DNA of 63,499 nucleotides, the filler included, from an uncultured Methanosarcinales archaeon (lineage in GTDB: Archaea; Nanobdellota; Nanobdellia; Woesearchaeales; CAZXZL01): the NCBI GenBank assembly GCA_964645415.1. It is 5 parts of 5 records of this genome, joined end to end, with 100 filler letters (N's around TTAATTAATTAA, not from the genome) between each part and the next. Parts side by side here need not be neighbours in the genome. Positions count along the whole stretch, not along the records: positions 14,361 to 28,442 come from CAZXZL010000026.1; 4 more parts are not named here. The stretch is one strand, 5' to 3'. Every line of letters begins with the position of its first letter. The first letter of the stretch is position 1. Below the pieces are notes generated by a model. That model saw nothing but the letters and a program-made list of their open reading frames with translations. It ran no database searches and was not told the origin of the DNA. Made by a program: the position numbers and the translations under genes. Below, piece by piece: positions 1 to 63,499 of the stretch.

Positions 1-660
1 ACACACTTCTAAACTTTAGTTTAGTAATCTTTGATTTTATATGATTGACCAGGATAGTACCATATTTCATATGACACGTTAGTTTCTATAATATTCTATT
101 TCTTTCTGTTTTTGTTTTTATAAAATCCTTTTTTTTTTAATTTGGATGATTTGATCTCAAATTTTATCAAATTTGATAAGGATGGTACTATACTCCTTAT
201 AGCACTGTAGTTCCTATAGTATTCTATTTATTTCTGTTTTTGTTTTTATAAGTTTCTTCTTTTTTTATAAGATGATTTTGATTTCTACACTCTTTAGGTT
301 TTTATTTTCTACTCTCTTTAGGACTTTTTCTTCATCAAACTTTGAATACTATGTTTCAAGAGTTAGAAAATCTATGATTTTCGTAATGTTTATTCGTTTT
401 ACCTAAAGAATATGTATTCGTTTATTTTCTAAAGAGATTTTAGGACAAAATCCTCAAAATAAAAAGTAAAAGTTTTCATAAAATGAGATAGAAAATAATA
501 ATGAACTATAGAAATTTATGTGCCATTCTTTAGAATGGTACTATCCTTGCCAACTTACTAAACTAAAGTTTAGAACTGTTAAATTAGAAATTTAAAAGTG
601 TGATAAAAGTTGAGGGCAAAATCCTCAAAATAAAAAGTAAAAGTTTTCATAAAATTACAT
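1..660. repeat. Mosaic cluster of a dispersed non-coding hairpin repeat family
   Basis: Hairpin module GTG..GTAC at 57-77 and 185-205 (minus sense) and 520-541 (plus). CTAAACT-NN-AGTTTAG hairpin at about 9-24 and inverted at about 558-573. Exact 39-bp direct repeat at 446-484 and 617-655. Same modules recur at 14361-14470, 33620-34060 and 52490-52907. Confidence 0.85.
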
Positions 661-756
661 AGAAAAGAATTTTATTTTGATTTCACTATCTTAAATTTTA
701 ATTTGATTTTTTATTTTTGACTTTATTAAAATGCTTTGTTTTTTTATTTCAATAAG

Positions 757-894
757 TTTATATATACGCTTTTATTTCATGTTGTATTATAATAGCAAGG
801 TTTTTCACTCATTATTCATTATTATCATATATCACATTGTACGATTAATTCTGTACTCGCGAGTGAGAGTTCTTGCTGTGTTTTAATAGAGGTG
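757..894 (+). promoter_or_regulatory. TATA box, structured 5' leader and SD of dnaG
   Basis: TTTATATA near 757-764; long imperfect stem 792-810/861-879; GAGGTG at 889-894 before the ATG at 902. Confidence 0.55.
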
Positions 895-901
895 TAAAAA
901 A

Positions 902-2200
902 ATGGGAAAGATTAGTTTAATGGCAGCAAAATATATTATTCATGGTTCTATTTCTGTTGACGGAATGGTTGATAAACCAGATGTAATTGGTGCAATATTT
1001 GGTCAAACTGAAGGACTTTTAGGATCAGAATTAGAACTGAGAGAACTTCAAAAAAGTGGAAGAATAGGTAGAATTGAAGTAACTTTAAATAATAAAAGTG
1101 GAAAAACTGAAGGAGTTATAACTATCCCTTCAAGTTTAGATAAATCTGAAACTTGTATTGTTGGAGCAGCTCTTGAAGTTATTCAAAGAATTGGTCCTTG
1201 TGATTCTGAAATTGAAATAACTAAGATAGAAGATGTTAGAGTATCAAAAAGGAAGTATATTGTAAATAGAGCAAAAGGTCTTCTTAAAGATATGGTTGAT
1301 AAAGTATTTCCTGATTCACAAGAGATTTCTAATGAAGTTGCATCTTCTGTTAGAGTAATGGAACTTCAAACCTATGGTAGAGATAAATTACCATCAGGTC
1401 CAAATATTGGAGATGTTGAAGAAATTATTATAGTAGAAGGAAGAGCTGATGTTATTAATCTATTGAAAAATGGATTTAAAAATGTAATTTCAATGAATGG
1501 TTCAAATGTACCTAAAACAATTAAAAACTTGAGTAACAAAAAGATTACAACAGTATTTTTAGATGGTGATAGAGGAGGTTTTCTTGAAATGAAACAACTC
1601 TTAACTGTTGCTGATGTTGATTTTGTTGCAAGAGCTCCTGATGGAAAAGAAGTTGAAGAATTAACTAAAAAAGAGATTCATAAATGTCTTAGGTCAAAAA
1701 TTACTGCAGACCAAGCTAAATTAGATTATAATATTGGAAAAAAATCTAAGTCTAGTAGTAAAAAATCTAGAAAATCAAGTAAAAGAAGTAGATCTAAGAA
1801 AAGCTCAAGAAAAAGTAACAAAAAAAGCTCTAGATCAAAAAGTAAAAATTCTAAGTCATCAAAAAGTTCTAAAAGAAAATCTAAAAACAGTAAAGCAAAG
1901 AAAGTTTCAAAAGAAGAAAAAGAAACACTAAAAGATGTTTTAGAAGATCTTGTAGGAACTAGAGGTGCTTATTTACTTGATGACAATCTTGATATTTTAG
2001 GAAAAGTACCAACAAGAGAATTAATTAGTACTTTAAATGGTCTTGATGAAGATGGTGTTTATGCAGTTGTATTTGATGGTGACATAAGAGATAATATTGT
2101 CTCTGTTGCTGAAAATATGGGTTTAAAGTATGTTGTTGGTATGAAAAATAATGCAAAGAAATCATCTAATGTCGTTTTATTATCACAAAACGATCTTTAG
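902..2200 (+). CDS. dnaG: Archaeal DnaG-type primase (exosome-associated) with Lys/Ser-rich insertion
   Basis: DVIGAIFGQTEGLLG, LRELQKSGRIGRI, TOPRIM motifs IIVEGRADV and FLDGDRGG, GKEVEEL. Confidence 0.95.
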   Translation: MGKISLMAAKYIIHGSISVDGMVDKPDVIGAIFGQTEGLLGSELELRELQKSGRIGRIEVTLNNKSGKTEGVITIPSSLDKSETCIVGAALEVIQRIGPCDSEIEITKIEDVRVSKRKYIVNRAKGLLKDMVDKVFPDSQEISNEVASSVRVMELQTYGRDKLPSGPNIGDVEEIIIVEGRADVINLLKNGFKNVISMNGSNVPKTIKNLSNKKITTVFLDGDRGGFLEMKQLLTVADVDFVARAPDGKEVEELTKKEIHKCLRSKITADQAKLDYNIGKKSKSSSKKSRKSSKRSRSKKSSRKSNKKSSRSKSKNSKSSKSSKRKSKNSKAKKVSKEEKETLKDVLEDLVGTRGAYLLDDNLDILGKVPTRELISTLNGLDEDGVYAVVFDGDIRDNIVSVAENMGLKYVVGMKNNAKKSSNVVLLSQNDL

Positions 2201-2243
2201 TTTTTTTCTTTAAATTTATATATTATTTTTCTTTTTTCTTTTT

Positions 2244-2636
2244 ATGACTCATCCTAAAAAACTTCATCAAGAAGTAATAATTTGGTATGTTGTTCCTTAT
2301 ATTAGGAAATCTATTGTTGACTTTCTCAAAGAAAAATCAATAAAACAAGTAGATATAGCTAATTTTTTAGATATTACTCCAAGTGCTGTTAGTCAATATT
2401 TACATTCTAAAAGAGGTAATTTGAGTGGAGATTTTGATGAGAAGGTAAAAAATAAGATTAAACAAATCTTTGGAGAAAAATTTAATCTAGAAGATTTTAA
2501 TTCTAGAAAAATAATCTGTGAGTTAATTTATTTTATTGAACAAACTTCTATTTGTTGTAAAATTCATAGAGAAGTTGAAGATTTTGATAAATGTTGTTGC
2601 GATTTTTGTAGCGCAAGAAATAAATCTTTAATTTAA
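2244..2636 (+). CDS. Predicted HTH transcriptional regulator (archaeal COG2522-like) with Cys-rich tail
   Basis: QVDIANFLDITPSAVSQYLHSKRG HTH; C-terminal CKIH..CCCDFC. Confidence 0.8.
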   Translation: MTHPKKLHQEVIIWYVVPYIRKSIVDFLKEKSIKQVDIANFLDITPSAVSQYLHSKRGNLSGDFDEKVKNKIKQIFGEKFNLEDFNSRKIICELIYFIEQTSICCKIHREVEDFDKCCCDFCSARNKSLI

Positions 2637-2640
2637 TATT

Positions 2641-3426
2641 TCAATCTTTTTTATCTATTTCTTTTTTGTTCTTTTTATTTTTTTTATGATAAAAATATGT
2701 GGTTATAATAATTGTTAAAATAGATAGATACTGACCCATTGTCATTGGACCTATAAACTCAAAGGTTTTAAGATATTCAATAAAAAATCTAGAAATTGAA
2801 TAAAATATAATTGTAAAATATAACTTATCTGAAAATAATTTATTTTTTAATTTATCATTTAATACTAATATAGCAAAAATAATAATATATACTAATGCTT
2901 CATAAAGTTGAGCTGGATGTCTACAACCAGAATACGTTTTAAAAACAACACACCATGGAACACTTGTTTCTATACCAACTATTTCATGATTAAAGAAATT
3001 TGCAATTCTTCCAAGTGCTAATATTAATGTTAAAGGTTTTATAATTACATTTAATAACTGAATCATTGAAAAATTATTTTTCTTAGAATAATATAAAACT
3101 ACTAATAAAAATCCAATTATTCCTCCATGTATAGATAATCCACCTTCCCAAACTCTAAAAATTCTTATTAAGTTTTGAAGGTAATAACTAGGATTGTAAA
3201 AAATAACATTTATCAGTCTAGCAAAAATAATCATATTAATAAATCCAAAGAATATCATTCCATCAATATCTTCTTCAGTTAGATTGAACTTATTTCTATT
3301 TTTATTTAATATATAATAAACAACTAAAGCTCCAATAATGAATACTAAACTATATATCCTTAAATCTATATTGAATCCAAAGATTTCAAAACTAAAAAGT
3401 ATTGGATCTAATGTATTTTTAATCAT
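2641..3426 (-). CDS. lgt: Prolipoprotein diacylglyceryl transferase
   Basis: WEGGLSIHGG, GRIANFFNHE, HPAQLYE, RFFIEY; multiple TM helices. Confidence 0.9.
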   Translation of the reverse strand: MIKNTLDPILFSFEIFGFNIDLRIYSLVFIIGALVVYYILNKNRNKFNLTEEDIDGMIFFGFINMIIFARLINVIFYNPSYYLQNLIRIFRVWEGGLSIHGGIIGFLLVVLYYSKKNNFSMIQLLNVIIKPLTLILALGRIANFFNHEIVGIETSVPWCVVFKTYSGCRHPAQLYEALVYIIIFAILVLNDKLKNKLFSDKLYFTIIFYSISRFFIEYLKTFEFIGPMTMGQYLSILTIIITTYFYHKKNKKNKKEIDKKD

Positions 3427-3613
3427 ATTAAATACCTAATCTAATCTCATTATAATTTTTTTTAAATTTTTCTTAAATAAACAAAAGATTTTTAAGTAAA
3501 TCTTATCATTTAATTTAAAGTATATTAAAAAAAAATTCATATTTGTTTAAGAATTTATTTATAAATAAAATTTTGATGATCTTGTTTTATTAAAAATAAT
3601 AATTATATAAAAA

Positions 3614-4693
3614 ATGCTAAAAAAAGAAAATATGGGAAAGTTATTTTGGATAATTTTACTTTTGATATTCATAATTTTATCAGTAACAATTTTAACTCCT
3701 TTTTTTATTTCAATTTTATCTGCAATATTAATTGCATTTTTCTTTAGGCCTTTAGATAACTTTTTTCAAAAAAAATTACCTGGTATTGCCTCTAGACTTT
3801 TAATATTATTTTTATTCATTCTTATTGTGTTTGGTCCTTTAACAATTTTTTCTTTAAAAATTGTTTCTGAAGGAATGGTTCTTGCAGGAAGAGCAACTGA
3901 ATTAGAAGATTTAGTTTCAGAATGCTTTAATGAAGAAGTTCAAGAAAATTTATTCTGTTCTTTTGTTAATTCAATTTCTCAATTTAGAGTTCAAGAATCA
4001 GGCTTTACTTTTGAAATCACTTCAAGATTAGTTAGTGGTCTTGAAGATATTTTATATACTTTTACTTCTTATATTTATAATATTTTATTCAATATCCCAA
4101 TTTTTATTTTTTATTTCTTTATTACTTTATTTATCTCTTATTTTTTACTTCGTGATGGAGATAAGATTTATGATGCTGTTAAAGATTCTATTCCACTAAA
4201 AAAGAGTCATTATTATGAATTTATTAGTAGTTTTAAATATATTTTAAAAGGAATCTTATATGGTAACTTTTTAACCGCTTTACTTCAAGGTTTAATTGCA
4301 TTTATTGTATTTTTAATTTTTGGATTTGATTCTGCTATTTTTTGGGGATTTGTTGTTGCAGTTATAGCTTTTATACCTATGGTTGGAGCTTTCTTTGGTT
4401 GGTTACCAATTATTCTTTACAATTTAATTACTGGATTAATTACTTCAAATTCAACTTCAATTATTATTTCAATTGTACTTTTAATTATTTCATTATTAAT
4501 TACTCTCTCTATTGACAATATAATAAGACCTGTATTAATTGGAGAGAAAGGAAATTTACATCCTTTATTAGTATTTTTAGGTGTTTTTGGTGGAATTACA
4601 TTTATTGGACCTATTGGTCTTTTTTATGGTCCTTTTATTTTACAAGTTACTGTAAATATGATTAATTCTATTATGATTGAATTAACAAATTAG
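3614..4693 (+). CDS. AI-2E (PerM) family membrane transporter
   Basis: YFLLRDG, FIPMVGA, IDNIIRP, HPLLVFLGVFGG..FGPIGLFYGP. Confidence 0.9.
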   Translation: MLKKENMGKLFWIILLLIFIILSVTILTPFFISILSAILIAFFFRPLDNFFQKKLPGIASRLLILFLFILIVFGPLTIFSLKIVSEGMVLAGRATELEDLVSECFNEEVQENLFCSFVNSISQFRVQESGFTFEITSRLVSGLEDILYTFTSYIYNILFNIPIFIFYFFITLFISYFLLRDGDKIYDAVKDSIPLKKSHYYEFISSFKYILKGILYGNFLTALLQGLIAFIVFLIFGFDSAIFWGFVVAVIAFIPMVGAFFGWLPIILYNLITGLITSNSTSIIISIVLLIISLLITLSIDNIIRPVLIGEKGNLHPLLVFLGVFGGITFIGPIGLFYGPFILQVTVNMINSIMIELTN

Positions 4694-4698
4694 ATTAG

Positions 4699-6186
4699 GT
4701 GTTTTATATGGATATGAAAATAAAAAGAATAGAAGCAAGAACGGGAAATTTGATTTCAATGTTAAATCAAAAAGATGCTAAAAAATTAGGAATATTTTCT
4801 GGTGAAAGAGTTGAGATTGATTATAATGGTAAAACTATTGTGACTATTGCTGATGTTACAACTAATAATAAAATAATTCCTGAAGGTGAAATTGGAATTT
4901 TTGAAGATGTTTTTGATAAGTATGATATTGATGAAAATATTAATGTAGATGTTCACTTAGCAAGTTTACCTGAATCAATTCAATATGTTAGAGAAAAACT
5001 TGATGGAAAAAAATTAAATGAAGAAAAAATATTCTCTATTGTTGAATCTATTGTTAGTCATAAATTAACTGATGTTGAAACAACTTATTTTTTATCAGGT
5101 TCTTATATTAATGGAATTGATGATGAAGAATCAGCTTATTTAACTAAAGCAATGGCTGAGACTGGAGATGTAGTCACTTTTGATGGTGACGTTCTTGATT
5201 TACATTGTGTTGGTGGTGTTCCAGGTAATAGAACTACAATGTTAGTTGTTCCAATTATTGCTTCATTAGGATATAAAATACCTAAAGCTAGTTCTAGAGC
5301 AATAACAAGTCCTGCTGGAACAGCGGATACAATGGAATTATTTTGTAATGTTACTCTTAATGCAGAAAAGATAAAAGAAGCTGTTGAAGATATAAATGGT
5401 TGTCTTGTATGGGGTGGAGGGATGAATATTGCTCCTGCTGACGATTATATGATTGATTTAAGACATACAATGAGTTTAGATCCTACTGGGATTATGCTTG
5501 CAAGTATTTTAGCAAAGAAATATGCTATGGGTTCAAATAAAGTTTTATTAGATATTCCTATTGGTGAAACTGCTAAATTTAATAAAAAAGAAGCTAATAA
5601 ATTGAAGAAAAGATTTAAGGCTTTATCAGATCATCTAGGTATTGAAATGGAAATTATAATCACTGATGGAAGTCAACCTATTGGAAATGGAATTGGTGTT
5701 TCTCTTGAGTGTAGAGATGTTATCTGGTGTTTAACGGGTCATAAAAATGCGCCTAAAGATTTAATAGATAAATCTATTTATATGGCAAAGACAATGCTTG
5801 AGATGGTTGGTGAAGAAGATGCTGAAAAGAAAGTTTTAAATTCATTAAATTCCGGAAAAGCTTATGAAAAATTCATTGAGATGATTGATTTTCAAGGTAG
5901 AAATAAAAAAGATATTGAACAAATAAGGCTTGGGAATCATTCTTATAAAGTTAAATCAAAAAAATCTGGTAAACTAAGTTTTATTGACAATAAGTTTGTT
6001 GCAAGACTTTCAAAATCATTAGGTGCTCCTGATGATAAATATGCTGGAATTTATCTTAAAAAACATCTTAATGATAAAGTAAATGAGTCTGATACTTTAT
6101 TTGAAATTTATTCTGACTCCCAGAAGAGATTGGAATCGTCAAAAAAGATGTTAGATGACTTTCATGAATACTTTATAGTTTCTTAA
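4699..6186 (+). CDS. deoA: AMP phosphorylase (thymidine phosphorylase family); true start probably ATG 4708
   Basis: HCVGGVPGNRTT, KASSRAITSPAGTAD, WGGGMNIAPADD, TDGSQPIGNGIG; N-terminal AMPpase extension. Confidence 0.92.
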   Translation: MFYMDMKIKRIEARTGNLISMLNQKDAKKLGIFSGERVEIDYNGKTIVTIADVTTNNKIIPEGEIGIFEDVFDKYDIDENINVDVHLASLPESIQYVREKLDGKKLNEEKIFSIVESIVSHKLTDVETTYFLSGSYINGIDDEESAYLTKAMAETGDVVTFDGDVLDLHCVGGVPGNRTTMLVVPIIASLGYKIPKASSRAITSPAGTADTMELFCNVTLNAEKIKEAVEDINGCLVWGGGMNIAPADDYMIDLRHTMSLDPTGIMLASILAKKYAMGSNKVLLDIPIGETAKFNKKEANKLKKRFKALSDHLGIEMEIIITDGSQPIGNGIGVSLECRDVIWCLTGHKNAPKDLIDKSIYMAKTMLEMVGEEDAEKKVLNSLNSGKAYEKFIEMIDFQGRNKKDIEQIRLGNHSYKVKSKKSGKLSFIDNKFVARLSKSLGAPDDKYAGIYLKKHLNDKVNESDTLFEIYSDSQKRLESSKKMLDDFHEYFIVS

Positions 6187-6231
6187 CATTTAATTGAAAA
6201 ATTATAAATACTATTAATAAATAGTAAATTT

Positions 6232-6561
6232 ATGTTAAGAAAACTAAAAGATTTTCTAGGTCATCTTGATCTTTATGAGCTTCAAAGATTTAAAAACTTA
6301 ATTAAAGAAGATAGTTCTAAAATATTGAAGCTATTAAATAATGAGATAAAGAAATATGAATTTGAAAAAAATTCATACTGTGCTGTGTGTGGAACAAGGA
6401 TTGAAAAAAAGGACTACAATTATACTTTAATTTTTGGTCCTGATGATTTTAAAAAGAAAGCAAGTTTTTGTGAAAAAGATTGTATGGAATATTTTATGAA
6501 TCATATAAAAAATAACAAAAGGAATGATAAGGCAGGATTGATTGAAAAAGATTATTTCTAA
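6232..6561 (+). CDS. Small protein with TRASH/YHS-like metal-binding motif
   Basis: CAVCG...FCEKDC. Confidence 0.6.
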   Translation: MLRKLKDFLGHLDLYELQRFKNLIKEDSSKILKLLNNEIKKYEFEKNSYCAVCGTRIEKKDYNYTLIFGPDDFKKKASFCEKDCMEYFMNHIKNNKRNDKAGLIEKDYF

Positions 6562-6720
6562 ACCGACCAATTTTTTTAAATAAAGGTAACATTTAAAAAC
6601 TATTAGATGTAATTTATAGTATATTACTTTAAGTTTTTATTTAATCATAATACTATTATTTAGATAATGATTGTATGTTATTGATTTAGAATATATTTAT
6701 TTTCCGCTTGGTGAGCCTAT

Positions 6721-7431
6721 ATGAGAATAAGATTTGATTTATTAATTAGAGATCCTATTTTTTGGTTATTAATTGTATCTTGGATGTTATTTTTCTTGAT
6801 TAGTTTTTTACATAAATCTTTCACTATTAAAAATGCTAAAAAATCTTTAAATTCTATTACTAGAAGATTAGATGCTGTTTATTTACCAAAGGGAATTGGA
6901 TTTAATGAAGCAAAAAAAAGAGTTGTAAATAATGATTCAATTAATAATGATTTTAATGTTATCTTAAACAAATCTCTTAATATTGTAAAAAATGAGATAT
7001 CTAACTCAGATTTAACAGTTGGAATGGTTGGAGGATTATTTTTTGTTCTTGATATTAATTCTAACGATTTTAATTTAAATGGACATATAGGAACAAGAAT
7101 AAGAGTCCCATTAAATAGAAGTTTTAATATTAATTTAAAATCTAAATCATTTTTTGATTCAATTAAATATAACTTTAATTTTTTTAATAAAAGTATTGTT
7201 GAAAATAGATATGTTATTGATTCAGAAAATAAAGAAATTTTTTCAAAAATGTTACAGAATAATAGTTTTAAAGAAAATATAAAACATTTACCAAAATTCT
7301 CTTTATATGTTGAAGAAGATATTTTAACTTTATTTGTTCCAGAAATAGTTGATAGTAAAAATAAAATTTCTAACTTAATATTTTCTTCTGTTGGATTTGT
7401 AAAATTATTATATAGCTATGGAAGTGATTAA
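6721..7431 (+). CDS. Hypothetical protein with N-terminal TM anchor
   Basis: 236-aa ORF, hydrophobic residues about 13-31, SD-like GGTGAG upstream. Confidence 0.6.
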   Translation: MRIRFDLLIRDPIFWLLIVSWMLFFLISFLHKSFTIKNAKKSLNSITRRLDAVYLPKGIGFNEAKKRVVNNDSINNDFNVILNKSLNIVKNEISNSDLTVGMVGGLFFVLDINSNDFNLNGHIGTRIRVPLNRSFNINLKSKSFFDSIKYNFNFFNKSIVENRYVIDSENKEIFSKMLQNNSFKENIKHLPKFSLYVEEDILTLFVPEIVDSKNKISNLIFSSVGFVKLLYSYGSD

Positions 7432-8227
7432 GATGGATTTTGAAATGAAGAAAAAATTTGATAAAAAAAATAATTATGAAAGTAAAGAAATTGAGATCGT
7501 CCAAAAATTTGCTAAAAAATTAGAAGGTGAACTTAATGACCTTTTATTTTCAGTAGTTATATTTGGTAGTTCTGTTAAAAACAAAAATAAAGAATCTAAT
7601 GATATTGATGTATTTGTTATTTTAAATGATAGTGAGTTTTCATTTAATGAAGAGATTGTTAATTCATACCAAATCATTTTAAAAAAGATAATAAGTTCTG
7701 TATCTTCAAAGTTACACGTTACTTCTGTTAGACTTACAAAATTTTGGAAATATGTTAAAGATGGTGATGCTGTTATAATTAATGTATTAAGAGAAGGTTT
7801 TCCTGTTTATGATAGAGGGATTATTTTACCTTTGAAATCTATGTTATTTTCAGGATTTATTAAGCCAACTCCTGAATCTGTTTATGTTTATCATCGAAGA
7901 AGTAAAGAAACATTATTAGATTCAAGATTAAATGTATTAAAAGCAATAAATGATTTGTATTGGTCTGTTATTGATTCTGCTCATTCTATTTTAATGTCTC
8001 ACAATATTATTCCTCCTTCTCCAGAACATATTGCAAAATACATTAAAGAATACAAAGATGAAATTGGATTAGAAGATGAGTATGTGAGAGTTGTTAAGTT
8101 ATTTTATAAAATCTATAAAAAGATTGAACATGAAAAAGTAAAATCATTTTCAGGACAAGATTATGATAACCTTTATGAGTTTGCAAATAAATTTGTAAAG
8201 AAAGTTAATGAACTACTTAGTGATTAA
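7418..8227 (+). CDS. Minimal nucleotidyltransferase fused to a HEPN-like domain
   Basis: FGS-x10-DID motif; C-terminal helical LYWSVIDSAHSILM..PPSPEH..KKIEH segment. Confidence 0.8.
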   Translation: MEVIKMDFEMKKKFDKKNNYESKEIEIVQKFAKKLEGELNDLLFSVVIFGSSVKNKNKESNDIDVFVILNDSEFSFNEEIVNSYQIILKKIISSVSSKLHVTSVRLTKFWKYVKDGDAVIINVLREGFPVYDRGIILPLKSMLFSGFIKPTPESVYVYHRRSKETLLDSRLNVLKAINDLYWSVIDSAHSILMSHNIIPPSPEHIAKYIKEYKDEIGLEDEYVRVVKLFYKIYKKIEHEKVKSFSGQDYDNLYEFANKFVKKVNELLSD

Positions 8228-8424
8228 AATTCTAAATATAATATTTTATTTATCTTGTTTTTTATTTTTCTAAATAGCTCTATTACTTCTTATCATTTTT
8301 ATCATCTATTTTTATTTATTTAATTAAAAGTTCTTCCATTATTCTTTTTATTTCTTAAATCATTTTCAATTTTTTTCTAATAATATATTTTAAGATATAA
8401 AACTAACAATTAACAGGTGAAATA

Positions 8425-9345
8425 ATGTCAGATGATAATTATGAAAAAATAAATTTTGAAGATTACCTTAGTACTAATGATCATAAAGAAAGAATTGAAG
8501 ATATTGTTGAAGAGCATGAAAATAAAGAAGGAGGATTAATTAGTAAATTACTTGGTAGAGGAAAGAAAAAGATATTAAATCACCGTATTGATAATTTAAA
8601 GGATGCAAAATATGAACTAAAAAAAGCTTGTAGTGAAATTGAAAATAAGTATAAAGATTATTATAAAAAAACTGATGAATTATATGAAAATTATATTAAT
8701 AGTCAAAATGAATTAGAAAAAATTAATAAAAATTTAAGGTCTTATCTGTCAAAAAAAGAAAATTTAGAATCAAAAATTAATTCTGTTGAATCTTCTAAAG
8801 AAGAAATGAAATTACTTAGAAAAAAGAGAAAAAATGAGAATCAAATTAGACTTGGTAAAGTTGCAAGAACAAGCCAACTCAAAAAAGTAAAAAAAGAAAA
8901 AAAATTATATTCTTTAACAGATAAATTCACATTAATTTATTCTACTATGCTTGCAAATACTAGAAGTATATATGAAACTTTAGATACTCAAATTGAATAT
9001 CTTAAATACTTTAAAGGTGTTGAAAATCCAAAAGAGAAACTATTTAAAAATTCTACAAAAGGTTTAGTTAATGGTTTAAAAGGCATTGATGAAAGTAATG
9101 AACTTCTTGAAAAAACACTAGAAGAGATACAATCATTAAATAATTTAGGAGAAAGCCTTTCTGTAAGTGAAAATGGTCTTGAAGAAGCTGAAGAAAAACT
9201 GAAGAAGTTTGAAAAGAAAGTGAATGAAAATACACAAGAACTTGAAGAAAAAATGAATAAACAATTAGAAAAATTAGGTATTGAATTTTTTGAAAAAGAA
9301 AAAATCGTTGATAAAAATGAAGAAGGTGGTTTGGATGAACTATGA
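8425..9345 (+). CDS. Coiled-coil protein, first gene of a 4-gene operon
   Basis: Heptad-rich; amphipathic GGLISKLLGRGKKK; SD AGGTGA. Confidence 0.7.
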   Translation: MSDDNYEKINFEDYLSTNDHKERIEDIVEEHENKEGGLISKLLGRGKKKILNHRIDNLKDAKYELKKACSEIENKYKDYYKKTDELYENYINSQNELEKINKNLRSYLSKKENLESKINSVESSKEEMKLLRKKRKNENQIRLGKVARTSQLKKVKKEKKLYSLTDKFTLIYSTMLANTRSIYETLDTQIEYLKYFKGVENPKEKLFKNSTKGLVNGLKGIDESNELLEKTLEEIQSLNNLGESLSVSENGLEEAEEKLKKFEKKVNENTQELEEKMNKQLEKLGIEFFEKEKIVDKNEEGGLDEL

Positions 9346-9946
9346 TATTTCTGATTTAGAAATTTTAACAGATGAGTATCAAAGTAACAATGAAAGATTA
9401 AAGTATTTACAAGGAGTTAAAAATATTGAAGAACATCTAGATATCAATCTTTATGATTTAGAAATTTTATTAACTTATTCAATGATTGATAATGATGTTA
9501 AATGGTTTGATGATATTATTAATAATAGTAATTATACTGATGTTAATAAATTTGATTTATGTGATTTTTTATTAGATAAAAATATACAAAACAATACTAA
9601 ATCTTTAGTGAAATCTATTTTTTCAAGTAGCGAAGATAATAAAATATCAAGAGTTAGTGGTAATAATTATGTCATATATTCTAATAATTTAAATGAATCT
9701 CCTTTATTAAAAGTTTATAAATTTGAACATAAATCAAAAAGAAAGAAATTATTCTTTAAATCAAAAGAGCTTTCTATTCGTAAGAAATATTTAATTAAAT
9801 CGCTTGATGATCTAATTACTCCTATTGAATATTTCATTGAAGATGATTCAACTATAGAAAAAAAATCATTGACTAAAAATAAATTTTTCTTTGAAGACTT
9901 TAATCCTTATAATTATCTTAAGAGGTTGATTTTAGATGGTGAATAA
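9335..9946 (+). CDS. Hypothetical protein (start moved to ATG 9335)
   Basis: GAAGGTGG SD before ATG 9335; overlaps both neighbours. Confidence 0.6.
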   Translation: MNYDISDLEILTDEYQSNNERLKYLQGVKNIEEHLDINLYDLEILLTYSMIDNDVKWFDDIINNSNYTDVNKFDLCDFLLDKNIQNNTKSLVKSIFSSSEDNKISRVSGNNYVIYSNNLNESPLLKVYKFEHKSKRKKLFFKSKELSIRKKYLIKSLDDLITPIEYFIEDDSTIEKKSLTKNKFFFEDFNPYNYLKRLILDGE

Positions 9947-11081
9947 AAGTGAACTTGAAAAAATAATACTTGAATCAGGTTTTGAAAAATCTATTAGAAA
10001 TAAAAACTTTCTAGATAAAAAATCTCTTACCTTATATATTGGTATTCAAAATTTTATTGAAGACTCTCTTAATAATTCAGTTCATTTTGGACTAAATAAT
10101 CTTAATAGATATATGAAATCGAAGTTTAATATTAAAGAAAAATATGAATTAAAGTTGAATGAAAAAGAAATTGAAGATAACTTAGATAATTTAATGAAAA
10201 GTTTCAGTTCATTAGTCAAAGATAATGAATTAGATGATGGAATAGAAAAAATTTATTCTTTTACAAAATATTATAATTCTTTAGATAATAATTGTGATGA
10301 TTTAATTGATCCTGTGATAGGTAATAAAAAGGCTAAAAAAGTGCTTAAAAAAATTGAAACAATTTATTCTAAATATGATGTTAAATCTGAAGAAAATCCT
10401 CTTTCTCAAAAAATTGATTTTCCTAAAAGTATTTTTTTATATGGTCCTCCTGGAACAGGGAAGACAACTATGATAAGAAATACAATAAATAGAATTAAAT
10501 CGAATGTTGATTTTATTGTAAAAGATAATTTTATTGACAGTTCATTTAAGAGTAAATGGTATGGTGAAACGATAAAAAATTTAGAAGAAACATTATTAAA
10601 TACAAAAGATAGTTCTAAACTATTTGTTAATGTTTTAGATGATATTGATTTGTTGTTTCCTAAAAGAGATTATGATGGTATTTTTGTTGAAAAAGAGATT
10701 CTTAATTCATTTATGAGATATTTTGATGAGATTGATTATCAAGATAATATTCTTAACTTTATTACTTCAAATTCACCTTCAAAAATTGATTCTGCTTTAA
10801 TTCAAAGAATATCTCAAAAAAATATATTTGTTCCAGGTCCACAAACGGAATCAGAATACTCTGATGCTTTAAAATTACACTTCAATAAATCTTTAAGTTC
10901 TAATAATTGTAATATTACTGGTAGTGAATGGTCAAAATTATCTAAGTATTTAATGGATAAAAATTATTCTGGTAGAGAAATTAAAGATTTAGCTCATTCT
11001 GTTTATTTAGATCTTATTTGTAATGATGGATCTATTCTTGATTTAAATTATGATATAATTAATAAAAATATTGGTGATTAA
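9936..11081 (+). CDS. Classical AAA ATPase (Vps4/CDC48-like), single module
   Basis: LYGPPGTGKTT, pore loop SKWYGET, Walker B VLDDID, SRH TSNSPSKIDSALIQR, YSGREI. Confidence 0.88.
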   Translation: MVNKSELEKIILESGFEKSIRNKNFLDKKSLTLYIGIQNFIEDSLNNSVHFGLNNLNRYMKSKFNIKEKYELKLNEKEIEDNLDNLMKSFSSLVKDNELDDGIEKIYSFTKYYNSLDNNCDDLIDPVIGNKKAKKVLKKIETIYSKYDVKSEENPLSQKIDFPKSIFLYGPPGTGKTTMIRNTINRIKSNVDFIVKDNFIDSSFKSKWYGETIKNLEETLLNTKDSSKLFVNVLDDIDLLFPKRDYDGIFVEKEILNSFMRYFDEIDYQDNILNFITSNSPSKIDSALIQRISQKNIFVPGPQTESEYSDALKLHFNKSLSSNNCNITGSEWSKLSKYLMDKNYSGREIKDLAHSVYLDLICNDGSILDLNYDIINKNIGD

Positions 11082-11859
11082 AATGTTGAATGAAGATACA
11101 AAAAATATTATTGAAAATATATCTGAATTATATGATAACATTAAAAGTGAGTTTTCAGAATTAAATAAACTAAATATTGATATCTGTTATAGAGATAATA
11201 AGATGGATACTGATTATGTGAAAAATACTAAAAAATTATATGGAGCAATACGCTTTACAAATCTAATAAAAGAAAAATTAGATAACACTTCAACAATAGA
11301 TGATGTCATTGAAAATTTAATTCTTGAAAAAAGATTACTTTCAAAAATTTATAATGCTGATTTTATAAAAGATGTTGTTGACTCAAATAGATATGATTAT
11401 TTAGAGAATATTATTGATTTTATTAATTTATATCCAAAAACAAATGGAATTGATCTTGATAATCTTCCTGATGTTGAAAAATTTCAAATAGATAGATTAA
11501 TGAAAAATCATAAGTTAAATAACTCTTACAAAGACATATATAGAAAAGCAAAGAAGAGTTATTATTTTTTATTAAATGAAAAAGACAAAGATTATGACCT
11601 TCCTTTCTCTTTATTTACTTTAGAAAAAACTTTAAAAAATAATCTTTCTGATTATGATTATCTTTTAAAAAAAGATGATATTGAAGAAAGTGATTATAAA
11701 GTATATTATAATAAATCTAAAATTGATAATAAATTATTGATTAATATAATTGATTTAAAGTTAAATTTTAGTGGTAATGTTAAAAAAGAGAGTTTTAAGA
11801 AAAATGGTTATGAATTTCTAAAAGCATCTATTTATCGTGATGTTGATAAATTATTTTGA
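11071..11859 (+). CDS. Hypothetical protein (probable start ATG 11083)
   Basis: 262-aa ORF coupled to the AAA gene; GGTGA SD. Confidence 0.6.
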   Translation: MVIKMLNEDTKNIIENISELYDNIKSEFSELNKLNIDICYRDNKMDTDYVKNTKKLYGAIRFTNLIKEKLDNTSTIDDVIENLILEKRLLSKIYNADFIKDVVDSNRYDYLENIIDFINLYPKTNGIDLDNLPDVEKFQIDRLMKNHKLNNSYKDIYRKAKKSYYFLLNEKDKDYDLPFSLFTLEKTLKNNLSDYDYLLKKDDIEESDYKVYYNKSKIDNKLLINIIDLKLNFSGNVKKESFKKNGYEFLKASIYRDVDKLF

Positions 11860-11871
11860 TTATTTTATTTT

Positions 11872-13764
11872 TTAATTATCTTTTTGTATGTGTTCTAATA
11901 ACTCTATTAATGTAGCATTTGACCATAATTGATTAAAACATCCAAAAGGTTTTATTTCATCAATTGATGTGACTTCAGAACAATAAGAATTATTAATTGT
12001 TGAATCATAGATTGATGAGTTAATTAATTCGTTAATAACTTTTTTGTATTTTTCTTTATTTAAATCATATAAAGACTTTGATGCAATATTATTAATAAAG
12101 TACCATGAATCCCCCATATGATAACTCTCATCATTAACTCCAGAATAATGTTTTATTGAATCTTTATAATTTATTGTTGATAATAATGAAAATTTTATTT
12201 CATTTTCTTTTAAATTAATTTTAAAACTTTTTAAATTTGTTCTTAAAAGTTCATCAAATGTTCTTTCCCATATTTTATTTTTAAATGTTCTTTTATTTGA
12301 TTTATATGCTAAAAAAACATTAGGTCTATTATCTTTTTCATAATGCTTTTTTCCATTTTCAATATGAAATCCGTCTACGATTATTCCATCTTTTATAAAA
12401 TACTTTTTTATCTCTTTTTCTGTTTTATTTTTAAAGTATTTCATATCTTTTTTGATTTTCTTCTTTCCTAAATGATTTGAGATTAATATAATTAATTCAT
12501 AGATTGTTATTAAGTGTGTTTGTATCTCAATTCTATAACCTGAACGATCTATTGTATCCATCCATGTTTTTCTAGGCTTACTTTTTTTCAAATATTTTAT
12601 TTCTCCACTACTAATTGTGTTTTTTATATAATTGCTGAATTTAACTAAGATTTTTTTTAGAAAATCTTGATCTACTTCTAATGATTTTTCTAATTTACTT
12701 TTAATATAATCATTTAGTATTTTAGCATACCAACCCATTGAATCAGCATTATTTATCCATTCTTTATTTTTATTTTCTGTTTCTTCTATTCCAATTAAGT
12801 TATGATGATTAAACTCAATTATATTCATCATACCATCTTCATTGACTAACTTTATTAGCTTTTTTACTAATTTTTCATGTATCTCTTTATTTACTATTTT
12901 TATTCCATCCATTGATTTTAATAAATCCCTTGTCCATACTTGAAAAAACCACGGATGACCTGCATAAAAATAAACTGTATTATTTTCTTCGAATGCTAAT
13001 TTTCTAAGCCCATCAAATGCATTTTTATATGCTTGTGTTACTAATTCATCATTTATATTAATGTAATTACTTTGAATATTCTTTTTCTTTAAATCAATTA
13101 AATAGTTTGGTTTTATTTTATGATTTATTAAAAAATTTGACTTTTCAACTGAATCTATTAGTTTATCTGAGTAAGAAATGCTTAACTTTTTTGCTTTTAT
13201 TGAGTTTAATCTAAAAACATAATAAATGTGTTTACTATTTCTTCTTTTATCATAATCATATTCTTTTTTAATCCATTCTCCATTCACTTCATCAATGTTT
13301 TTTATTCCTTTAAATGAGATATATTTTTTAAATTCTAATTCTTTTAGTTGATCTGTTTTATATTTTGAATACTCTATAATTAAACTGTTCTCTTTTTTTA
13401 TTATATTATATATTCTTCCTTGTTTTGGATCATTGTATATCCTTCTAATGTCTAAATCTATTTTTATTTCATCATCTTTTTTTAGGTTTAGTTTTAATCC
13501 ATTCTCAAATAAAGAATATTCAATTGAATTATTTTCATAGTTTTCTTTTATTTTATTATAGTCATTTTTTACTTCTATTAATTTTTGATCTAGACTAATT
13601 TTATCTAATAATTTTAGATATTTATGTTCTCTTTCAATCCAACCTTGAAAATTTGTTGAATCATTAGAGATTGTAATAAATCCACCATGCTTATTTGATA
13701 GAATAAAGTATCTCTGATAAGAATCTTTTAAATCTAGACCTGGATATTTGATTGCGGGGCTCAT
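11872..13764 (-). CDS. Amylo-alpha-1,6-glucosidase / glycogen debranching enzyme
   Basis: YAGHPWFFQVWTRD, TWMDT, RPN, YHMGDSW, QLWS. Confidence 0.85.
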   Translation of the reverse strand: MSPAIKYPGLDLKDSYQRYFILSNKHGGFITISNDSTNFQGWIEREHKYLKLLDKISLDQKLIEVKNDYNKIKENYENNSIEYSLFENGLKLNLKKDDEIKIDLDIRRIYNDPKQGRIYNIIKKENSLIIEYSKYKTDQLKELEFKKYISFKGIKNIDEVNGEWIKKEYDYDKRRNSKHIYYVFRLNSIKAKKLSISYSDKLIDSVEKSNFLINHKIKPNYLIDLKKKNIQSNYININDELVTQAYKNAFDGLRKLAFEENNTVYFYAGHPWFFQVWTRDLLKSMDGIKIVNKEIHEKLVKKLIKLVNEDGMMNIIEFNHHNLIGIEETENKNKEWINNADSMGWYAKILNDYIKSKLEKSLEVDQDFLKKILVKFSNYIKNTISSGEIKYLKKSKPRKTWMDTIDRSGYRIEIQTHLITIYELIILISNHLGKKKIKKDMKYFKNKTEKEIKKYFIKDGIIVDGFHIENGKKHYEKDNRPNVFLAYKSNKRTFKNKIWERTFDELLRTNLKSFKINLKENEIKFSLLSTINYKDSIKHYSGVNDESYHMGDSWYFINNIASKSLYDLNKEKYKKVINELINSSIYDSTINNSYCSEVTSIDEIKPFGCFNQLWSNATLIELLEHIQKDN

Positions 13765-13806
13765 ATTAATACTTTTTAATTTTATTATTTATATTTCTTT
13801 TGAACT

Positions 13807-14142
13807 TTATACTACTTTTGATCCAATTTCAATTTCTTTTTCTGGACTTACTAATACACAATTTTCTTCATCATCTGTCTCACTTGCTAAAAGCATTCCT
13901 TCTGATACCTCTCCACAAAATTTAGTGTTTTTTAGATTTGTAAGAATTACGACATTTTTTTCAATCAATTCATCTTTTTCATAGAAGTCAACAAGACTTG
14001 ATATTGTTTGAATAGTATCTTCTTTTCCAATATCTACTTGTATTTTATATAGTTTGTCTGTGTCTGGAACTCTTTCTACTTTTACAATTTTTCCAACTCT
14101 CATATCTAACTTTTTAAAATCGTTAAATTCAATTTCATCCAT
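13807..14142 (-). CDS. tRNA-binding OB-fold protein (Trbp111 / MetRS C-terminal-like)
   Basis: DFKKLDMRVGKI, DKLYKIQVDIG, NLK..KFCGEVSEGMLLA. Confidence 0.9.
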   Translation of the reverse strand: MDEIEFNDFKKLDMRVGKIVKVERVPDTDKLYKIQVDIGKEDTIQTISSLVDFYEKDELIEKNVVILTNLKNTKFCGEVSEGMLLASETDDEENCVLVSPEKEIEIGSKVV

Positions 14143-14232
14143 TTTAATACACCTAATAATCTTAGAATAATATATTAATTTAAGGAATTTTCTACATTAT
14201 ATATAATATAGGAAGTTTTTATATTTTTTTAT

Positions 14233-14260
14233 CTCAATCTTTATCACTCAATCTTTATCA
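14233..14260. repeat. Tandem 2x CTCAATCTTTATCA repeat module at a contig end
   Basis: Two exact 14-mers; same motif at 28543-28556 and 33991-34004 (reverse complement) and 12 bp of it at 41915-41926. Confidence 0.8.
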
Positions 14261-14360
14261 NNNNNNNNNNNNNNNNNNNNNNNNNNNNNNNNNNNNNNNN
14301 NNNNTTAATTAATTAANNNNNNNNNNNNNNNNNNNNNNNNNNNNNNNNNNNNNNNNNNNN
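14261..14360. other. Artificial contig linker (N-TTAATTAATTAA-N)
   Basis: Six-frame stop linker inside Ns; same design at 28443-28542, 41928-42027 and 55033-55132. Confidence 0.95.
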
Positions 14361-14470
14361 TTCTATTTTTGTTTTTATAAGCTCCTATTTCTTTTTTTTA
14401 GATGATTTTGCCCTACAATCTCTTTAGCTTTTTAATTTTCTACTATCTTTAGCTTTAATTTTCTATTAAA
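14361..14470. repeat. Partial copy of the dispersed repeat family
   Basis: Aligns by eye to 232-325 (TTTTGTTTTTATAAG...AGATGATTTTG...CTCTTTAG..TTTTCTACT..CTTTAG). Confidence 0.75.
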
Positions 14471-14472
14471 TT

Positions 14473-15279
14473 TTAACTACTCAATACTTCTTTTATTTCA
14501 CTTAAATGATTCTTTGTATAACTATAACCTCTTTGATAAAATTCTTCCATTTTTTTTACTCTATAAAAAGAAAATATCTCAAACCAAGACCCTATGGTAA
14601 ATATTGTATCATCATATGGTCTAATTGTATAATCAGAATATTTATTACAAATTTTTTCTCTTCTTAAAACTATTGGTAAGTAAACTGCTCTATGAACCAT
14701 TTTTGTTGATCTATTATAATGCTCAACATTTTTATCCCACTTCCCATCTAAGTTTATAGATATTACTTTTCCGTTATTAATTTCTTTTTTAGCAATATCA
14801 GCAGGAACATTATTTAAAACTCCACTATCAACTAATAAACCACATTCTGTTTTTACTGGAGAATAAATCCCAGGAAATGCTGATGATGCAAGTATTGCTT
14901 TTTTTGGATCGCCTTCTTTTAATAATACTAATTCACCATTAATTATATCTGTTGCAGCAATTATTAAATTAATACTAGTATCTTCAATATTTTTATTACA
15001 TATTGAATCAATTAATCTTTCTATATGATTTTGAGAGATAATGCCTCCTTTTTTTCTTGTTGGCCTCATCAACCTTATTCTACTTAATTTAGAATAAAAT
15101 TTTTCTTTAATTGTTTTTGTATCTATCTCATTTGCAATAAAATAACCAAATAATGAACCCATACTACTTGTAACTAATAATTTTGGTATTAAGTTTTCTT
15201 CTTTTAGAGCATCAACAATTCCTAAATGTGAAAATGTTTTAGCTCCACCTCCACCTAATACTAAAGCAAAATCTTTCAT
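14473..15279 (-). CDS. Patatin-like phospholipase (RssA family)
   Basis: LVLGGGGAK, TSSMG nucleophile elbow, ASSAFPG, LVDSG. Confidence 0.88.
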   Translation of the reverse strand: MKDFALVLGGGGAKTFSHLGIVDALKEENLIPKLLVTSSMGSLFGYFIANEIDTKTIKEKFYSKLSRIRLMRPTRKKGGIISQNHIERLIDSICNKNIEDTSINLIIAATDIINGELVLLKEGDPKKAILASSAFPGIYSPVKTECGLLVDSGVLNNVPADIAKKEINNGKVISINLDGKWDKNVEHYNRSTKMVHRAVYLPIVLRREKICNKYSDYTIRPYDDTIFTIGSWFEIFSFYRVKKMEEFYQRGYSYTKNHLSEIKEVLSS

Positions 15280-15526
15280 CTTTACAATTATATTCTCTTA
15301 AATTATATATCTCTTTTGTTTTTTTAATTTTTATATGAGTTATCTAATGCCAATTATCATAATTAATATGTTTAAATTACTTTTAGGAAGATACTATTCA
15401 TTTTACTTTAAAATTTTTAATTTCAATAGTTTAAAAGATAAATTAAAATTAATCAAATTCAAATAAAATACATAATAAATATAATAAACCAAAACTTTTA
15501 TTTATAAAATTGAGGTTACTTAAAAT

Positions 15527-16903
15527 ATGTTAGACAAATTAAGCTCAGGATTAAAAGAATCAATGAAAAAATTGATGAGTTCAAAGTATGCAACAAAAGA
15601 GTTAATTAAATCAGTAGTAAAAGATATTCAAAAATCGCTTATTCAATCTGATGTTGATGTAAGATTAGTTTTAGATCTTACTAAAAGAATTAAAAAGAAG
15701 GCATTAGATTCAACACAAGAAGGACTTACAAAAAAAGAAGAAGTTATTAAAATAGTTTATGATGAACTTGTAGAATTTGTTGGTGAAGGAGGAGAATTAG
15801 ATATTAAAGAAACTCCTTATAAGATTTTATTAGTAGGACTTTTTGGAAATGGAAAAACTACTACAACAGCAAAGTTAGCAAAATATTATAAAAAGAAAGG
15901 TTATAAAGTTGCATTAGTCCAAACAGATACATATAGACCTGCTGCATATAAACAATTAGAACAATTAGTAGAGAATTTAAATATTCCGGTCTATGGACAA
16001 GAGGATAATGATAAAAAAGATGCAAGTCAATTATTTTTAGAATATGAAGATAAATTAAATAATTATGATATTGTATTAGTTGATTCAGCTGGACGTGATG
16101 CACTGAATGATGAATTAATAGATGAGATTTCTAATTTAAATGATGTAGTAATGCCTAATCAAACACTTCTAACAATGTCTGCAGATATTGGTCAAAGTGC
16201 AAAAGAACAAGCAACTGCATTCAAAGAAAGCACTTCTGTAAGTGGAGTTATCATAACAAGAATGGATGGTAGTGCTAAAGGAGGAGGTGCTTTAACAGCA
16301 TGTTCTGTTGCAGATGTACCAGTTAGATTTTTAGGAACTGGTGAAAAGATTGATGATTTAGAAGTTTTTGAACCAGTCAATTTTATTTCTAGACTAATAG
16401 GATTTGGAGATTTAGATAGCTTATTAGAAAAGGCTAAAGAAAGTATAAGTGAAGATAGAGCAGAAGAGCTTTCAAGAAGATTAATGGAGGGAAAGTTTAA
16501 TTTAATTGATTTTTATGAGCAAATGCAAGCAATGAAAAATCTTGGACCAATGAAGAAAGTTATGAATATGATTCCAGGACTTTCTATGGCAAATATCCCA
16601 GGAAATATTTTAGAACAAGAAGAAAAAAAATTAGATTATTGGAAATTTGCTATGCAATCTATGACAGAATATGAATTAAAAAATCCTAAAAGGATTAGAG
16701 ACTCAAGACTGGAGCGGATTTCAGAAGGTTCAGGAGTTTCTAAAAAAACAATTAGAGAGTTATTAAGAATGTTTAGGCAAATGAAAAAGATGACTAAAAA
16801 CCTAAAGGGAAATAAAGGAGATATGAAGAAGATGATGAAAAACTTTAAAGGAATGCCTATGGATAAAATGATGAATCAAATGAAAAATATGAATTTTAAA
16901 TAA
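15527..16903 (+). CDS. srp54: Signal recognition particle protein SRP54
   Basis: GNGKTTT, DTYRPAA, DSAGR, TRMDGSAKGGG, GTGEKIDDLE; Met-rich M domain with SRLERISEGSG. Confidence 0.97.
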   Translation: MLDKLSSGLKESMKKLMSSKYATKELIKSVVKDIQKSLIQSDVDVRLVLDLTKRIKKKALDSTQEGLTKKEEVIKIVYDELVEFVGEGGELDIKETPYKILLVGLFGNGKTTTTAKLAKYYKKKGYKVALVQTDTYRPAAYKQLEQLVENLNIPVYGQEDNDKKDASQLFLEYEDKLNNYDIVLVDSAGRDALNDELIDEISNLNDVVMPNQTLLTMSADIGQSAKEQATAFKESTSVSGVIITRMDGSAKGGGALTACSVADVPVRFLGTGEKIDDLEVFEPVNFISRLIGFGDLDSLLEKAKESISEDRAEELSRRLMEGKFNLIDFYEQMQAMKNLGPMKKVMNMIPGLSMANIPGNILEQEEKKLDYWKFAMQSMTEYELKNPKRIRDSRLERISEGSGVSKKTIRELLRMFRQMKKMTKNLKGNKGDMKKMMKNFKGMPMDKMMNQMKNMNFK

Positions 16904-16934
16904 TTTTTTTAAATACTTATCTAAAAAAATTCAA

Positions 16935-17495
16935 CTACTTCTCTTTGTATAAATGTGCAATTAAGCCACCATCTTTTGATTTAAAATACATTACATCATC
17001 AAAATATGTGTTCATAAACTTCACACCATGACCTAAATTGGTATCATTCATTTCTTTATTAGAATAATCATAATAGTTTTTATCACAATTATTTCTTTTT
17101 ATATCAAGATAATAATCTATAAAATCTGAATCTATTTTATCACCCTCATCTTTTACATTTAATCTGAAATAATTATCATCTACATCATAATATATCTCAA
17201 TATCTTTGTTAGGATCACTATCATTTCCATGTTGATATGCATTTAAAATAGATTCATATATTCCTGTATATAAACTACCAGAAAAACCATAAGATGAGAT
17301 CTCTGAAATTAAATCATCACATACTTTTCTAATTGATGAATCGTAATTATCTGGATCAATATCTACATCAATTTTCTTATAAGAAGAAGGAACTTCATAA
17401 GGATTAGAGTTAAAATTTGAAAGTGAAACTTCTTCATCTTGAAGTATTTGTTCTAATTCAGATTTTTTCCCAAAGATATCATATTCTCCAAACAT
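16935..17495 (-). CDS. RsbW/SpoIIAB-like GHKL Ser/Thr kinase (HATPase_c_2)
   Basis: N box ESILNAYQHGN, G1 VKDEG, G2 LGHGV..M..FDDV. Confidence 0.75.
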   Translation of the reverse strand: MFGEYDIFGKKSELEQILQDEEVSLSNFNSNPYEVPSSYKKIDVDIDPDNYDSSIRKVCDDLISEISSYGFSGSLYTGIYESILNAYQHGNDSDPNKDIEIYYDVDDNYFRLNVKDEGDKIDSDFIDYYLDIKRNNCDKNYYDYSNKEMNDTNLGHGVKFMNTYFDDVMYFKSKDGGLIAHLYKEK

Positions 17496-17633
17496 ATATA
17501 GAATTATAAAAAAGAGTATTTAAATGTTGTGTTATGTTTGTAACTAAAAAGTGACTAATTATTAAATAATAAGATAAGAATAGAAAAATATGAAAAAGTA
17601 GAAGAGTAAAAATAAAAAAAATAAAGTAGAAAA

Positions 17634-20030
17634 TTACTCTACTTCAATTTTACTTATATCATCAAAATTGATTTCTTTTGGATGGTGAATTCCTTGAATA
17701 TCTTTTTCTATTTTTTTGAATTTGTTTGGAAGTGTTATAGAATCAACACCATCTCTTAACTTAATTCCATTTTCTTTTTTGAATTTCCAAACAGAACTAT
17801 TTAGATTAGTTATCTCATCTGTTTCAAAAACACTATCTATCTCTTCATGTTCTATGAAATCAAGATCAACTATTTCTTTATCATAAATTGCAGAATACAA
17901 TTTAGATGTTACTACTGGAATAATTGGATAAAATAACCTTAGGATTCTTTCAAGAACATATCTTAATGTTTTAAGAGCACCTAATTGTTCTGATTCATTA
18001 AATCCATCATCACCATATGCTCTTTTTTTAGCCATTTCTAAATAATGTGAAGCAAATGTTTCCCATAAAAAGTGCTTAATATTAATTGCAGGAGTATGAA
18101 AATCATATTCACTATATTTTTCATCTGCAAGTTTAACTAAATCATTTACTTCACTTCTAATCCATTTATCTAATTCATTATATTCTGGTTCTGCATCAAT
18201 TTTATCAGGATCAGGTAAGAAAGTTAAATACCTTGCAACATTCCACATTTTATTAATAGTTTTTGAAGCACCTTTAATACGTTTATGGCTACATCTAAAA
18301 TCACCGTTTGTTAAATCACCTTCAACAGCAGCCCATAAACGGAATGGTTCTGCACCATGTTCATCTAATATATCTTGTGGATCTATTACATTTCCTTTAG
18401 ATTTAGACATCTTTAATCCATCATCATCTAAAATATGATAATTAATCCAAACATCTTCAAAAGGCATTTCATCAGTTAATTGATTACTTCTCAAAAGAGA
18501 GTAATAAAGCCATGTTCTAACAATTTCTTTTCCTTGGGGTCTTAAGCTCATAGGAAAAGCTTTCTTAAAGAAATCATTATTAATGTTGTATTTAGTATTA
18601 TATAAAGCTGAAATTGAGCTATCAAACCATGTATCAAATACTCTTTTTTCACCTATGAATTCATCATTACCACATTCTGGACATTCATCATATGGTGCAT
18701 CCTCATCCCACGGTCTATAATATTTTCCTTTTTCTTTAGGAACTACAGCATTTTCACATTCACTACAATACCATAAAGGAATTTCTGTTGCATAGAATCT
18801 TCTACGAGAAATTGGCCAGTCAATTTTTAATGAATCTATCCAATTTTCTAAAATTTGTCTTGAAGAAGGATCATAGAAATCCATCTCTTTTGATTTCTCT
18901 TTAATTTCATCTTTAAAATCAAGTTGTTTTAAGTAAAGTTCTTTCATACCAATAAATTCAATTTCATCTTTACTTCTTTCACATATTGGTGTTCTATGTG
19001 CGATGTGTTCTTTTTTAACAATTAAATTATTCTTTTCAAGTTTATTTATTATCTCTTTTCTTGCTTTCTCAACAGGAAGACCTTCTAAGAATCCTGCATT
19101 TTCATTCATATTTCCATCAATATCAATTGCAATTATTGGTTCAATTTCATTTTCTCTAAAAAATCTAACATCTGCAAGGTCACCAAAAGATGCCATCATT
19201 ACAAGACCTGTTCCCTTCTCGGACTTTGCTTGAGGATGAGCTTTAATTGGAACTTCTTTTTCATATAATGGTGTAATTGCTGTTTTTCCATCTAAATGTG
19301 AATATCTATCATCTTCAGGATTAAAAATTAACATTCCAACAGAACATATTAATTCAGGTCTTGTTGTTGCTATAACTAAATCTTCTCCTGTTTCTTTACA
19401 TTTAAAAACAACATGGTTAAAAGTAGAATTTTTTGTATCATACTCTACTTCTGAATCAGCAATAGTTGTTTTACAACCTGGACAGTAATTATTTACTCTA
19501 TCATCAAAATGAATTAAGTTTTTATTCCATAATTCAATAAAAGTTGATTGTGTAAGAGCTCTGTATTCATCAGAATCGGTATAATATAAACTTCCAATTT
19601 CATCTTTTTCTTTATCATAAGAATTAAAACTAACTCCTAAACGATAAAATGAATCAATTGTTTCATCACTACTTGTTTCTAATATTTTTTCACAGTACTC
19701 AATAGCTTTATCACGAGGGACATCAGTTAATTTTACATTATATTCTTCTTCAGCAGCGGTTTCAATAGGTAAACCATTTCTATCAAGGCCTAATGGAAAT
19801 AGAACCCTAAAACCTTTTGTTCTTTTATACCTTGCAAACATATCCATTAATACATAAGTTGTCGCTTGACCAATATGAATAGGTTTATTTACATAAGGAG
19901 GTGGTGTATCAATAGAATATATCTCCTTATCTGAATCGGAATCGAACTTGAATTTATCTTTTTTTTGCCATTCTTTTAAAATTTCTTCTTCAAACTCTTT
20001 GTCCCAGTTTTTTTGTTCTATCTTTGACAT
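17634..20030 (-). CDS. valS: Valine--tRNA ligase (archaeal type)
   Basis: YSIDTPPP, HIGQ, DWPISRRR, FDTWFDSS, LRPQGKEIVRTW, KMSKSKGN. Confidence 0.95.
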   Translation of the reverse strand: MSKIEQKNWDKEFEEEILKEWQKKDKFKFDSDSDKEIYSIDTPPPYVNKPIHIGQATTYVLMDMFARYKRTKGFRVLFPLGLDRNGLPIETAAEEEYNVKLTDVPRDKAIEYCEKILETSSDETIDSFYRLGVSFNSYDKEKDEIGSLYYTDSDEYRALTQSTFIELWNKNLIHFDDRVNNYCPGCKTTIADSEVEYDTKNSTFNHVVFKCKETGEDLVIATTRPELICSVGMLIFNPEDDRYSHLDGKTAITPLYEKEVPIKAHPQAKSEKGTGLVMMASFGDLADVRFFRENEIEPIIAIDIDGNMNENAGFLEGLPVEKARKEIINKLEKNNLIVKKEHIAHRTPICERSKDEIEFIGMKELYLKQLDFKDEIKEKSKEMDFYDPSSRQILENWIDSLKIDWPISRRRFYATEIPLWYCSECENAVVPKEKGKYYRPWDEDAPYDECPECGNDEFIGEKRVFDTWFDSSISALYNTKYNINNDFFKKAFPMSLRPQGKEIVRTWLYYSLLRSNQLTDEMPFEDVWINYHILDDDGLKMSKSKGNVIDPQDILDEHGAEPFRLWAAVEGDLTNGDFRCSHKRIKGASKTINKMWNVARYLTFLPDPDKIDAEPEYNELDKWIRSEVNDLVKLADEKYSEYDFHTPAINIKHFLWETFASHYLEMAKKRAYGDDGFNESEQLGALKTLRYVLERILRLFYPIIPVVTSKLYSAIYDKEIVDLDFIEHEEIDSVFETDEITNLNSSVWKFKKENGIKLRDGVDSITLPNKFKKIEKDIQGIHHPKEINFDDISKIEVE

Positions 20031-20469
20031 TTAAAAAACCCCATAATCGTGATAATATATGTAAATAGTATAACATTTTTATATCTTTTTCTATTATAAA
20101 GCCAAGTAATTACATTCAAATAATCATTCAAATAATATTAATTTTAAATCATTTAAGAGAAATATTTTAAAAAAATATTTCGACAATATTCAATTTGAGG
20201 ATTTTGATTTAATAAGCTTCGCAGAAGATGATACGAAGATACTTTACTTTTTGAGAATACACACTATGTTTGTTTGACACAAAAAAAGAGTGAAGATACA
20301 CACGACAATATGAAGATCTATCCTAAATTATTTTTAATTTACTCTTCTATTTCTTCAATTTTTTAATCTGCTCTTCTATCCCTGTGATAAATTCTACCCT
20401 TTTCTTTAATCTCTTCTTTCATATGTTTTATTTTATAAAATGAAATTAAAGATTTTTATTATAAATTTG

Positions 20470-20680
20470 CTACATACTAAAGAAAATTCAAGTTATATGC
20501 TAAAGAGTGTTTAAAGTAATGTTAAAACAGATAGAGTTTTATGCTAAAGAAATTTTTATTCGTTGAATTGTCTTTCAGAATATAGATATCTAAAAATTTT
20601 TAATTTTTAGGCCCTAAAAACTCTGTTTTTAGATATCAAAATCATCTAATTCATAAGTTCGGATTTTGTAACAAAATCCT
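20470..20680. repeat. Palindrome-rich intergenic block sharing modules with the dispersed repeat family
   Basis: Nested inverted repeats GATATCTAAAAA...TTTTTAGATATC around TTTTTAGG-C-CCTAAAAA; GGATTTTGT-A-ACAAAATCC; shared TCAAAATCATCTAA and CTAAAGA modules. Confidence 0.6.
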
Positions 20681-20816
20681 CTTAAATGATAATATTTATC
20701 ATGATTATTTTTGTTTAATATGTATCTAAAAATTTTCACAAATATTGGAATAATTTAGATTTGAAAAAACAAAATAATTTTTATATCTTTTTCTATTTCT
20801 ATAATAATAGGATAAT

Positions 20817-23309
20817 ATGGATAACATTAAAGAATTAAAGAAAAATGCTACTCCAGCAATGAAACAGTATCTTAACATAAAAGAAGATTATCCAGAACAT
20901 ATAGTCTTATTTAGGATGGGTGATTTTTATGAAACTTTCTATGAAGATGCAAAAAGGGCATCAAAAGAGCTTGGAATCACTTTAACTAAAAGAGGTAATG
21001 ATGAAGTTCCTTTAGCAGGAATTCCTTATAGATCATTAGATCAATATTTATCTAAAATAATTGAAAAAAGAATTAAAGCAGTAATTGTTGAACAATTAGA
21101 AGATCCTAAAGAAGCAAAAGGTGTAGTAAAGAGAGGAGTTATTAAAGAAGTAACTCCTGGAACAATGGATCTTACAGAGTATATGGATGAAAGAGAACCA
21201 AATTATATTTCTTCAATTTATTTTAAAAAGAACAAAGTATATGCATCATTTGCTGATATTACAACATCTGATTTTTTTGTTACAAGTAATTTAAAGAATA
21301 AATTAAAAGATATTATTAATAAATTTGATCCACAAGAAATTGTTGTTGGTAAGACACAATTCATGAATAATCATGATAAAATCTCTTCATTAAGAGAAGA
21401 AATTACTATATCAACAGTAGATGATAGATGTTTTAATAAAAATTTTGCAGAAAAAATATTTAATGAATCAATTCAAAAGAATCTAAAAAATTCTAATTTG
21501 AAAAAAGAAGAAATAACTGTTTGTGGAGGATTATTCTCTTACTTGAGAAAAACACAAAAAGGAGATTTACCTCAATTAAGAGAAATTAAAAGATTTAGAA
21601 ATACAAAAAAGATGAACATAGATCGGTTCACACAAAGAAACTTAGAGTTAACTAAGAATTTATATGATTATACAAAAAAAGATACTTTAATTTCAGTGAT
21701 TGATGAAACAGCTACACCTATGGGATCTAGAAAATTAAAAAAAATAATTGTTGCTCCATTGACTGAAAAAAATAAAATAGAAGAAAGATTGGAATTAGTT
21801 GAATATTTTTATAATAAAGAACTATTATTAGAAAAATTATATGATTTAATGAATCAAATAGGAGATATTGAAAGAAACTTCTTTAAAATAACTAATAAAA
21901 GAATAAATCCTAAAGATTTATATGGATTAAAACTAAGTATTGAAAAAACATATGAAATGTTAAATTTAGTTGATGAAGAAATATTAGATGATTTAATTAA
22001 AGGTTCAACTAAAACTAAAAAAGAAAATATCTTTAAAACACTAGAAGAGTTGTATGAATTCATTGATGAATCAATAATAGATGATCCTATTAATAATTTC
22101 GAAAAAAGAATAATAAAAGAAGGTTACAGCGAAGAATTAGATGAAATTCTTAAAATCTCAGAAAATGCAAGAGAATGGATAAAGGATTTTGAAGAAAGAG
22201 AAAAAGAAAAAACAAACTTAAAAAGCTTAAAAGTTGGATATAATAAAGTCCATGGTTATTATATAGAAGTAAGTAAAAAACAATCAGATAAAGTTCCAGA
22301 AAAATATGATAGAAAACAAACATTAAAAAAATCAGAAAGATATATTACAACAGAATTAAAAGAAAAAGAGAATACAATTCTAAATTCAAAAGAAAGAGTT
22401 CTAAATTTACAAAAAAGAGTATTTGATGAAGTTTTAGAAACAATAAAAACTTTTTCAGATGATTTTAAAAAAATAATTGATGTTATTTCATATCTTGATA
22501 TTGTAACTAATTTTTCAAAAATAGCAAGAAAAAATGATTATATTAAACCAGAATTTACTGAAAGTGAATTTGAAATAAAAAAAGGTAGACACCCTGTTGT
22601 TGAAAAAAGTGTAGAGAATTTTGTATCTAATGATATAAATATGGGAAATAATGAGTTAATGATTTTAACAGGTCCTAATATGGCAGGAAAATCAACATTT
22701 ATGAGACAAAACGCATTAATTGTTGTTATGGCACAAATAGGATCATATGTACCTTGTGAAAGTATTAAACTACCTGTTTTTGATAGAGTTTTTGTGAGAA
22801 TGGGAGCAAGAGATGATATTAGTTCAGGAAAAAGTACATTTTTAGTTGAAATGGAAGAAACAAAAGAGATATTAGATAATGCAACAAAAGATAGCTTTAT
22901 TGTTATAGATGAATTAGGAAGAGGAACAAGTACTTTTGATGGGATTAGTATTGCATGGAGTGTAGCTGAAGAAATTTCTCAGAACATAAAAGCAAGATGT
23001 ATCTTTGCAACACATTATCATTATTTAAACCAGTTATCTTTAAAGTATGAAAATGTGAAAAATAATAAAATAATTGTAAAAGAAAAAGATGGAGAGATTT
23101 ATTTTGTTCATAAAGTTAAGAAAGGTGGAGCAGATAAAAGTTATGGAGTAGAAGTTGCTAAAATAGCTGGATTAAAAAAAGATGTAATTACAAGAGCAAA
23201 AGATATACAAACAATGTTTGAAAAAGAAGCAAATATTAAAGTAATTGATGAGATGACAAAAAGAAACGGTAAAGAAACTCAACTTAATTTAAGAGACTTA
23301 TTTGGATAA
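20817..23309 (+). CDS. mutS: DNA mismatch repair protein MutS1
   Basis: TPAMKQY, FRMGDFYETF, TGPNMAGKST, STFLVEM, DELGRGTST, FATHY, SYGVEVA. Confidence 0.96.
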   Translation: MDNIKELKKNATPAMKQYLNIKEDYPEHIVLFRMGDFYETFYEDAKRASKELGITLTKRGNDEVPLAGIPYRSLDQYLSKIIEKRIKAVIVEQLEDPKEAKGVVKRGVIKEVTPGTMDLTEYMDEREPNYISSIYFKKNKVYASFADITTSDFFVTSNLKNKLKDIINKFDPQEIVVGKTQFMNNHDKISSLREEITISTVDDRCFNKNFAEKIFNESIQKNLKNSNLKKEEITVCGGLFSYLRKTQKGDLPQLREIKRFRNTKKMNIDRFTQRNLELTKNLYDYTKKDTLISVIDETATPMGSRKLKKIIVAPLTEKNKIEERLELVEYFYNKELLLEKLYDLMNQIGDIERNFFKITNKRINPKDLYGLKLSIEKTYEMLNLVDEEILDDLIKGSTKTKKENIFKTLEELYEFIDESIIDDPINNFEKRIIKEGYSEELDEILKISENAREWIKDFEEREKEKTNLKSLKVGYNKVHGYYIEVSKKQSDKVPEKYDRKQTLKKSERYITTELKEKENTILNSKERVLNLQKRVFDEVLETIKTFSDDFKKIIDVISYLDIVTNFSKIARKNDYIKPEFTESEFEIKKGRHPVVEKSVENFVSNDINMGNNELMILTGPNMAGKSTFMRQNALIVVMAQIGSYVPCESIKLPVFDRVFVRMGARDDISSGKSTFLVEMEETKEILDNATKDSFIVIDELGRGTSTFDGISIAWSVAEEISQNIKARCIFATHYHYLNQLSLKYENVKNNKIIVKEKDGEIYFVHKVKKGGADKSYGVEVAKIAGLKKDVITRAKDIQTMFEKEANIKVIDEMTKRNGKETQLNLRDLFG

Positions 23310-23997
23310 AATGGAATCAGGAATTGATGAAGCAGGGAGAGGACCGGTAATAGGACCAATGGTAATTGTTGGCATAAAAAGTGATGTTGAACCATTAAAA
23401 GAATTAAATGTTAATGATTCAAAATTAATTAAGAAAGAAAAAAGAGAATCATTATTTAATGATATTTTATCTGTAATTGATGATTATTCAACAAAAGTAA
23501 TTAGTCCTGAAGAGATTGATAAGTCTGTATTATCACAAGATTCAAATCTTAATAAATTAGAGTTCCAAAATTTTTATGAAATTATTTTAGAACTAAGACC
23601 AAAAAAAATTATAATAGATTGTCCTATCTCAAATAATACAAATTTTTTATATAAGTTTTCAAAGTATTTTGAAGAAGTATTAAATGAAAAAGGAACTGTT
23701 AAAGAAAATAGGCTTAATTTTAAAGAGATGGAAATTATTGCAGAAAACAAAGCCGATGAAAAATATCCTATTGTTAGTGGAGCATCAATTATTGCAAAAG
23801 TGATAAGAGATAGAGAAATAGAAAAAATCAAAGATGAAATTGGTTTCGACTTTGGATCAGGTTATCCTAGCGATCCTAAGACAAAAGAATTTATTAAAGA
23901 AAATTGGGATAAATACGATAATATCTTTAGAAAAAGTTGGACAACATGGAAAAGACTTAAGAGAAAAAAGTCTCAAAATAATTTATTAGATTATTAA
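23302..23997 (+). CDS. rnhB: Ribonuclease HII
   Basis: GIDEAGRGPVIGPM, DSK, KAD..YPIVSGASIIAKV.RD, GSGYPSDP, RKSW. Confidence 0.96.
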   Translation: MDKMESGIDEAGRGPVIGPMVIVGIKSDVEPLKELNVNDSKLIKKEKRESLFNDILSVIDDYSTKVISPEEIDKSVLSQDSNLNKLEFQNFYEIILELRPKKIIIDCPISNNTNFLYKFSKYFEEVLNEKGTVKENRLNFKEMEIIAENKADEKYPIVSGASIIAKVIRDREIEKIKDEIGFDFGSGYPSDPKTKEFIKENWDKYDNIFRKSWTTWKRLKRKKSQNNLLDY

Positions 23998-24128
23998 GTA
24001 TAGCTTTAAAAATATTCTCTCAAAATTTAAAAAATTCAAAACAAACAAGTTATTTTTTAATTCTAAGTTATATGATATTTGAAAATTCTAAATGAAAATT
24101 AAAAAGATATTTTATAGAAATAAAGAAT

Positions 24129-24393
24129 GCGGCGAGGCTAAAATCGATAGGGGATAGAAAGATGGCTACACTCTTCAGCTCCACTCCGCGCCCCTACAAG
24201 CACGCACTATAATACTTAGAGCTGCTTCATTCCTGACCTGACTCAATTCATATTATAACACGTCTAGTAGGACAGAGCTTCGACACCTACAAATGTAGAC
24301 AAACTAACTATCCAACTATCTTTTTTAGCTTTTCGGTCCCACCATATAGTCCAGTTGTGGTTAAAGTGTGGACTAGCCACTTGACCTAGCCGC
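24129..24393 (-). ncRNA. ffs: Archaeal SRP (7S) RNA
   Basis: Minus strand: helix 1 GCGGC/GCCGC; Alu domain with AGUCC/GGACU kissing loops; helix 8 GAGU-CAGG-UCA-GGAA-UGA-AGCA-GCUC; TATA-like element about 25 nt upstream; GC-rich against the background. Confidence 0.93.
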
Positions 24394-24501
24394 AATTTGA
24401 TAAAGACATCATAATATATAAATTAATTGATAAGTATAGAAAAATTTCTTATTAGATAATAGTAACACAAAAATAAAAAGATAAAATAGTCAAATAAAGA
24501 T

Positions 24502-25749
24502 ATGGGGTCTTTAGATAAAGAATTAAAAAATCAGTACTTAAAACTAAAATCTGAATTAGCTGATGATGACGAAAAAAAAAGAATGTTGAATACTGTTAAG
24601 ACCAATACAAATAATTTAGAAAATAAAAAGAGTCAAAAAGAAATATTAAATAATTTAATTAAAAAATACAGAAAAGAAAATCATAAAGTTAAAAGATTAA
24701 AAAAACAACTTCAAAAGAAAATTAAACAATTTGAAAGAGTAGAAGAGATAGAAAATAAGTTAAATAAAAAAGAAGAAGAATTAAAAAAAGACAGAATAGA
24801 ATTTCTAAAAGAAAAAAATAACACATTAGAAGAATTAAATTCTAAAAAAGTCAATCTTGAAAAAAAGGAAGAAGAATTAAAAGAAAAAGAAGAGAAAATA
24901 AATTTTGAAAAAGATATTATTTCTAAAAACAACTTTAAATATGATAACAAACATTTAGAATCATTAAAAAATGTTTTAAATAAAGAAAAAGAAGTTCAAG
25001 AATTGAAAAAAGAGATTAAAGATGAAAAAGTAAAAATTGAAATGAAAAAAGATGAATTAGAAGAACTTAATGAAGAGTTAAAGGATGAGAGAAATAGATT
25101 AAACAATTGGAGAAAAGAACTAATAAAAAGAGAAGATGAGATTACATATAGAGAATATAAAATTAAGAAAGAAAAAGAAGAAATCAACCAAGATTTGGAT
25201 AAAATAGATAAAGAAGAGCTAAAAGAAAATTTAAATGAAGATAGCTTTGAATCATTAAATAATATCAAAGAAACATTAAATAAAATAGAGAAAAAAGAAA
25301 AAGACATAACTTTAAAAGAAGAATCAATTAGAAAGGAAAAAGAAAAAGTAAAAGAAACATTAAATAAAGTTGAAAAGATAATTAATAAAAATGAAGAAAA
25401 ATTAAAAACAACTATTAAAAAACTAAAAGAAAAAGAAAATAAGTTGGTTAAAAAAGAAGAAAAAATAAAAGAAAAAGAAAACAAATTAAATAAAGGTGAA
25501 ATGACAGAGCTTAATAAAAAGATAAAAAAAGCTAAAAAAGAAGTTGAAAAATATCAAACTGAGTCAAGAAAAATAAAATCTGATATTCACCATAAGTTAA
25601 GAAAAATAAAAGAAAAAGAAAAAATAATTAATGAAAAAGAAAAAAATCTAAGTTTAAAAGAAAATAAACTTAAAAAAAGAGAGAAAAAGATAGAGAAATT
25701 AAAAGAAAAAACATTAGGTATAATAAAAAAAGTAGAAAATGATAAATGA
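24502..25749 (+). CDS. Long Lys/Glu-rich coiled-coil protein
   Basis: 415 aa, nearly all heptad K/E repeats; no catalytic motifs. Confidence 0.75.
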   Translation: MGSLDKELKNQYLKLKSELADDDEKKRMLNTVKTNTNNLENKKSQKEILNNLIKKYRKENHKVKRLKKQLQKKIKQFERVEEIENKLNKKEEELKKDRIEFLKEKNNTLEELNSKKVNLEKKEEELKEKEEKINFEKDIISKNNFKYDNKHLESLKNVLNKEKEVQELKKEIKDEKVKIEMKKDELEELNEELKDERNRLNNWRKELIKREDEITYREYKIKKEKEEINQDLDKIDKEELKENLNEDSFESLNNIKETLNKIEKKEKDITLKEESIRKEKEKVKETLNKVEKIINKNEEKLKTTIKKLKEKENKLVKKEEKIKEKENKLNKGEMTELNKKIKKAKKEVEKYQTESRKIKSDIHHKLRKIKEKEKIINEKEKNLSLKENKLKKREKKIEKLKEKTLGIIKKVENDK

Positions 25750-25766
25750 GAATATAGGTTTTTAAC

Positions 25767-27743
25767 ATGAAAAATTATAATTATCAATGGGAAATTAATT
25801 CAAAAAAGAAAAATAATTCTTTAAACATAAATGACTTTGAGAGAAGTTATGGACCTAAAGTTATTAAAAGAGATGATAAAGGAAAAGCAAAAGAAGTAGA
25901 AATTAATATTTTATTAAAAAATTCTAATGTCGAACTTTTTCTTGTTGGTGAATTTAACCAATGGGGAAAAAAATATATAGAGAAATATAAGTTTAAACAA
26001 GATAATAAAGGAATTGCTTGTATAAAAACAAATAAAATCAAACATAAAACAAAATATAAAATAATGTGGAAAAAAGGTTCTGAAAAAAAATTCTTCCAAG
26101 ATCCAGCATCATATTATTTTGATGATTTAGGAAATAGTATTTTTTGGGATTTTGAAGATCCTAATTCTTATAATATGAAAACTGATTTCATCAATAATTT
26201 TGATCGATCTGTCAAAATAGTTCAAACTGAATTAAGTGGACTTATTAGCCATTGGTGTAATAAAAAAGGAATTTGTGGAAATCAAATTCCAAAAAAGGAC
26301 TATTATAAATTTATAACAAATTCAGGCGTAATTAAAGAATTAAAAGATCTTGGATTTAATACGATTCAATTTTTACCATTAAATCAAAGTATTGATGGAG
26401 ATAATTGGAAATATAGATACTTAATTCCTTTTCATTATGCAATACAAAAAAACTGGGGTACCCCAGATGATTTTGCAGAGATGGTTGATGAATTTCATAA
26501 ACATGGAATTGCAGTAATAAATGATTTTATAATTAGTCACCTTCCACATAAAGACTTTGAAATATTTGGTTTAAAGTGTGATGAAAATGGAATACATCAA
26601 TGGATAAAAGAAGACAATGAAAGGTTATACATGAAAGATAATACTCATTGGGGAACAAAAAGAATAAATTTTGATGATAAAGAGATAAGAAGATTTTTTA
26701 TTGAAAGTGCAATAGATATGATGAAGAATTACAGATTAGATGGTTTTAGAATAGATAATGTTGATGGGATAATTAGATATGGACCTAATGGTAGAGGAGA
26801 TGAAAGACCTAATGGTAGAACATTTCTTCGTGAATTAAATAAAGAAATTTACAAATATAATCGTTTTTCAATGATTAATTTTGAAGCTCATTATTTTAAA
26901 GATGAAAATGCAAAATTATTAGTAGCTCCTTTTGATGAAGATGAAAGAGCATTAGGAGCAACAGCATATAATAGTTCAAGAATGACATATTATTTTCACA
27001 AAGAATTTATGATTGAAGACGCCAAAAAGATAAGTGCTTGGAGGTTTAAACATATTCTTGAAGAAAAAGAGTGGGGAAAATCAAATTCAGTTGTTGCAGA
27101 TTTTCACAATCATGATGCTGCAGCAGGATTAATGGATGGAAGATGTACTGGATCTTATGCATATGATGCAATGACACATAATAATCCTCACAATCATATA
27201 CATGCAATTGGTAAGATAAAAGTGATGGAAGCAATAATTTCTTTTATGTGTGAAGGTAGAACTTTAGATTTAATTCAAAGTCATTTATTACAAGAAGGAA
27301 CTTTTGAACATGATTGCTCAGTTCAATGGCATCTAAGATTTCATCAAGCAAATAAAAACTGTTTAAATTTTAAAAAAGAAGTTAATAAAATCATGGATCA
27401 TCCTGCGTTTTGGCCAAAAAACGTTGATAAGAGAAAAATTTTAAATGTTGATGATGAAAATAAAATTCTAGTTATTAAAAGATCTTCTAAAGATGAAAGT
27501 TATTTAATTGTAATTAGTCTTTCTTCATGGATACATCATAATTATAAAGTCGGATTAGATAATAAAAAAGACTATAAATTAGTATTAAACTCAGATTTAT
27601 TTGAATATTCTGGTTTTGGGATGATAGGTTTACCTAAAGAATTTGAAAACAAACCTAGTAATAATTTTGAATTACTTGAAAGAGAAATAGAAATACCTAA
27701 GTTAGCTCCATATCATGTTATTGTTCTAAAAGAAATGAATTAG
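25767..27743 (+). CDS. glgB: 1,4-alpha-glucan branching enzyme (GH13)
   Basis: LVGEFNQW, WGTPDDF..MVDEFHKHGIAVI.D, THWGT, LDGFRID.V, NHD, YKLVLNSD..EYSG. Confidence 0.88.
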   Translation: MKNYNYQWEINSKKKNNSLNINDFERSYGPKVIKRDDKGKAKEVEINILLKNSNVELFLVGEFNQWGKKYIEKYKFKQDNKGIACIKTNKIKHKTKYKIMWKKGSEKKFFQDPASYYFDDLGNSIFWDFEDPNSYNMKTDFINNFDRSVKIVQTELSGLISHWCNKKGICGNQIPKKDYYKFITNSGVIKELKDLGFNTIQFLPLNQSIDGDNWKYRYLIPFHYAIQKNWGTPDDFAEMVDEFHKHGIAVINDFIISHLPHKDFEIFGLKCDENGIHQWIKEDNERLYMKDNTHWGTKRINFDDKEIRRFFIESAIDMMKNYRLDGFRIDNVDGIIRYGPNGRGDERPNGRTFLRELNKEIYKYNRFSMINFEAHYFKDENAKLLVAPFDEDERALGATAYNSSRMTYYFHKEFMIEDAKKISAWRFKHILEEKEWGKSNSVVADFHNHDAAAGLMDGRCTGSYAYDAMTHNNPHNHIHAIGKIKVMEAIISFMCEGRTLDLIQSHLLQEGTFEHDCSVQWHLRFHQANKNCLNFKKEVNKIMDHPAFWPKNVDKRKILNVDDENKILVIKRSSKDESYLIVISLSSWIHHNYKVGLDNKKDYKLVLNSDLFEYSGFGMIGLPKEFENKPSNNFELLEREIEIPKLAPYHVIVLKEMN

Positions 27744-27750
27744 AAAAATG

Positions 27751-28001
27751 GTGGTTTCACCAGGATTGTTTTAATAACATATTATTTTTCACTTATTAGC
27801 TCACTTACCTTATTAAATAAATATTTAACTTCAGAGTCATCTATTTTCTAGTCTAACTCTTCTTCATCAAATACTTACCCATAAAGTAAGCTTATACGCT
27901 AATATTAGCTAATAGTAATATGTTATTTCCTCTCCTGGTTTTTCGGTCTCATCATAAAGTCCTGATGAAATAGGTAATGACTAAATACCCGACCTAACCA
28001 C
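27751..28001 (-). ncRNA. SRP-RNA-like paralog (intact Alu domain, degenerate helix 8)
   Basis: GUGGUU/AACCAC, GGUC/GACC, GGGUA/UACCU, UCAUCA/UGAUGA, AGUC/GACU loop complementarity, GACCGAAAA junction, CCAGGA/UCCUGG, 12-bp AAUAACAUAUUA/UAAUAUGUUAUU; TATA about 25 nt upstream; T-run downstream. Confidence 0.8.
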
Positions 28002-28072
28002 TATAGTATATACGTAAAAATAGATATATAAATTTTATGATAAAATAACAAAGAAAAGTTAAAAAAAACTAT

Positions 28073-28442
28073 TTACTCATACCTTAATGCATCAACAGGA
28101 TTTATTTTACTTGCTTTCATTGCTGGTCTAAGTCCTGATAACATTCCAACAATTACAGAAAAAGCCAAAAGTCCAACAGCTTGCATTATTTCAAATTCTA
28201 TTCTGAAAACTGTTAAGTCAAAAAAGTTTAATAGAATATATTCAGCACTCATTGATAAACCTAAACCCAAACTCAAACCAATAAGTCCTCCAATCATACC
28301 TAAAAAACCTGCTTCAACTAAAAAAATAGTCATTACGTCTTCATTTCTAGCTCCCATAGATTTCATAATTCCAATCTCACGAAAACGATTTAAAACAGAA
28401 GAATACATTGTACTTGCAATACTTACAGCACTAACTAAAAGT
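28073..28442 (-). CDS. ABC transporter permease (MacB/FtsX family), C-terminal fragment cut by the gap
   Basis: MYSSVLNRFREIGIMKSMGA, FLVEAG, PAMKASKINPVDALRYE; frame stays open to the gap. Confidence 0.9.
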
Positions 28443-28565
28443 NNNNNNNNNNNNNNNNNNNNNNNNNNNNNNNNNNNNNNNNNNNNTTAATTAATTAANN
28501 NNNNNNNNNNNNNNNNNNNNNNNNNNNNNNNNNNNNNNNNNNTGATAAAGATTGAGATAAAATGA

Positions 28566-29396
28566 ATGAAAAACTATAAAAATGAAATAAGATTTATTAA
28601 ATCTATTATGGATATTGAGTTGTTTTGGGAAGAATCTGTAGAAAAAAATGCTGAAAGATATTATAATAAAGCAAAGAAACTAAAAGGAAAAATCGATGGA
28701 GTCCATAAAGCAATTGATATTCTAAAAGAGAAAATAAAACATTCTGAAAAAAGACATAAAAAAAGAAAAAGACTAAGAAATACTAAAAAAGAATGGTATG
28801 AAAAATTTAGATGGTTTTTTACTTCTAATGGAAACTTATGTATTGCAGGTAGAAGTGCTCATACAAATGAAATGGTAATAAAAAAATATCTAGAAGATAA
28901 TGATTTAGTATTTCATACTACAATGCCAAAAAGTCCTTTTGGTGTTCTCAAAGATGGAAAAGATGCATCAAAAGAAGAACTACAAGAAGTAGCTAACTTT
29001 ATTGCAAGTTATTCTAATGCATGGGAAAGAGGCTTAGGTTCAACTGATGTATTTTATGTGAATCCTGATCAAGTAACTAAAGAAGCACAAGCAGGAGAAT
29101 ATATGGGGACAGGATCATTTATGATTTATGGTGAAAAAAACTTTTTAGTAGGTAGAATTAATTTATGTGCAACTTTAATGAATAAAAAAATAACATGTGC
29201 TCCTCAAAGTGCTTGTGATGAAGATTTTATCGTAAAAATAGTACCTGGAACAACTAAAGTTAGTAGAGTTGCTAAAAAAATAAAAAGTATATATAAATAT
29301 GCAAATTTAGATGAAGTAATTAGAGTGTTACCTGGTGAAGCAAACATTATAGAAACTTCTGTTAATAGAGATAAAATTGATGAATTAAGGTCTTAA
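28566..29396 (+). CDS. NFACT-R / Rqc2-like RNA-binding protein (short form; start may be ATG 28608)
   Basis: NAERYYNKAKK, WYEKFRWFFTS, AGRSAHTNE, QVTKEAQAGEYMGTGSFMIYGEKN. Confidence 0.88.
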   Translation: MKNYKNEIRFIKSIMDIELFWEESVEKNAERYYNKAKKLKGKIDGVHKAIDILKEKIKHSEKRHKKRKRLRNTKKEWYEKFRWFFTSNGNLCIAGRSAHTNEMVIKKYLEDNDLVFHTTMPKSPFGVLKDGKDASKEELQEVANFIASYSNAWERGLGSTDVFYVNPDQVTKEAQAGEYMGTGSFMIYGEKNFLVGRINLCATLMNKKITCAPQSACDEDFIVKIVPGTTKVSRVAKKIKSIYKYANLDEVIRVLPGEANIIETSVNRDKIDELRS

Positions 29397-29500
29397 ATCT
29401 AATACAAACATTTATAAATAAATTTACATTTCAGTTTTTGGAACCTTATGAATTAAATTAAGATTATAGGTTCTAGAAGGTAAAACTTTTTTTAATATAG

Positions 29501-29815
29501 GTGATATTTATGAAAATGCCAAAAAAGATTAGAACTCATTGTCCAAACTGTAATAAACATACAGAGCACAGGGTTAAAAAGAATTCAAGAAAACCTGCTA
29601 GCTCAATGAAGAGAGGATCTAAACACAGAGCAAAAAAGAGAGGTCAAGCAAGAGGTCATGGTAATCAAGGAACTTTTTCAAAACCTGCAATTGGAGGTTT
29701 TAAGATGACCGGTGCAAAGACTTCTAGAAAATGGGATATTAGATTAACCTGTAGTAAATGTAAAAAAACACAAGCAAAAAGTACTGCGAGAGCTAGAAGA
29801 TTACAATTTGAATAA
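29501..29815 (+). CDS. rpl44e: 50S ribosomal protein L44e (probable start ATG 29510)
   Basis: MKMPKKIRTHCPNCNKHTEH...LTCSKCKK. Confidence 0.95.
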   Translation: MIFMKMPKKIRTHCPNCNKHTEHRVKKNSRKPASSMKRGSKHRAKKRGQARGHGNQGTFSKPAIGGFKMTGAKTSRKWDIRLTCSKCKKTQAKSTARARRLQFE

Positions 29816-29827
29816 AGGTGATTAAAT

Positions 29828-30220
29828 ATGAATTATAGACAATCAACAGTTAATAAATTAAAGAAAGGTAGTTATGTTGTTTTAGATGATGCAGCTTGTA
29901 AGGTGAAAAACATTAGTATTTCCTCACCTGGAAAGCATGGTTCTGCAAAAGCTAAGATCAAAGCTGTTGGTTTAATTGATGAAAAGAAGAGAATTGTTGT
30001 TAAATCTGTAAAAGACAACATTAAAGTTCCTATCGTAGAAAAAAAAGATGCTCAAGTATTATCTGTATCCGGTGATACCGCAAATGTTATGGATATGGAA
30101 ACTTATGAAACTTTTGACCTAGAAGTTCCTGATGAATTAAAAGATGACATTGAACCAAATGGAAAAGTCATCTATTGGAATGTTCTTGGTGAAAAAGTAA
30201 TGAGAGAAGTTAAAAATTAG
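29828..30220 (+). CDS. eif5a: Translation factor aIF5A
   Basis: Hypusine loop SPGKHGSAK; MDMETYETF. Confidence 0.96.
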   Translation: MNYRQSTVNKLKKGSYVVLDDAACKVKNISISSPGKHGSAKAKIKAVGLIDEKKRIVVKSVKDNIKVPIVEKKDAQVLSVSGDTANVMDMETYETFDLEVPDELKDDIEPNGKVIYWNVLGEKVMREVKN

Positions 30221-30222
30221 AG

Positions 30223-30405
30223 GTGATAATTATGGCTGAATTTCCAGAAGCAAAAGCAAGGCTCTTTACAGGAGTTTTTGTATGTATTAGGTGTAAAAAA
30301 AGAGTTAGAGGAGATGCTCAGGATGTTAAAAAAGGTAAAGTAGTATGTCCAAGGTGTCAAGGAAAACTTTTTAGATCTAAAAAAGAAATTAAAAAGGTTA
30401 GCTAA
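30223..30405 (+). CDS. rpl40e: 50S ribosomal protein L40e (probable start ATG 30232)
   Basis: MAEFPEAKARL..CIRC...CPRC..FRSKK. Confidence 0.85.
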   Translation: MIIMAEFPEAKARLFTGVFVCIRCKKRVRGDAQDVKKGKVVCPRCQGKLFRSKKEIKKVS

Positions 30406-30407
30406 AG

Positions 30408-31592
30408 ATGTTAAATTTTGATATCATAGCCCTTCTTGTATTAATTACTTTTTTAAGTATTTTTCTTTACAAGAAGCGAGAAGATGTTGACGTAACTGGA
30501 AAATTCCCTTTTTTCTATGCTGTAATGTATAGAGCAAAATGGGGAATTAATTTCATGAAAAATTTTGCTGAAAAACATAAAAAACTTCTTAATATTGTAC
30601 AATATATTTCAATTACTGTTGGACTTTTAAGTATGTTATTTATTTCTATTCACTTAATTTATATGACAATTGATATGTTATTACAACCTGATGTAGTCGT
30701 TCCAGCAGCAGGAGTAATATTACCAGTTGAAACGTCTTGGAGTTTCTATGTTCCTTTTATGTATTTTATAATTAGTATTACATATTTAATGATAGTACAT
30801 GAAGGAATGCATGGTATCTTTATGAAATATTTTGGTTTAAAAATAAAAAATACTGGTTTTGCATTTTTTAGTTTATTAGTTCCTATTTTACCAGGTGCTT
30901 TTGTAGAACCTGATGAAGAAGAATTAGAAAAAGCTCCATTAAAAGATAGACTTGCAGTATTATCTGGTGGTTCTTTTGCGAATATTGTTAGTGCAGCATT
31001 ATTCTTATTAATATCATTTTTACTTGTAACTGCAACTGATCCTTTAACTTATGATGAAGTAAGAATTTCAAACATTATGGAAGATACTCCTGCTTATCAT
31101 GCAAATGTTTCACAATCTACTCTTTATGGAATGACTTATAATGATACATATAATGAATTAAATGATTTTGAATATTTTTTATCATTAACTGAATCACTAA
31201 AACCAAATCAATCAATTACTTTACATACTGATGAAACAAATAAAACATTTACACTCACTTCTCACCCTGAAGATTCTAATAGAGGTTATATGGGAATGAA
31301 TTTTGAATCTGAACAAAAACTAAAAGAACAATTTTCTAATTATCAGATTCCTTTTGCTGCTCTTAATTGGATTATGGGATTATTTTTCTGGTTATTTGTA
31401 ATTAACTTTGGAGTTGGTTTAATGAATTTAGTTCCATTAGGACCATTAGATGGAGGTTTAATGTTAAAATCAATACTAGATGATTATTTCAATTTAGATG
31501 AGAATAAATCTAATGCAATTCTTTCAATAATTAGTCTTTTATTTATTGCAATACTTGCCTTTCATATTATTTTAGTTCCAGCATTCTTTTAA
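30408..31592 (+). CDS. Site-2 protease (M50 intramembrane metalloprotease)
   Basis: HEGMH, GAFVEPDEE, NLVPLGPLDGG. Confidence 0.93.
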   Translation: MLNFDIIALLVLITFLSIFLYKKREDVDVTGKFPFFYAVMYRAKWGINFMKNFAEKHKKLLNIVQYISITVGLLSMLFISIHLIYMTIDMLLQPDVVVPAAGVILPVETSWSFYVPFMYFIISITYLMIVHEGMHGIFMKYFGLKIKNTGFAFFSLLVPILPGAFVEPDEEELEKAPLKDRLAVLSGGSFANIVSAALFLLISFLLVTATDPLTYDEVRISNIMEDTPAYHANVSQSTLYGMTYNDTYNELNDFEYFLSLTESLKPNQSITLHTDETNKTFTLTSHPEDSNRGYMGMNFESEQKLKEQFSNYQIPFAALNWIMGLFFWLFVINFGVGLMNLVPLGPLDGGLMLKSILDDYFNLDENKSNAILSIISLLFIAILAFHIILVPAFF

Positions 31593-31618
31593 TAGTATTT
31601 AGAAAAAATATTTTTTAT

Positions 31619-32383
31619 TTAATTCTTAATTAATTTTTTTAATTCTTTAAAGAAACCCATAACATTAAAACCTTCTCTTTTTGTAAGCATTGATTTTTCA
31701 ATAATATTATCCCATACTTGTTTTTGTACTTTATTTTTATGTTCAACTAAAACAATTTCGTCTATTAATTCATATGAAAACTTTTTCATTAATTCTTTAT
31801 CTTTTTTTGTTGCAAACTCTATTTTTTTTGTGTTAATCTTTTCATCTCTATTTTTTTCCTCTTCCATCTCTTTTGTCATTTGATCCAATTTAGAATTAAG
31901 ATAATTTTTGTGAATCTCATATAAAACAACACAAACAGAATGTGATAAGTTCATACTTCTATATTCATCAGTTGTTGGAATTGTTACTACAAAACCACAT
32001 TCATCAATTTCTGAATTTGAAAGTCCATTACTTTCTCTTCCAAAAACTAAACCAATATTTGATTCTTTATGATTTCTAATAACTTTCTTTTCTTTAAACT
32101 TTTTAATCATTTGATTTAATGTAATTGGTGCTCTTCTAACATTTAAATCATCAGTAGTCTCTCCACTAAAAGCAACTAATAAATTACAATCTAATTCATC
32201 TATAGAACTTATAATTTTAGCATTGTCTAAAAGATCTTTAGCATGAACAGCATATTTTTTTGCTTCATCAATAGAAATATTTGGATTAATTAGAATTAAT
32301 TCATTGAATCCAAAATTTTTCATAACTCTTGCAATAAATCCAGTGTTTCCAGAGATTTCAGGTTCATATAATATTACTTTCAT
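31619..32383 (-). CDS. trmJ: SPOUT tRNA methyltransferase, TrmJ family
   Basis: EPEISGNTGFIARVMKNFG, LVFGRESNGLSN, SMNLSHSV. Confidence 0.9.
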   Translation of the reverse strand: MKVILYEPEISGNTGFIARVMKNFGFNELILINPNISIDEAKKYAVHAKDLLDNAKIISSIDELDCNLLVAFSGETTDDLNVRRAPITLNQMIKKFKEKKVIRNHKESNIGLVFGRESNGLSNSEIDECGFVVTIPTTDEYRSMNLSHSVCVVLYEIHKNYLNSKLDQMTKEMEEEKNRDEKINTKKIEFATKKDKELMKKFSYELIDEIVLVEHKNKVQKQVWDNIIEKSMLTKREGFNVMGFFKELKKLIKN

Positions 32384-32384
32384 T

Positions 32385-32891
32385 TTAACTTTTAATGATT
32401 GAAAGTATTTTTGCAGGAATCATTTCTAACTTTCTTATAACTCTAATTATAATTGGTTCTTTTTTACTAACAGGTTTTACTAACATTGTATTAATACCAA
32501 ATAATAATCCTCCTAAAATATCAGTGCCAAATCTATCTCCAATTATAATTACATTCTCTTTATCTAAATTAAGCTTTTTTATAGCTTTATTAAATCCATC
32601 AAAGAAAGGTTTTGGTAAATCTGATTTTATAATTGGAGTTCTTAATAGATCATAAGTTTTATGATAATTTTTTTTCTTCTTTAAATTAATTCTATTTGAA
32701 AGAATTACCACATCAAAATATTTTTTTAACTCTTTAAACTTTGATTCAAATTCATCTTCAAACTTTAATTGATTATGTTTAAAAATAGTATTATCCAAAT
32801 CAAGAATGACTCCTTTTATATTTAAATCTTCTAAATACTTTGGATTAACCTCTGAAAATTTTTCTTTTGAGTATATGAATTTATTTTTCAT
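32385..32891 (-). CDS. HAD IIIA phosphatase, YqeG-like
   Basis: GVILDLDNT, ILSN, KP, IGDRFGTDILGG. Confidence 0.88.
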   Translation of the reverse strand: MKNKFIYSKEKFSEVNPKYLEDLNIKGVILDLDNTIFKHNQLKFEDEFESKFKELKKYFDVVILSNRINLKKKKNYHKTYDLLRTPIIKSDLPKPFFDGFNKAIKKLNLDKENVIIIGDRFGTDILGGLLFGINTMLVKPVSKKEPIIIRVIRKLEMIPAKILSIIKS

Positions 32892-32902
32892 TTTTAATAA
32901 TA

Positions 32903-33547
32903 TTATAATAAACTATTACTTTTTTCATTTTCTAAACCAGATAAAATATTATAAGCTTTTGCTCCTTTTTTTGAATCAATAAAAACCATAATTTCTTTAC
33001 TTGTTGTTAAAAAATGTTTAATACTAATATCATTCCATGCAAGTCTTCGAGTAATTGCTGCAATAACACCTGGTTTATTTTTAAAATCTTCACTATATTT
33101 TATCTTAACTTTACTTAAATCAAACTCTTCATTAATCTTATAATCTTCTAAAATTGATTTTACTTTATCATAATGTGTTTTATTAAATATTAAATCAATA
33201 CAATCATCACCAAATATTTTGATAAACTCACTTTTTAAATTATTCTCAACCTTTTTCACACTATCAAGTTTTCTTTTAACAGTTACATTATATAGATTAT
33301 TTTTAAGAACAATTTCTAATGAATTACTTAAATCAAGTCTTGTATTTTTCTTATTAACTTTATCTTTAGCTCTTCTTAGTGCCATCACAACAGCACTATG
33401 TTTTACCTTTTTTCCAAGCTCTTTTTCAATATCAGGTCTAATCTTTTTAGCAAGAGATGCATAACTTACAATATCTTGCATAAATGCCTCTTGAAGAAAA
33501 GGTCTTACTTCTACATATTTTAATACAAGATGTGAAATTGTTACCAT
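32903..33547 (-). CDS. ACT-domain regulatory protein
   Basis: IVSYASLAKKI..VVMALRR N-terminus; C-terminal ACT-like PGVIAAITRRLAWNDISI. Confidence 0.75.
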   Translation of the reverse strand: MVTISHLVLKYVEVRPFLQEAFMQDIVSYASLAKKIRPDIEKELGKKVKHSAVVMALRRAKDKVNKKNTRLDLSNSLEIVLKNNLYNVTVKRKLDSVKKVENNLKSEFIKIFGDDCIDLIFNKTHYDKVKSILEDYKINEEFDLSKVKIKYSEDFKNKPGVIAAITRRLAWNDISIKHFLTTSKEIMVFIDSKKGAKAYNILSGLENEKSNSLL

Positions 33548-33619
33548 GTTAAATTAGAATTTAAGATTTGTATATAAAACTTACTTATTCTTAATTTTTT
33601 GTATATATGAATTTATCTT

Positions 33620-34060
33620 CTTCGAAACTTAGAAAAAAACTTTGTTTTTTTCAAGGTGAGAAATCTTTTGATTTCATTAACCTTTGAAACTTTGTTTTCA
33701 ATAGTTTTAAAATCTCTGATTTTATTCACTTTTAAATTTTTAATTTAACAGTTCTAAACTTTAGTTTAGTAATAATATGTATTCGTTTAATTTTCTTTCA
33801 GAGTGTGTATTCGTGTTTAGCTAAAGAAGCTAGAAATCAAAATCATCTAAGAAAAAAATACTAATAGAAAAAGAAACAAAAATAAATAAAATTTAATAGA
33901 AACTACCGTGCTACAGGTAGTATAGTACCATCCTGGTCAAGCATATAAAATCAGAGATTTTAAGGGTGTTTAATCATAGATTAAAAACTTTGATAAAGAT
34001 TGAGAAAAAATCATCTTAGTAAAAAAGAAGAAGTTTATAATAATTAATATAAAAGTGAAT
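33620..34060. repeat. Mosaic copy of the dispersed hairpin repeat family
   Basis: 33727-33772 matches the reverse complement of 555-600 with one mismatch; hairpin at 33908-33928 followed by CATCCTGGTCAA; TGATAAAGATTGAG at 33991. Confidence 0.85.
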
Positions 34061-34106
34061 AGAACTTAATAGAAAAAAGATAGAATAAAAAATTTAATTG
34101 AAAATA

Positions 34107-35996
34107 TTATTTTTTTAAATTAATACTATAAATATACTCTCTATTCTGAATTATTTTCTTTACTTTCTTTCCTAAACTTTTTGGAAGATTTGTTTTAATA
34201 TGAAGATGTAACTTTTCTTTTTTTACATTTGAAGAAACTGATAATAACTCAATATCACTTTTAGCAAATTCATCCAATAATTTAAGCATAATTTGTACAT
34301 CATCTTCCATTACAATCTTTAAAGATGTATTATCATCTTTCTTTTCTTTCCAATTTAATTTGATATTTCTTTTAGCTGATTTATAATTAACACAATTAAT
34401 TTTATGTACTGAAATATTTCCATTACCTAATATTACTCCTCCAATATCATCTTTAAACTTTGGCTTACAACAACCAGATATTTTAACCTTTGAATTAGAA
34501 TACTTTTTTGGAAGATTTACTCTTTCTTTTAATGAAATAATACTATCTTGGTTATCAACTTCATTATCTTTTCCTTCAATACCTAAAAAACTTCTAATTT
34601 TAGCCCTTGCTTTACTACTTGTAACAATATTTAACCACGAAAACTTTGGTTTAGGGTTCTTATTAGTGACTATTTTTACAACATCTCCATTTTTTAACTT
34701 ACTATCTAATGGAGCAGTTTTACCATTTACAATTGCTTGATTTGCTCTATGTCCAACTGATGTATGAACAGCATAAGCAAAATCAAGAGGGGTTGATTCT
34801 TCACTTAAAATAATTGGTTCTCCTTTTGGTGTAAACACAACAATATCATTTTTCAATGTTGTTACTTGAATTTTTTTATTCTCTAATTTTTTCTTCCAAT
34901 CGAGTAATACTTTTAGTAGTTCAACTCTTCTATCAAATAATGCATCTCTATCAACTTCTTTGTATCTCCAGTGTGCAGCAATTCCACTCTCTGCTTCATA
35001 ATGCATTTTTTCAGTTCTGATTTGTACTTCAAAAAATCCATATTCTTGAGAATCAACAGTAATGTGAATTGATCGATATCCATTTTTTTTTGGATTTTTA
35101 ATATAATCTTTAATTCTATTTTCCATTAAATTAAAATCTTCTTTTAATCTGACAAAAATCTTATAACATTCATCAACAGTATTTGTTATTATTCTAAATC
35201 CAATTAAGTCATAAATCTCTTCAAATTTCTTTCCATTATTGACCATTTTGTTATAAATAGAATAGAAACTTTTTAACCTATGTTCTAGCTTTGCTTCAAT
35301 ATTTAACTCATCAAGAATACTTTTGATCTTTTCTTTAATCTCTTTTTCATACTTTCTTCTGATTTGAATCGTTTCTGAAATTTGATCTTTAATCTTTAAA
35401 TAATTTTTATTATCTAAATACTTTAAAGATAAATCTGCAAGTTCTGATTTAATTCTACTTAATCCAACCTTTTCTGCAATAGGTACATATACATCTTTAG
35501 TAACTTCTGAAATTCTAATTCTTTTTTCTTCACTTACTCTATCTATTGTTCTCATTATATGAAGTCTATCAGCTAGTTTAATATATAAAACTCTAAAATC
35601 TTTAAATGAAGATAGAATAACTTTTCTTTGATTTTCAATAGTTCTTTCTTCTAAGTTTTCATAAATATGTTTTTGAATTTTTGTTAATGATGAAACAAGA
35701 AAAGCAATTGTTTTACCAAATTTTGCTTGTATCTCATCTTCTGTAACATCAAAGTGCTCAATTAAATCATGCATTAGTGCAGCACAGATTGTATCTGTAT
35801 CAACTTTATAATCTAAAAGAATTGTAGCAACAGATAGTGGGTGTGCCATATTTTTAATAGATTCCTTATCATTATCTTTATGAAATTTTTTAGAAAAAAT
35901 ATAAGCTTTTTCTATCTTCTCATGATCAAAATCATTTTTAATCATATCATTCCATTCCAATAATTCCTCTAAATTATTTGCATGGTTAAACTTCAT
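34107..35996 (-). CDS. relA: Long RelA/SpoT homolog (HD + synthetase + TGS + Cys/His domain + ACT-like)
   Basis: HP..AALMHD, IKLADRLH, RLKSFYSIYNKM, DLIGFRI, NGYRSIH, EVQIRT, AAHWRYK, VFTPKG..DFAYAVHT, CC..H..C. Confidence 0.93.
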   Translation of the reverse strand: MKFNHANNLEELLEWNDMIKNDFDHEKIEKAYIFSKKFHKDNDKESIKNMAHPLSVATILLDYKVDTDTICAALMHDLIEHFDVTEDEIQAKFGKTIAFLVSSLTKIQKHIYENLEERTIENQRKVILSSFKDFRVLYIKLADRLHIMRTIDRVSEEKRIRISEVTKDVYVPIAEKVGLSRIKSELADLSLKYLDNKNYLKIKDQISETIQIRRKYEKEIKEKIKSILDELNIEAKLEHRLKSFYSIYNKMVNNGKKFEEIYDLIGFRIITNTVDECYKIFVRLKEDFNLMENRIKDYIKNPKKNGYRSIHITVDSQEYGFFEVQIRTEKMHYEAESGIAAHWRYKEVDRDALFDRRVELLKVLLDWKKKLENKKIQVTTLKNDIVVFTPKGEPIILSEESTPLDFAYAVHTSVGHRANQAIVNGKTAPLDSKLKNGDVVKIVTNKNPKPKFSWLNIVTSSKARAKIRSFLGIEGKDNEVDNQDSIISLKERVNLPKKYSNSKVKISGCCKPKFKDDIGGVILGNGNISVHKINCVNYKSAKRNIKLNWKEKKDDNTSLKIVMEDDVQIMLKLLDEFAKSDIELLSVSSNVKKEKLHLHIKTNLPKSLGKKVKKIIQNREYIYSINLKK

Positions 35997-36133
35997 TAGT
36001 ATATGTAAATTATTTTAGTTTATATAATTTTTTTATCTCTTTTTTTAACTTTTAAACTCTTTTAATAATAAATTAACTGGATTAATTTCTATAAGTAAGT
36101 TTTATATATTAAGTTAAATTAACTAATTTGTCG

Positions 36134-36263
36134 GTGGGGGTTGCCGAGTGGTCAAAGGCGCTGGACTCAAGATATTTGAGTTATGATGCATGAGATGATA
36201 TGTTTAATCTATGGGACATCCAGTCCAATAGATGGTTCGAGGGTTCGAATCCCTTCCCCCACA
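36134..36263 (+). tRNA. tRNA-Leu(CAA) with 46-nt intron at 37/38 (36172-36217)
   Basis: Acceptor GTGGGGG/CCCCCAC-A; anticodon stem CTGGA/TCCAG with CAA; BHB central helix CUCA/UGGG; long variable arm; GGTTCGAATCC. Confidence 0.92.
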
Positions 36264-36378
36264 TAAATTATTTGTTTGGAAAGATTTAAAAAGAAATATT
36301 ACTATTTATTTAATACTTGTTTACAAATATATTTTTTAATCAAACTTAATCTAAAAATCAATAATAGAGGTCTTAAAA

Positions 36379-38823
36379 TTGGCAGATAATAATTTACAAT
36401 CAGAAGTAATAAATACTAATTTGACAGATGAATTAAAAAAATCTTACATCGATTATGCGATGTCGGTAATTGTTAGTAGAGCATTGCCTGATGTTAGAGA
36501 TGGATTAAAACCAGTACATAGAAGAATTCTATATGCTATGGGTGATATGAGTTTATATCATACTAGAGGTCATAAAAAATGTGCAAGAGTTGTCGGAGAA
36601 GTTCTTGGTAAATATCATCCTCATGGTGATACCTCTGTTTATAACGCACTTGTTAGAATGGCTCAATCTTTTTCATTAAGATATCCTTTAGTTGATGGAC
36701 AGGGTAACTTTGGTAGTATTGATGGTGATTCTCCAGCTGCAATGCGTTATACTGAGTCAAGGTTAGAAAAAATCTCAAAGTTCATGCTTAAAGATATTGA
36801 TAAAGATACTGTTGACTTTAGACCTAATTTCGATGAATCTATGAAAGAACCTGTAGTTCTTCCTTCTCAGTTTCCAAATTTATTAGTAAATGGTTCAAGT
36901 GGTATTGCTGTAGGAATGGCAACAAGTGTATTACCACATAATATGACTGAAGTTTGTAATGCTGTTAAGTATTTACTTGATAAAGATATTGAAGATGTAG
37001 AAGCTACAGAATTAATGGATATTATAAATGGACCTGATTTTCCAACAGGTGGTGAAGTTTTAGGTGAAGAGGGGATTTTAAAAGCATATGAAACAGGTCA
37101 TGGAAAAATTAAAGTTCGTGGTGTTATTAAAGAAGATGAATCTTCTAAAAAGAATAGATTGATAATCACAGAAATTCCTTACATGGTTAAAAAGTCAGAT
37201 ATTATTAAAGAAATTGCAAAACATGTAAAAAATGATAAAATAAAAGGAATTAATGATATTAAAGATGAATCGAGTAGAAAAGGAATTAGAGTTGTAATTG
37301 ATTTGAAAAGGAAAGCAAATCCACAACTTGTTAAAAATTATATTTTCAAAAACACTCGTATGAAAAAGACTTTATCTATGATTCATCAAGTTTTAGTAAA
37401 TGGTAAACCAAAATTACTTAATCTTAAAGACTTACTTTATGAATTTATTAAACATAGAAAAGAGATTATTAAAAGAAGAACTGAATTCTTATTAAATAAA
37501 GCAAAATCAAGATTACATATTGTAAAAGGATTGATTATTGCATTAGATTCTATTGATGATGTTGTAGAATTAATAAAATCTTCTGATGATGTTGATTCTG
37601 CAAAAGAATCTTTAATTTCAAAATATGATCTTTCTGAAAAACAATCTCAATCAATTCTTCAGATGAGACTTCAAAAATTAACTTCTTTAGAGCAAAAAAC
37701 TCTAAGAGATGAAAAAGAAGATTTAGAAAAAGAAGTTAAAGAGTTAGAAGGTATTTTGAATAGTGAAGAAAAGATTAAAGAGATTATTAGAGAAGAGACT
37801 GATGAGATTATTGAAAACTTTGGTGATGAACGTAAAACTGAAATCATTGAAGATTTCCAAAATATAACTAGAAAAGATTTAGTGAAAAAAGAAGAAATTG
37901 TTATCACTTTAACTAATAAAGGTTATATCAAAAGAGTACCTCTAAAAAATTACCGTGTCCAAGGAAGAGGCGGTAAAGGTATTTTAGCTTCAAATATCAG
38001 TGATGATGAATATATCGAAAATATAATCTTAACTGATACACATTCAGATATATTATTCTTTTCTGATCACGGAAAAGTATATTCTAAAAAAGCTTTTGAA
38101 ATACCAAAAGCTTCAAGAACTGCTAAAGGAAAACATATTGCAGGAATACTTTCATTTTCAAAAGAAGAGGATATCACTCACATTGTTGATATGAATAGAG
38201 CTGAAGAGGATAATAAGAACTCACTTATGTTCATTACTAAAAATGGTTATGCAAAAAGAACTGCTATTGAACATTTTGAAGATGTTAGAAAGTCAGGAAT
38301 TATTGCAATAAAATTAGAGGAAGATGATAATCTTGTTGAAGTTATTCCTGTAAACGATGATGATAAAGTAATGTTGTCTACAAAACATGGTAAATCTATT
38401 AGGTTTAAAACTACTGAAGTTCGTATTATGGGAAGAAATACAAGAGGAGTAATTGGTATTAAGTTAGATACACAAGATGAAGTTAGAAGTGGTATAATTG
38501 CAAATGAAGGAGAAGTATTAACTGTTACTACATTTGGTTATGCAAAAAGAACTGATCTTGAAAATTATTCTGTTATTCATAGAGGAGGAAAAGGAGTAAT
38601 TAATGTTAGAATTTCTCCTAAGAATGGAGAGGTAGTTGAAGTAATAAATACCTCAAAAGAAGATGAAATTATGATTCTTTCAAAAAAAGGAAAACTAATT
38701 CGATTGACAGTTGAAAAAATTTCTAAAATGGGAAGAAGTACGATGGGTGTTAAATGTATGGATGTTGGAAGAGGAGATAAAATCATCTCTGCCGAAAAAA
38801 TATCTTTTATAGATGAAGATTAA
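36379..38823 (+). CDS. gyrA: DNA gyrase subunit A
   Basis: [31 protein letters not shown], GyrA box QGRGGKG, pinwheel repeats. Confidence 0.97.
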
Positions 38824-40021
38824 AATGTTTTTATCTTTAACTTATAATTTAAAAGAAGCAGAATTGGATTTGAAAAGGTTCAATTTAGAAGTAGATTCAA
38901 TTCATAATAACTCTACTGATAAAGTGATCACTTTTAATAGTGATTTTAAATCTAATGATGTTAGAAATTACATTCGTTTTTCTCAATCGGTTAGATATAT
39001 TGGATATATTACTTCTTTTTATAAAAACTTACAAGAATTAAAAAAATCAGACATGGAATCTTTCTTTGATTTTTTAGATAAGTTTGATTTAGATATTTCT
39101 AAAATTTCTTTAACTTATAAATTCATTAAAGAAACTGAAAAACATGATAGAGTTGAGTTTAGAAATGAGATCTCTGATATTCTTTCTTCTAAATTTACTG
39201 ATATTAATTTAACATATAGTGATACAAAAGTGAATTTAGGAATTATTGTTTTAGAAGATGGTTTTTATTTTACTATCAATATAGCTAATATTGATTTAGA
39301 GAAAAGAGTTTATAAGATATTTCTTACAAATCAATCTTTAAAACCATCGTTTACTCACTTATGTAATCTTAAATTAATTAATTCTTTGAAAGAAAGCTTT
39401 GATGATTCTGATTTAAATATTTTAAATCTTTTCTCATCTGATGGTATTTTCTCTATTGAACTTTCTATATTAAAAAATAGTATTGATTTTAGAAAACTTA
39501 AAAGAGAAAAGATATTTTATGAAACTCTTTTTGAGAACAATGATTGGAGTGATGATCTTGATAATTTAGATATTTCTGATTACGAGATATATGCTGTTGA
39601 TGATAAAATGGCATATTTAAAAAATGCAGAAAAAAATGCAAAAATAGTAAGAGTAAAAGACATTAATTTCACACGAGAAATATTAAAGTATACTGATTTT
39701 AAATATGGTGAGAGTCCAATGCATGGTTGTATTTCTTATCCTCCTCTTTATTCAAAAAGAGATGGTGAGAAGTATTTAACAAAAATAGTAAAAGAAACTT
39801 TCTTTCAATTAGAGTTTGTTCTAAAAAAGAATGGTATTTTTGTAGTTATTTTCAAAACTGAACTTAAAGATGATGTTAAAAAGATAGCAAAAAAATTCAA
39901 CTTTAATTTATTAGAAGAAAAAGATATCTTTTTTGGTAATCTGAATCTAACATTATTTTCTTTTAAAAATATGAAACTTGATAAAAAAGAAGCAAAGAAA
40001 ATTGATGAAGAAATGCTTTAA
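38813..40021 (+). CDS. Divergent THUMP-associated RNA methyltransferase (Trm14/RlmL-like)
   Basis: [35 protein letters not shown]. Confidence 0.65.
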
Positions 40022-40075
40022 TTTTGATAAGTTTTAAATATCTAATTATTTTTCTTAATATTCCGGTAAATTTTA

Positions 40076-40822
40076 GTGATAACTATGGATAATATTAATA
40101 ATAATTATGAAGGAAATTTTAAGAGTGATATGAATTCTAATTATAACTTTGATTACTCAAAATCAATATTTGGAATTGAAGAATATGAACCAAAATATGA
40201 TTTTGATGATTTATATTATGGAAATCATTCAGATCTATTTGAAGAAATTAATGAATTAGAATCAAAATTAAGATTTAAACAAGGTTCTATTGATGATTTA
40301 ATGAATAAATTAGATAGAAAGGAAGTTAAGTTAGAAAAATTAATTAGAAAAAATCTTCCTACTATTGATGATGAAATATTAGATTATCTTGATATAAAAA
40401 GAGACAATTCTGGTAATATTGTATTATATCATGCAACACCTTCAATTTATTTAGATGAAATTCTATCTGGTGGTTTAAAACCTCCAAAAGAAACTGGAAA
40501 TAATGTTTGGAGGATGAAATATGAAGAAGACAAATTAAAACTTTCTAAAGTTTACTTATCTTCTGAAAATAGAATAAATGAAATTGCAAATCATATTCAA
40601 TCTTTTAGTGATGGTCTAGAAATTTCTTTAATTGAAGCAAAAGTAGAAGAATATAAACTATATCCTGATGAAGATAGTAGTAAATATAGTTGGATTGCAA
40701 GTATGAATGAATTAGAGACTTGTGCACACTTAGGTAAAATTGAACCTTCTCGTTTATCTTTAATTGGAAAATTAGATTCTTATGAGATTGATGAAGAAAA
40801 TAAATTTAATTTTAACTATTGA
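40076..40822 (+). CDS. Protein with a C-terminal ADP-ribosyltransferase-like (Tpt1/KptA-type) domain
   Basis: LYHAT...I...GLKP...VYLSS...IEP pattern, preceded by a coiled coil. Confidence 0.55.
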   Translation: MITMDNINNNYEGNFKSDMNSNYNFDYSKSIFGIEEYEPKYDFDDLYYGNHSDLFEEINELESKLRFKQGSIDDLMNKLDRKEVKLEKLIRKNLPTIDDEILDYLDIKRDNSGNIVLYHATPSIYLDEILSGGLKPPKETGNNVWRMKYEEDKLKLSKVYLSSENRINEIANHIQSFSDGLEISLIEAKVEEYKLYPDEDSSKYSWIASMNELETCAHLGKIEPSRLSLIGKLDSYEIDEENKFNFNY

Positions 40823-40824
40823 AT

Positions 40825-41889
40825 TTATTCTAAAAGATTATAACTTTTATTTCTTATAATATCTATAAAATCTTCAAGATCTTCTTCATTAAAACTAATA
40901 CCTCCTGCTTTTTCATGTCCTCCTCCGTGTGCTGATTCAATCTTAGAACTGCAATCTTCTAAAAATTCTCCTGCATTAAATTCTAAATGATCTGGAACTC
41001 TCATACTTCCAATAATTTTATTTCTTGAAGTATTTAATACTAAAAGTGGTGTATCTTCAAGATATCTAGCACAAATTACACCTTGAATATTTCTTTTATG
41101 ATTAATAATACTGTATTTAAATGAGCCTAAATCTTTAAAATCCACACTTGTCTTATAATCTTTTTTAAGATCTTTTTTATGCTCAAAAAGTTTTTTTGCC
41201 ATTGGATCATGTTGATAAATAATTGATTCATAATCGGTATTTTTAATTAATGTTTTAATTGCTAATTCTCCATCCCAATGAACTCTTTTACTTACATTAA
41301 ATAAAGAAACATATTTTTGTATTTCAAGATATGTTCTATAACCTTGATTTATTTTCATTAATTCTGGGATAGTTTCTTTTGCTAAAACATATAAATTAAT
41401 TGGAAGATCTTCTACATCTCCAGCATCTCCAAAATAACCAATTAAAGTTAGAAATAAAAAGTATTTAACTTCATGTAAATCAAATTCTTTTAAATTATCT
41501 TTTAAGAAAGTTTCATAAATTAAAAGTGAACAGGATTGTGATTTTGTATCGTGAACTTCACCAATCAATTCGTTTTCTAACATGCTTTCTGATTCAATAG
41601 GATGATGATCAATGTACAATAATGGTTTATCAAGTCTTGCAGTTTGAATATCTGTAGAAATAACCATATCAGCATTTTCATCTATTTCACTATTTTCAAC
41701 TAAAAATACTTCTCCTTTACTGTGATATGTAATATTTTTAGTATATCTTTTAATTAAATGATATATAATTGCACCTGAAGAAACTCCGTCTGCATCCCAA
41801 TGTGCAGCAATATGAACTCTTTTATTTTTAACTTCATTAATAAGACTTTGATAATCTGTTACTTTTTTTGCCATATAATTAGGGCTCAT
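40825..41889 (-). CDS. DHH family phosphoesterase (RecJ-like) with DHHA1 domain
   Basis: HWDADGVSS, IDHH, GD, GSMR, GGGHEKAGG. Confidence 0.9.
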   Translation of the reverse strand: MSPNYMAKKVTDYQSLINEVKNKRVHIAAHWDADGVSSGAIIYHLIKRYTKNITYHSKGEVFLVENSEIDENADMVISTDIQTARLDKPLLYIDHHPIESESMLENELIGEVHDTKSQSCSLLIYETFLKDNLKEFDLHEVKYFLFLTLIGYFGDAGDVEDLPINLYVLAKETIPELMKINQGYRTYLEIQKYVSLFNVSKRVHWDGELAIKTLIKNTDYESIIYQHDPMAKKLFEHKKDLKKDYKTSVDFKDLGSFKYSIINHKRNIQGVICARYLEDTPLLVLNTSRNKIIGSMRVPDHLEFNAGEFLEDCSSKIESAHGGGHEKAGGISFNEEDLEDFIDIIRNKSYNLLE

Positions 41890-42027
41890 AGATTAATATT
41901 TAAACTTTCCCCTCCAATCTTTATCAANNNNNNNNNNNNNNNNNNNNNNNNNNNNNNNNNNNNNNNNNNNNTTAATTAATTAANNNNNNNNNNNNNNNNN
42001 NNNNNNNNNNNNNNNNNNNNNNNNNNN

Positions 42028-42512
<485 letters not shown>

Positions 42513-42526
42513 GTATCTAACTTCTT

Positions 42527-42599
42527 AGCCCCATAGTGTAGAGGCCAATCATGCAGGGTTCTGGTCCCTGTGACTCCGGTTCGATTCCGGGTGGGGCTA
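42527..42599 (+). tRNA. tRNA-Gln(CUG)
   Basis: AGCCCCA/TGGGGCT-A acceptor; CAGGG-TT-CTG-GT-CCCTG anticodon arm; GGTTCGATTCC. Confidence 0.95.
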
Positions 42600-42680
42600 T
42601 AATGAGATTACCGAAATGTTTAAAAACAATACGTTACTTCTATTAAACAATAACACCACACTATTTTTGAGGTAATTAAA

Positions 42681-44078
42681 ATGAAAAAATCAACTATTTT
42701 TATAATAATTATTGGTATATTTATTTCTAGTTCAATCTTAGTTTTTTCAATGAATGATAGAACTAGTTATATTTCTCCATATTATTTTGGATCTGGAAAT
42801 GAACTAATTGATGTAATTAATTTAAGCGAAGAAATGACTGTAAATTTGAGTCCAAATATTGTTGATATAGATGAGACTATAACTAGTTTTGAATTTGGTT
42901 ATCCTTTTGAAGAAGATGGATATTGGGATATTGATTATGATTCTTCTGGTTTTTATATTTCTAATTTGGTTGTTGATACAATTGATAAACCATATAGATA
43001 TTTTTTTGGAGTCAATGTTGAAAATGTAAATCGTCCTCCTGAAGTTTCTGTCTCAGATATTATCGCTGAAGAAAATGAGACATTATATGTTGATTATGAT
43101 GCTTATGATCCTGATGGTCGTGAGTTAAATATTACTTTTGATGCTCCTTTTGATGAGAATGGTGTTTGGGAAACAGAAATTGGAGATGCAGGAAATTATG
43201 TTTCTGCAATTCATGTAAGTGATGGTATTGATACTGTTACTAAGGAATTTGATGTGTTTTTAGAAGAAAAACCATTACCTCCTGAAGTTTTATATGACGA
43301 GATTCAATATGCAAAACAAGGAGAAAATTTCACATTAGATTATGAAATCGTTTCTGATAGAGATTATTCAATTGATATAAGTGGTTGTATGGAGTCTAAC
43401 AAAACTTATTTTGATTATGATTCTCCTAAACAATGTAGAGTTTCAATTGAAGTATCAGATGATTATTTTGATATTAGCAGAGATATAATCATTGAAATTG
43501 AAGAAGTTAATAGACCTCCTGTTATAGAAGAAGTTCAATTAGAATCAGATAATATGACCTTTATTATCGAAGAGAATAATGAATATGACTTATATGAAGG
43601 TCAAAACATTATTTTCCACGTTGATGCTTATGATCCTGACGGGGATGATATTAGCTACTCATTTTATCCTTTTTCAGAGAGATTTGAATTAGGATATGAT
43701 GATTCAGGTATTTATGATGCTAGAGTAGAAGTCACTGATGGAGTGGATAATGTTTCAAAATCCTTTACTTTGAATGTTATTAATGTAAATCGTCCTCCTG
43801 TCATTGAGATCGAAGATGAACACCAAACTAAAGAAGGAGAAAACTTTTCTTTAGAACCAAATGTTTATGATCCTGATGGTGATGATGTTGAAGTTAGTTA
43901 TAGTGGTTGGATGAATGAAAGCATGAGGTATGTTGATTTTGGTGAACATGGTAATCACTCTGTTATTATTAGTGCATTTGATGGTGAAGATGTGACCGAG
44001 AAAGAGATTTTAGTTGAAGTAGAAAGAGTGTTTAGAGAACCTGAAATTAGAGGAATTACTGTTGAAATAATTAACTAA
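42681..44078 (+). CDS. Secreted acidic protein with cadherin/Ig-like repeats
   Basis: Signal peptide; repeated VNRPP..AYDPDGD..V(S/T)DG units. Confidence 0.8.
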   Translation: MKKSTIFIIIIGIFISSSILVFSMNDRTSYISPYYFGSGNELIDVINLSEEMTVNLSPNIVDIDETITSFEFGYPFEEDGYWDIDYDSSGFYISNLVVDTIDKPYRYFFGVNVENVNRPPEVSVSDIIAEENETLYVDYDAYDPDGRELNITFDAPFDENGVWETEIGDAGNYVSAIHVSDGIDTVTKEFDVFLEEKPLPPEVLYDEIQYAKQGENFTLDYEIVSDRDYSIDISGCMESNKTYFDYDSPKQCRVSIEVSDDYFDISRDIIIEIEEVNRPPVIEEVQLESDNMTFIIEENNEYDLYEGQNIIFHVDAYDPDGDDISYSFYPFSERFELGYDDSGIYDARVEVTDGVDNVSKSFTLNVINVNRPPVIEIEDEHQTKEGENFSLEPNVYDPDGDDVEVSYSGWMNESMRYVDFGEHGNHSVIISAFDGEDVTEKEILVEVERVFREPEIRGITVEIIN

Positions 44079-44155
44079 TTTTTTTATTAGTTATTATTTC
44101 GATAACTTTTTATTTTATCTTTATTATTAAGTTTTATAGAGTTCTTAAACAAGAG

Positions 44156-44503
44156 GTGTTTATTATGAAAATCATTACATATGTTTTAATTTTTTTACTT
44201 TTTGGAGCTTTTTTAATCCAAGTTAATTATGAATATAATCTAAAAGAAAGGGAAGATCAAAGAGGTTTTATGTATCAATTTGGAAGTTGGGTTTCTAACT
44301 TATTTGATAATGTTAGAGTTCTTACAGGTTATGCTATTAGAATGGAATGGTTGCCTGACGGAACTGAAGTTACTGATTCAATTGATTATGTTATGAATCA
44401 ATCAGACTATGAAGAAAGTTATGATATTAATGCAACAAATGAGACTATTGACAATTATTCAAATGATTATAATGATAGTCCTGAAGTAATAATTATTGAT
44501 TAA
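44156..44503 (+). CDS. Small membrane-anchored protein
   Basis: N-terminal TM, WLP motif, acidic tail. Confidence 0.65.
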   Translation: MFIMKIITYVLIFLLFGAFLIQVNYEYNLKEREDQRGFMYQFGSWVSNLFDNVRVLTGYAIRMEWLPDGTEVTDSIDYVMNQSDYEESYDINATNETIDNYSNDYNDSPEVIIID

Positions 44504-44510
44504 TTAAAAA

Positions 44511-45500
44511 ATGACCAGTGATGATTATTATTCGAGATTAAAAACATTATTTGGTGAAGAATTTAAAAATTTTAAAGGTAAAAATATAACTATTCTCGGA
44601 TGTGGAGGGATAGGTTCTTTTACTGCAGAATTTTTAGCAAGGTATGGTTTTAACCTACATTTAGTTGATTTTGATTTAGTTGAAGAGACTAATTTATCTA
44701 GGCAAAATTTCACTTTTGATGATGTAGGTAGACCAAAGACAACTTCTTTAAAAGAAAGGATTGAATGTGTAAATCCAGATGTAGTTGTCAAAGAATCAAC
44801 TATTAAATTTAATTCTAAAAATGCTGAAAATATTGTTTCAGGCTCTGATTTAGTTCTTGATTGCTTTGATAATATGGATTCAAAATTACTTTTAAATGAT
44901 ATCTGTAAAAAATTAAATATTCCTTTTATTCATATGGCTGCAATAGAAAGGAAGGGAAATATTTTATTTGTTGGAAATGATGGTCCTTGTCTTTCTTGTC
45001 TTTATGAGAATCCAACAGAAAAAGAAGATAAATGTGATATTGTTGGTGTATCTTCAAATATTCCAACTTTAACTGGATTAATATCCATTGATTTAATTAT
45101 TGATTTCTTTACTGGAAACAAAATTGAAAATAATTTAATTAGAATTAATCTTAAAACGAGAGATATTCGAAAACTTAATCTTAAAAAAAATAAAAATTGT
45201 AAAACTTGTAATAAAAATTATCGTTATTTAATTAATAATAAAAATAAAAAAAAGTATGAAATTGAGTCACTTTGTGAAAAAAATACTTTTCAAGTGATTT
45301 TAAATAATTGTGATTCTTTTAAGAAAAAAATATTAAATTATAAAATTTTAAATAAGAACAAACATTTTCTTAAGTCAAGAACTTGTTTTAATGGTAATAA
45401 TATAGTTATTACTTTTTTTAATGATGGTCGTTGTCTTATAAAAGGACTTAGTAAAATGAGTTCTGTTAAAAAATATATGGAAACAATATGTGGTGATTAA
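44511..45500 (+). CDS. ThiF/MoeB/UbaA E1-like adenylyltransferase
   Basis: GCGGIGS, DFDLVEETNLSRQ, DCFDN, PCLSC, CKTC. Confidence 0.92.
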   Translation: MTSDDYYSRLKTLFGEEFKNFKGKNITILGCGGIGSFTAEFLARYGFNLHLVDFDLVEETNLSRQNFTFDDVGRPKTTSLKERIECVNPDVVVKESTIKFNSKNAENIVSGSDLVLDCFDNMDSKLLLNDICKKLNIPFIHMAAIERKGNILFVGNDGPCLSCLYENPTEKEDKCDIVGVSSNIPTLTGLISIDLIIDFFTGNKIENNLIRINLKTRDIRKLNLKKNKNCKTCNKNYRYLINNKNKKKYEIESLCEKNTFQVILNNCDSFKKKILNYKILNKNKHFLKSRTCFNGNNIVITFFNDGRCLIKGLSKMSSVKKYMETICGD

Positions 45501-47265
45501 AATAATTGCAATATTTTCTTTTCTTTCAATATTATTTTTATCAATTCTATTTAAAAAGTATTTAAAAAAGAGTTTAATTATTACATCTATTATTTCAATA
45601 AATTTAATTTCACTTTTCAGATTGTTGTTTTTTTACTTTAGAATTAATCAATATTTTATATACTTTATTTCCTTTCTAAGTTTATTTCTTTTGATTTTAA
45701 TTTTAACTAAGTTAGATTTAAATTATTTTAAATCTTTTTTATCTTTTTTTAAAAATAAAAAAACAATAATTAATTATCTTATTATTTTAATTCCTTTATT
45801 TATATCATCATTTCTTTTTTTAAACACATCTTATACTTCTTTACAAGAGGATGATTTAATGTATCATTTACCTATTATTAGAGAGATTAGTCAAAACAAT
45901 TACAAATACGAACTATTACCTGATTCAACTAATGTAACTTTTATAAAAACATATATGTTTTTTCCTTTAATTACTGAATCATTTTATTCTTTATTTTATA
46001 ACTCTGCAATTTTTAAATTACTTCCATTATTTCTTTTCTTTTTACTTTCACTTCTTTTATATAAATTATTAAAAGAATTTTTATCTGATTTTTTAGAATC
46101 AAAATATAGACTAATTCACAATATAGTTCCTATTTTTGTTTTAACTCTTCCAATTTTATTAATGCAATCTAATAGATTTTATGTTGATTTGTTTTTAACT
46201 TTAAATTCTTTAGTTGCATTTTATACTCTTTTTCGTATTTATAAAGAAGGATTTTCGTTTTCAAATTCTTTAATATTTGGGATTTCAGTAATGGCTATGA
46301 ACTTAATTAAAATGAGTGGTTTAACTTTTACAATTCCATTATTTTTTATGTTAATGGCTTTATTTAACTTAAAGAACATTAAATATTATGTTTTAATTGG
46401 CTCTTTTTATTTTCTTTCTTCACTTCATTATATTAGAAATTTAATTTTATTTGGTTCTGTTAGTGATATAAATGTTGAACCATTAGGGTTTTTTGAGTAT
46501 ACTATCCAATTCTTTAGTGGTTTTTTAGATAATTTAGGTTACCCTGAATATTTGATTTTTATATTTATCTTTTTATCAATCTTTTTTATAATTAAATTAT
46601 GGAATAATAAAAAAAATATGTTATTTTATTCTTCTTTATACTACATACTTTCTATTATCGCTTTCATATTAATCGCAATTTTTTCAAAACAAAAATTAAT
46701 TATGATTCATTCTTTTTATTTTAGATATATGCTTCCTGTTTCTGTAATCCTTTTTTCAATCTCTTTTATTTACTTTTTTGACTTAAAAAAATGGCTTTCA
46801 AGAATTCCTATTATCCTTATCATAATATTTTTTGTTATTTCAAGTTTTAGTATTTATTTAGATGTTAATATTAATATTTATCCAATTCAAGATGAAGTTA
46901 TTAATAATTTAGGTTACTATCCACTTTCATTTATTTCTGAGACTATTAATGAAGACCTTTCTTATTCAATTGATAGTTATAAAGGTAGAGTATTTTCTTT
47001 TACTGATAGAATAACTTATCTATTAGATGATCCTTTTCGTAGTATTTCATATTCAAAAGAAGGTATGATTGAGAATTTAGATAAGATATGTTCTAATAAT
47101 GGTTATTTAATATTATTTGAATATGATGATTTTGGTGGAGATAGAGGTTATAGAGAATCTGAGAATCATATTATATTACCTGGGATTGAAGATTTCAATG
47201 TTGATTTATATTCTTTTAACAATAATTATCACAAATATACTTTTATTGTTTGTGGTGAAAATTAA
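45490..47265 (+). CDS. Multi-pass membrane protein, probable GT-C glycosyltransferase
   Basis: DDLMYHLP, YVD, K.SG, YIRN, RYMLP; many TM helices. Confidence 0.65.
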   Translation: MVIKIIAIFSFLSILFLSILFKKYLKKSLIITSIISINLISLFRLLFFYFRINQYFIYFISFLSLFLLILILTKLDLNYFKSFLSFFKNKKTIINYLIILIPLFISSFLFLNTSYTSLQEDDLMYHLPIIREISQNNYKYELLPDSTNVTFIKTYMFFPLITESFYSLFYNSAIFKLLPLFLFFLLSLLLYKLLKEFLSDFLESKYRLIHNIVPIFVLTLPILLMQSNRFYVDLFLTLNSLVAFYTLFRIYKEGFSFSNSLIFGISVMAMNLIKMSGLTFTIPLFFMLMALFNLKNIKYYVLIGSFYFLSSLHYIRNLILFGSVSDINVEPLGFFEYTIQFFSGFLDNLGYPEYLIFIFIFLSIFFIIKLWNNKKNMLFYSSLYYILSIIAFILIAIFSKQKLIMIHSFYFRYMLPVSVILFSISFIYFFDLKKWLSRIPIILIIIFFVISSFSIYLDVNINIYPIQDEVINNLGYYPLSFISETINEDLSYSIDSYKGRVFSFTDRITYLLDDPFRSISYSKEGMIENLDKICSNNGYLILFEYDDFGGDRGYRESENHIILPGIEDFNVDLYSFNNNYHKYTFIVCGEN

Positions 47266-47319
47266 TATTTATTAATCAAATTATTTATAAATGATTGTCG
47301 TTACTATTTAAATAACGGG

Positions 47320-47874
47320 GTGTTAGATATGATTAAGAAAGATTTTAGAGTAGTTAATATAGTCGTTTCAACAAGTTTGGGTAGAAAGATGCCTCTCGAA
47401 AAATTGGCAGCAAATTTATCCAATACAGAGTATAATCCTGAGCAGTTTCCAGGTCTTGTTATGAGATTGAGAAATCCAAAAACTTCTGCTTTGATTTTTA
47501 ATTCAGGTAATGTTGTTTGTACTGGTGCAAAAGATATTGCAACAGTTGAAAAGTCTCTTGATAGTATTATTGAAACTTTGAAAAAAGTAAATATTAATAT
47601 TGAAGAGAGACCTAAGATTGAAGTACAAAATATGGTTGCTTCTGGTAATTTCGATGTTCATATTAATTTAAATGAACTTGCAATTAAATTACCTAATACT
47701 GAGTATGAACCTGAGCAGTTTCCAGGATTAGTTTATAAGTTATCTGGTGCGAGAGCAACATTCTTATTATTTACTAATGGTAAGTTTGTATGTACTGGAA
47801 CAAATACTGAACAGGAAGCTGATGAAGCAGTTGATATTCTGATTGAGAAGTTAGATGGAATTTTAAATGACTAA
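47320..47874 (+). CDS. tbp: TATA-box binding protein (probable start ATG 47329)
   Basis: Two repeats NIV/NMV..EY(N/E)PEQFPGLV..LIF.SG..VCTG. Confidence 0.97.
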   Translation: MLDMIKKDFRVVNIVVSTSLGRKMPLEKLAANLSNTEYNPEQFPGLVMRLRNPKTSALIFNSGNVVCTGAKDIATVEKSLDSIIETLKKVNINIEERPKIEVQNMVASGNFDVHINLNELAIKLPNTEYEPEQFPGLVYKLSGARATFLLFTNGKFVCTGTNTEQEADEAVDILIEKLDGILND

Positions 47875-48540
47875 TCTTTCTTCTCTAAAACTGAAATAAC
47901 TTTTCTCGGTCACGATTAAGTGATCGAGGAGTTCAATTCCTATTATTTTTCCTACTTCTTTTATTCTTTTTGTAATCTCTATATCGTTTTGTGATGGTCT
48001 TAGTGATCCTGATGGGTGATTATGAGCTATAATAATTGAACAAGAATTATCTTTTATTGCATTATTATATATCTCTCTTGGATGTATTACTGATTCGTTT
48101 AATGATCCTTTGAATACAATTCTTTTATTAATTAATTTATTTTGGGTATCAAGAGTAATTAAAAATACCTTTTCTTGTTTTAAAGATCTTAATTCATTTT
48201 TTAACATTTTGTAAACTCTTTCTGATGAGTTTAATTTTACTTTATTTAAGTCTATTTCTTTCATTTCTAATCTATTTATTATTTCAAAAATCGAAACTAG
48301 TTTTGATGCTTTTGCTTTACCTATTCCTTTTATTTGCTTTAACTCTTGATATGACATTTCTGATAATTTTTTTAAGCCATATTTTGAAATTATTCTTGTA
48401 CTTAGTTGAATCACATTTTCTTTTTTTGTACCTACTTGAATTATTAAAGCAAGAAGTTCAATATCACTTAATGATTTAACTCCTTTATTTTTTAGTCTTT
48501 CTCTTGGTCTATTTTCTTTTGAAATTTCTTTTATTTTCAT
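47863..48540 (-). CDS. radC: RadC / UPF0758 JAB-domain protein
   Basis: RPRERL..LSDIELL, GIGKAKA, HPRE, AHNHPSG...PS..D, LLDHLI. Confidence 0.93.
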   Translation of the reverse strand: MKIKEISKENRPRERLKNKGVKSLSDIELLALIIQVGTKKENVIQLSTRIISKYGLKKLSEMSYQELKQIKGIGKAKASKLVSIFEIINRLEMKEIDLNKVKLNSSERVYKMLKNELRSLKQEKVFLITLDTQNKLINKRIVFKGSLNESVIHPREIYNNAIKDNSCSIIIAHNHPSGSLRPSQNDIEITKRIKEVGKIIGIELLDHLIVTEKSYFSFREERLVI

Positions 48541-48655
48541 AATAGATAATATTTGAGAATTATTATAAAATTATTTTAATAAATCTTGAATTTTTTTCAC
48601 TTATTAGTGTTAAGATAGATAAAGTTTAAATACTTGAATTTACTTAAAATACTAT

Positions 48656-51058
48656 ATGGGGTATTTTAAAACAATAATTTTAGTATTAATATCTATTTTT
48701 TTCTTTTCTAGTTTTATATACTCTTATGAATGTAATATTGATTTTGGTTTTGATGATTATTTTAATCAAAATCCTGATTTTGAAATAAATTCTGTTTGTG
48801 AAGTTGGTTGTAACATTTCATTATATAATTATGAAGATATTAACATTGAAAACAAATTTTTTGAAAAAAAGTATGGTTTTGATTTTGATTTTGATTTAAA
48901 AGATGGTAAGTATTATTTTGATATTATTTGTTTTAATAATTCCTTCTCAAAAAATTCAACACATTTCTTTGAAATTGATTCAAATCCTCCTATGATTAAT
49001 CCTAATATTTCTTATAGTGAAGATGAGGAATTCTTTGTTTTAGAAAACCATGAAGATTATAGGGACGTAGAAATTTCATTTAAAACTGATAAAGAGAGTA
49101 AGTGTACTTATAATGGGAAAAATATTTTTTCAGACAATTCATTATATCATAAGTTTGAAAAATCTCTTTCTTCAGGAGAATATAATTATTCTATTAATTG
49201 TATTGATGATTTTGGAAATGAAAATGATCTATTACTAAACTTCAAAATATTAAAAAAACCTTATGTTAATATTTCTTTTAATGAAAATATGCCTTTTAAG
49301 GAAGGTTTATATAATTTGAAGTTAACTTCCTCTCGTGATTTAAAAGAATCGCCAACATTAAGATATTCTTATGACCAAAATAATTTTAATACTATTGCTT
49401 TAACAGGAAGTAATGATGAGTGGGAAGGTTATATCCAGATAGATGATTCTAATTCTGAAAAAGTAGGTTCTTTTAAGGTTTCAATAGAAGATATTTATGG
49501 TATTAAAGGTAATTTAATAAAAGAAAATGAAATATTTCTTGTTGATACTAGAGAACCTCCTAAAATTGATGATATCTCTTCTAAGTCAACAGTTTCTGGT
49601 GTAAGGTTAGATTGGTATTATCCTCATGATTTTGATTCTTTTAACATTTATCGTTCTGATTCAGGTGTTCCTTCAAAATTAGATTTCTATGATTCAACAG
49701 ATAGTTTTTCTTATCTAGATGAAAATGTTTCTTACAATGGTTCTTATTACTATTTTGTATCTCCTGTTGATAAAGCAGGTAATGAAGGTGAGTTCTCTGA
49801 TTTATTAGAAACTGAAGGTAGAGATGAAGAAGAGACAGAGCTATCTGATAGAACAATTAATATTTTATCTGATTTAAGTAATGATTTAAGATTAATAGAA
49901 AATAATATCGATTCTTCAATAAAACTTTATAATGATTTAAACGATGATGTTTCATATAGATCAATTCTTGAAGGTCATAATTACTTTGATAAAATAATTA
50001 ATTATTTATCTAAAGTAAGAAGTCTTCAGGAAAATATTTCTAATTTAAATGATGGAAAGTATAATGATTCAAAAACTTACGAGTTAAGTTTAGATATTTC
50101 TTCTGATATTGATGGAATTAGATCCCATATATTTACTGACCTTGAAATTATTGATGAAATTGATAGTAATTTAGAAGTTTCTGAAACTTATTTATCTTCA
50201 TATCTGAATGATTTTGTTGAAAGAATGAGGATAACTGATGAGGATTTAATTAATAAGTATGTTAATTACATTTTAGATCTTAACAGATATGCTTCTTTTG
50301 ATAGGTCCATTAAATTGATTGAAATTTCTTTTCTAGATGATAATTCTGAAAATTATTTATTTTATAATGATAAAGTATCTATTTCAGGAGATTTTAATTA
50401 TTCTGATATTTATTATTACTTTAAAATTGAAGAATATTTAATTAATGGAGATGTTTATTCTTCTGATTGTTCAGATTCTACTTTTCATGAATGTGATATA
50501 GAATCGTCATATAATAGTATTAAATATTCTTTTCCGACATCACAATCTAATATTAATGATGCATTAGATGATGTAATTTATTTTATCTCAGGATCGTCAA
50601 GTGCTTTTGATTCAGAAGTTGAATTAGTTGATACATTATCATCACAAGATTTTGAAGATGACTTTGATGATGAAAGTGATTCTGTTGAACTTGATAAAAA
50701 CTTATCTGATGAAGTTAATGAATCAGATGATTTGAATGAAAGTGGACCACCTGGTTTGATTAGGAGAACAGGATCTGTTTTAACAGGTTTTTTTATTTTT
50801 GATGGTGGTATTAGTTCAAATAATATATTTATATTAATTGGATCACTTCTTTTTATTTCTCTTTTAGGTTATTATCTTTATCTTGAGTTTAGTGATGATA
50901 GTATTAATAATAATGATAACATTGATAATTTTGATTCAGATTTACCTAATTTTAAATCTCCTAGTTTGAAATCTAAAAATGATGATTCAAATCACGAAGA
51001 GATTTCAAATCTATTACGAGAAGCTGAAAATGTATTAGATGGTCTTGATAAAAAATAA
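48656..51058 (+). CDS. Large acidic surface protein with Ig/FN3-like domains and C-terminal TM
   Basis: Signal peptide; LDW..FNIYRS..YYYFVSPVDKAGNE (FN3-like); TM near the C-terminus. Confidence 0.75.
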   Translation: MGYFKTIILVLISIFFFSSFIYSYECNIDFGFDDYFNQNPDFEINSVCEVGCNISLYNYEDINIENKFFEKKYGFDFDFDLKDGKYYFDIICFNNSFSKNSTHFFEIDSNPPMINPNISYSEDEEFFVLENHEDYRDVEISFKTDKESKCTYNGKNIFSDNSLYHKFEKSLSSGEYNYSINCIDDFGNENDLLLNFKILKKPYVNISFNENMPFKEGLYNLKLTSSRDLKESPTLRYSYDQNNFNTIALTGSNDEWEGYIQIDDSNSEKVGSFKVSIEDIYGIKGNLIKENEIFLVDTREPPKIDDISSKSTVSGVRLDWYYPHDFDSFNIYRSDSGVPSKLDFYDSTDSFSYLDENVSYNGSYYYFVSPVDKAGNEGEFSDLLETEGRDEEETELSDRTINILSDLSNDLRLIENNIDSSIKLYNDLNDDVSYRSILEGHNYFDKIINYLSKVRSLQENISNLNDGKYNDSKTYELSLDISSDIDGIRSHIFTDLEIIDEIDSNLEVSETYLSSYLNDFVERMRITDEDLINKYVNYILDLNRYASFDRSIKLIEISFLDDNSENYLFYNDKVSISGDFNYSDIYYYFKIEEYLINGDVYSSDCSDSTFHECDIESSYNSIKYSFPTSQSNINDALDDVIYFISGSSSAFDSEVELVDTLSSQDFEDDFDDESDSVELDKNLSDEVNESDDLNESGPPGLIRRTGSVLTGFFIFDGGISSNNIFILIGSLLFISLLGYYLYLEFSDDSINNNDNIDNFDSDLPNFKSPSLKSKNDDSNHEEISNLLREAENVLDGLDKK

Positions 51059-51090
51059 ATATAACTTTAATTTTTAAAAAAGGTGTAAAA

Positions 51091-52365
51091 ATGAATAAAA
51101 AACTTAAATTTGGTATTAGTCTTTTTTTATTGTCTGTCTTTTGTATTATTTTTATTTCACAAGGAGCTTTATCACAGAGTCTTGCAGTAAGTCCACCTCG
51201 TATTAACTTTGGACAAATGGTAAGAGATGGTTTTGCTGAGGAAACAATTAGAATAAGCACACAAGAAGATATTCCTTTAGAAGTTAATGTTTCATTAAGA
51301 GATGGTTCAAATTTAACTTGGATTGATATCACTCCTGAACAAGATTTATATAATGTTTCAGCAGGAAATCCTGCTTTCATTGATGTTGTTGCTGAACCTC
51401 CTTCAGATCAACCAGATGGTAATTATGAAGGACATTTAAGATTATTAGTTTCTCCTCGAGATGAAAGTGAACTGGAAGGAGACACAGTTGCTGAGATGAC
51501 ACATAGTATTTTAGTTTCACTTTCTACTGAAATTAGTGATGTTGAAATTTATGATTGTAGTATTCATGATTTAAATTATAATACAAACTTAAATGAAGAT
51601 GATGATTTTCAAATATCATTTGACTTTTTAAACGATGGTAATGTATTTATAGATCCAGAAGTTGAAATTACTTTTAGAGACTCAATCTCTGAAGAAATCA
51701 TTCAAAGTGAAGATTTAACTTTTGATACTGTTTCTCCTACTTTATCAAGTTCCTTTTCTGAAAATATTTCCCTTGATTTAGATGAAGGTCAATATTTATT
51801 AGAAATTGAATTTCCTGATTGTGAAGATTATACTTCAAGTTTAATTGATGTTTATGGTGAAGATGAGTTAATTTCATCTGGTCGTATTTCTAATCTAGAT
51901 ATCTCACCTAGAAGAACCTTAGAAGGAAATCCTGTTGAAATTACAGCATCTTATTTGAATGATGGTCAAAAAGAGAACAGTGTTTATATTAGATTTGCAA
52001 TTTATAAAGATGGAAATATTGTTGATATTATTGAAACAAATGAACTTGATATTGATAAAGGTGATGAACACAACTTTTCAACTATCTTTACTCCTGAAGA
52101 AGAAGCTTCTTATGAAGTTGTTGCATTAGGTTATTATGATAGGAGTATTACTTATGAATCTACATCTAGTTTTCTATCTTTTGATGAAAGTAGAGCTGAT
52201 GAACTAGAAGAATTTGAAAAAGAAACTGGAGAAGACATAGGTGGTATTGGTGATGGAACAGAAGAAATTAGTATGATGTTAATATCTATTATATTAATTG
52301 GTTCTATAATATTTATGATTTTAATCATTAGAAAAAAGAAAAAACAAAGTCAAAATTCTTTTTAA
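51091..52365 (+). CDS. Acidic surface protein with Ig-like domains and C-terminal anchor
   Basis: Signal peptide; FLNDGNV; C-terminal TM followed by RKKKK. Confidence 0.75.
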   Translation: MNKKLKFGISLFLLSVFCIIFISQGALSQSLAVSPPRINFGQMVRDGFAEETIRISTQEDIPLEVNVSLRDGSNLTWIDITPEQDLYNVSAGNPAFIDVVAEPPSDQPDGNYEGHLRLLVSPRDESELEGDTVAEMTHSILVSLSTEISDVEIYDCSIHDLNYNTNLNEDDDFQISFDFLNDGNVFIDPEVEITFRDSISEEIIQSEDLTFDTVSPTLSSSFSENISLDLDEGQYLLEIEFPDCEDYTSSLIDVYGEDELISSGRISNLDISPRRTLEGNPVEITASYLNDGQKENSVYIRFAIYKDGNIVDIIETNELDIDKGDEHNFSTIFTPEEEASYEVVALGYYDRSITYESTSSFLSFDESRADELEEFEKETGEDIGGIGDGTEEISMMLISIILIGSIIFMILIIRKKKKQSQNSF

Positions 52366-52489
52366 TTTTTATTTGATTATTTATAGTACTTAATTGTATT
52401 ATGTGTTTTTTTTTTATAAATTTAAAGAAAAGTGCTAAAGATTATTTCTTCGTTTTATTCTTTTTGAATCTACGTTTTATCTTTTTCAA

Positions 52490-52907
52490 AAAAGTATTCG
52501 TATTCAGCTAAAGGAAGTAGAAATCAAAATCATCTTAGAAAAAAAGATGCTAATAGAAACAGAAACAAAAAGAAATAGAATTTAATTGGAACTACCGTGC
52601 CATTCTTTAGAATGGTACCATCCTAACCAATTTTGATAAAAATTGAAACAAAAAGAAATAGAATTTAATNNNNNNNNNNNNNNNNNNNNNNNNNNNNNNN
52701 NNNNNNNNNNNNNNNNNNNNNNNNNNNNNNNNNNNNNNNNNNNNNNNNNNNNNNNNNNNNNNNNNNNNNGTACCATCCTAACCAATTTTGATAAAAATTG
52801 AAACAAAAAGAAATAGAATTTAATTGGAACTACCGTGCCATTCTTTAGAATGGTACCATCCTAACCAATTTTGATAAAAATTGAAACAAAAAGAAATAGA
52901 ATTTAAT
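52490..52907 (+). repeat. 83-bp tandem array of the hairpin repeat unit spanning an N gap
   Basis: Unit starts at 52562, 52645, 52800 and 52883; hairpin GTGCCATTCT-TT-AGAATGGTAC at 52597 and 52835. Confidence 0.85.
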
Positions 52908-52952
52908 AGGGACCTCTTTGCCCTACGAATTATGGTGGTAATTTTATTAATC

Positions 52953-53951
52953 CTAATGAGATTTATCTTTTAAGTCATGATAAAATGAGGATACTAAAAA
53001 TGATATGATTGGTGTTGAAAAGTATATTACTCTATCAATTATTTGACAACCTGGATTGTGTCTAATTATCTCTATATAAATAAGTAAATACAAACTTAAA
53101 AACATTACATAATATCTTCCTAAATCTTTCTTATGTGTATTAACAATAAAAATAAGTATTGAGAAAACAAAAATAATTGGAAATAAATTGATATCACAAA
53201 TCTGAGAAACTTCTTCTTCTAATTCAATAACTTCATGTTGAAACTGATCTTCTTTTTCTATTTCATAATCTCTTCCAAACTCATCAATTAACCTAATTGT
53301 TTTATTTATTGTTCCATTATAAAAAAAAGTTCTATTTTCCCCATCAACATCTATTATAATCGCATCATCTTCATCATATCTTTCTCTTATTGTTTCATCT
53401 ATTATTAATTCTTCAACTTCCTCTTCAGTATAATTTCGATCTGGATAAATTATTAACTCTCTGTCAACTTCTTCATCATCTTCAAAACAAACTCCACAAT
53501 CAGTCGGACAAGTATTACAATTTTCCTGTTCATCGCAAACACCATCTCCACACCATCCAATTTTGAATTGACTTTGATTAAATCCTGAAAATCTACTTCC
53601 CCTACTTCTTGCTCTAACTCTCCAATAAACATCTCTTTCAAACCCTAATATTTCTCTTTTTTCAATCTTTAGCTTTGTTTCATTAGTTTCTTTTCTAATA
53701 TAATCCTTAAAATCTTGACTAAAAGAAATATCTAATTCAAATAATAAATCTTCCTCATCCATTTGAGGATGATACCATTCAAATATTATCTCTTCTTCAT
53801 AAATAAAATCATTAATCGGACTTCTTAGATGAGTTCTATTAATAGGTGGAGCAATTATTTCAGCCTTTGATGGAATCTCTGCAAATACTACAAAATTAGC
53901 TGATAAAATAAATAAAAATACAATAATTATTACTTTTAACTTACTTTTCAT
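52953..53951 (-). CDS. Membrane protein with an FN3-like domain and a CGDGVC..ENC..CP.DC motif
   Basis: Signal peptide, YWRVRA, Cys motif, three C-terminal TMs. Confidence 0.7.
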   Translation of the reverse strand: MKSKLKVIIIVFLFILSANFVVFAEIPSKAEIIAPPINRTHLRSPINDFIYEEEIIFEWYHPQMDEEDLLFELDISFSQDFKDYIRKETNETKLKIEKREILGFERDVYWRVRARSRGSRFSGFNQSQFKIGWCGDGVCDEQENCNTCPTDCGVCFEDDEEVDRELIIYPDRNYTEEEVEELIIDETIRERYDEDDAIIIDVDGENRTFFYNGTINKTIRLIDEFGRDYEIEKEDQFQHEVIELEEEVSQICDINLFPIIFVFSILIFIVNTHKKDLGRYYVMFLSLYLLIYIEIIRHNPGCQIIDRVIYFSTPIISFLVSSFYHDLKDKSH

Positions 53952-54077
53952 AATAATTTTACATTTTTATCTTTTAAATATATTTCTCTATCAGTATACT
54001 TTTTCATATATTAGTGTATTAAAAAGAAACATTTATAATTAAAAAGAAAATAATAATGTTAAAAATAAGAAAAAACA

Positions 54078-54965
54078 ATGAAAAAATCAAGAATTAGTAT
54101 TTTTTTAGGACTATTATTATTTTTATCTATTTTTCATTTTTTTAGTGTTAAATCTCATACTACAGGTGAACTTGATACCGAATTAAGTGTTAAAATGCCT
54201 CCAGAAATTATTGAACTTGAATTAAAAGATCATTCTGAATCAGATGAAATTGATCTCAACCCTGGTGAAAGCATTGAAGTAACTTGTGAAGGAATAGTTA
54301 AATCTTTTTATGAATGGGAAAGCATTTCAAATGGGAATGTTTGGGCACAAGTTTACTTTGATGGTGAAAAAGATAATATTGATGATGACTCAGTTCATTT
54401 AGGAATAAATAATAGTTGTAGTTTAGAAGAGATTGGTAATCATGAAGTAGAAGTAAGTTGTGATTTTGAGATGAAACATTACTCAAAACCAGGTGATTGG
54501 AAATGTTTTTTAGAAGTAGAAGATATTTATGGTTGGTCTGATAATAAAACAACTTCTAATCAAGTTACTGAATTACTCGCATTTGGATATTCTAATGAAG
54601 AAATTGATTTTGGAACATTAGGTTGGGGAGATGAAAATATTAGAAACCGTGAAATCCAAAATCTTGGAAATGTTGAATTTGATATTGGTGTTAATGTATC
54701 TGGTGATGAACAAATTGAAGATAGCTCTATGATTTGTGAATCAGGGTATTTATCAAATAGTAACTTTAAATCAGGTTTAGATAGTTCTTTTGAAAACTTA
54801 AATCCTGTTGAGAATGGAATTAACTTAGGACTATCTGCTACTGTTGGAAATAGTGAAAATCCAATACCTAATCAAGATCTCTTTTTTGGTTTAAAAGTCC
54901 CTTCTGATAGTAATATAGAAGGTAGTTGTACTGGGAATTTAATTTTAAATATTTTATATTCATAA
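54078..54965 (+). CDS. Secreted acidic protein (surface/S-layer-associated)
   Basis: Signal peptide; IDFG..QNLGNV; paired Cys. Confidence 0.7.
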   Translation: MKKSRISIFLGLLLFLSIFHFFSVKSHTTGELDTELSVKMPPEIIELELKDHSESDEIDLNPGESIEVTCEGIVKSFYEWESISNGNVWAQVYFDGEKDNIDDDSVHLGINNSCSLEEIGNHEVEVSCDFEMKHYSKPGDWKCFLEVEDIYGWSDNKTTSNQVTELLAFGYSNEEIDFGTLGWGDENIRNREIQNLGNVEFDIGVNVSGDEQIEDSSMICESGYLSNSNFKSGLDSSFENLNPVENGINLGLSATVGNSENPIPNQDLFFGLKVPSDSNIEGSCTGNLILNILYS

Positions 54966-55137
54966 TTAATATGAACTTTATTATTTTTATTAATTTATTT
55001 TTATTATTATTTTTATTATTTTTATTATTATTNNNNNNNNNNNNNNNNNNNNNNNNNNNNNNNNNNNNNNNNNNNNTTAATTAATTAANNNNNNNNNNNN
55101 NNNNNNNNNNNNNNNNNNNNNNNNNNNNNNNNAGAAG

Positions 55138-55560
55138 GTGATTATTATGAACTATAAGAAAAACATTTTACTATATGAAGAATGTGATGAAAAAAGAGAG
55201 TATTTAAGAAGATCTTTTCAAGTATTGAAGAAAAAAAACTATAATTTACTTGAAGCAAAAACAGAAAAAGAAGCTTATGAATTATTTGATGAAAACAAAG
55301 ATAACTTAGATGCGATAATTACAAGTGTTAGTTTTGATAATTTAGAATCAATTAATCTTTATGGAAAGATGAAAATGTTAAAACCAGACTTAAATTATTA
55401 TATCTCAACAACAAAGATAGAAGATAATTTTAAAGAAGAAAATAGCAAATTCTATAAAAGTAAAGATGAATGTAAATCAAATAAAATAAATGAGATTAGT
55501 GAGTATTCAAATTTAAAAAAGATTATTTTTGATACTATCTGTGATTTAGAAAAAAATTAG
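55138..55560 (+). CDS. Degenerate receiver-like domain protein
   Basis: ILLYEE...EA.T.KEAYEL...DAIITS pattern; the expected phospho-acceptor Asp is Ser. Confidence 0.55.
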   Translation: MIIMNYKKNILLYEECDEKREYLRRSFQVLKKKNYNLLEAKTEKEAYELFDENKDNLDAIITSVSFDNLESINLYGKMKMLKPDLNYYISTTKIEDNFKEENSKFYKSKDECKSNKINEISEYSNLKKIIFDTICDLEKN

Positions 55561-55579
55561 TTTTTTGTTTTTTATTTTT

Positions 55580-58333
55580 TTATCTACTTTTATTTTCTAA
55601 CATTACTTTATTTACAATATTTGAATAAACCTCTTTTAAGAATTCAACTCTCGATTTAGTATAAACAACATCAATTTTATCACTAAAGAAAATTTCTAAA
55701 GAAAAGGGTGTTAAAGTTGAAAAATATTTTATTTTACAAGAATTTACTGAATTCAAATAAGAAATCATATTCCTTAAATCCATTTTATCTTCTAATATCT
55801 CTCTAAGAGTTTCTCTTATTAAGACATTATCTGTTTTTTTGAACTTTTTAAGAAACCAATTAGTACTAATTATAATATCTTTTAATTCCATCTTCCTTTT
55901 CTGACTTCTTAAAATCAAAAGAAATCTTTCAACAGTTTTTGAAAATCTTCTTTTAAACATTTTAGTATTTAATAATTCATCTTTAAATAAATCATAAATA
56001 TTATCTAAAGAAGAAAAAGAATCTTTATTATCAGGATTATTAAAATTATTAAAATTAGAAATAAAATCATTTAGTTTATTTTCATTCAAATTAATTCCAG
56101 AAATAGAAAAACCATTATTATGTACTTTAATACTAACATCAGATTTTTGAGAAGACTTTCCAAGAAAATAAAAAACAATTAAATGTGAAAGAGCTTCATT
56201 AGCACGTCTTCCTAAAAGTGTATGGAAGATATAACTATTGGCTGGTTTATAATATTCAACATAAATTTTATTTTCAACAAAACTAAAAAAAGATTCTTGT
56301 TCAAAAAAATAATCAAATAAAACATGAATCTCATTTAGATTAAAATCATGAGATAAATCATTTAATTCAATATTTTTAGATTTAAGTTTATTATTAGAAT
56401 CTTCTATTTTTTCATTATGAATTTTAAAAAAAAGTTGGTTAAGTTTATGATTTAATTTAATAAGAATTTTTTCAAAAGATTGATCTCTTAAGTCATCTTT
56501 ATTTTTATCAAAAAATAAAAAAATTGTTTTTCTTAAACGAGAAATGATTCTTGCAAGATCATGATTAAGTGGAAGCTCTTCACTATGCCAAGAAGCAATA
56601 TTAGAACTACTTTTACTTTTTTTAACAAACATAGCATTATTCTTACTACCTAAGAAAATATATGGATTAGCATTAATAACAAACTTATCCCTTTTTTGTA
56701 ACTTTTGATAAAAATCTTGTGGAACCTTACCAATAGGTTTTTTGTTTTCAACTACTGTAAGCATAGGATAATAATCAATAACAGAAATATTTTGAAGTAT
56801 CATCGGTCTTTTTAATTTTCCTGCAATAAAGTATTTCTCATCTTTTTTTCCTAAATTAAAATACTTAAAATAATTTTTATCTACAAAATGAAGAATATCT
56901 CTTAGATCTTTCCTAGATAATTCACTAAATGTATAAGCACTTGAAAAGAAATTAAATAATTCTTCAAACGAATAAGATTCATTAACAAGTATTAAAAAAA
57001 GAATTTGTATTAATACATCATAAGGTTTTTTTATTATATTTATATCATCTATAAATCCAAAAAGTAATGACTTTTTAATTAAAAAACATTCAACAAAATC
57101 ATCTCTTGTTAATGGAATGAATACTGCTTTTTTTATATTATCTTTAGGGTCATGATTTGATCTTCCAATCCTTTGAGAAGCCCTAGTGATTGACTTAGGA
57201 CTCCCTAACAAGATTACTAAATCTACAGTAAAATCAATACCTAATTCTAAAGAGGTTGATGTTACAACACATTTTGCATTACCTTTCTTTAACTTATCCT
57301 CAACATCACTTCTTACATCATATGATAAAGAACTATGATGAACCATCGCATCAATATTTCTCTCTTTTAATTGATAAGCTATTTTTTCTGAACCAACACG
57401 AGTATTTGTAAAAATTAATGTGCTATTATGTTCTTTAACTAATTTTTCAATATTATCTATTGTTTTATTATTTATCTCATTACTAATTTCATTTGAATCT
57501 TCATCACGAAAATGATTAAAATAATTATCAATATAATCACTAAATTTATTATTATAATCTATATCATCAGGAATATTAAAAAATGTATTTGGAATAATAC
57601 TTAAATCATAATTTTCTTTCATATCTGATTTAATTATGTCACAATCATTTCTAGAATTACCAATTAAAAACTTAGCTACTTCTTTTTCAGGCGATACTGT
57701 TGCACTAACACCAATTCTTGCAAAATAATTATTACTTATTTTGTCTAAATATTCAAGCATACTCATTACTAAAGCTCCTCTTTTATTAGAGACTAAAGAA
57801 TGAATTTCATCTAAAACAAACCATTCTATATCTTCATAAAGATGTCTAAACTTTTTTGCACCCATTGAAATTGCAAAAGATTCTGGAGTGGTAATTAAAA
57901 TGTGAGGTGGCTTTTCTAATTGTTTACTTTTTTCATAACTACTACTATCCCCAGTTCTTGTTTTAATTCGTATCTTTTCATCAAATCCAAACATTTCTTG
58001 TATCTCATTTAATGGTTGAATTAAGTTCTTTTTGATATCATAATTTAATGCTCTAAGAGGGGATACATAAAGAGCATACATTCTATCTTCTAAATTAGAA
58101 TCTGATTGAAGTGAAATTAGTTCATCAATAATTGATAAAAATACAGCTAAAGTTTTTCCAGAACCTGTAGGAGAAATAATTAAGGAGTTTTTTCTACTTC
58201 TAATATTAATTAAAGAACGTTTTTGAATATCAGTAAAAGAATCATATTTTGAAAAAAACCAATTTTTAATATAATCAGAAAATATTTGTTCTATTTCCGA
58301 ATTATCATAAACTTTATCTTTTAACTTAATCAT
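55580..58333 (-). CDS. lhr: Lhr-family SF2 helicase
   Basis: SPTGSGKT, PLRAL.YDI, RTGD, ITTPES, DEIH..KRG, SAT, HHSSLS, TSLELGID, QRIGRSNH. Confidence 0.92.
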   Translation of the reverse strand: MIKLKDKVYDNSEIEQIFSDYIKNWFFSKYDSFTDIQKRSLINIRSRKNSLIISPTGSGKTLAVFLSIIDELISLQSDSNLEDRMYALYVSPLRALNYDIKKNLIQPLNEIQEMFGFDEKIRIKTRTGDSSSYEKSKQLEKPPHILITTPESFAISMGAKKFRHLYEDIEWFVLDEIHSLVSNKRGALVMSMLEYLDKISNNYFARIGVSATVSPEKEVAKFLIGNSRNDCDIIKSDMKENYDLSIIPNTFFNIPDDIDYNNKFSDYIDNYFNHFRDEDSNEISNEINNKTIDNIEKLVKEHNSTLIFTNTRVGSEKIAYQLKERNIDAMVHHSSLSYDVRSDVEDKLKKGNAKCVVTSTSLELGIDFTVDLVILLGSPKSITRASQRIGRSNHDPKDNIKKAVFIPLTRDDFVECFLIKKSLLFGFIDDINIIKKPYDVLIQILFLILVNESYSFEELFNFFSSAYTFSELSRKDLRDILHFVDKNYFKYFNLGKKDEKYFIAGKLKRPMILQNISVIDYYPMLTVVENKKPIGKVPQDFYQKLQKRDKFVINANPYIFLGSKNNAMFVKKSKSSSNIASWHSEELPLNHDLARIISRLRKTIFLFFDKNKDDLRDQSFEKILIKLNHKLNQLFFKIHNEKIEDSNNKLKSKNIELNDLSHDFNLNEIHVLFDYFFEQESFFSFVENKIYVEYYKPANSYIFHTLLGRRANEALSHLIVFYFLGKSSQKSDVSIKVHNNGFSISGINLNENKLNDFISNFNNFNNPDNKDSFSSLDNIYDLFKDELLNTKMFKRRFSKTVERFLLILRSQKRKMELKDIIISTNWFLKKFKKTDNVLIRETLREILEDKMDLRNMISYLNSVNSCKIKYFSTLTPFSLEIFFSDKIDVVYTKSRVEFLKEVYSNIVNKVMLENKSR

Positions 58334-58381
58334 AAAAAGAAAAATAATAATTTAATTAAACAATTTTTGATTTAATTAATT

Positions 58382-58894
58382 CTAAAATAAATCTTTATAT
58401 TTAGTTTTAATAAAATAGATAATAAAAATAAATAAACCAACACTTACAAATAACTCTATAATATTTGCGGAATAGGCAGAAATAAAAGTAATTGTTGACC
58501 CAAAAATAGATCCAAAAAATATACCTAAATCAACAAAGTCATATTTAGACTTAATAATTAAATATACTAAAGCTAAAGTAAAGATAATTATTCTCATAAA
58601 AAATTCAAAAGACCTTTTTTGTTCACGAATTTCTTGATTTTGATCTAAGCAATCTTGATGTTCATTAATCTCTTCATCAGTAACATTTTGATTATTAGGA
58701 GTTCTTGGGTGTCTACAATCTTGTAAACGAGAATCAAATATTTCATTTGATAAAGTAGAAGAAAACATAAATGAAAGTGAAGTAAACATTATTGCAATTA
58801 AAACAAGAACTAAAATCCTTTTAAAATCTAAGTTTTCAAACATATAAAGAATAAAAAAAGAAAGTATAAAAAAGTTATGAACTAAAATCTTCAA
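58382..58894 (-). CDS. Small multi-pass membrane protein
   Basis: About four TM segments with a Cys-bridged loop. Confidence 0.65.
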   Translation of the reverse strand: MKILVHNFFILSFFILYMFENLDFKRILVLVLIAIMFTSLSFMFSSTLSNEIFDSRLQDCRHPRTPNNQNVTDEEINEHQDCLDQNQEIREQKRSFEFFMRIIIFTLALVYLIIKSKYDFVDLGIFFGSIFGSTITFISAYSANIIELFVSVGLFIFIIYFIKTKYKDLF

Positions 58895-58897
58895 AAC

Positions 58898-61330
58898 TTA
58901 ATCTCTTACTTTAATTAATAAAAGCACTAAAATCACTACTAATACAATATTTAATACTCCTAAAAGGATTAATATTGTTGAAAAATCATCATCGTCATCA
59001 TCTACAATATACTCAGGAATATCATCATCGTCATTATCAGATTCTAATCTTTGAGCACTACAAGTAACATCACTTCCTCCATCTTCACCTAAACATTCCC
59101 AAGAAGTATCTCCTCCCTCAGAAGGAAAGATTGGATTCATTGGACTAGCAGTACCTTGGTAACAAAAGTTATTTGTATCCCAAGATGTATCATCAGCATC
59201 ATAAATTTTACCATCTTCTTCACCACATTCTCCATCTAATTCATCAACAACTTCTTCACCATTACATTCATCAACATAAACAGAAGTCACAATTAATTCT
59301 TCTAACCTACCTCTATCATCATATAATCTTAAATCAAAATCATGCTCACCAACAGATACACCTTCAAAATCAACTTCGTGACTAAAAGTAATATAATCAT
59401 TATCTCTTCTTCTCCTAAAAGAATCAAGATCAAATTCTTCTTCATATGAAAAGTCAACAGTATCAGATTCTATTCTATAACTCCATTCTTCTAAATTATT
59501 TCTTCCTGTGTTAATTAAACTTAAATCAATATTTGCATACCTTAAACATCCAATACTATCTCTATCAAATTCAAAACGATCTATAGTAATCTCATCTCTA
59601 CTTTTATCAATATCAAGCTCGAATTCAAAAGTTTCTTCATGAATATTTCTATTTTCATCTTCACCTTCAACTTCTAATAACACATCAAAAGTAGTATCTT
59701 GAACTCTTAAAGGAATATCAAAAACAAAATAATCAGATAAAACATCATCTGCTTCAATATCACCATAATATAAGTAATCATAGATGTCATCTCCATCATC
59801 AATACTTTTAACTGTATATTCTAACTCAACATCTTCAATCCATATATCTGATGAACTTGAAAAAGCATTTTCTAACTCAACATAAATTTCTACTTCATCT
59901 CCTGGCATTACATCAATACTATCACCATCTCTTAATCTACCAGAACCATCATCATAAACTTCATATTCTAATCTATCAAATCTTAGCATAGATGAAGGCT
60001 TAACTTCAATATCATAAGTTAGTTCTAAGTCTCCTTTCTCAAATGTTATTTCACCAATATTCTTAGAATCTAAAGAAATATCATCAGGAAAAACAACACT
60101 TACTTCAAATTCATTATCAGAAAGAGAATCAATTGGAAAATTATCTAAAGAATCATAATTTGATCCATCATATCTAAACTCAAATTCAAAATCGTCATAA
60201 TCTTCATCAATTTCTGCAAAGATATCTACTTCAATATTTTGATCAATATTATTAGTAATAGTAATATCTTTTGAAACTCTTCTATTTCTACCTTCACTAC
60301 CTTGCTCAATTAATAATTCTTCATCTAAATCAACATCAAATTCTTGACTTTTAACATTAACTTCAAGCTTAATAGTTGAATTTAAATCACCATCATCAAC
60401 AACACATTCAAAAGTTCTATCTGAATCATAAGCACCTACTTCATAATTAATCCAACCACGATTAATATCATAATCAATATCAGTACGATCTTCATCATCA
60501 CAAATTACTTCAACTTCATCATCATCTAAATCTCCAAATTCAAATTCTTCATTAACTTCATCTCCACGTAATACATTAATTGTTTTATTAATCTCACCAT
60601 CTAAGAAATTTATATAAGGACGTCTATTAACATCATATACTTCAAATTCAACAACTTTACTATCTTGACCATCATCTTGAATTACAGTAAAATTTAAAGA
60701 ATAATTACCTGCAGAATCAAAATAACTATCAAAGTAAAATAATCCTTCATTAGAATCAAAAGTAATTAAATCAGTATCAATCTCATCATCACCAATATCT
60801 TCAAATACAAAATCATCATCTCTATCAACTAATTCATTGTTAATAGAAGTTAGATTAATCATTAAAGATTCATTTTCATACATATCAAATTCTAAAACAT
60901 CTCCTAAATAACTATCATTAACATATACATCATGTTTTAATTGAGGGACATTTTCAATAAGAACATCAAATTCCTTTGAGGAACTAACTTCATCACAATC
61001 AACAATATATTCATATACTCCTTCAGAAATGTTAAAAACAGTTAAATCTTGACTAATATTGACACCACCATTAGAAAACTCAAAAAAATCTTGACTAATC
61101 TCACTATATCCTTCTTCAGGAATTAAGTCAACAGAACAATTTAAATCATTTGTAACATTAGTTAGATTAAAGTTAAGATCTAATTCATTACCTTCAGTAT
61201 GATTTAGTTCAAAATTAGTATCAGAAACACCTAAACTCAAATCAACAGAACTTGCCAAAACATTAAAACTAAGAAAAACAAACATTACCATAAATAACAT
61301 ATATAATTTTAATTTCATAATATCCCTCAT
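58898..61330 (-). CDS. Large acidic S-layer-like surface protein
   Basis: Signal peptide, D/E-rich beta domains, Cys motif near the C-terminus, C-terminal TM. Confidence 0.75.
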   Translation of the reverse strand: MRDIMKLKLYMLFMVMFVFLSFNVLASSVDLSLGVSDTNFELNHTEGNELDLNFNLTNVTNDLNCSVDLIPEEGYSEISQDFFEFSNGGVNISQDLTVFNISEGVYEYIVDCDEVSSSKEFDVLIENVPQLKHDVYVNDSYLGDVLEFDMYENESLMINLTSINNELVDRDDDFVFEDIGDDEIDTDLITFDSNEGLFYFDSYFDSAGNYSLNFTVIQDDGQDSKVVEFEVYDVNRRPYINFLDGEINKTINVLRGDEVNEEFEFGDLDDDEVEVICDDEDRTDIDYDINRGWINYEVGAYDSDRTFECVVDDGDLNSTIKLEVNVKSQEFDVDLDEELLIEQGSEGRNRRVSKDITITNNIDQNIEVDIFAEIDEDYDDFEFEFRYDGSNYDSLDNFPIDSLSDNEFEVSVVFPDDISLDSKNIGEITFEKGDLELTYDIEVKPSSMLRFDRLEYEVYDDGSGRLRDGDSIDVMPGDEVEIYVELENAFSSSSDIWIEDVELEYTVKSIDDGDDIYDYLYYGDIEADDVLSDYFVFDIPLRVQDTTFDVLLEVEGEDENRNIHEETFEFELDIDKSRDEITIDRFEFDRDSIGCLRYANIDLSLINTGRNNLEEWSYRIESDTVDFSYEEEFDLDSFRRRRDNDYITFSHEVDFEGVSVGEHDFDLRLYDDRGRLEELIVTSVYVDECNGEEVVDELDGECGEEDGKIYDADDTSWDTNNFCYQGTASPMNPIFPSEGGDTSWECLGEDGGSDVTCSAQRLESDNDDDDIPEYIVDDDDDDFSTILILLGVLNIVLVVILVLLLIKVRD

Positions 61331-61429
61331 AATAAGTAAAATAGTAATTATAACTATTAAGTAGTAGTCAATAGAAATATATAAATATTTCGGAATAATT
61401 AATAAAAAACCTAATTAAAACTTTTTAAA

Positions 61430-62140
61430 TTATAGCTTTCCATATTTAACATATTTTTCAATGTCTTCCTCATCCATTTCAATAGTTCTTCCTTTATTAC
61501 TATAAGAAGTTCTATTAGTCCCACTAAATTTAGATTTTGAAGAAAAATTACTTTTAAAGGAATCTCTTTTTTTAATAAGGAAATATCCATAACCCACACC
61601 ACAAGCCAAACCTGCTAAATGAGCAATATGAGCAATTCCAGTTCCACCAGTAACTAAACCAAATAAATCAATTAAAGCAAAAATAATTCCCGCAGTTCTC
61701 ATATCCATAGGGATTACAAAAAAGAATAAAACCTTTAAATCAGGAAGTAACATAATAACCAAACCTAAAACTGCCATAATAGCACCACTTGCACCTACTG
61801 CTGAAGCTTGTGGCATACCCGTAATAGTTAAATTAAAAATGGAAAAAGCAAATGAAGCAAAAACACCAGAAATTAAATATACAATTAAAAATCTCTTCGA
61901 ACCGATTCTTCTTTCAATTAAATTACCAAAAAGAAACAAAGCATACATATTAAATAATAAATGAGTTGAACTCCCATGTAAAAACATCGCAGTAAACATA
62001 ATCCAAGGTCTTGAAAAGATATCTCCTGCAACAATTTTAAAAGTTTCAGTAAACCATGTACCTAAAAGAGTTTGCAAAATAAAAACAACTACATTAATTC
62101 CAATTAATTTAAAAGAAATATTATTGAATTTATGAGCCAT
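61430..62140 (-). CDS. Rhomboid intramembrane serine protease
   Basis: PW..TAMFLHG..HLLFNM, GASGA, AHIAHLAG. Confidence 0.94.
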   Translation of the reverse strand: MAHKFNNISFKLIGINVVVFILQTLLGTWFTETFKIVAGDIFSRPWIMFTAMFLHGSSTHLLFNMYALFLFGNLIERRIGSKRFLIVYLISGVFASFAFSIFNLTITGMPQASAVGASGAIMAVLGLVIMLLPDLKVLFFFVIPMDMRTAGIIFALIDLFGLVTGGTGIAHIAHLAGLACGVGYGYFLIKKRDSFKSNFSSKSKFSGTNRTSYSNKGRTIEMDEEDIEKYVKYGKL

Positions 62141-62246
62141 ACTAAATAAAAAAAATCTCTCTTTTTAAAGATTATGAAGAAAGATATAATTAAATAAAAA
62201 AATACTATCGAAAAGTATTATTTAGAAAAAATAAAATCTCTTAAAA

Positions 62247-62951
62247 TCATTTAACTTTTTCAATTAAAACATGAGACATGATTTTATTAGGGATCATTAC
62301 AACAGAACCACTACTTTTTTCAATAGTAGTATATTCTAAATCAATTTTATCAACAACACCATAATGACCAAGAACAGAAACAATATCTCCAACATAATAT
62401 AACTGATTTACTCTTATATCAATATAAGAAAACATATTCTCAATTTTATCCCAATAAAATAGAAGCATAATAACAAGTAACACAATATAAATAAATACGA
62501 CATTAGTTAAAGGCATACCAAAAACAATAAGAACTAAAATCATCATAAAGGAAATAACAACAAAAGACCAAACTCTTCTTAAAAGATCAAAAGCAATATT
62601 ATCTACATTAGTATCAGTTTCTTTAGCATGCGGTAAAAAGTAGTTATCAATAATATCTTTACCAAAAGAATCAAAAAAGAAACCTAAACTAACTGCTAAA
62701 ACTAAAGAGATAATATTAAAATACCAATTAATTTCAAAACGAGTTAAACTTAAGAATCTTGTTCCTATAATTGCACCAATCACAACAGAAATAGTTATTA
62801 TTGGTTGTAATAAATTATCAATTAGGATTTTATCAAAATGAAAGCTATTATCATCAGAGTATTTTTTTTCATATATTAAAAAAATAGTATGAATAAAAAA
62901 TCCAACTATTAAGGACCCAATTAATGTGAAAAAATAATAAATTAAGTTCAT
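62247..62951 (-). CDS. MscS-family mechanosensitive channel (lacking the C-terminal domain)
   Basis: TM region followed by VGDIV...GVVDKIDLEYTTI..SG.VVMIPN. Confidence 0.8.
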   Translation of the reverse strand: MNLIYYFFTLIGSLIVGFFIHTIFLIYEKKYSDDNSFHFDKILIDNLLQPIITISVVIGAIIGTRFLSLTRFEINWYFNIISLVLAVSLGFFFDSFGKDIIDNYFLPHAKETDTNVDNIAFDLLRRVWSFVVISFMMILVLIVFGMPLTNVVFIYIVLLVIMLLFYWDKIENMFSYIDIRVNQLYYVGDIVSVLGHYGVVDKIDLEYTTIEKSSGSVVMIPNKIMSHVLIEKVK

Positions 62952-62967
62952 TTTTTTATTACCTCAT

Positions 62968-63498
62968 TTATAAACTCTTAATAACTTTATATAATTTTGA
63001 TTCAACGTTTAATATTTTTTCTTCAATTTCTTTAATTAAATCTTCAGGATATGAATCTTTAATTTTTTCATACTCTTCCATTAATAAATTTAATTTATTT
63101 TTAAGATTCATTAAAGTATCAACTATATCATCATCAACATCAACATTAAATGATCCAAAGTTATAAAAAGCTTCAGTTTTACTCTTTTTTGAGTCATAAG
63201 AAATATTAAAATCTCTCTTTAATTTATCTAACTTTTTCATTGTGTTATTAAGTTCTTTTTCATTCTCAGAAAGATTTATTTTAGATAATTTTTCGTGTGA
63301 TATGACTTTTTTATAATCTGAAACTCTTTCTAATTTTTCAAGTTTAGTTTCAATTTGAGAAATTTTTGAAACTAAAAATAATTCGAGTTCATGATTCTCT
63401 TTTGATCTAAATTCAAGATTTTTCTCAAGATCAGAGATTTTATTTAACTTTTTTTCAAGAGAATCTATTTTTCTCTCTAGATCTTTATTATTATTATT
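62968..63498 (-). CDS. C-terminal part of a coiled-coil hypothetical protein (runs off the window)
   Basis: The frame of ORF 62968..63240 stays open to the window end. Confidence 0.65.
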   Translation of the reverse strand, partial: NNNNKDLERKIDSLEKKLNKISDLEKNLEFRSKENHELELFLVSKISQIETKLEKLERVSDYKKVISHEKLSKINLSENEKELNNTMKKLDKLKRDFNISYDSKKSKTEAFYNFGSFNVDVDDDIVDTLMNLKNKLNLLMEEYEKIKDSYPEDLIKEIEEKILNVESKLYKVIKSL

Positions 63499-63499
63499 A

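What the first reader, a model, noticed from the sequence alone, without database searches (positions are those of the whole stretch)
27751..28001. Second, SRP-like RNA gene: intact Alu domain but no SRP54-binding motif
Seen in sequence: the minus strand mirrors the SRP RNA at 24129-24393 helix for helix, with compensatory changes. Helix 1 is GUGGUU/AACCAC (GCGGC/GCCGC in the SRP RNA). Helix 2 GGUC/GACC and the GACCGAAAA junction are identical. Helices 3 and 4 differ in sequence but keep AGUC/GACU loop-loop complementarity. Helix 5 continues with CCAGGA/UCCUGG, a perfect 12-bp stem and GCUUACUUUAU/AUAAGGUAAGU. The terminal hairpin is AGAGUUA-GA-CUA-GAAAA-UAG-A-UGACUCU instead of GAGU-CAGG-UCA-GGAA-UGA-AGCA-GCUC. 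The gene has its own TATA box and a downstream T-run. Established: the helix-8 CAGG/AGCA loop binds the SRP54 M domain, and the Alu domain contacts the ribosomal factor-binding site to slow elongation. Inference: stems kept through covariation argue for selection rather than decay. This could be an archaeal 'Alu-like' RNA (analogous to 7SL-derived BC200/Alu RNAs) acting as a signal-independent ribosome brake, a hibernation RNA, or a scaffold for a different protein. I know of no description of such a paralog in archaea.
Basis: partly seen in the sequence, partly recalled or inferred. Interest (0 to 1): 0.92.

Follow-up and report, generated by a model that had tools for sequence, protein, structure and literature searches.

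The report
Diverged second SRP-like RNA gene
A tiny soda-lake archaeon carries, 3.6 kb from its normal signal-recognition-particle RNA gene, a second, strongly diverged copy that keeps the RNA's overall fold but has lost the site where the targeting protein SRP54 binds, so it may be a new kind of SRP-derived RNA or a slowly dying duplicate.

Summary
Window 27748-28004 (minus strand) is a full-length homologue of the archaeal SRP RNA. No Rfam family matches it. A covariance model built only from 29 relatives' SRP RNAs aligns it end to end at 51.6 bits; the genuine SRP RNA at 24126-24396 scores 168.7.

The Alu-type 5' domain is largely kept (38.2 versus 49.3 bits). The S domain is almost erased (16.2 versus 95.7 bits): the SRP54-binding loops, the GGAA tetraloop and the conserved helix-5 loops are changed or deleted. 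The Alu domain is not fully intact, because the UGUNR turn reads UAUU and loop 4 is 3 nt shorter.

Base pairing is kept at 75 of 85 consensus pairs, with 29 two-sided changes relative to the real SRP RNA. Half-converted pairs are far rarer and the fold far more stable than under any neutral-decay model tried. A perfect TATA box lies 31 nt upstream and a T5 run follows.

No counterpart turned up in 364 other genomes, 11 syntenic loci or two pattern scans, and no RNA data exist.

Best reading (0.5): a lineage-specific SRP-derived RNA kept for its structure and independent of SRP54. Main rival (0.3): a decaying duplicate.

The parts
27748..28004 (-). SRP-like RNA gene (CAND), about 251-257 nt.
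   Evidence: Model R2 (built from 29 relatives' SRP RNAs) aligns model positions 1-275 at 51.6 bits. MFE -81.9 kcal/mol, z -10.07. The plus strand reaches only -51.5 kcal/mol, z -5.08. No ORF of 20 aa or more lies in 27744-28072 on either strand.
27936..28004 (-). Alu-type 5' domain: the 5' strand of helix 1, helices 2, 3 and 4, loop 3 / loop 4 pairing AGUC/GACU, and the junction GACCGAAAA.
   Evidence: Model R1 gives 38.2 bits, E 9.4e-8 genome-wide. Four of the 5 loop-loop pairs are kept, and across 31 sequences those pairs covary. The UGUNR position reads UAUU and loop 4 is 3 nt shorter.
27833..27860 (-). Apical hairpin at the position of helix 8, with degenerate loops. The symmetric loop is UAGA / A-UG instead of CAGG / AGCA, and the end loop is GAAAA instead of GGAA.
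   Evidence: R2 and R3 alignments. In MAFFT alignment A3, SRP0 keeps all 20 highly conserved helix-8 columns and CAND keeps 10 of 20. CUA/UAG in place of the real SRP RNA's UCA/UGA.
28025..28032 (-). TATA box TTTATATA. Its first base lies 31 nt upstream of G28001, and four A's sit directly upstream.
   Evidence: Sequence. At tRNA genes of this genome, 11 of 16 TATA-like boxes with at most 1 mismatch start 27-35 nt upstream. The 11-mer AATTTATATAT occurs 15 times in the genome, including upstream of both SRP0 and CAND.
27744..27748 (-). T5 run directly after the 3' strand of helix 1, a likely archaeal termination signal. It abuts the stop codon of the convergent glycosidase gene at 27741-27743.
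   Evidence: Sequence and ORF table.
24126..24396 (-). The genuine SRP RNA (SRP0), the paralogue used for comparison.
   Evidence: RF01857 114.9 bits against a cut-off of 96.5. R2 168.7, R1 49.3 and R3 95.7 bits.
16493..16792 (+). M-domain match of the only SRP54 gene found in the genome (context only: the protein the new RNA probably no longer binds).
   Evidence: PF02978 gives 100.2 bits and is the single match in G000, at C26:2133-2432. Window coordinates are contig coordinates plus 14360.

Best explanation
CAND is a lineage-specific, strongly diverged paralogue of the SRP RNA gene that is, or until recently was, kept by selection as a structured RNA in its own right.

Shown:
- It is homologous to SRP RNA over its whole length.
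- It keeps helix 1, the three-helix Alu-type 5' domain with its loop-loop pairing, a long helix-5 rod and an apical hairpin.
- Its helices were converted from G-C to A-U almost without half-converted pairs.
- The S-domain signatures are changed or deleted. These are the symmetric loop that forms the SRP54-binding motif, the GGAA tetraloop, and the conserved GUCC / GGGUAGCGG helix-5 loops.
- It has its own consensus TATA box at the distance used by stable-RNA genes of this genome, and an oligo-T tail.

Inferred:
- It is transcribed on its own.
- It does not assemble with SRP54, so it does not target proteins.
- It acts through what it has kept. The Alu-like cap on a rod of SRP-like length would dock at the ribosomal elongation-factor site that the SRP Alu domain uses, or would compete with SRP for that site.

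My odds are about 0.5 that it is a selected, SRP54-independent RNA. Within that, I put only about half on the ribosome-directed Alu-like mode.
For: Homology:
- R2 gives 51.6 bits end to end, and R1 gives 38.2 bits. Neither model contains any sequence of this genome.

Domain contrast:
- Alu 5' domain 38.2 against 49.3 bits; S domain 16.2 against 95.7 bits.

Pairing:
- 75 canonical, 10 non-canonical and 6 gapped of 91 consensus pairs. The real SRP RNA has 78/9/4.
- Against SRP0: 33 pairs the same, 6 changed on one side, 29 changed on both sides, of which 12 are purine-pyrimidine flips.
- Changed near-invariant pairs stay paired. C-G became U-A at the pair that is C-G in 30 of 30 real SRP RNAs and at the one that is C-G in 29 of 30. 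C-G became A-U by a double transversion at a pair that is C-G in 25 of 30.

Controls:
- Partner permutation gives 34.8 +/- 4.3 canonical pairs (max 50 of 5000). Uniform decay of SRP0 gives 38.8 +/- 4.3 of 87.
- A mutation spectrum taken from CAND's own changed conserved loops gives 51% +/- 5.5% canonical, max 68%, against 88% observed.
- The friendliest null, with only G>A and C>U drift, predicts about 10 A.C and about 17 G.U pairs. CAND has 1 and 6, which is reached jointly in 0 of 9000 simulations at each of the five mutation rates tried.
- At matched G+C that null gives -0.200 +/- 0.028 kcal/mol per nt. CAND has -0.323, reached in 0 of 300 simulations.

Strand asymmetry:
- MFE -81.9 against -51.5 kcal/mol, which points to an RNA-level rather than a DNA-level constraint.

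Expression signals and setting:
- Promoter and terminator as described.
- CAND plus its promoter fill the whole 329-nt gap between two convergent stop codons in a genome that is about 89% open frames.
- CAND has 30.7% G+C against 13.2% in its own upstream spacer.

Assembly:
- Contigs of three runs cover it with no difference.
Against: - It is a singleton. No full-length low-scoring second copy sits beside a normal SRP RNA in 364 other genomes scanned with R2. None lies next to the glycosidase homologue in 11 syntenic loci. None was found by one degenerate pattern in two large contig collections. Covariation among orthologues therefore cannot be tested.
- Its G+C content (30.7%) is far below that of the other stable RNAs here (SRP0 44.6%, rRNA regions 47-52%) and close to the genome mean of 25.2%.
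- It has changed 30 of 70 highly conserved SRP RNA columns, including the UGUNR motif.
- The total count of canonical pairs alone does not reject pure AT-directed transition drift. That null reaches CAND's value in 12-22% of simulations.
- The pair counts come from an alignment fitted to the model's structure, which leans towards pairing.
- All functional steps (transcription, no SRP54 binding, ribosome contact) are inference.
Confidence: 0.5

Rival explanations
1. A non-functional relic. An SRP RNA gene was duplicated or horizontally acquired, lost its function, and is drifting towards the genome's A+T-rich composition. Its hairpin shape survives because G-C to A-U conversion by two transitions preserves pairing, and because part of its difference from SRP0 was inherited from a working ancestor.
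For: - No counterpart in 364 other genomes or in 11 syntenic loci.
- G+C only 30.7%.
- 30 of 70 conserved columns changed; the S-domain motifs and UGUNR are lost.
- Pure G>A/C>U drift keeps 83% +/- 4.5% of pairs canonical and reaches CAND's 88% in 12-22% of simulations.
- 65 of CAND's 75 canonical pair types are also seen at the same position in some real SRP RNA.
- Partial or broken SRP RNA copies do occur in this order: an Alu fragment in G071, an S-domain fragment in G006, and an internally replaced copy in G177.
Against: - The same drift model predicts about 10 A.C and about 17 G.U pairs, against 1 and 6 observed (0 of 9000 jointly at each rate tried).
- At matched G+C it predicts -0.200 kcal/mol per nt, against -0.323 observed (0 of 300).
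- The mutation spectrum actually seen in CAND's conserved loops includes transversions and A>G, and would leave only 51% of pairs canonical.
- Near-invariant pairs were changed on both sides, one of them by a double transversion.
- The perfect TATA box is retained at the right distance.
- A comparably altered copy in G177 folds at only z -2.06, against -10.07 here.
- A 329-nt relic would be unusual in a 0.96-Mb, roughly 89% coding genome.
Confidence: 0.3
2. A cis-acting structured element rather than a free RNA. It could be a long 3'-UTR hairpin or terminator of the FtsX-type permease gene, which ends 69 nt upstream on the same strand. It could also be a barrier between the convergent permease and glycosidase transcripts, built from a recycled SRP RNA copy.
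For: - It lies directly downstream of the permease stop codon (28073) on the same strand.
- It abuts the stop codon of the convergent gene at 27741-27743.
- A very stable rod followed by a T-run would stop or protect transcripts.
Against: - A terminator or barrier needs no Alu-type three-helix domain, no loop-loop complementarity and no helix 1, yet all are kept.
- It has its own consensus TATA box between the permease stop codon and the RNA start.
- None of the 11 glycosidase loci in relatives has such an element.
Confidence: 0.08
3. A second working SRP RNA that still binds SRP54 through a non-canonical helix 8 and takes part in protein targeting.
For: - Full-length SRP architecture and similar length (251-257 nt against 271 nt).
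- The asymmetric-loop letters GAA / AA and the A-G of the 5' symmetric loop survive.
- Some real SRP RNAs of the order, such as that of G090 (locus L044), also lack a GGAA tetraloop.
- Two full-length SRP RNAs with intact S domains occur in G171 and G453.
Against: - The S-domain model gives 16.2 bits against 95.7 for SRP0 and 68-85 bits for both copies in G171.
- The letters GUCAGG and AGCAGC are identical in at least 27 of 30 real SRP RNAs. In CAND, 5 of the 8 loop letters are changed, and the 3' side has 3 letters instead of 4.
- Only one SRP54 gene is present.
Confidence: 0.07
4. Chance hairpin, dispersed repeat or assembly artefact.
For: A+T-rich genomes hold many hairpins. The window is a chain of contigs, and this contig ends 441 nt away.
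Against: - Covariance-model E-values of 9.4e-8 and 3.3e-12 genome-wide.
- BLASTN of CAND against its own genome gives only itself over its full length; all other hits cover at most 38 nt, with E >= 0.017.
- Contigs of three sequencing runs cover it with 0 differences. One 6634-nt contig spans from the glycosidase gene through CAND to the contig end.
Confidence: 0.02

Closest known systems
Archaeal SRP RNA (7S RNA; Rfam RF01857 Archaea_SRP), in the helix-6-less form used by this order
   Same: - Same overall architecture and similar length.
- Helix 1; helices 2-4 with loop 3 / loop 4 pairing; an A-rich three-way junction; a long helix 5; an apical hairpin at the place of helix 8.
- End-to-end alignment to an order-specific SRP RNA model.
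- Same promoter 11-mer as the real SRP RNA gene.
   Different: - No RF01857 hit at E <= 10.
- R2 score of 51.6 bits, against 130.6-267.2 bits for end-to-end matches (model 1-275) over 100 bits in 150 relatives.
- The SRP54-binding symmetric loop, the GGAA tetraloop, the conserved helix-5 loops and the UGUNR motif are all changed or deleted.
- G+C of 30.7% against 40-67%.
Eukaryotic 7SL-derived RNAs (Alu, B1, BC200, 4.5S-type RNAs). This comparison is recalled from general knowledge and comes from no call.
   Same: An SRP-RNA-derived RNA that keeps the Alu-type end but not the SRP54-binding function. The proposed mode, acting on ribosomes or translation without protein targeting, would be analogous.
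   Different: - Those RNAs lack the S-domain region altogether and spread by retroposition. Here the whole rod is kept as a helix, and there is one chromosomal copy 3.6 kb from the parent gene.
- Those RNAs bind SRP9/14. No SRP9 or SRP14 homologue is found in this genome.
- Passages of PMC4238359 discuss that archaea may have no Alu-binding protein.
Protein-free prokaryotic SRP Alu domains (Pyrococcus horikoshii, PMC4238359; Bacillus subtilis, PMC4231752)
   Same: - Helices 2 and 4 with helix 3, joined in a three-helix junction.
- Pairing between the two hairpin loops.
- Helix 1 closing a junction stabilised by adenosines (passages of PMC4238359). CAND keeps all of these at the secondary-structure level.
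- The abstract of PMC4231752 (search listing) states that the Alu domain arrests translation by competing with elongation-factor binding.
   Different: - In CAND the U-turn linker is UAUU (3-4 nt, no G, no closing purine).
- The 5' adenosines of loop 4, which form the G:A pair and base triples in P. horikoshii, are missing, and stem 4 is extended by Watson-Crick pairs instead.
- Whether the tertiary fold survives is untested.

Membership tests
Archaeal SRP RNA (RF01857) | Reaches the Rfam gathering score of the family model | tested here: not met
   No RF01857 match at the gathering threshold, at E <= 10 on 27500-28250, or at E <= 10 over the whole genome. SRP0 scores 114.9 bits.
Archaeal SRP RNA (RF01857) | Full-length homology to SRP RNAs of related organisms | tested here: met
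   R2, built from 29 relatives only, aligns model positions 1-275 at 51.6 bits, E 3.3e-12 genome-wide. The model's calibration is shortened, so its E-values are rough.
Archaeal SRP RNA (RF01857) | Small (Alu) domain: helices 2, 3 and 4 with tertiary pairing between loops 3 and 4, closed by helix 1 | tested here: met
   R1 gives 38.2 bits. This is within the lower tail of real SRP RNAs of the order, which range from 32.8 to 93.9 bits. Four of 5 loop-loop pairs are kept, and those pairs covary across 31 sequences, with 4 of 5 showing two-sided changes. Helix 1 has 6 bp.
Archaeal SRP RNA (RF01857) | UGUNR U-turn motif between helices 3 and 4 (PMC2905702, passages) | tested here: not met
   CAND reads U-A-U-U(-U). 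The closing A is kept in at least 27 of 30 real SRP RNAs but not in CAND. The paper notes that some real archaeal SRP RNAs also deviate from the motif.
Archaeal SRP RNA (RF01857) | SRP54-binding motif of helix 8 (symmetric loop CAGG / AGCA) and a GRRA, mostly GGAA, tetraloop (PMC2905702) | tested here: not met
   CAND has UAGA / A-UG and GAAAA. The S-domain model R3 gives 16.2 bits (E 0.013 in 5.4 kb) against 95.7 for SRP0. In MAFFT alignment A3, SRP0 keeps all 20 highly conserved helix-8 columns and CAND keeps 10 of 20.
Archaeal SRP RNA (RF01857) | Conserved internal loops of helix 5 next to helix 8 (the region of the 5e motif; here CUGUCC / GGGUAGCGG) | tested here: not met
   3 and 6 model positions are deleted and the flanking letters changed. 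In CAND the region forms a nearly continuous duplex.
Archaeal SRP RNA (RF01857) | Helix 6 with SRP19 | tested here: not met
   Absent, but also absent from the genuine SRP RNAs of this order. The 40-nt helix-6 region is 1 nt long in SRP0. SRP19 (PF01922) scores over the cut-off in 0 of 61 genomes, G000 included. This feature therefore does not discriminate here.
Archaeal SRP RNA (RF01857) | Binds SRP54 and supports co-translational targeting | not testable with these tools
   Needs binding assays. The only relevant finding is that the genome has a single SRP54 gene.
7SL-derived Alu-like RNAs (eukaryotic; definition recalled) | Derived from SRP RNA, Alu end kept, SRP54-binding part lost | tested here: met
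   Alu 5' domain 38.2 against 49.3 bits; S domain 16.2 against 95.7 bits.
7SL-derived Alu-like RNAs (eukaryotic; definition recalled) | Binds SRP9/14; central S region deleted; multiplied by retroposition | tested here: not met
   No SRP14 or SRP9 match in the genome at E <= 1. The central rod is retained. The genome holds a single copy.

The most novel reading that the evidence does not exclude
This would be the first free-standing, SRP-RNA-derived 'Alu-like' RNA in a prokaryote. An archaeal SRP RNA gene was duplicated and one copy shed its SRP54 site. That copy was then kept under selection as a rod with an Alu-type cap that docks at the ribosomal elongation-factor site. It would slow or park ribosomes, or compete with SRP's own arrest function, independently of signal sequences. 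This would be a convergent counterpart of eukaryotic Alu/BC200-type RNAs.
Probability: 0.25. Interest if true: 0.85.

Novelty: new variant of a known kind. Interest (0 to 1): 0.58.

Why it matters
SRP RNA is treated as a single-copy, single-purpose RNA in bacteria and archaea. Spin-off RNAs that reuse its Alu end are known only from eukaryotes. A selected archaeal paralogue without an SRP54 site would show that such reuse also arose in a prokaryote. It would also give a natural separation-of-function tool for asking what a protein-free archaeal Alu domain does on the ribosome, which the passages read from PMC4238359 leave open. If it proves to be a relic instead, it is still a useful case of how A+T pressure reshapes a structured RNA while keeping its helices.

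Tried and rejected
- **Rfam.** All 4227 families were run on 27500-28250 at E <= 10. The only hit was a chance snoRNA match on the other strand outside the element.
- **BLASTN.** CAND against 41 genomes gave only short A+T-rich chance hits.
- **RF01857 over 151 genomes of the order.** One real hit per genome, and no second copy detectable this way.
- **Apparent second copies that are not paralogues.**
  - G004 and G149 (R1) and G153 (R2) are pieces of one gene at contig ends. G137's two partial R2 matches look like the same thing: one piece lies 60-131 nt from its contig's end, but the other was not inspected.
  - G022 has its Alu and S parts on two contigs.
- **Other partial or duplicate copies.**
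  - G071 holds a truncated Alu fragment and G006 an 81-nt S-domain fragment.
  - G177 is an internally replaced, poorly folding copy (z -2.06), and no S domain was found in that assembly.
  - G171 and G453 each hold two full-length copies with intact S domains. This may be real duplication or mixed bins.
- **Neighbouring glycosidase protein in metagenome contigs.** No relative found.
- **Degenerate CAND-specific pattern.** 0 matches in metagenome contigs and 0 in genome contigs. This one pattern would miss orthologues whose loops differ.
- **Synteny.** The 11 loci with the best glycosidase homologues (57-62% identity) have no SRP-like RNA at E < 0.01.
- **Sequencing runs.** No RNA holder is listed. 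Three DNA runs of one soda-lake study hold the stretch, and two of them may be the source of the assembly. Expression therefore could not be examined. The laid contigs show presence and contiguity only.
- **Alu-binding or extra SRP proteins.** SRP14, SRP9 and SRP19 are not found, and SRP54 is single.
- **The 415-aa gene between the two RNAs.** It encodes a Lys/Glu-rich coiled-coil-like protein with no Pfam family, and I found no reason to link it to CAND.
- **Earlier notes of this scan.** Nothing for this genome or this sequence.
- **R-scape.** Not available, and with no orthologues it would have nothing to test.
Full report
**Context.** The window is a chain of contigs of one 0.96-Mb archaeal genome (79 contigs, 25.2% G+C, completeness 100, contamination 1.46).
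- The finding lies on contig C26, which is window 14361-28442. That contig also carries the only SRP54 gene and the genuine SRP RNA.
- The genome is the only member of its family among the species representatives held. All comparison genomes belong to other families of a very large order.
- DNA runs that hold the stretch are soda-lake metagenomes of one study.
- The local gene order is MutS, RNase HII, SRP RNA (24126-24396, minus strand), a 415-aa Lys/Glu-rich protein, an alpha-amylase-family protein (25767-27743, plus strand), the candidate (called CAND here), then the 3' end of an FtsX-type permease gene (28073-28408, minus strand) and the contig end.

**Observation.**
- The minus strand of 27751-28001 folds into helix 1, a three-helix 5' domain, a long rod and an apical hairpin. 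The MFE is -81.9 kcal/mol, z = -10.07.
- The plus strand reaches only -51.5 kcal/mol, z = -5.08. The constraint therefore acts on the minus-strand RNA, not on a DNA palindrome.
- No ORF of 20 aa or more lies in the 329-nt gap between the two convergent stop codons.
- CAND is not a dispersed repeat.
- It is covered without a single difference by contigs of three runs.

**Homology.** Rfam does not see CAND. RF01857 hits only the real SRP RNA (114.9 bits), and no family matches at E <= 10. I therefore built three covariance models from the SRP RNAs of 29 genomes of other families, leaving out both sequences of this genome.

| Model | Covers | SRP0 (bits) | CAND (bits) |
|---|---|---|---|
| R1 | Alu 5' domain, 72 positions | 49.3 | 38.2 |
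| R2 | full length, 275 positions, 91 pairs | 168.7 | 51.6 |
| R3 | S-domain core, 103 positions | 95.7 | 16.2 |

- R1 gives nothing else in the genome at E <= 10. Its hit on CAND has E 9.4e-8 genome-wide.
- R2 aligns CAND end to end, with E 3.3e-12 genome-wide.
- R3's hit on CAND has E 0.013 in 5.4 kb.
- The models' calibration is shortened, so these E-values are rough.
- CAND is thus a true, full-length SRP RNA homologue. Its Alu end is largely kept and its S-domain signature is almost erased.

**Domain by domain.**
- *Alu end.* Helices 1-4 pair. Four of the five loop 3 / loop 4 pairs are kept, and these pairs covary across 31 sequences (97.8% of cells paired, 0 of 500 shuffles as high). The A-rich junction GACCGAAAA is identical to SRP0's.
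- *Not fully intact.* The UGUNR U-turn motif, defined in passages of PMC2905702, reads UAUU. Loop 4 lacks 3 nt at the side that carries structural adenosines in the Pyrococcus horikoshii Alu structure (PMC4238359 passages).
- *S region.* The symmetric loop CAGG / AGCA is UAGA / A-UG. The GGAA tetraloop is GAAAA. The conserved CUGUCC / GGGUAGCGG loops of helix 5 are deleted, leaving an almost continuous duplex.
- *Conserved columns.* Of 70 columns identical in at least 27 of 30 real SRP RNAs, CAND keeps 40.

**Selection or decay?** On the model-fitted alignment, CAND forms standard pairs at 75 of 85 consensus positions that carry letters. SRP0 forms 78 of 87, and the other 29 sequences form 82-89 of 91.
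- Against SRP0, 33 pairs are the same, 6 differ on one side and 29 differ on both sides. Of the 29, 17 are transitions only and 12 are purine-pyrimidine flips.
- Controls, from least to most favourable to decay:
  - Partner permutation gives 34.8 +/- 4.3 canonical pairs.
  - Uniform decay of SRP0 to the same divergence gives 38.8 +/- 4.3 of 87.
  - The substitution spectrum seen in CAND's own conserved unpaired columns gives 51% +/- 5.5% canonical, max 68%.
  - Pure G>A / C>U drift, which preserves helices well, gives 83% +/- 4.5% and reaches CAND's 88% in 12-22% of runs.
- The plain pair count therefore does not exclude A+T drift. That last model fails on two other measures:
  - It predicts about 10 A.C and about 17 G.U pairs where CAND has 1 and 6. 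This is reached jointly in 0 of 9000 simulations at each of the five mutation rates tried.
  - At CAND's G+C content it gives -0.200 +/- 0.028 kcal/mol per nt where CAND has -0.323, reached in 0 of 300 simulations. This second measure needs no alignment.
- Near-invariant pairs were changed on both sides. C-G became U-A at a pair that is C-G in 30 of 30 real SRP RNAs and at one that is C-G in 29 of 30. C-G became A-U by a double transversion where 25 of 30 have C-G.
- I conclude that pairing was under selection in CAND's own lineage after it left the SRP RNA sequence constraints.
- Caveats: the alignment leans towards the model's structure. The ancestor is unknown, and CAND is no closer to SRP0 (48.8% identity overall, 69% in the Alu part) than to several other SRP RNAs. 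Some differences may therefore be inherited from a working ancestor.

**Expression signals.**
- A perfect TTTATATA starts 31 nt upstream of G28001.
- At tRNA genes of this genome, 11 of 16 TATA-like boxes with at most one mismatch start 27-35 nt upstream.
- The 11-mer AATTTATATAT occurs 15 times in the genome. Two of these are upstream of SRP0 and CAND, and several others precede likely leaderless genes.
- A T5 run follows the 3' strand of helix 1.
- CAND has 30.7% G+C against 13.2% in its own promoter spacer. That is still far below SRP0 at 44.6%.
- No RNA run was available, so transcription remains inferred.

**Distribution.** R2 was run over 150 other genomes of the order, 134 further genomes (132 of the class and 2 of the order) and 80 more of the order, 364 in all.
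- These tallies include genomes flagged unpublished (G112, G131, G182, G205, G207, G209). Only their hit counts are used.
- End-to-end matches (model positions 1-275) over 100 bits score 130.6-267.2 bits within the order. None of the 364 genomes has a full-length, low-scoring copy beside a normal one.
- Extra matches fall into four kinds:
  - contig-end pieces in G004, G149 and G153, and probably G137;
  - fragments in G071 and G006;
  - an internally replaced, poorly folding copy in G177, z -2.06;
  - two intact copies in G171 and in G453, which may be real duplications or mixed bins.
- With more than 40 genomes per call the filters are stricter and only 12-24 candidates per genome are scored. 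CAND itself was nevertheless recovered under the settings, the two scans that included this genome.
- The best homologues of the neighbouring glycosidase (57-62% identity, 11 loci) have no SRP-like RNA nearby.
- Searches of metagenome and genome contig collections with that protein or with one degenerate CAND pattern found nothing.
- CAND is therefore a singleton at the present sampling, and covariation among orthologues cannot be tested.

**Interpretation.**
- Best reading (0.5): a lineage-specific SRP-RNA paralogue maintained as a structured RNA that no longer assembles with SRP54.
  - What it retains suggests, by inference only, action through the Alu-type end. It keeps the Alu-type cap, helix 1 and a rod of SRP-like length.
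  - The abstract of PMC4231752 (search listing) says this end arrests translation by competing with elongation factors.
- Rivals:
  - a decaying duplicate (0.3);
  - a cis-acting 3' structure between convergent genes (0.08);
  - a second SRP54-binding SRP RNA (0.07);
  - an artefact (0.02).

**Comparison and novelty.**
- CAND fails the defining features of a working archaeal SRP RNA: the Rfam threshold, UGUNR, the helix-8 motif and the helix-5 loops. It meets those of homology and of Alu secondary structure.
- It works most like the eukaryotic 7SL-derived Alu-type RNAs (recalled, no call). It is not a member of that group: the genome has no SRP9/14, the central rod is retained, and there is a single copy.
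- Three full-text searches found no description of an archaeal SRP RNA paralogue: 'SRP RNA' + archaea + paralog; 'SRP RNA' + DPANN; 'SRP RNA' + 'second copy' + prokaryot. For most papers I saw only listings and abstracts. For PMC2905702 and PMC4238359 I read passages.
- I rate it a new variant of a known kind. It is interesting but rests on one metagenome-assembled genome without expression data.

Noticed in passing
window 24126-24396 and SRP RNA loci L022-L051; whole order: The genuine SRP RNAs of this order are only about 270 nt long and lack helix 6; the 40-nt helix-6 part of RF01857 is 1 nt in SRP0. SRP19 (PF01922) scores over its cut-off in 0 of 61 genomes searched, G000 included. PMC2905702 (2010, passages read) states that SRP19 was found in all archaeal subgroups and coexists with helix 6. 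I did not check whether this loss is already described for this group.
   Followed up: partly
L084:400-445 (G071), L103 (G076), L110 (G171:C4), L107 (G453:C137): Several SRP RNA genes of the order carry an insertion of 22-23 nt (37 nt in G453) inside the apical part of helix 8. It sits between the tetraloop region and AGCAGC. The inserted letters look the same in G071 and G076, which belong to different families. It could be a small intron or a mobile mini-insert.
   Followed up: no
L084:162-223 (G071:C52): A truncated second copy of the SRP RNA 5' Alu fragment (helices 2-3 and the start of helix 4; 38.6 bits with R1) lies about 20 nt upstream of the intact SRP RNA gene. It resembles the promoter / 5'-fragment duplications noted elsewhere in this scan.
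   Followed up: partly
G040:C9:12657-12821, G157:C1:1214457-1214614, G225:C4:68772-68943: In one family of the order (f41), the only SRP RNA matches cover model positions 81 to 251 at the widest. This suggests SRP RNAs that have lost the Alu domain altogether. G040 had no match with R1; G157 and G225 were not scanned with R1.
   Followed up: no
L111:394-570 (G177:C19): A 177-nt SRP-like sequence has a well-conserved Alu 5' domain and helix 1, but about 104 unrelated nt replace the 202-position centre. It folds poorly (z -2.06), and no S domain was found anywhere in that 98%-complete assembly.
   Followed up: partly
G171:C4:24065-24361 and G171:C32:6299-6563; G453:C137:660-969 and G453:C2:15508-15778: Two genomes each hold two full-length SRP RNAs with intact S domains. 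In G171 they score 236.6 and 161.4 bits with R2, and 84.5 and 76.3 bits with R3. A congener of G171 (G072) has one copy. Whether this is real duplication or mixed bins was not resolved.
   Followed up: partly
window 36134-36263 (+): A tRNA gene with a 49-nt insertion in the anticodon arm (45.3 bits), presumably an intron. It lies on a different contig from the finding.
   Followed up: no
window 24502-25749 (+): A 415-aa ORF between the two SRP-type RNA genes encodes an extremely Lys/Glu-rich, coiled-coil-like protein with no Pfam family. Contigs of other organisms in the runs share repeats with it.
   Followed up: no
window 28146-28319: Run X2 holds a second contig over the FtsX-type gene with 13 differences in 174 nt (depth 8.1 against 21.5). 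This could be a closely related strain or a paralogous gene in the same sample. If it is a strain, it may be the best place to look for an orthologue of the new RNA.
   Followed up: no
window 14261-14360, 28443-28542 and further N blocks: The window is a chain of separate contigs joined by N spacers. The finding's contig ends 441 nt upstream of the RNA, so the permease gene and anything beyond it are cut off.
   Followed up: yes
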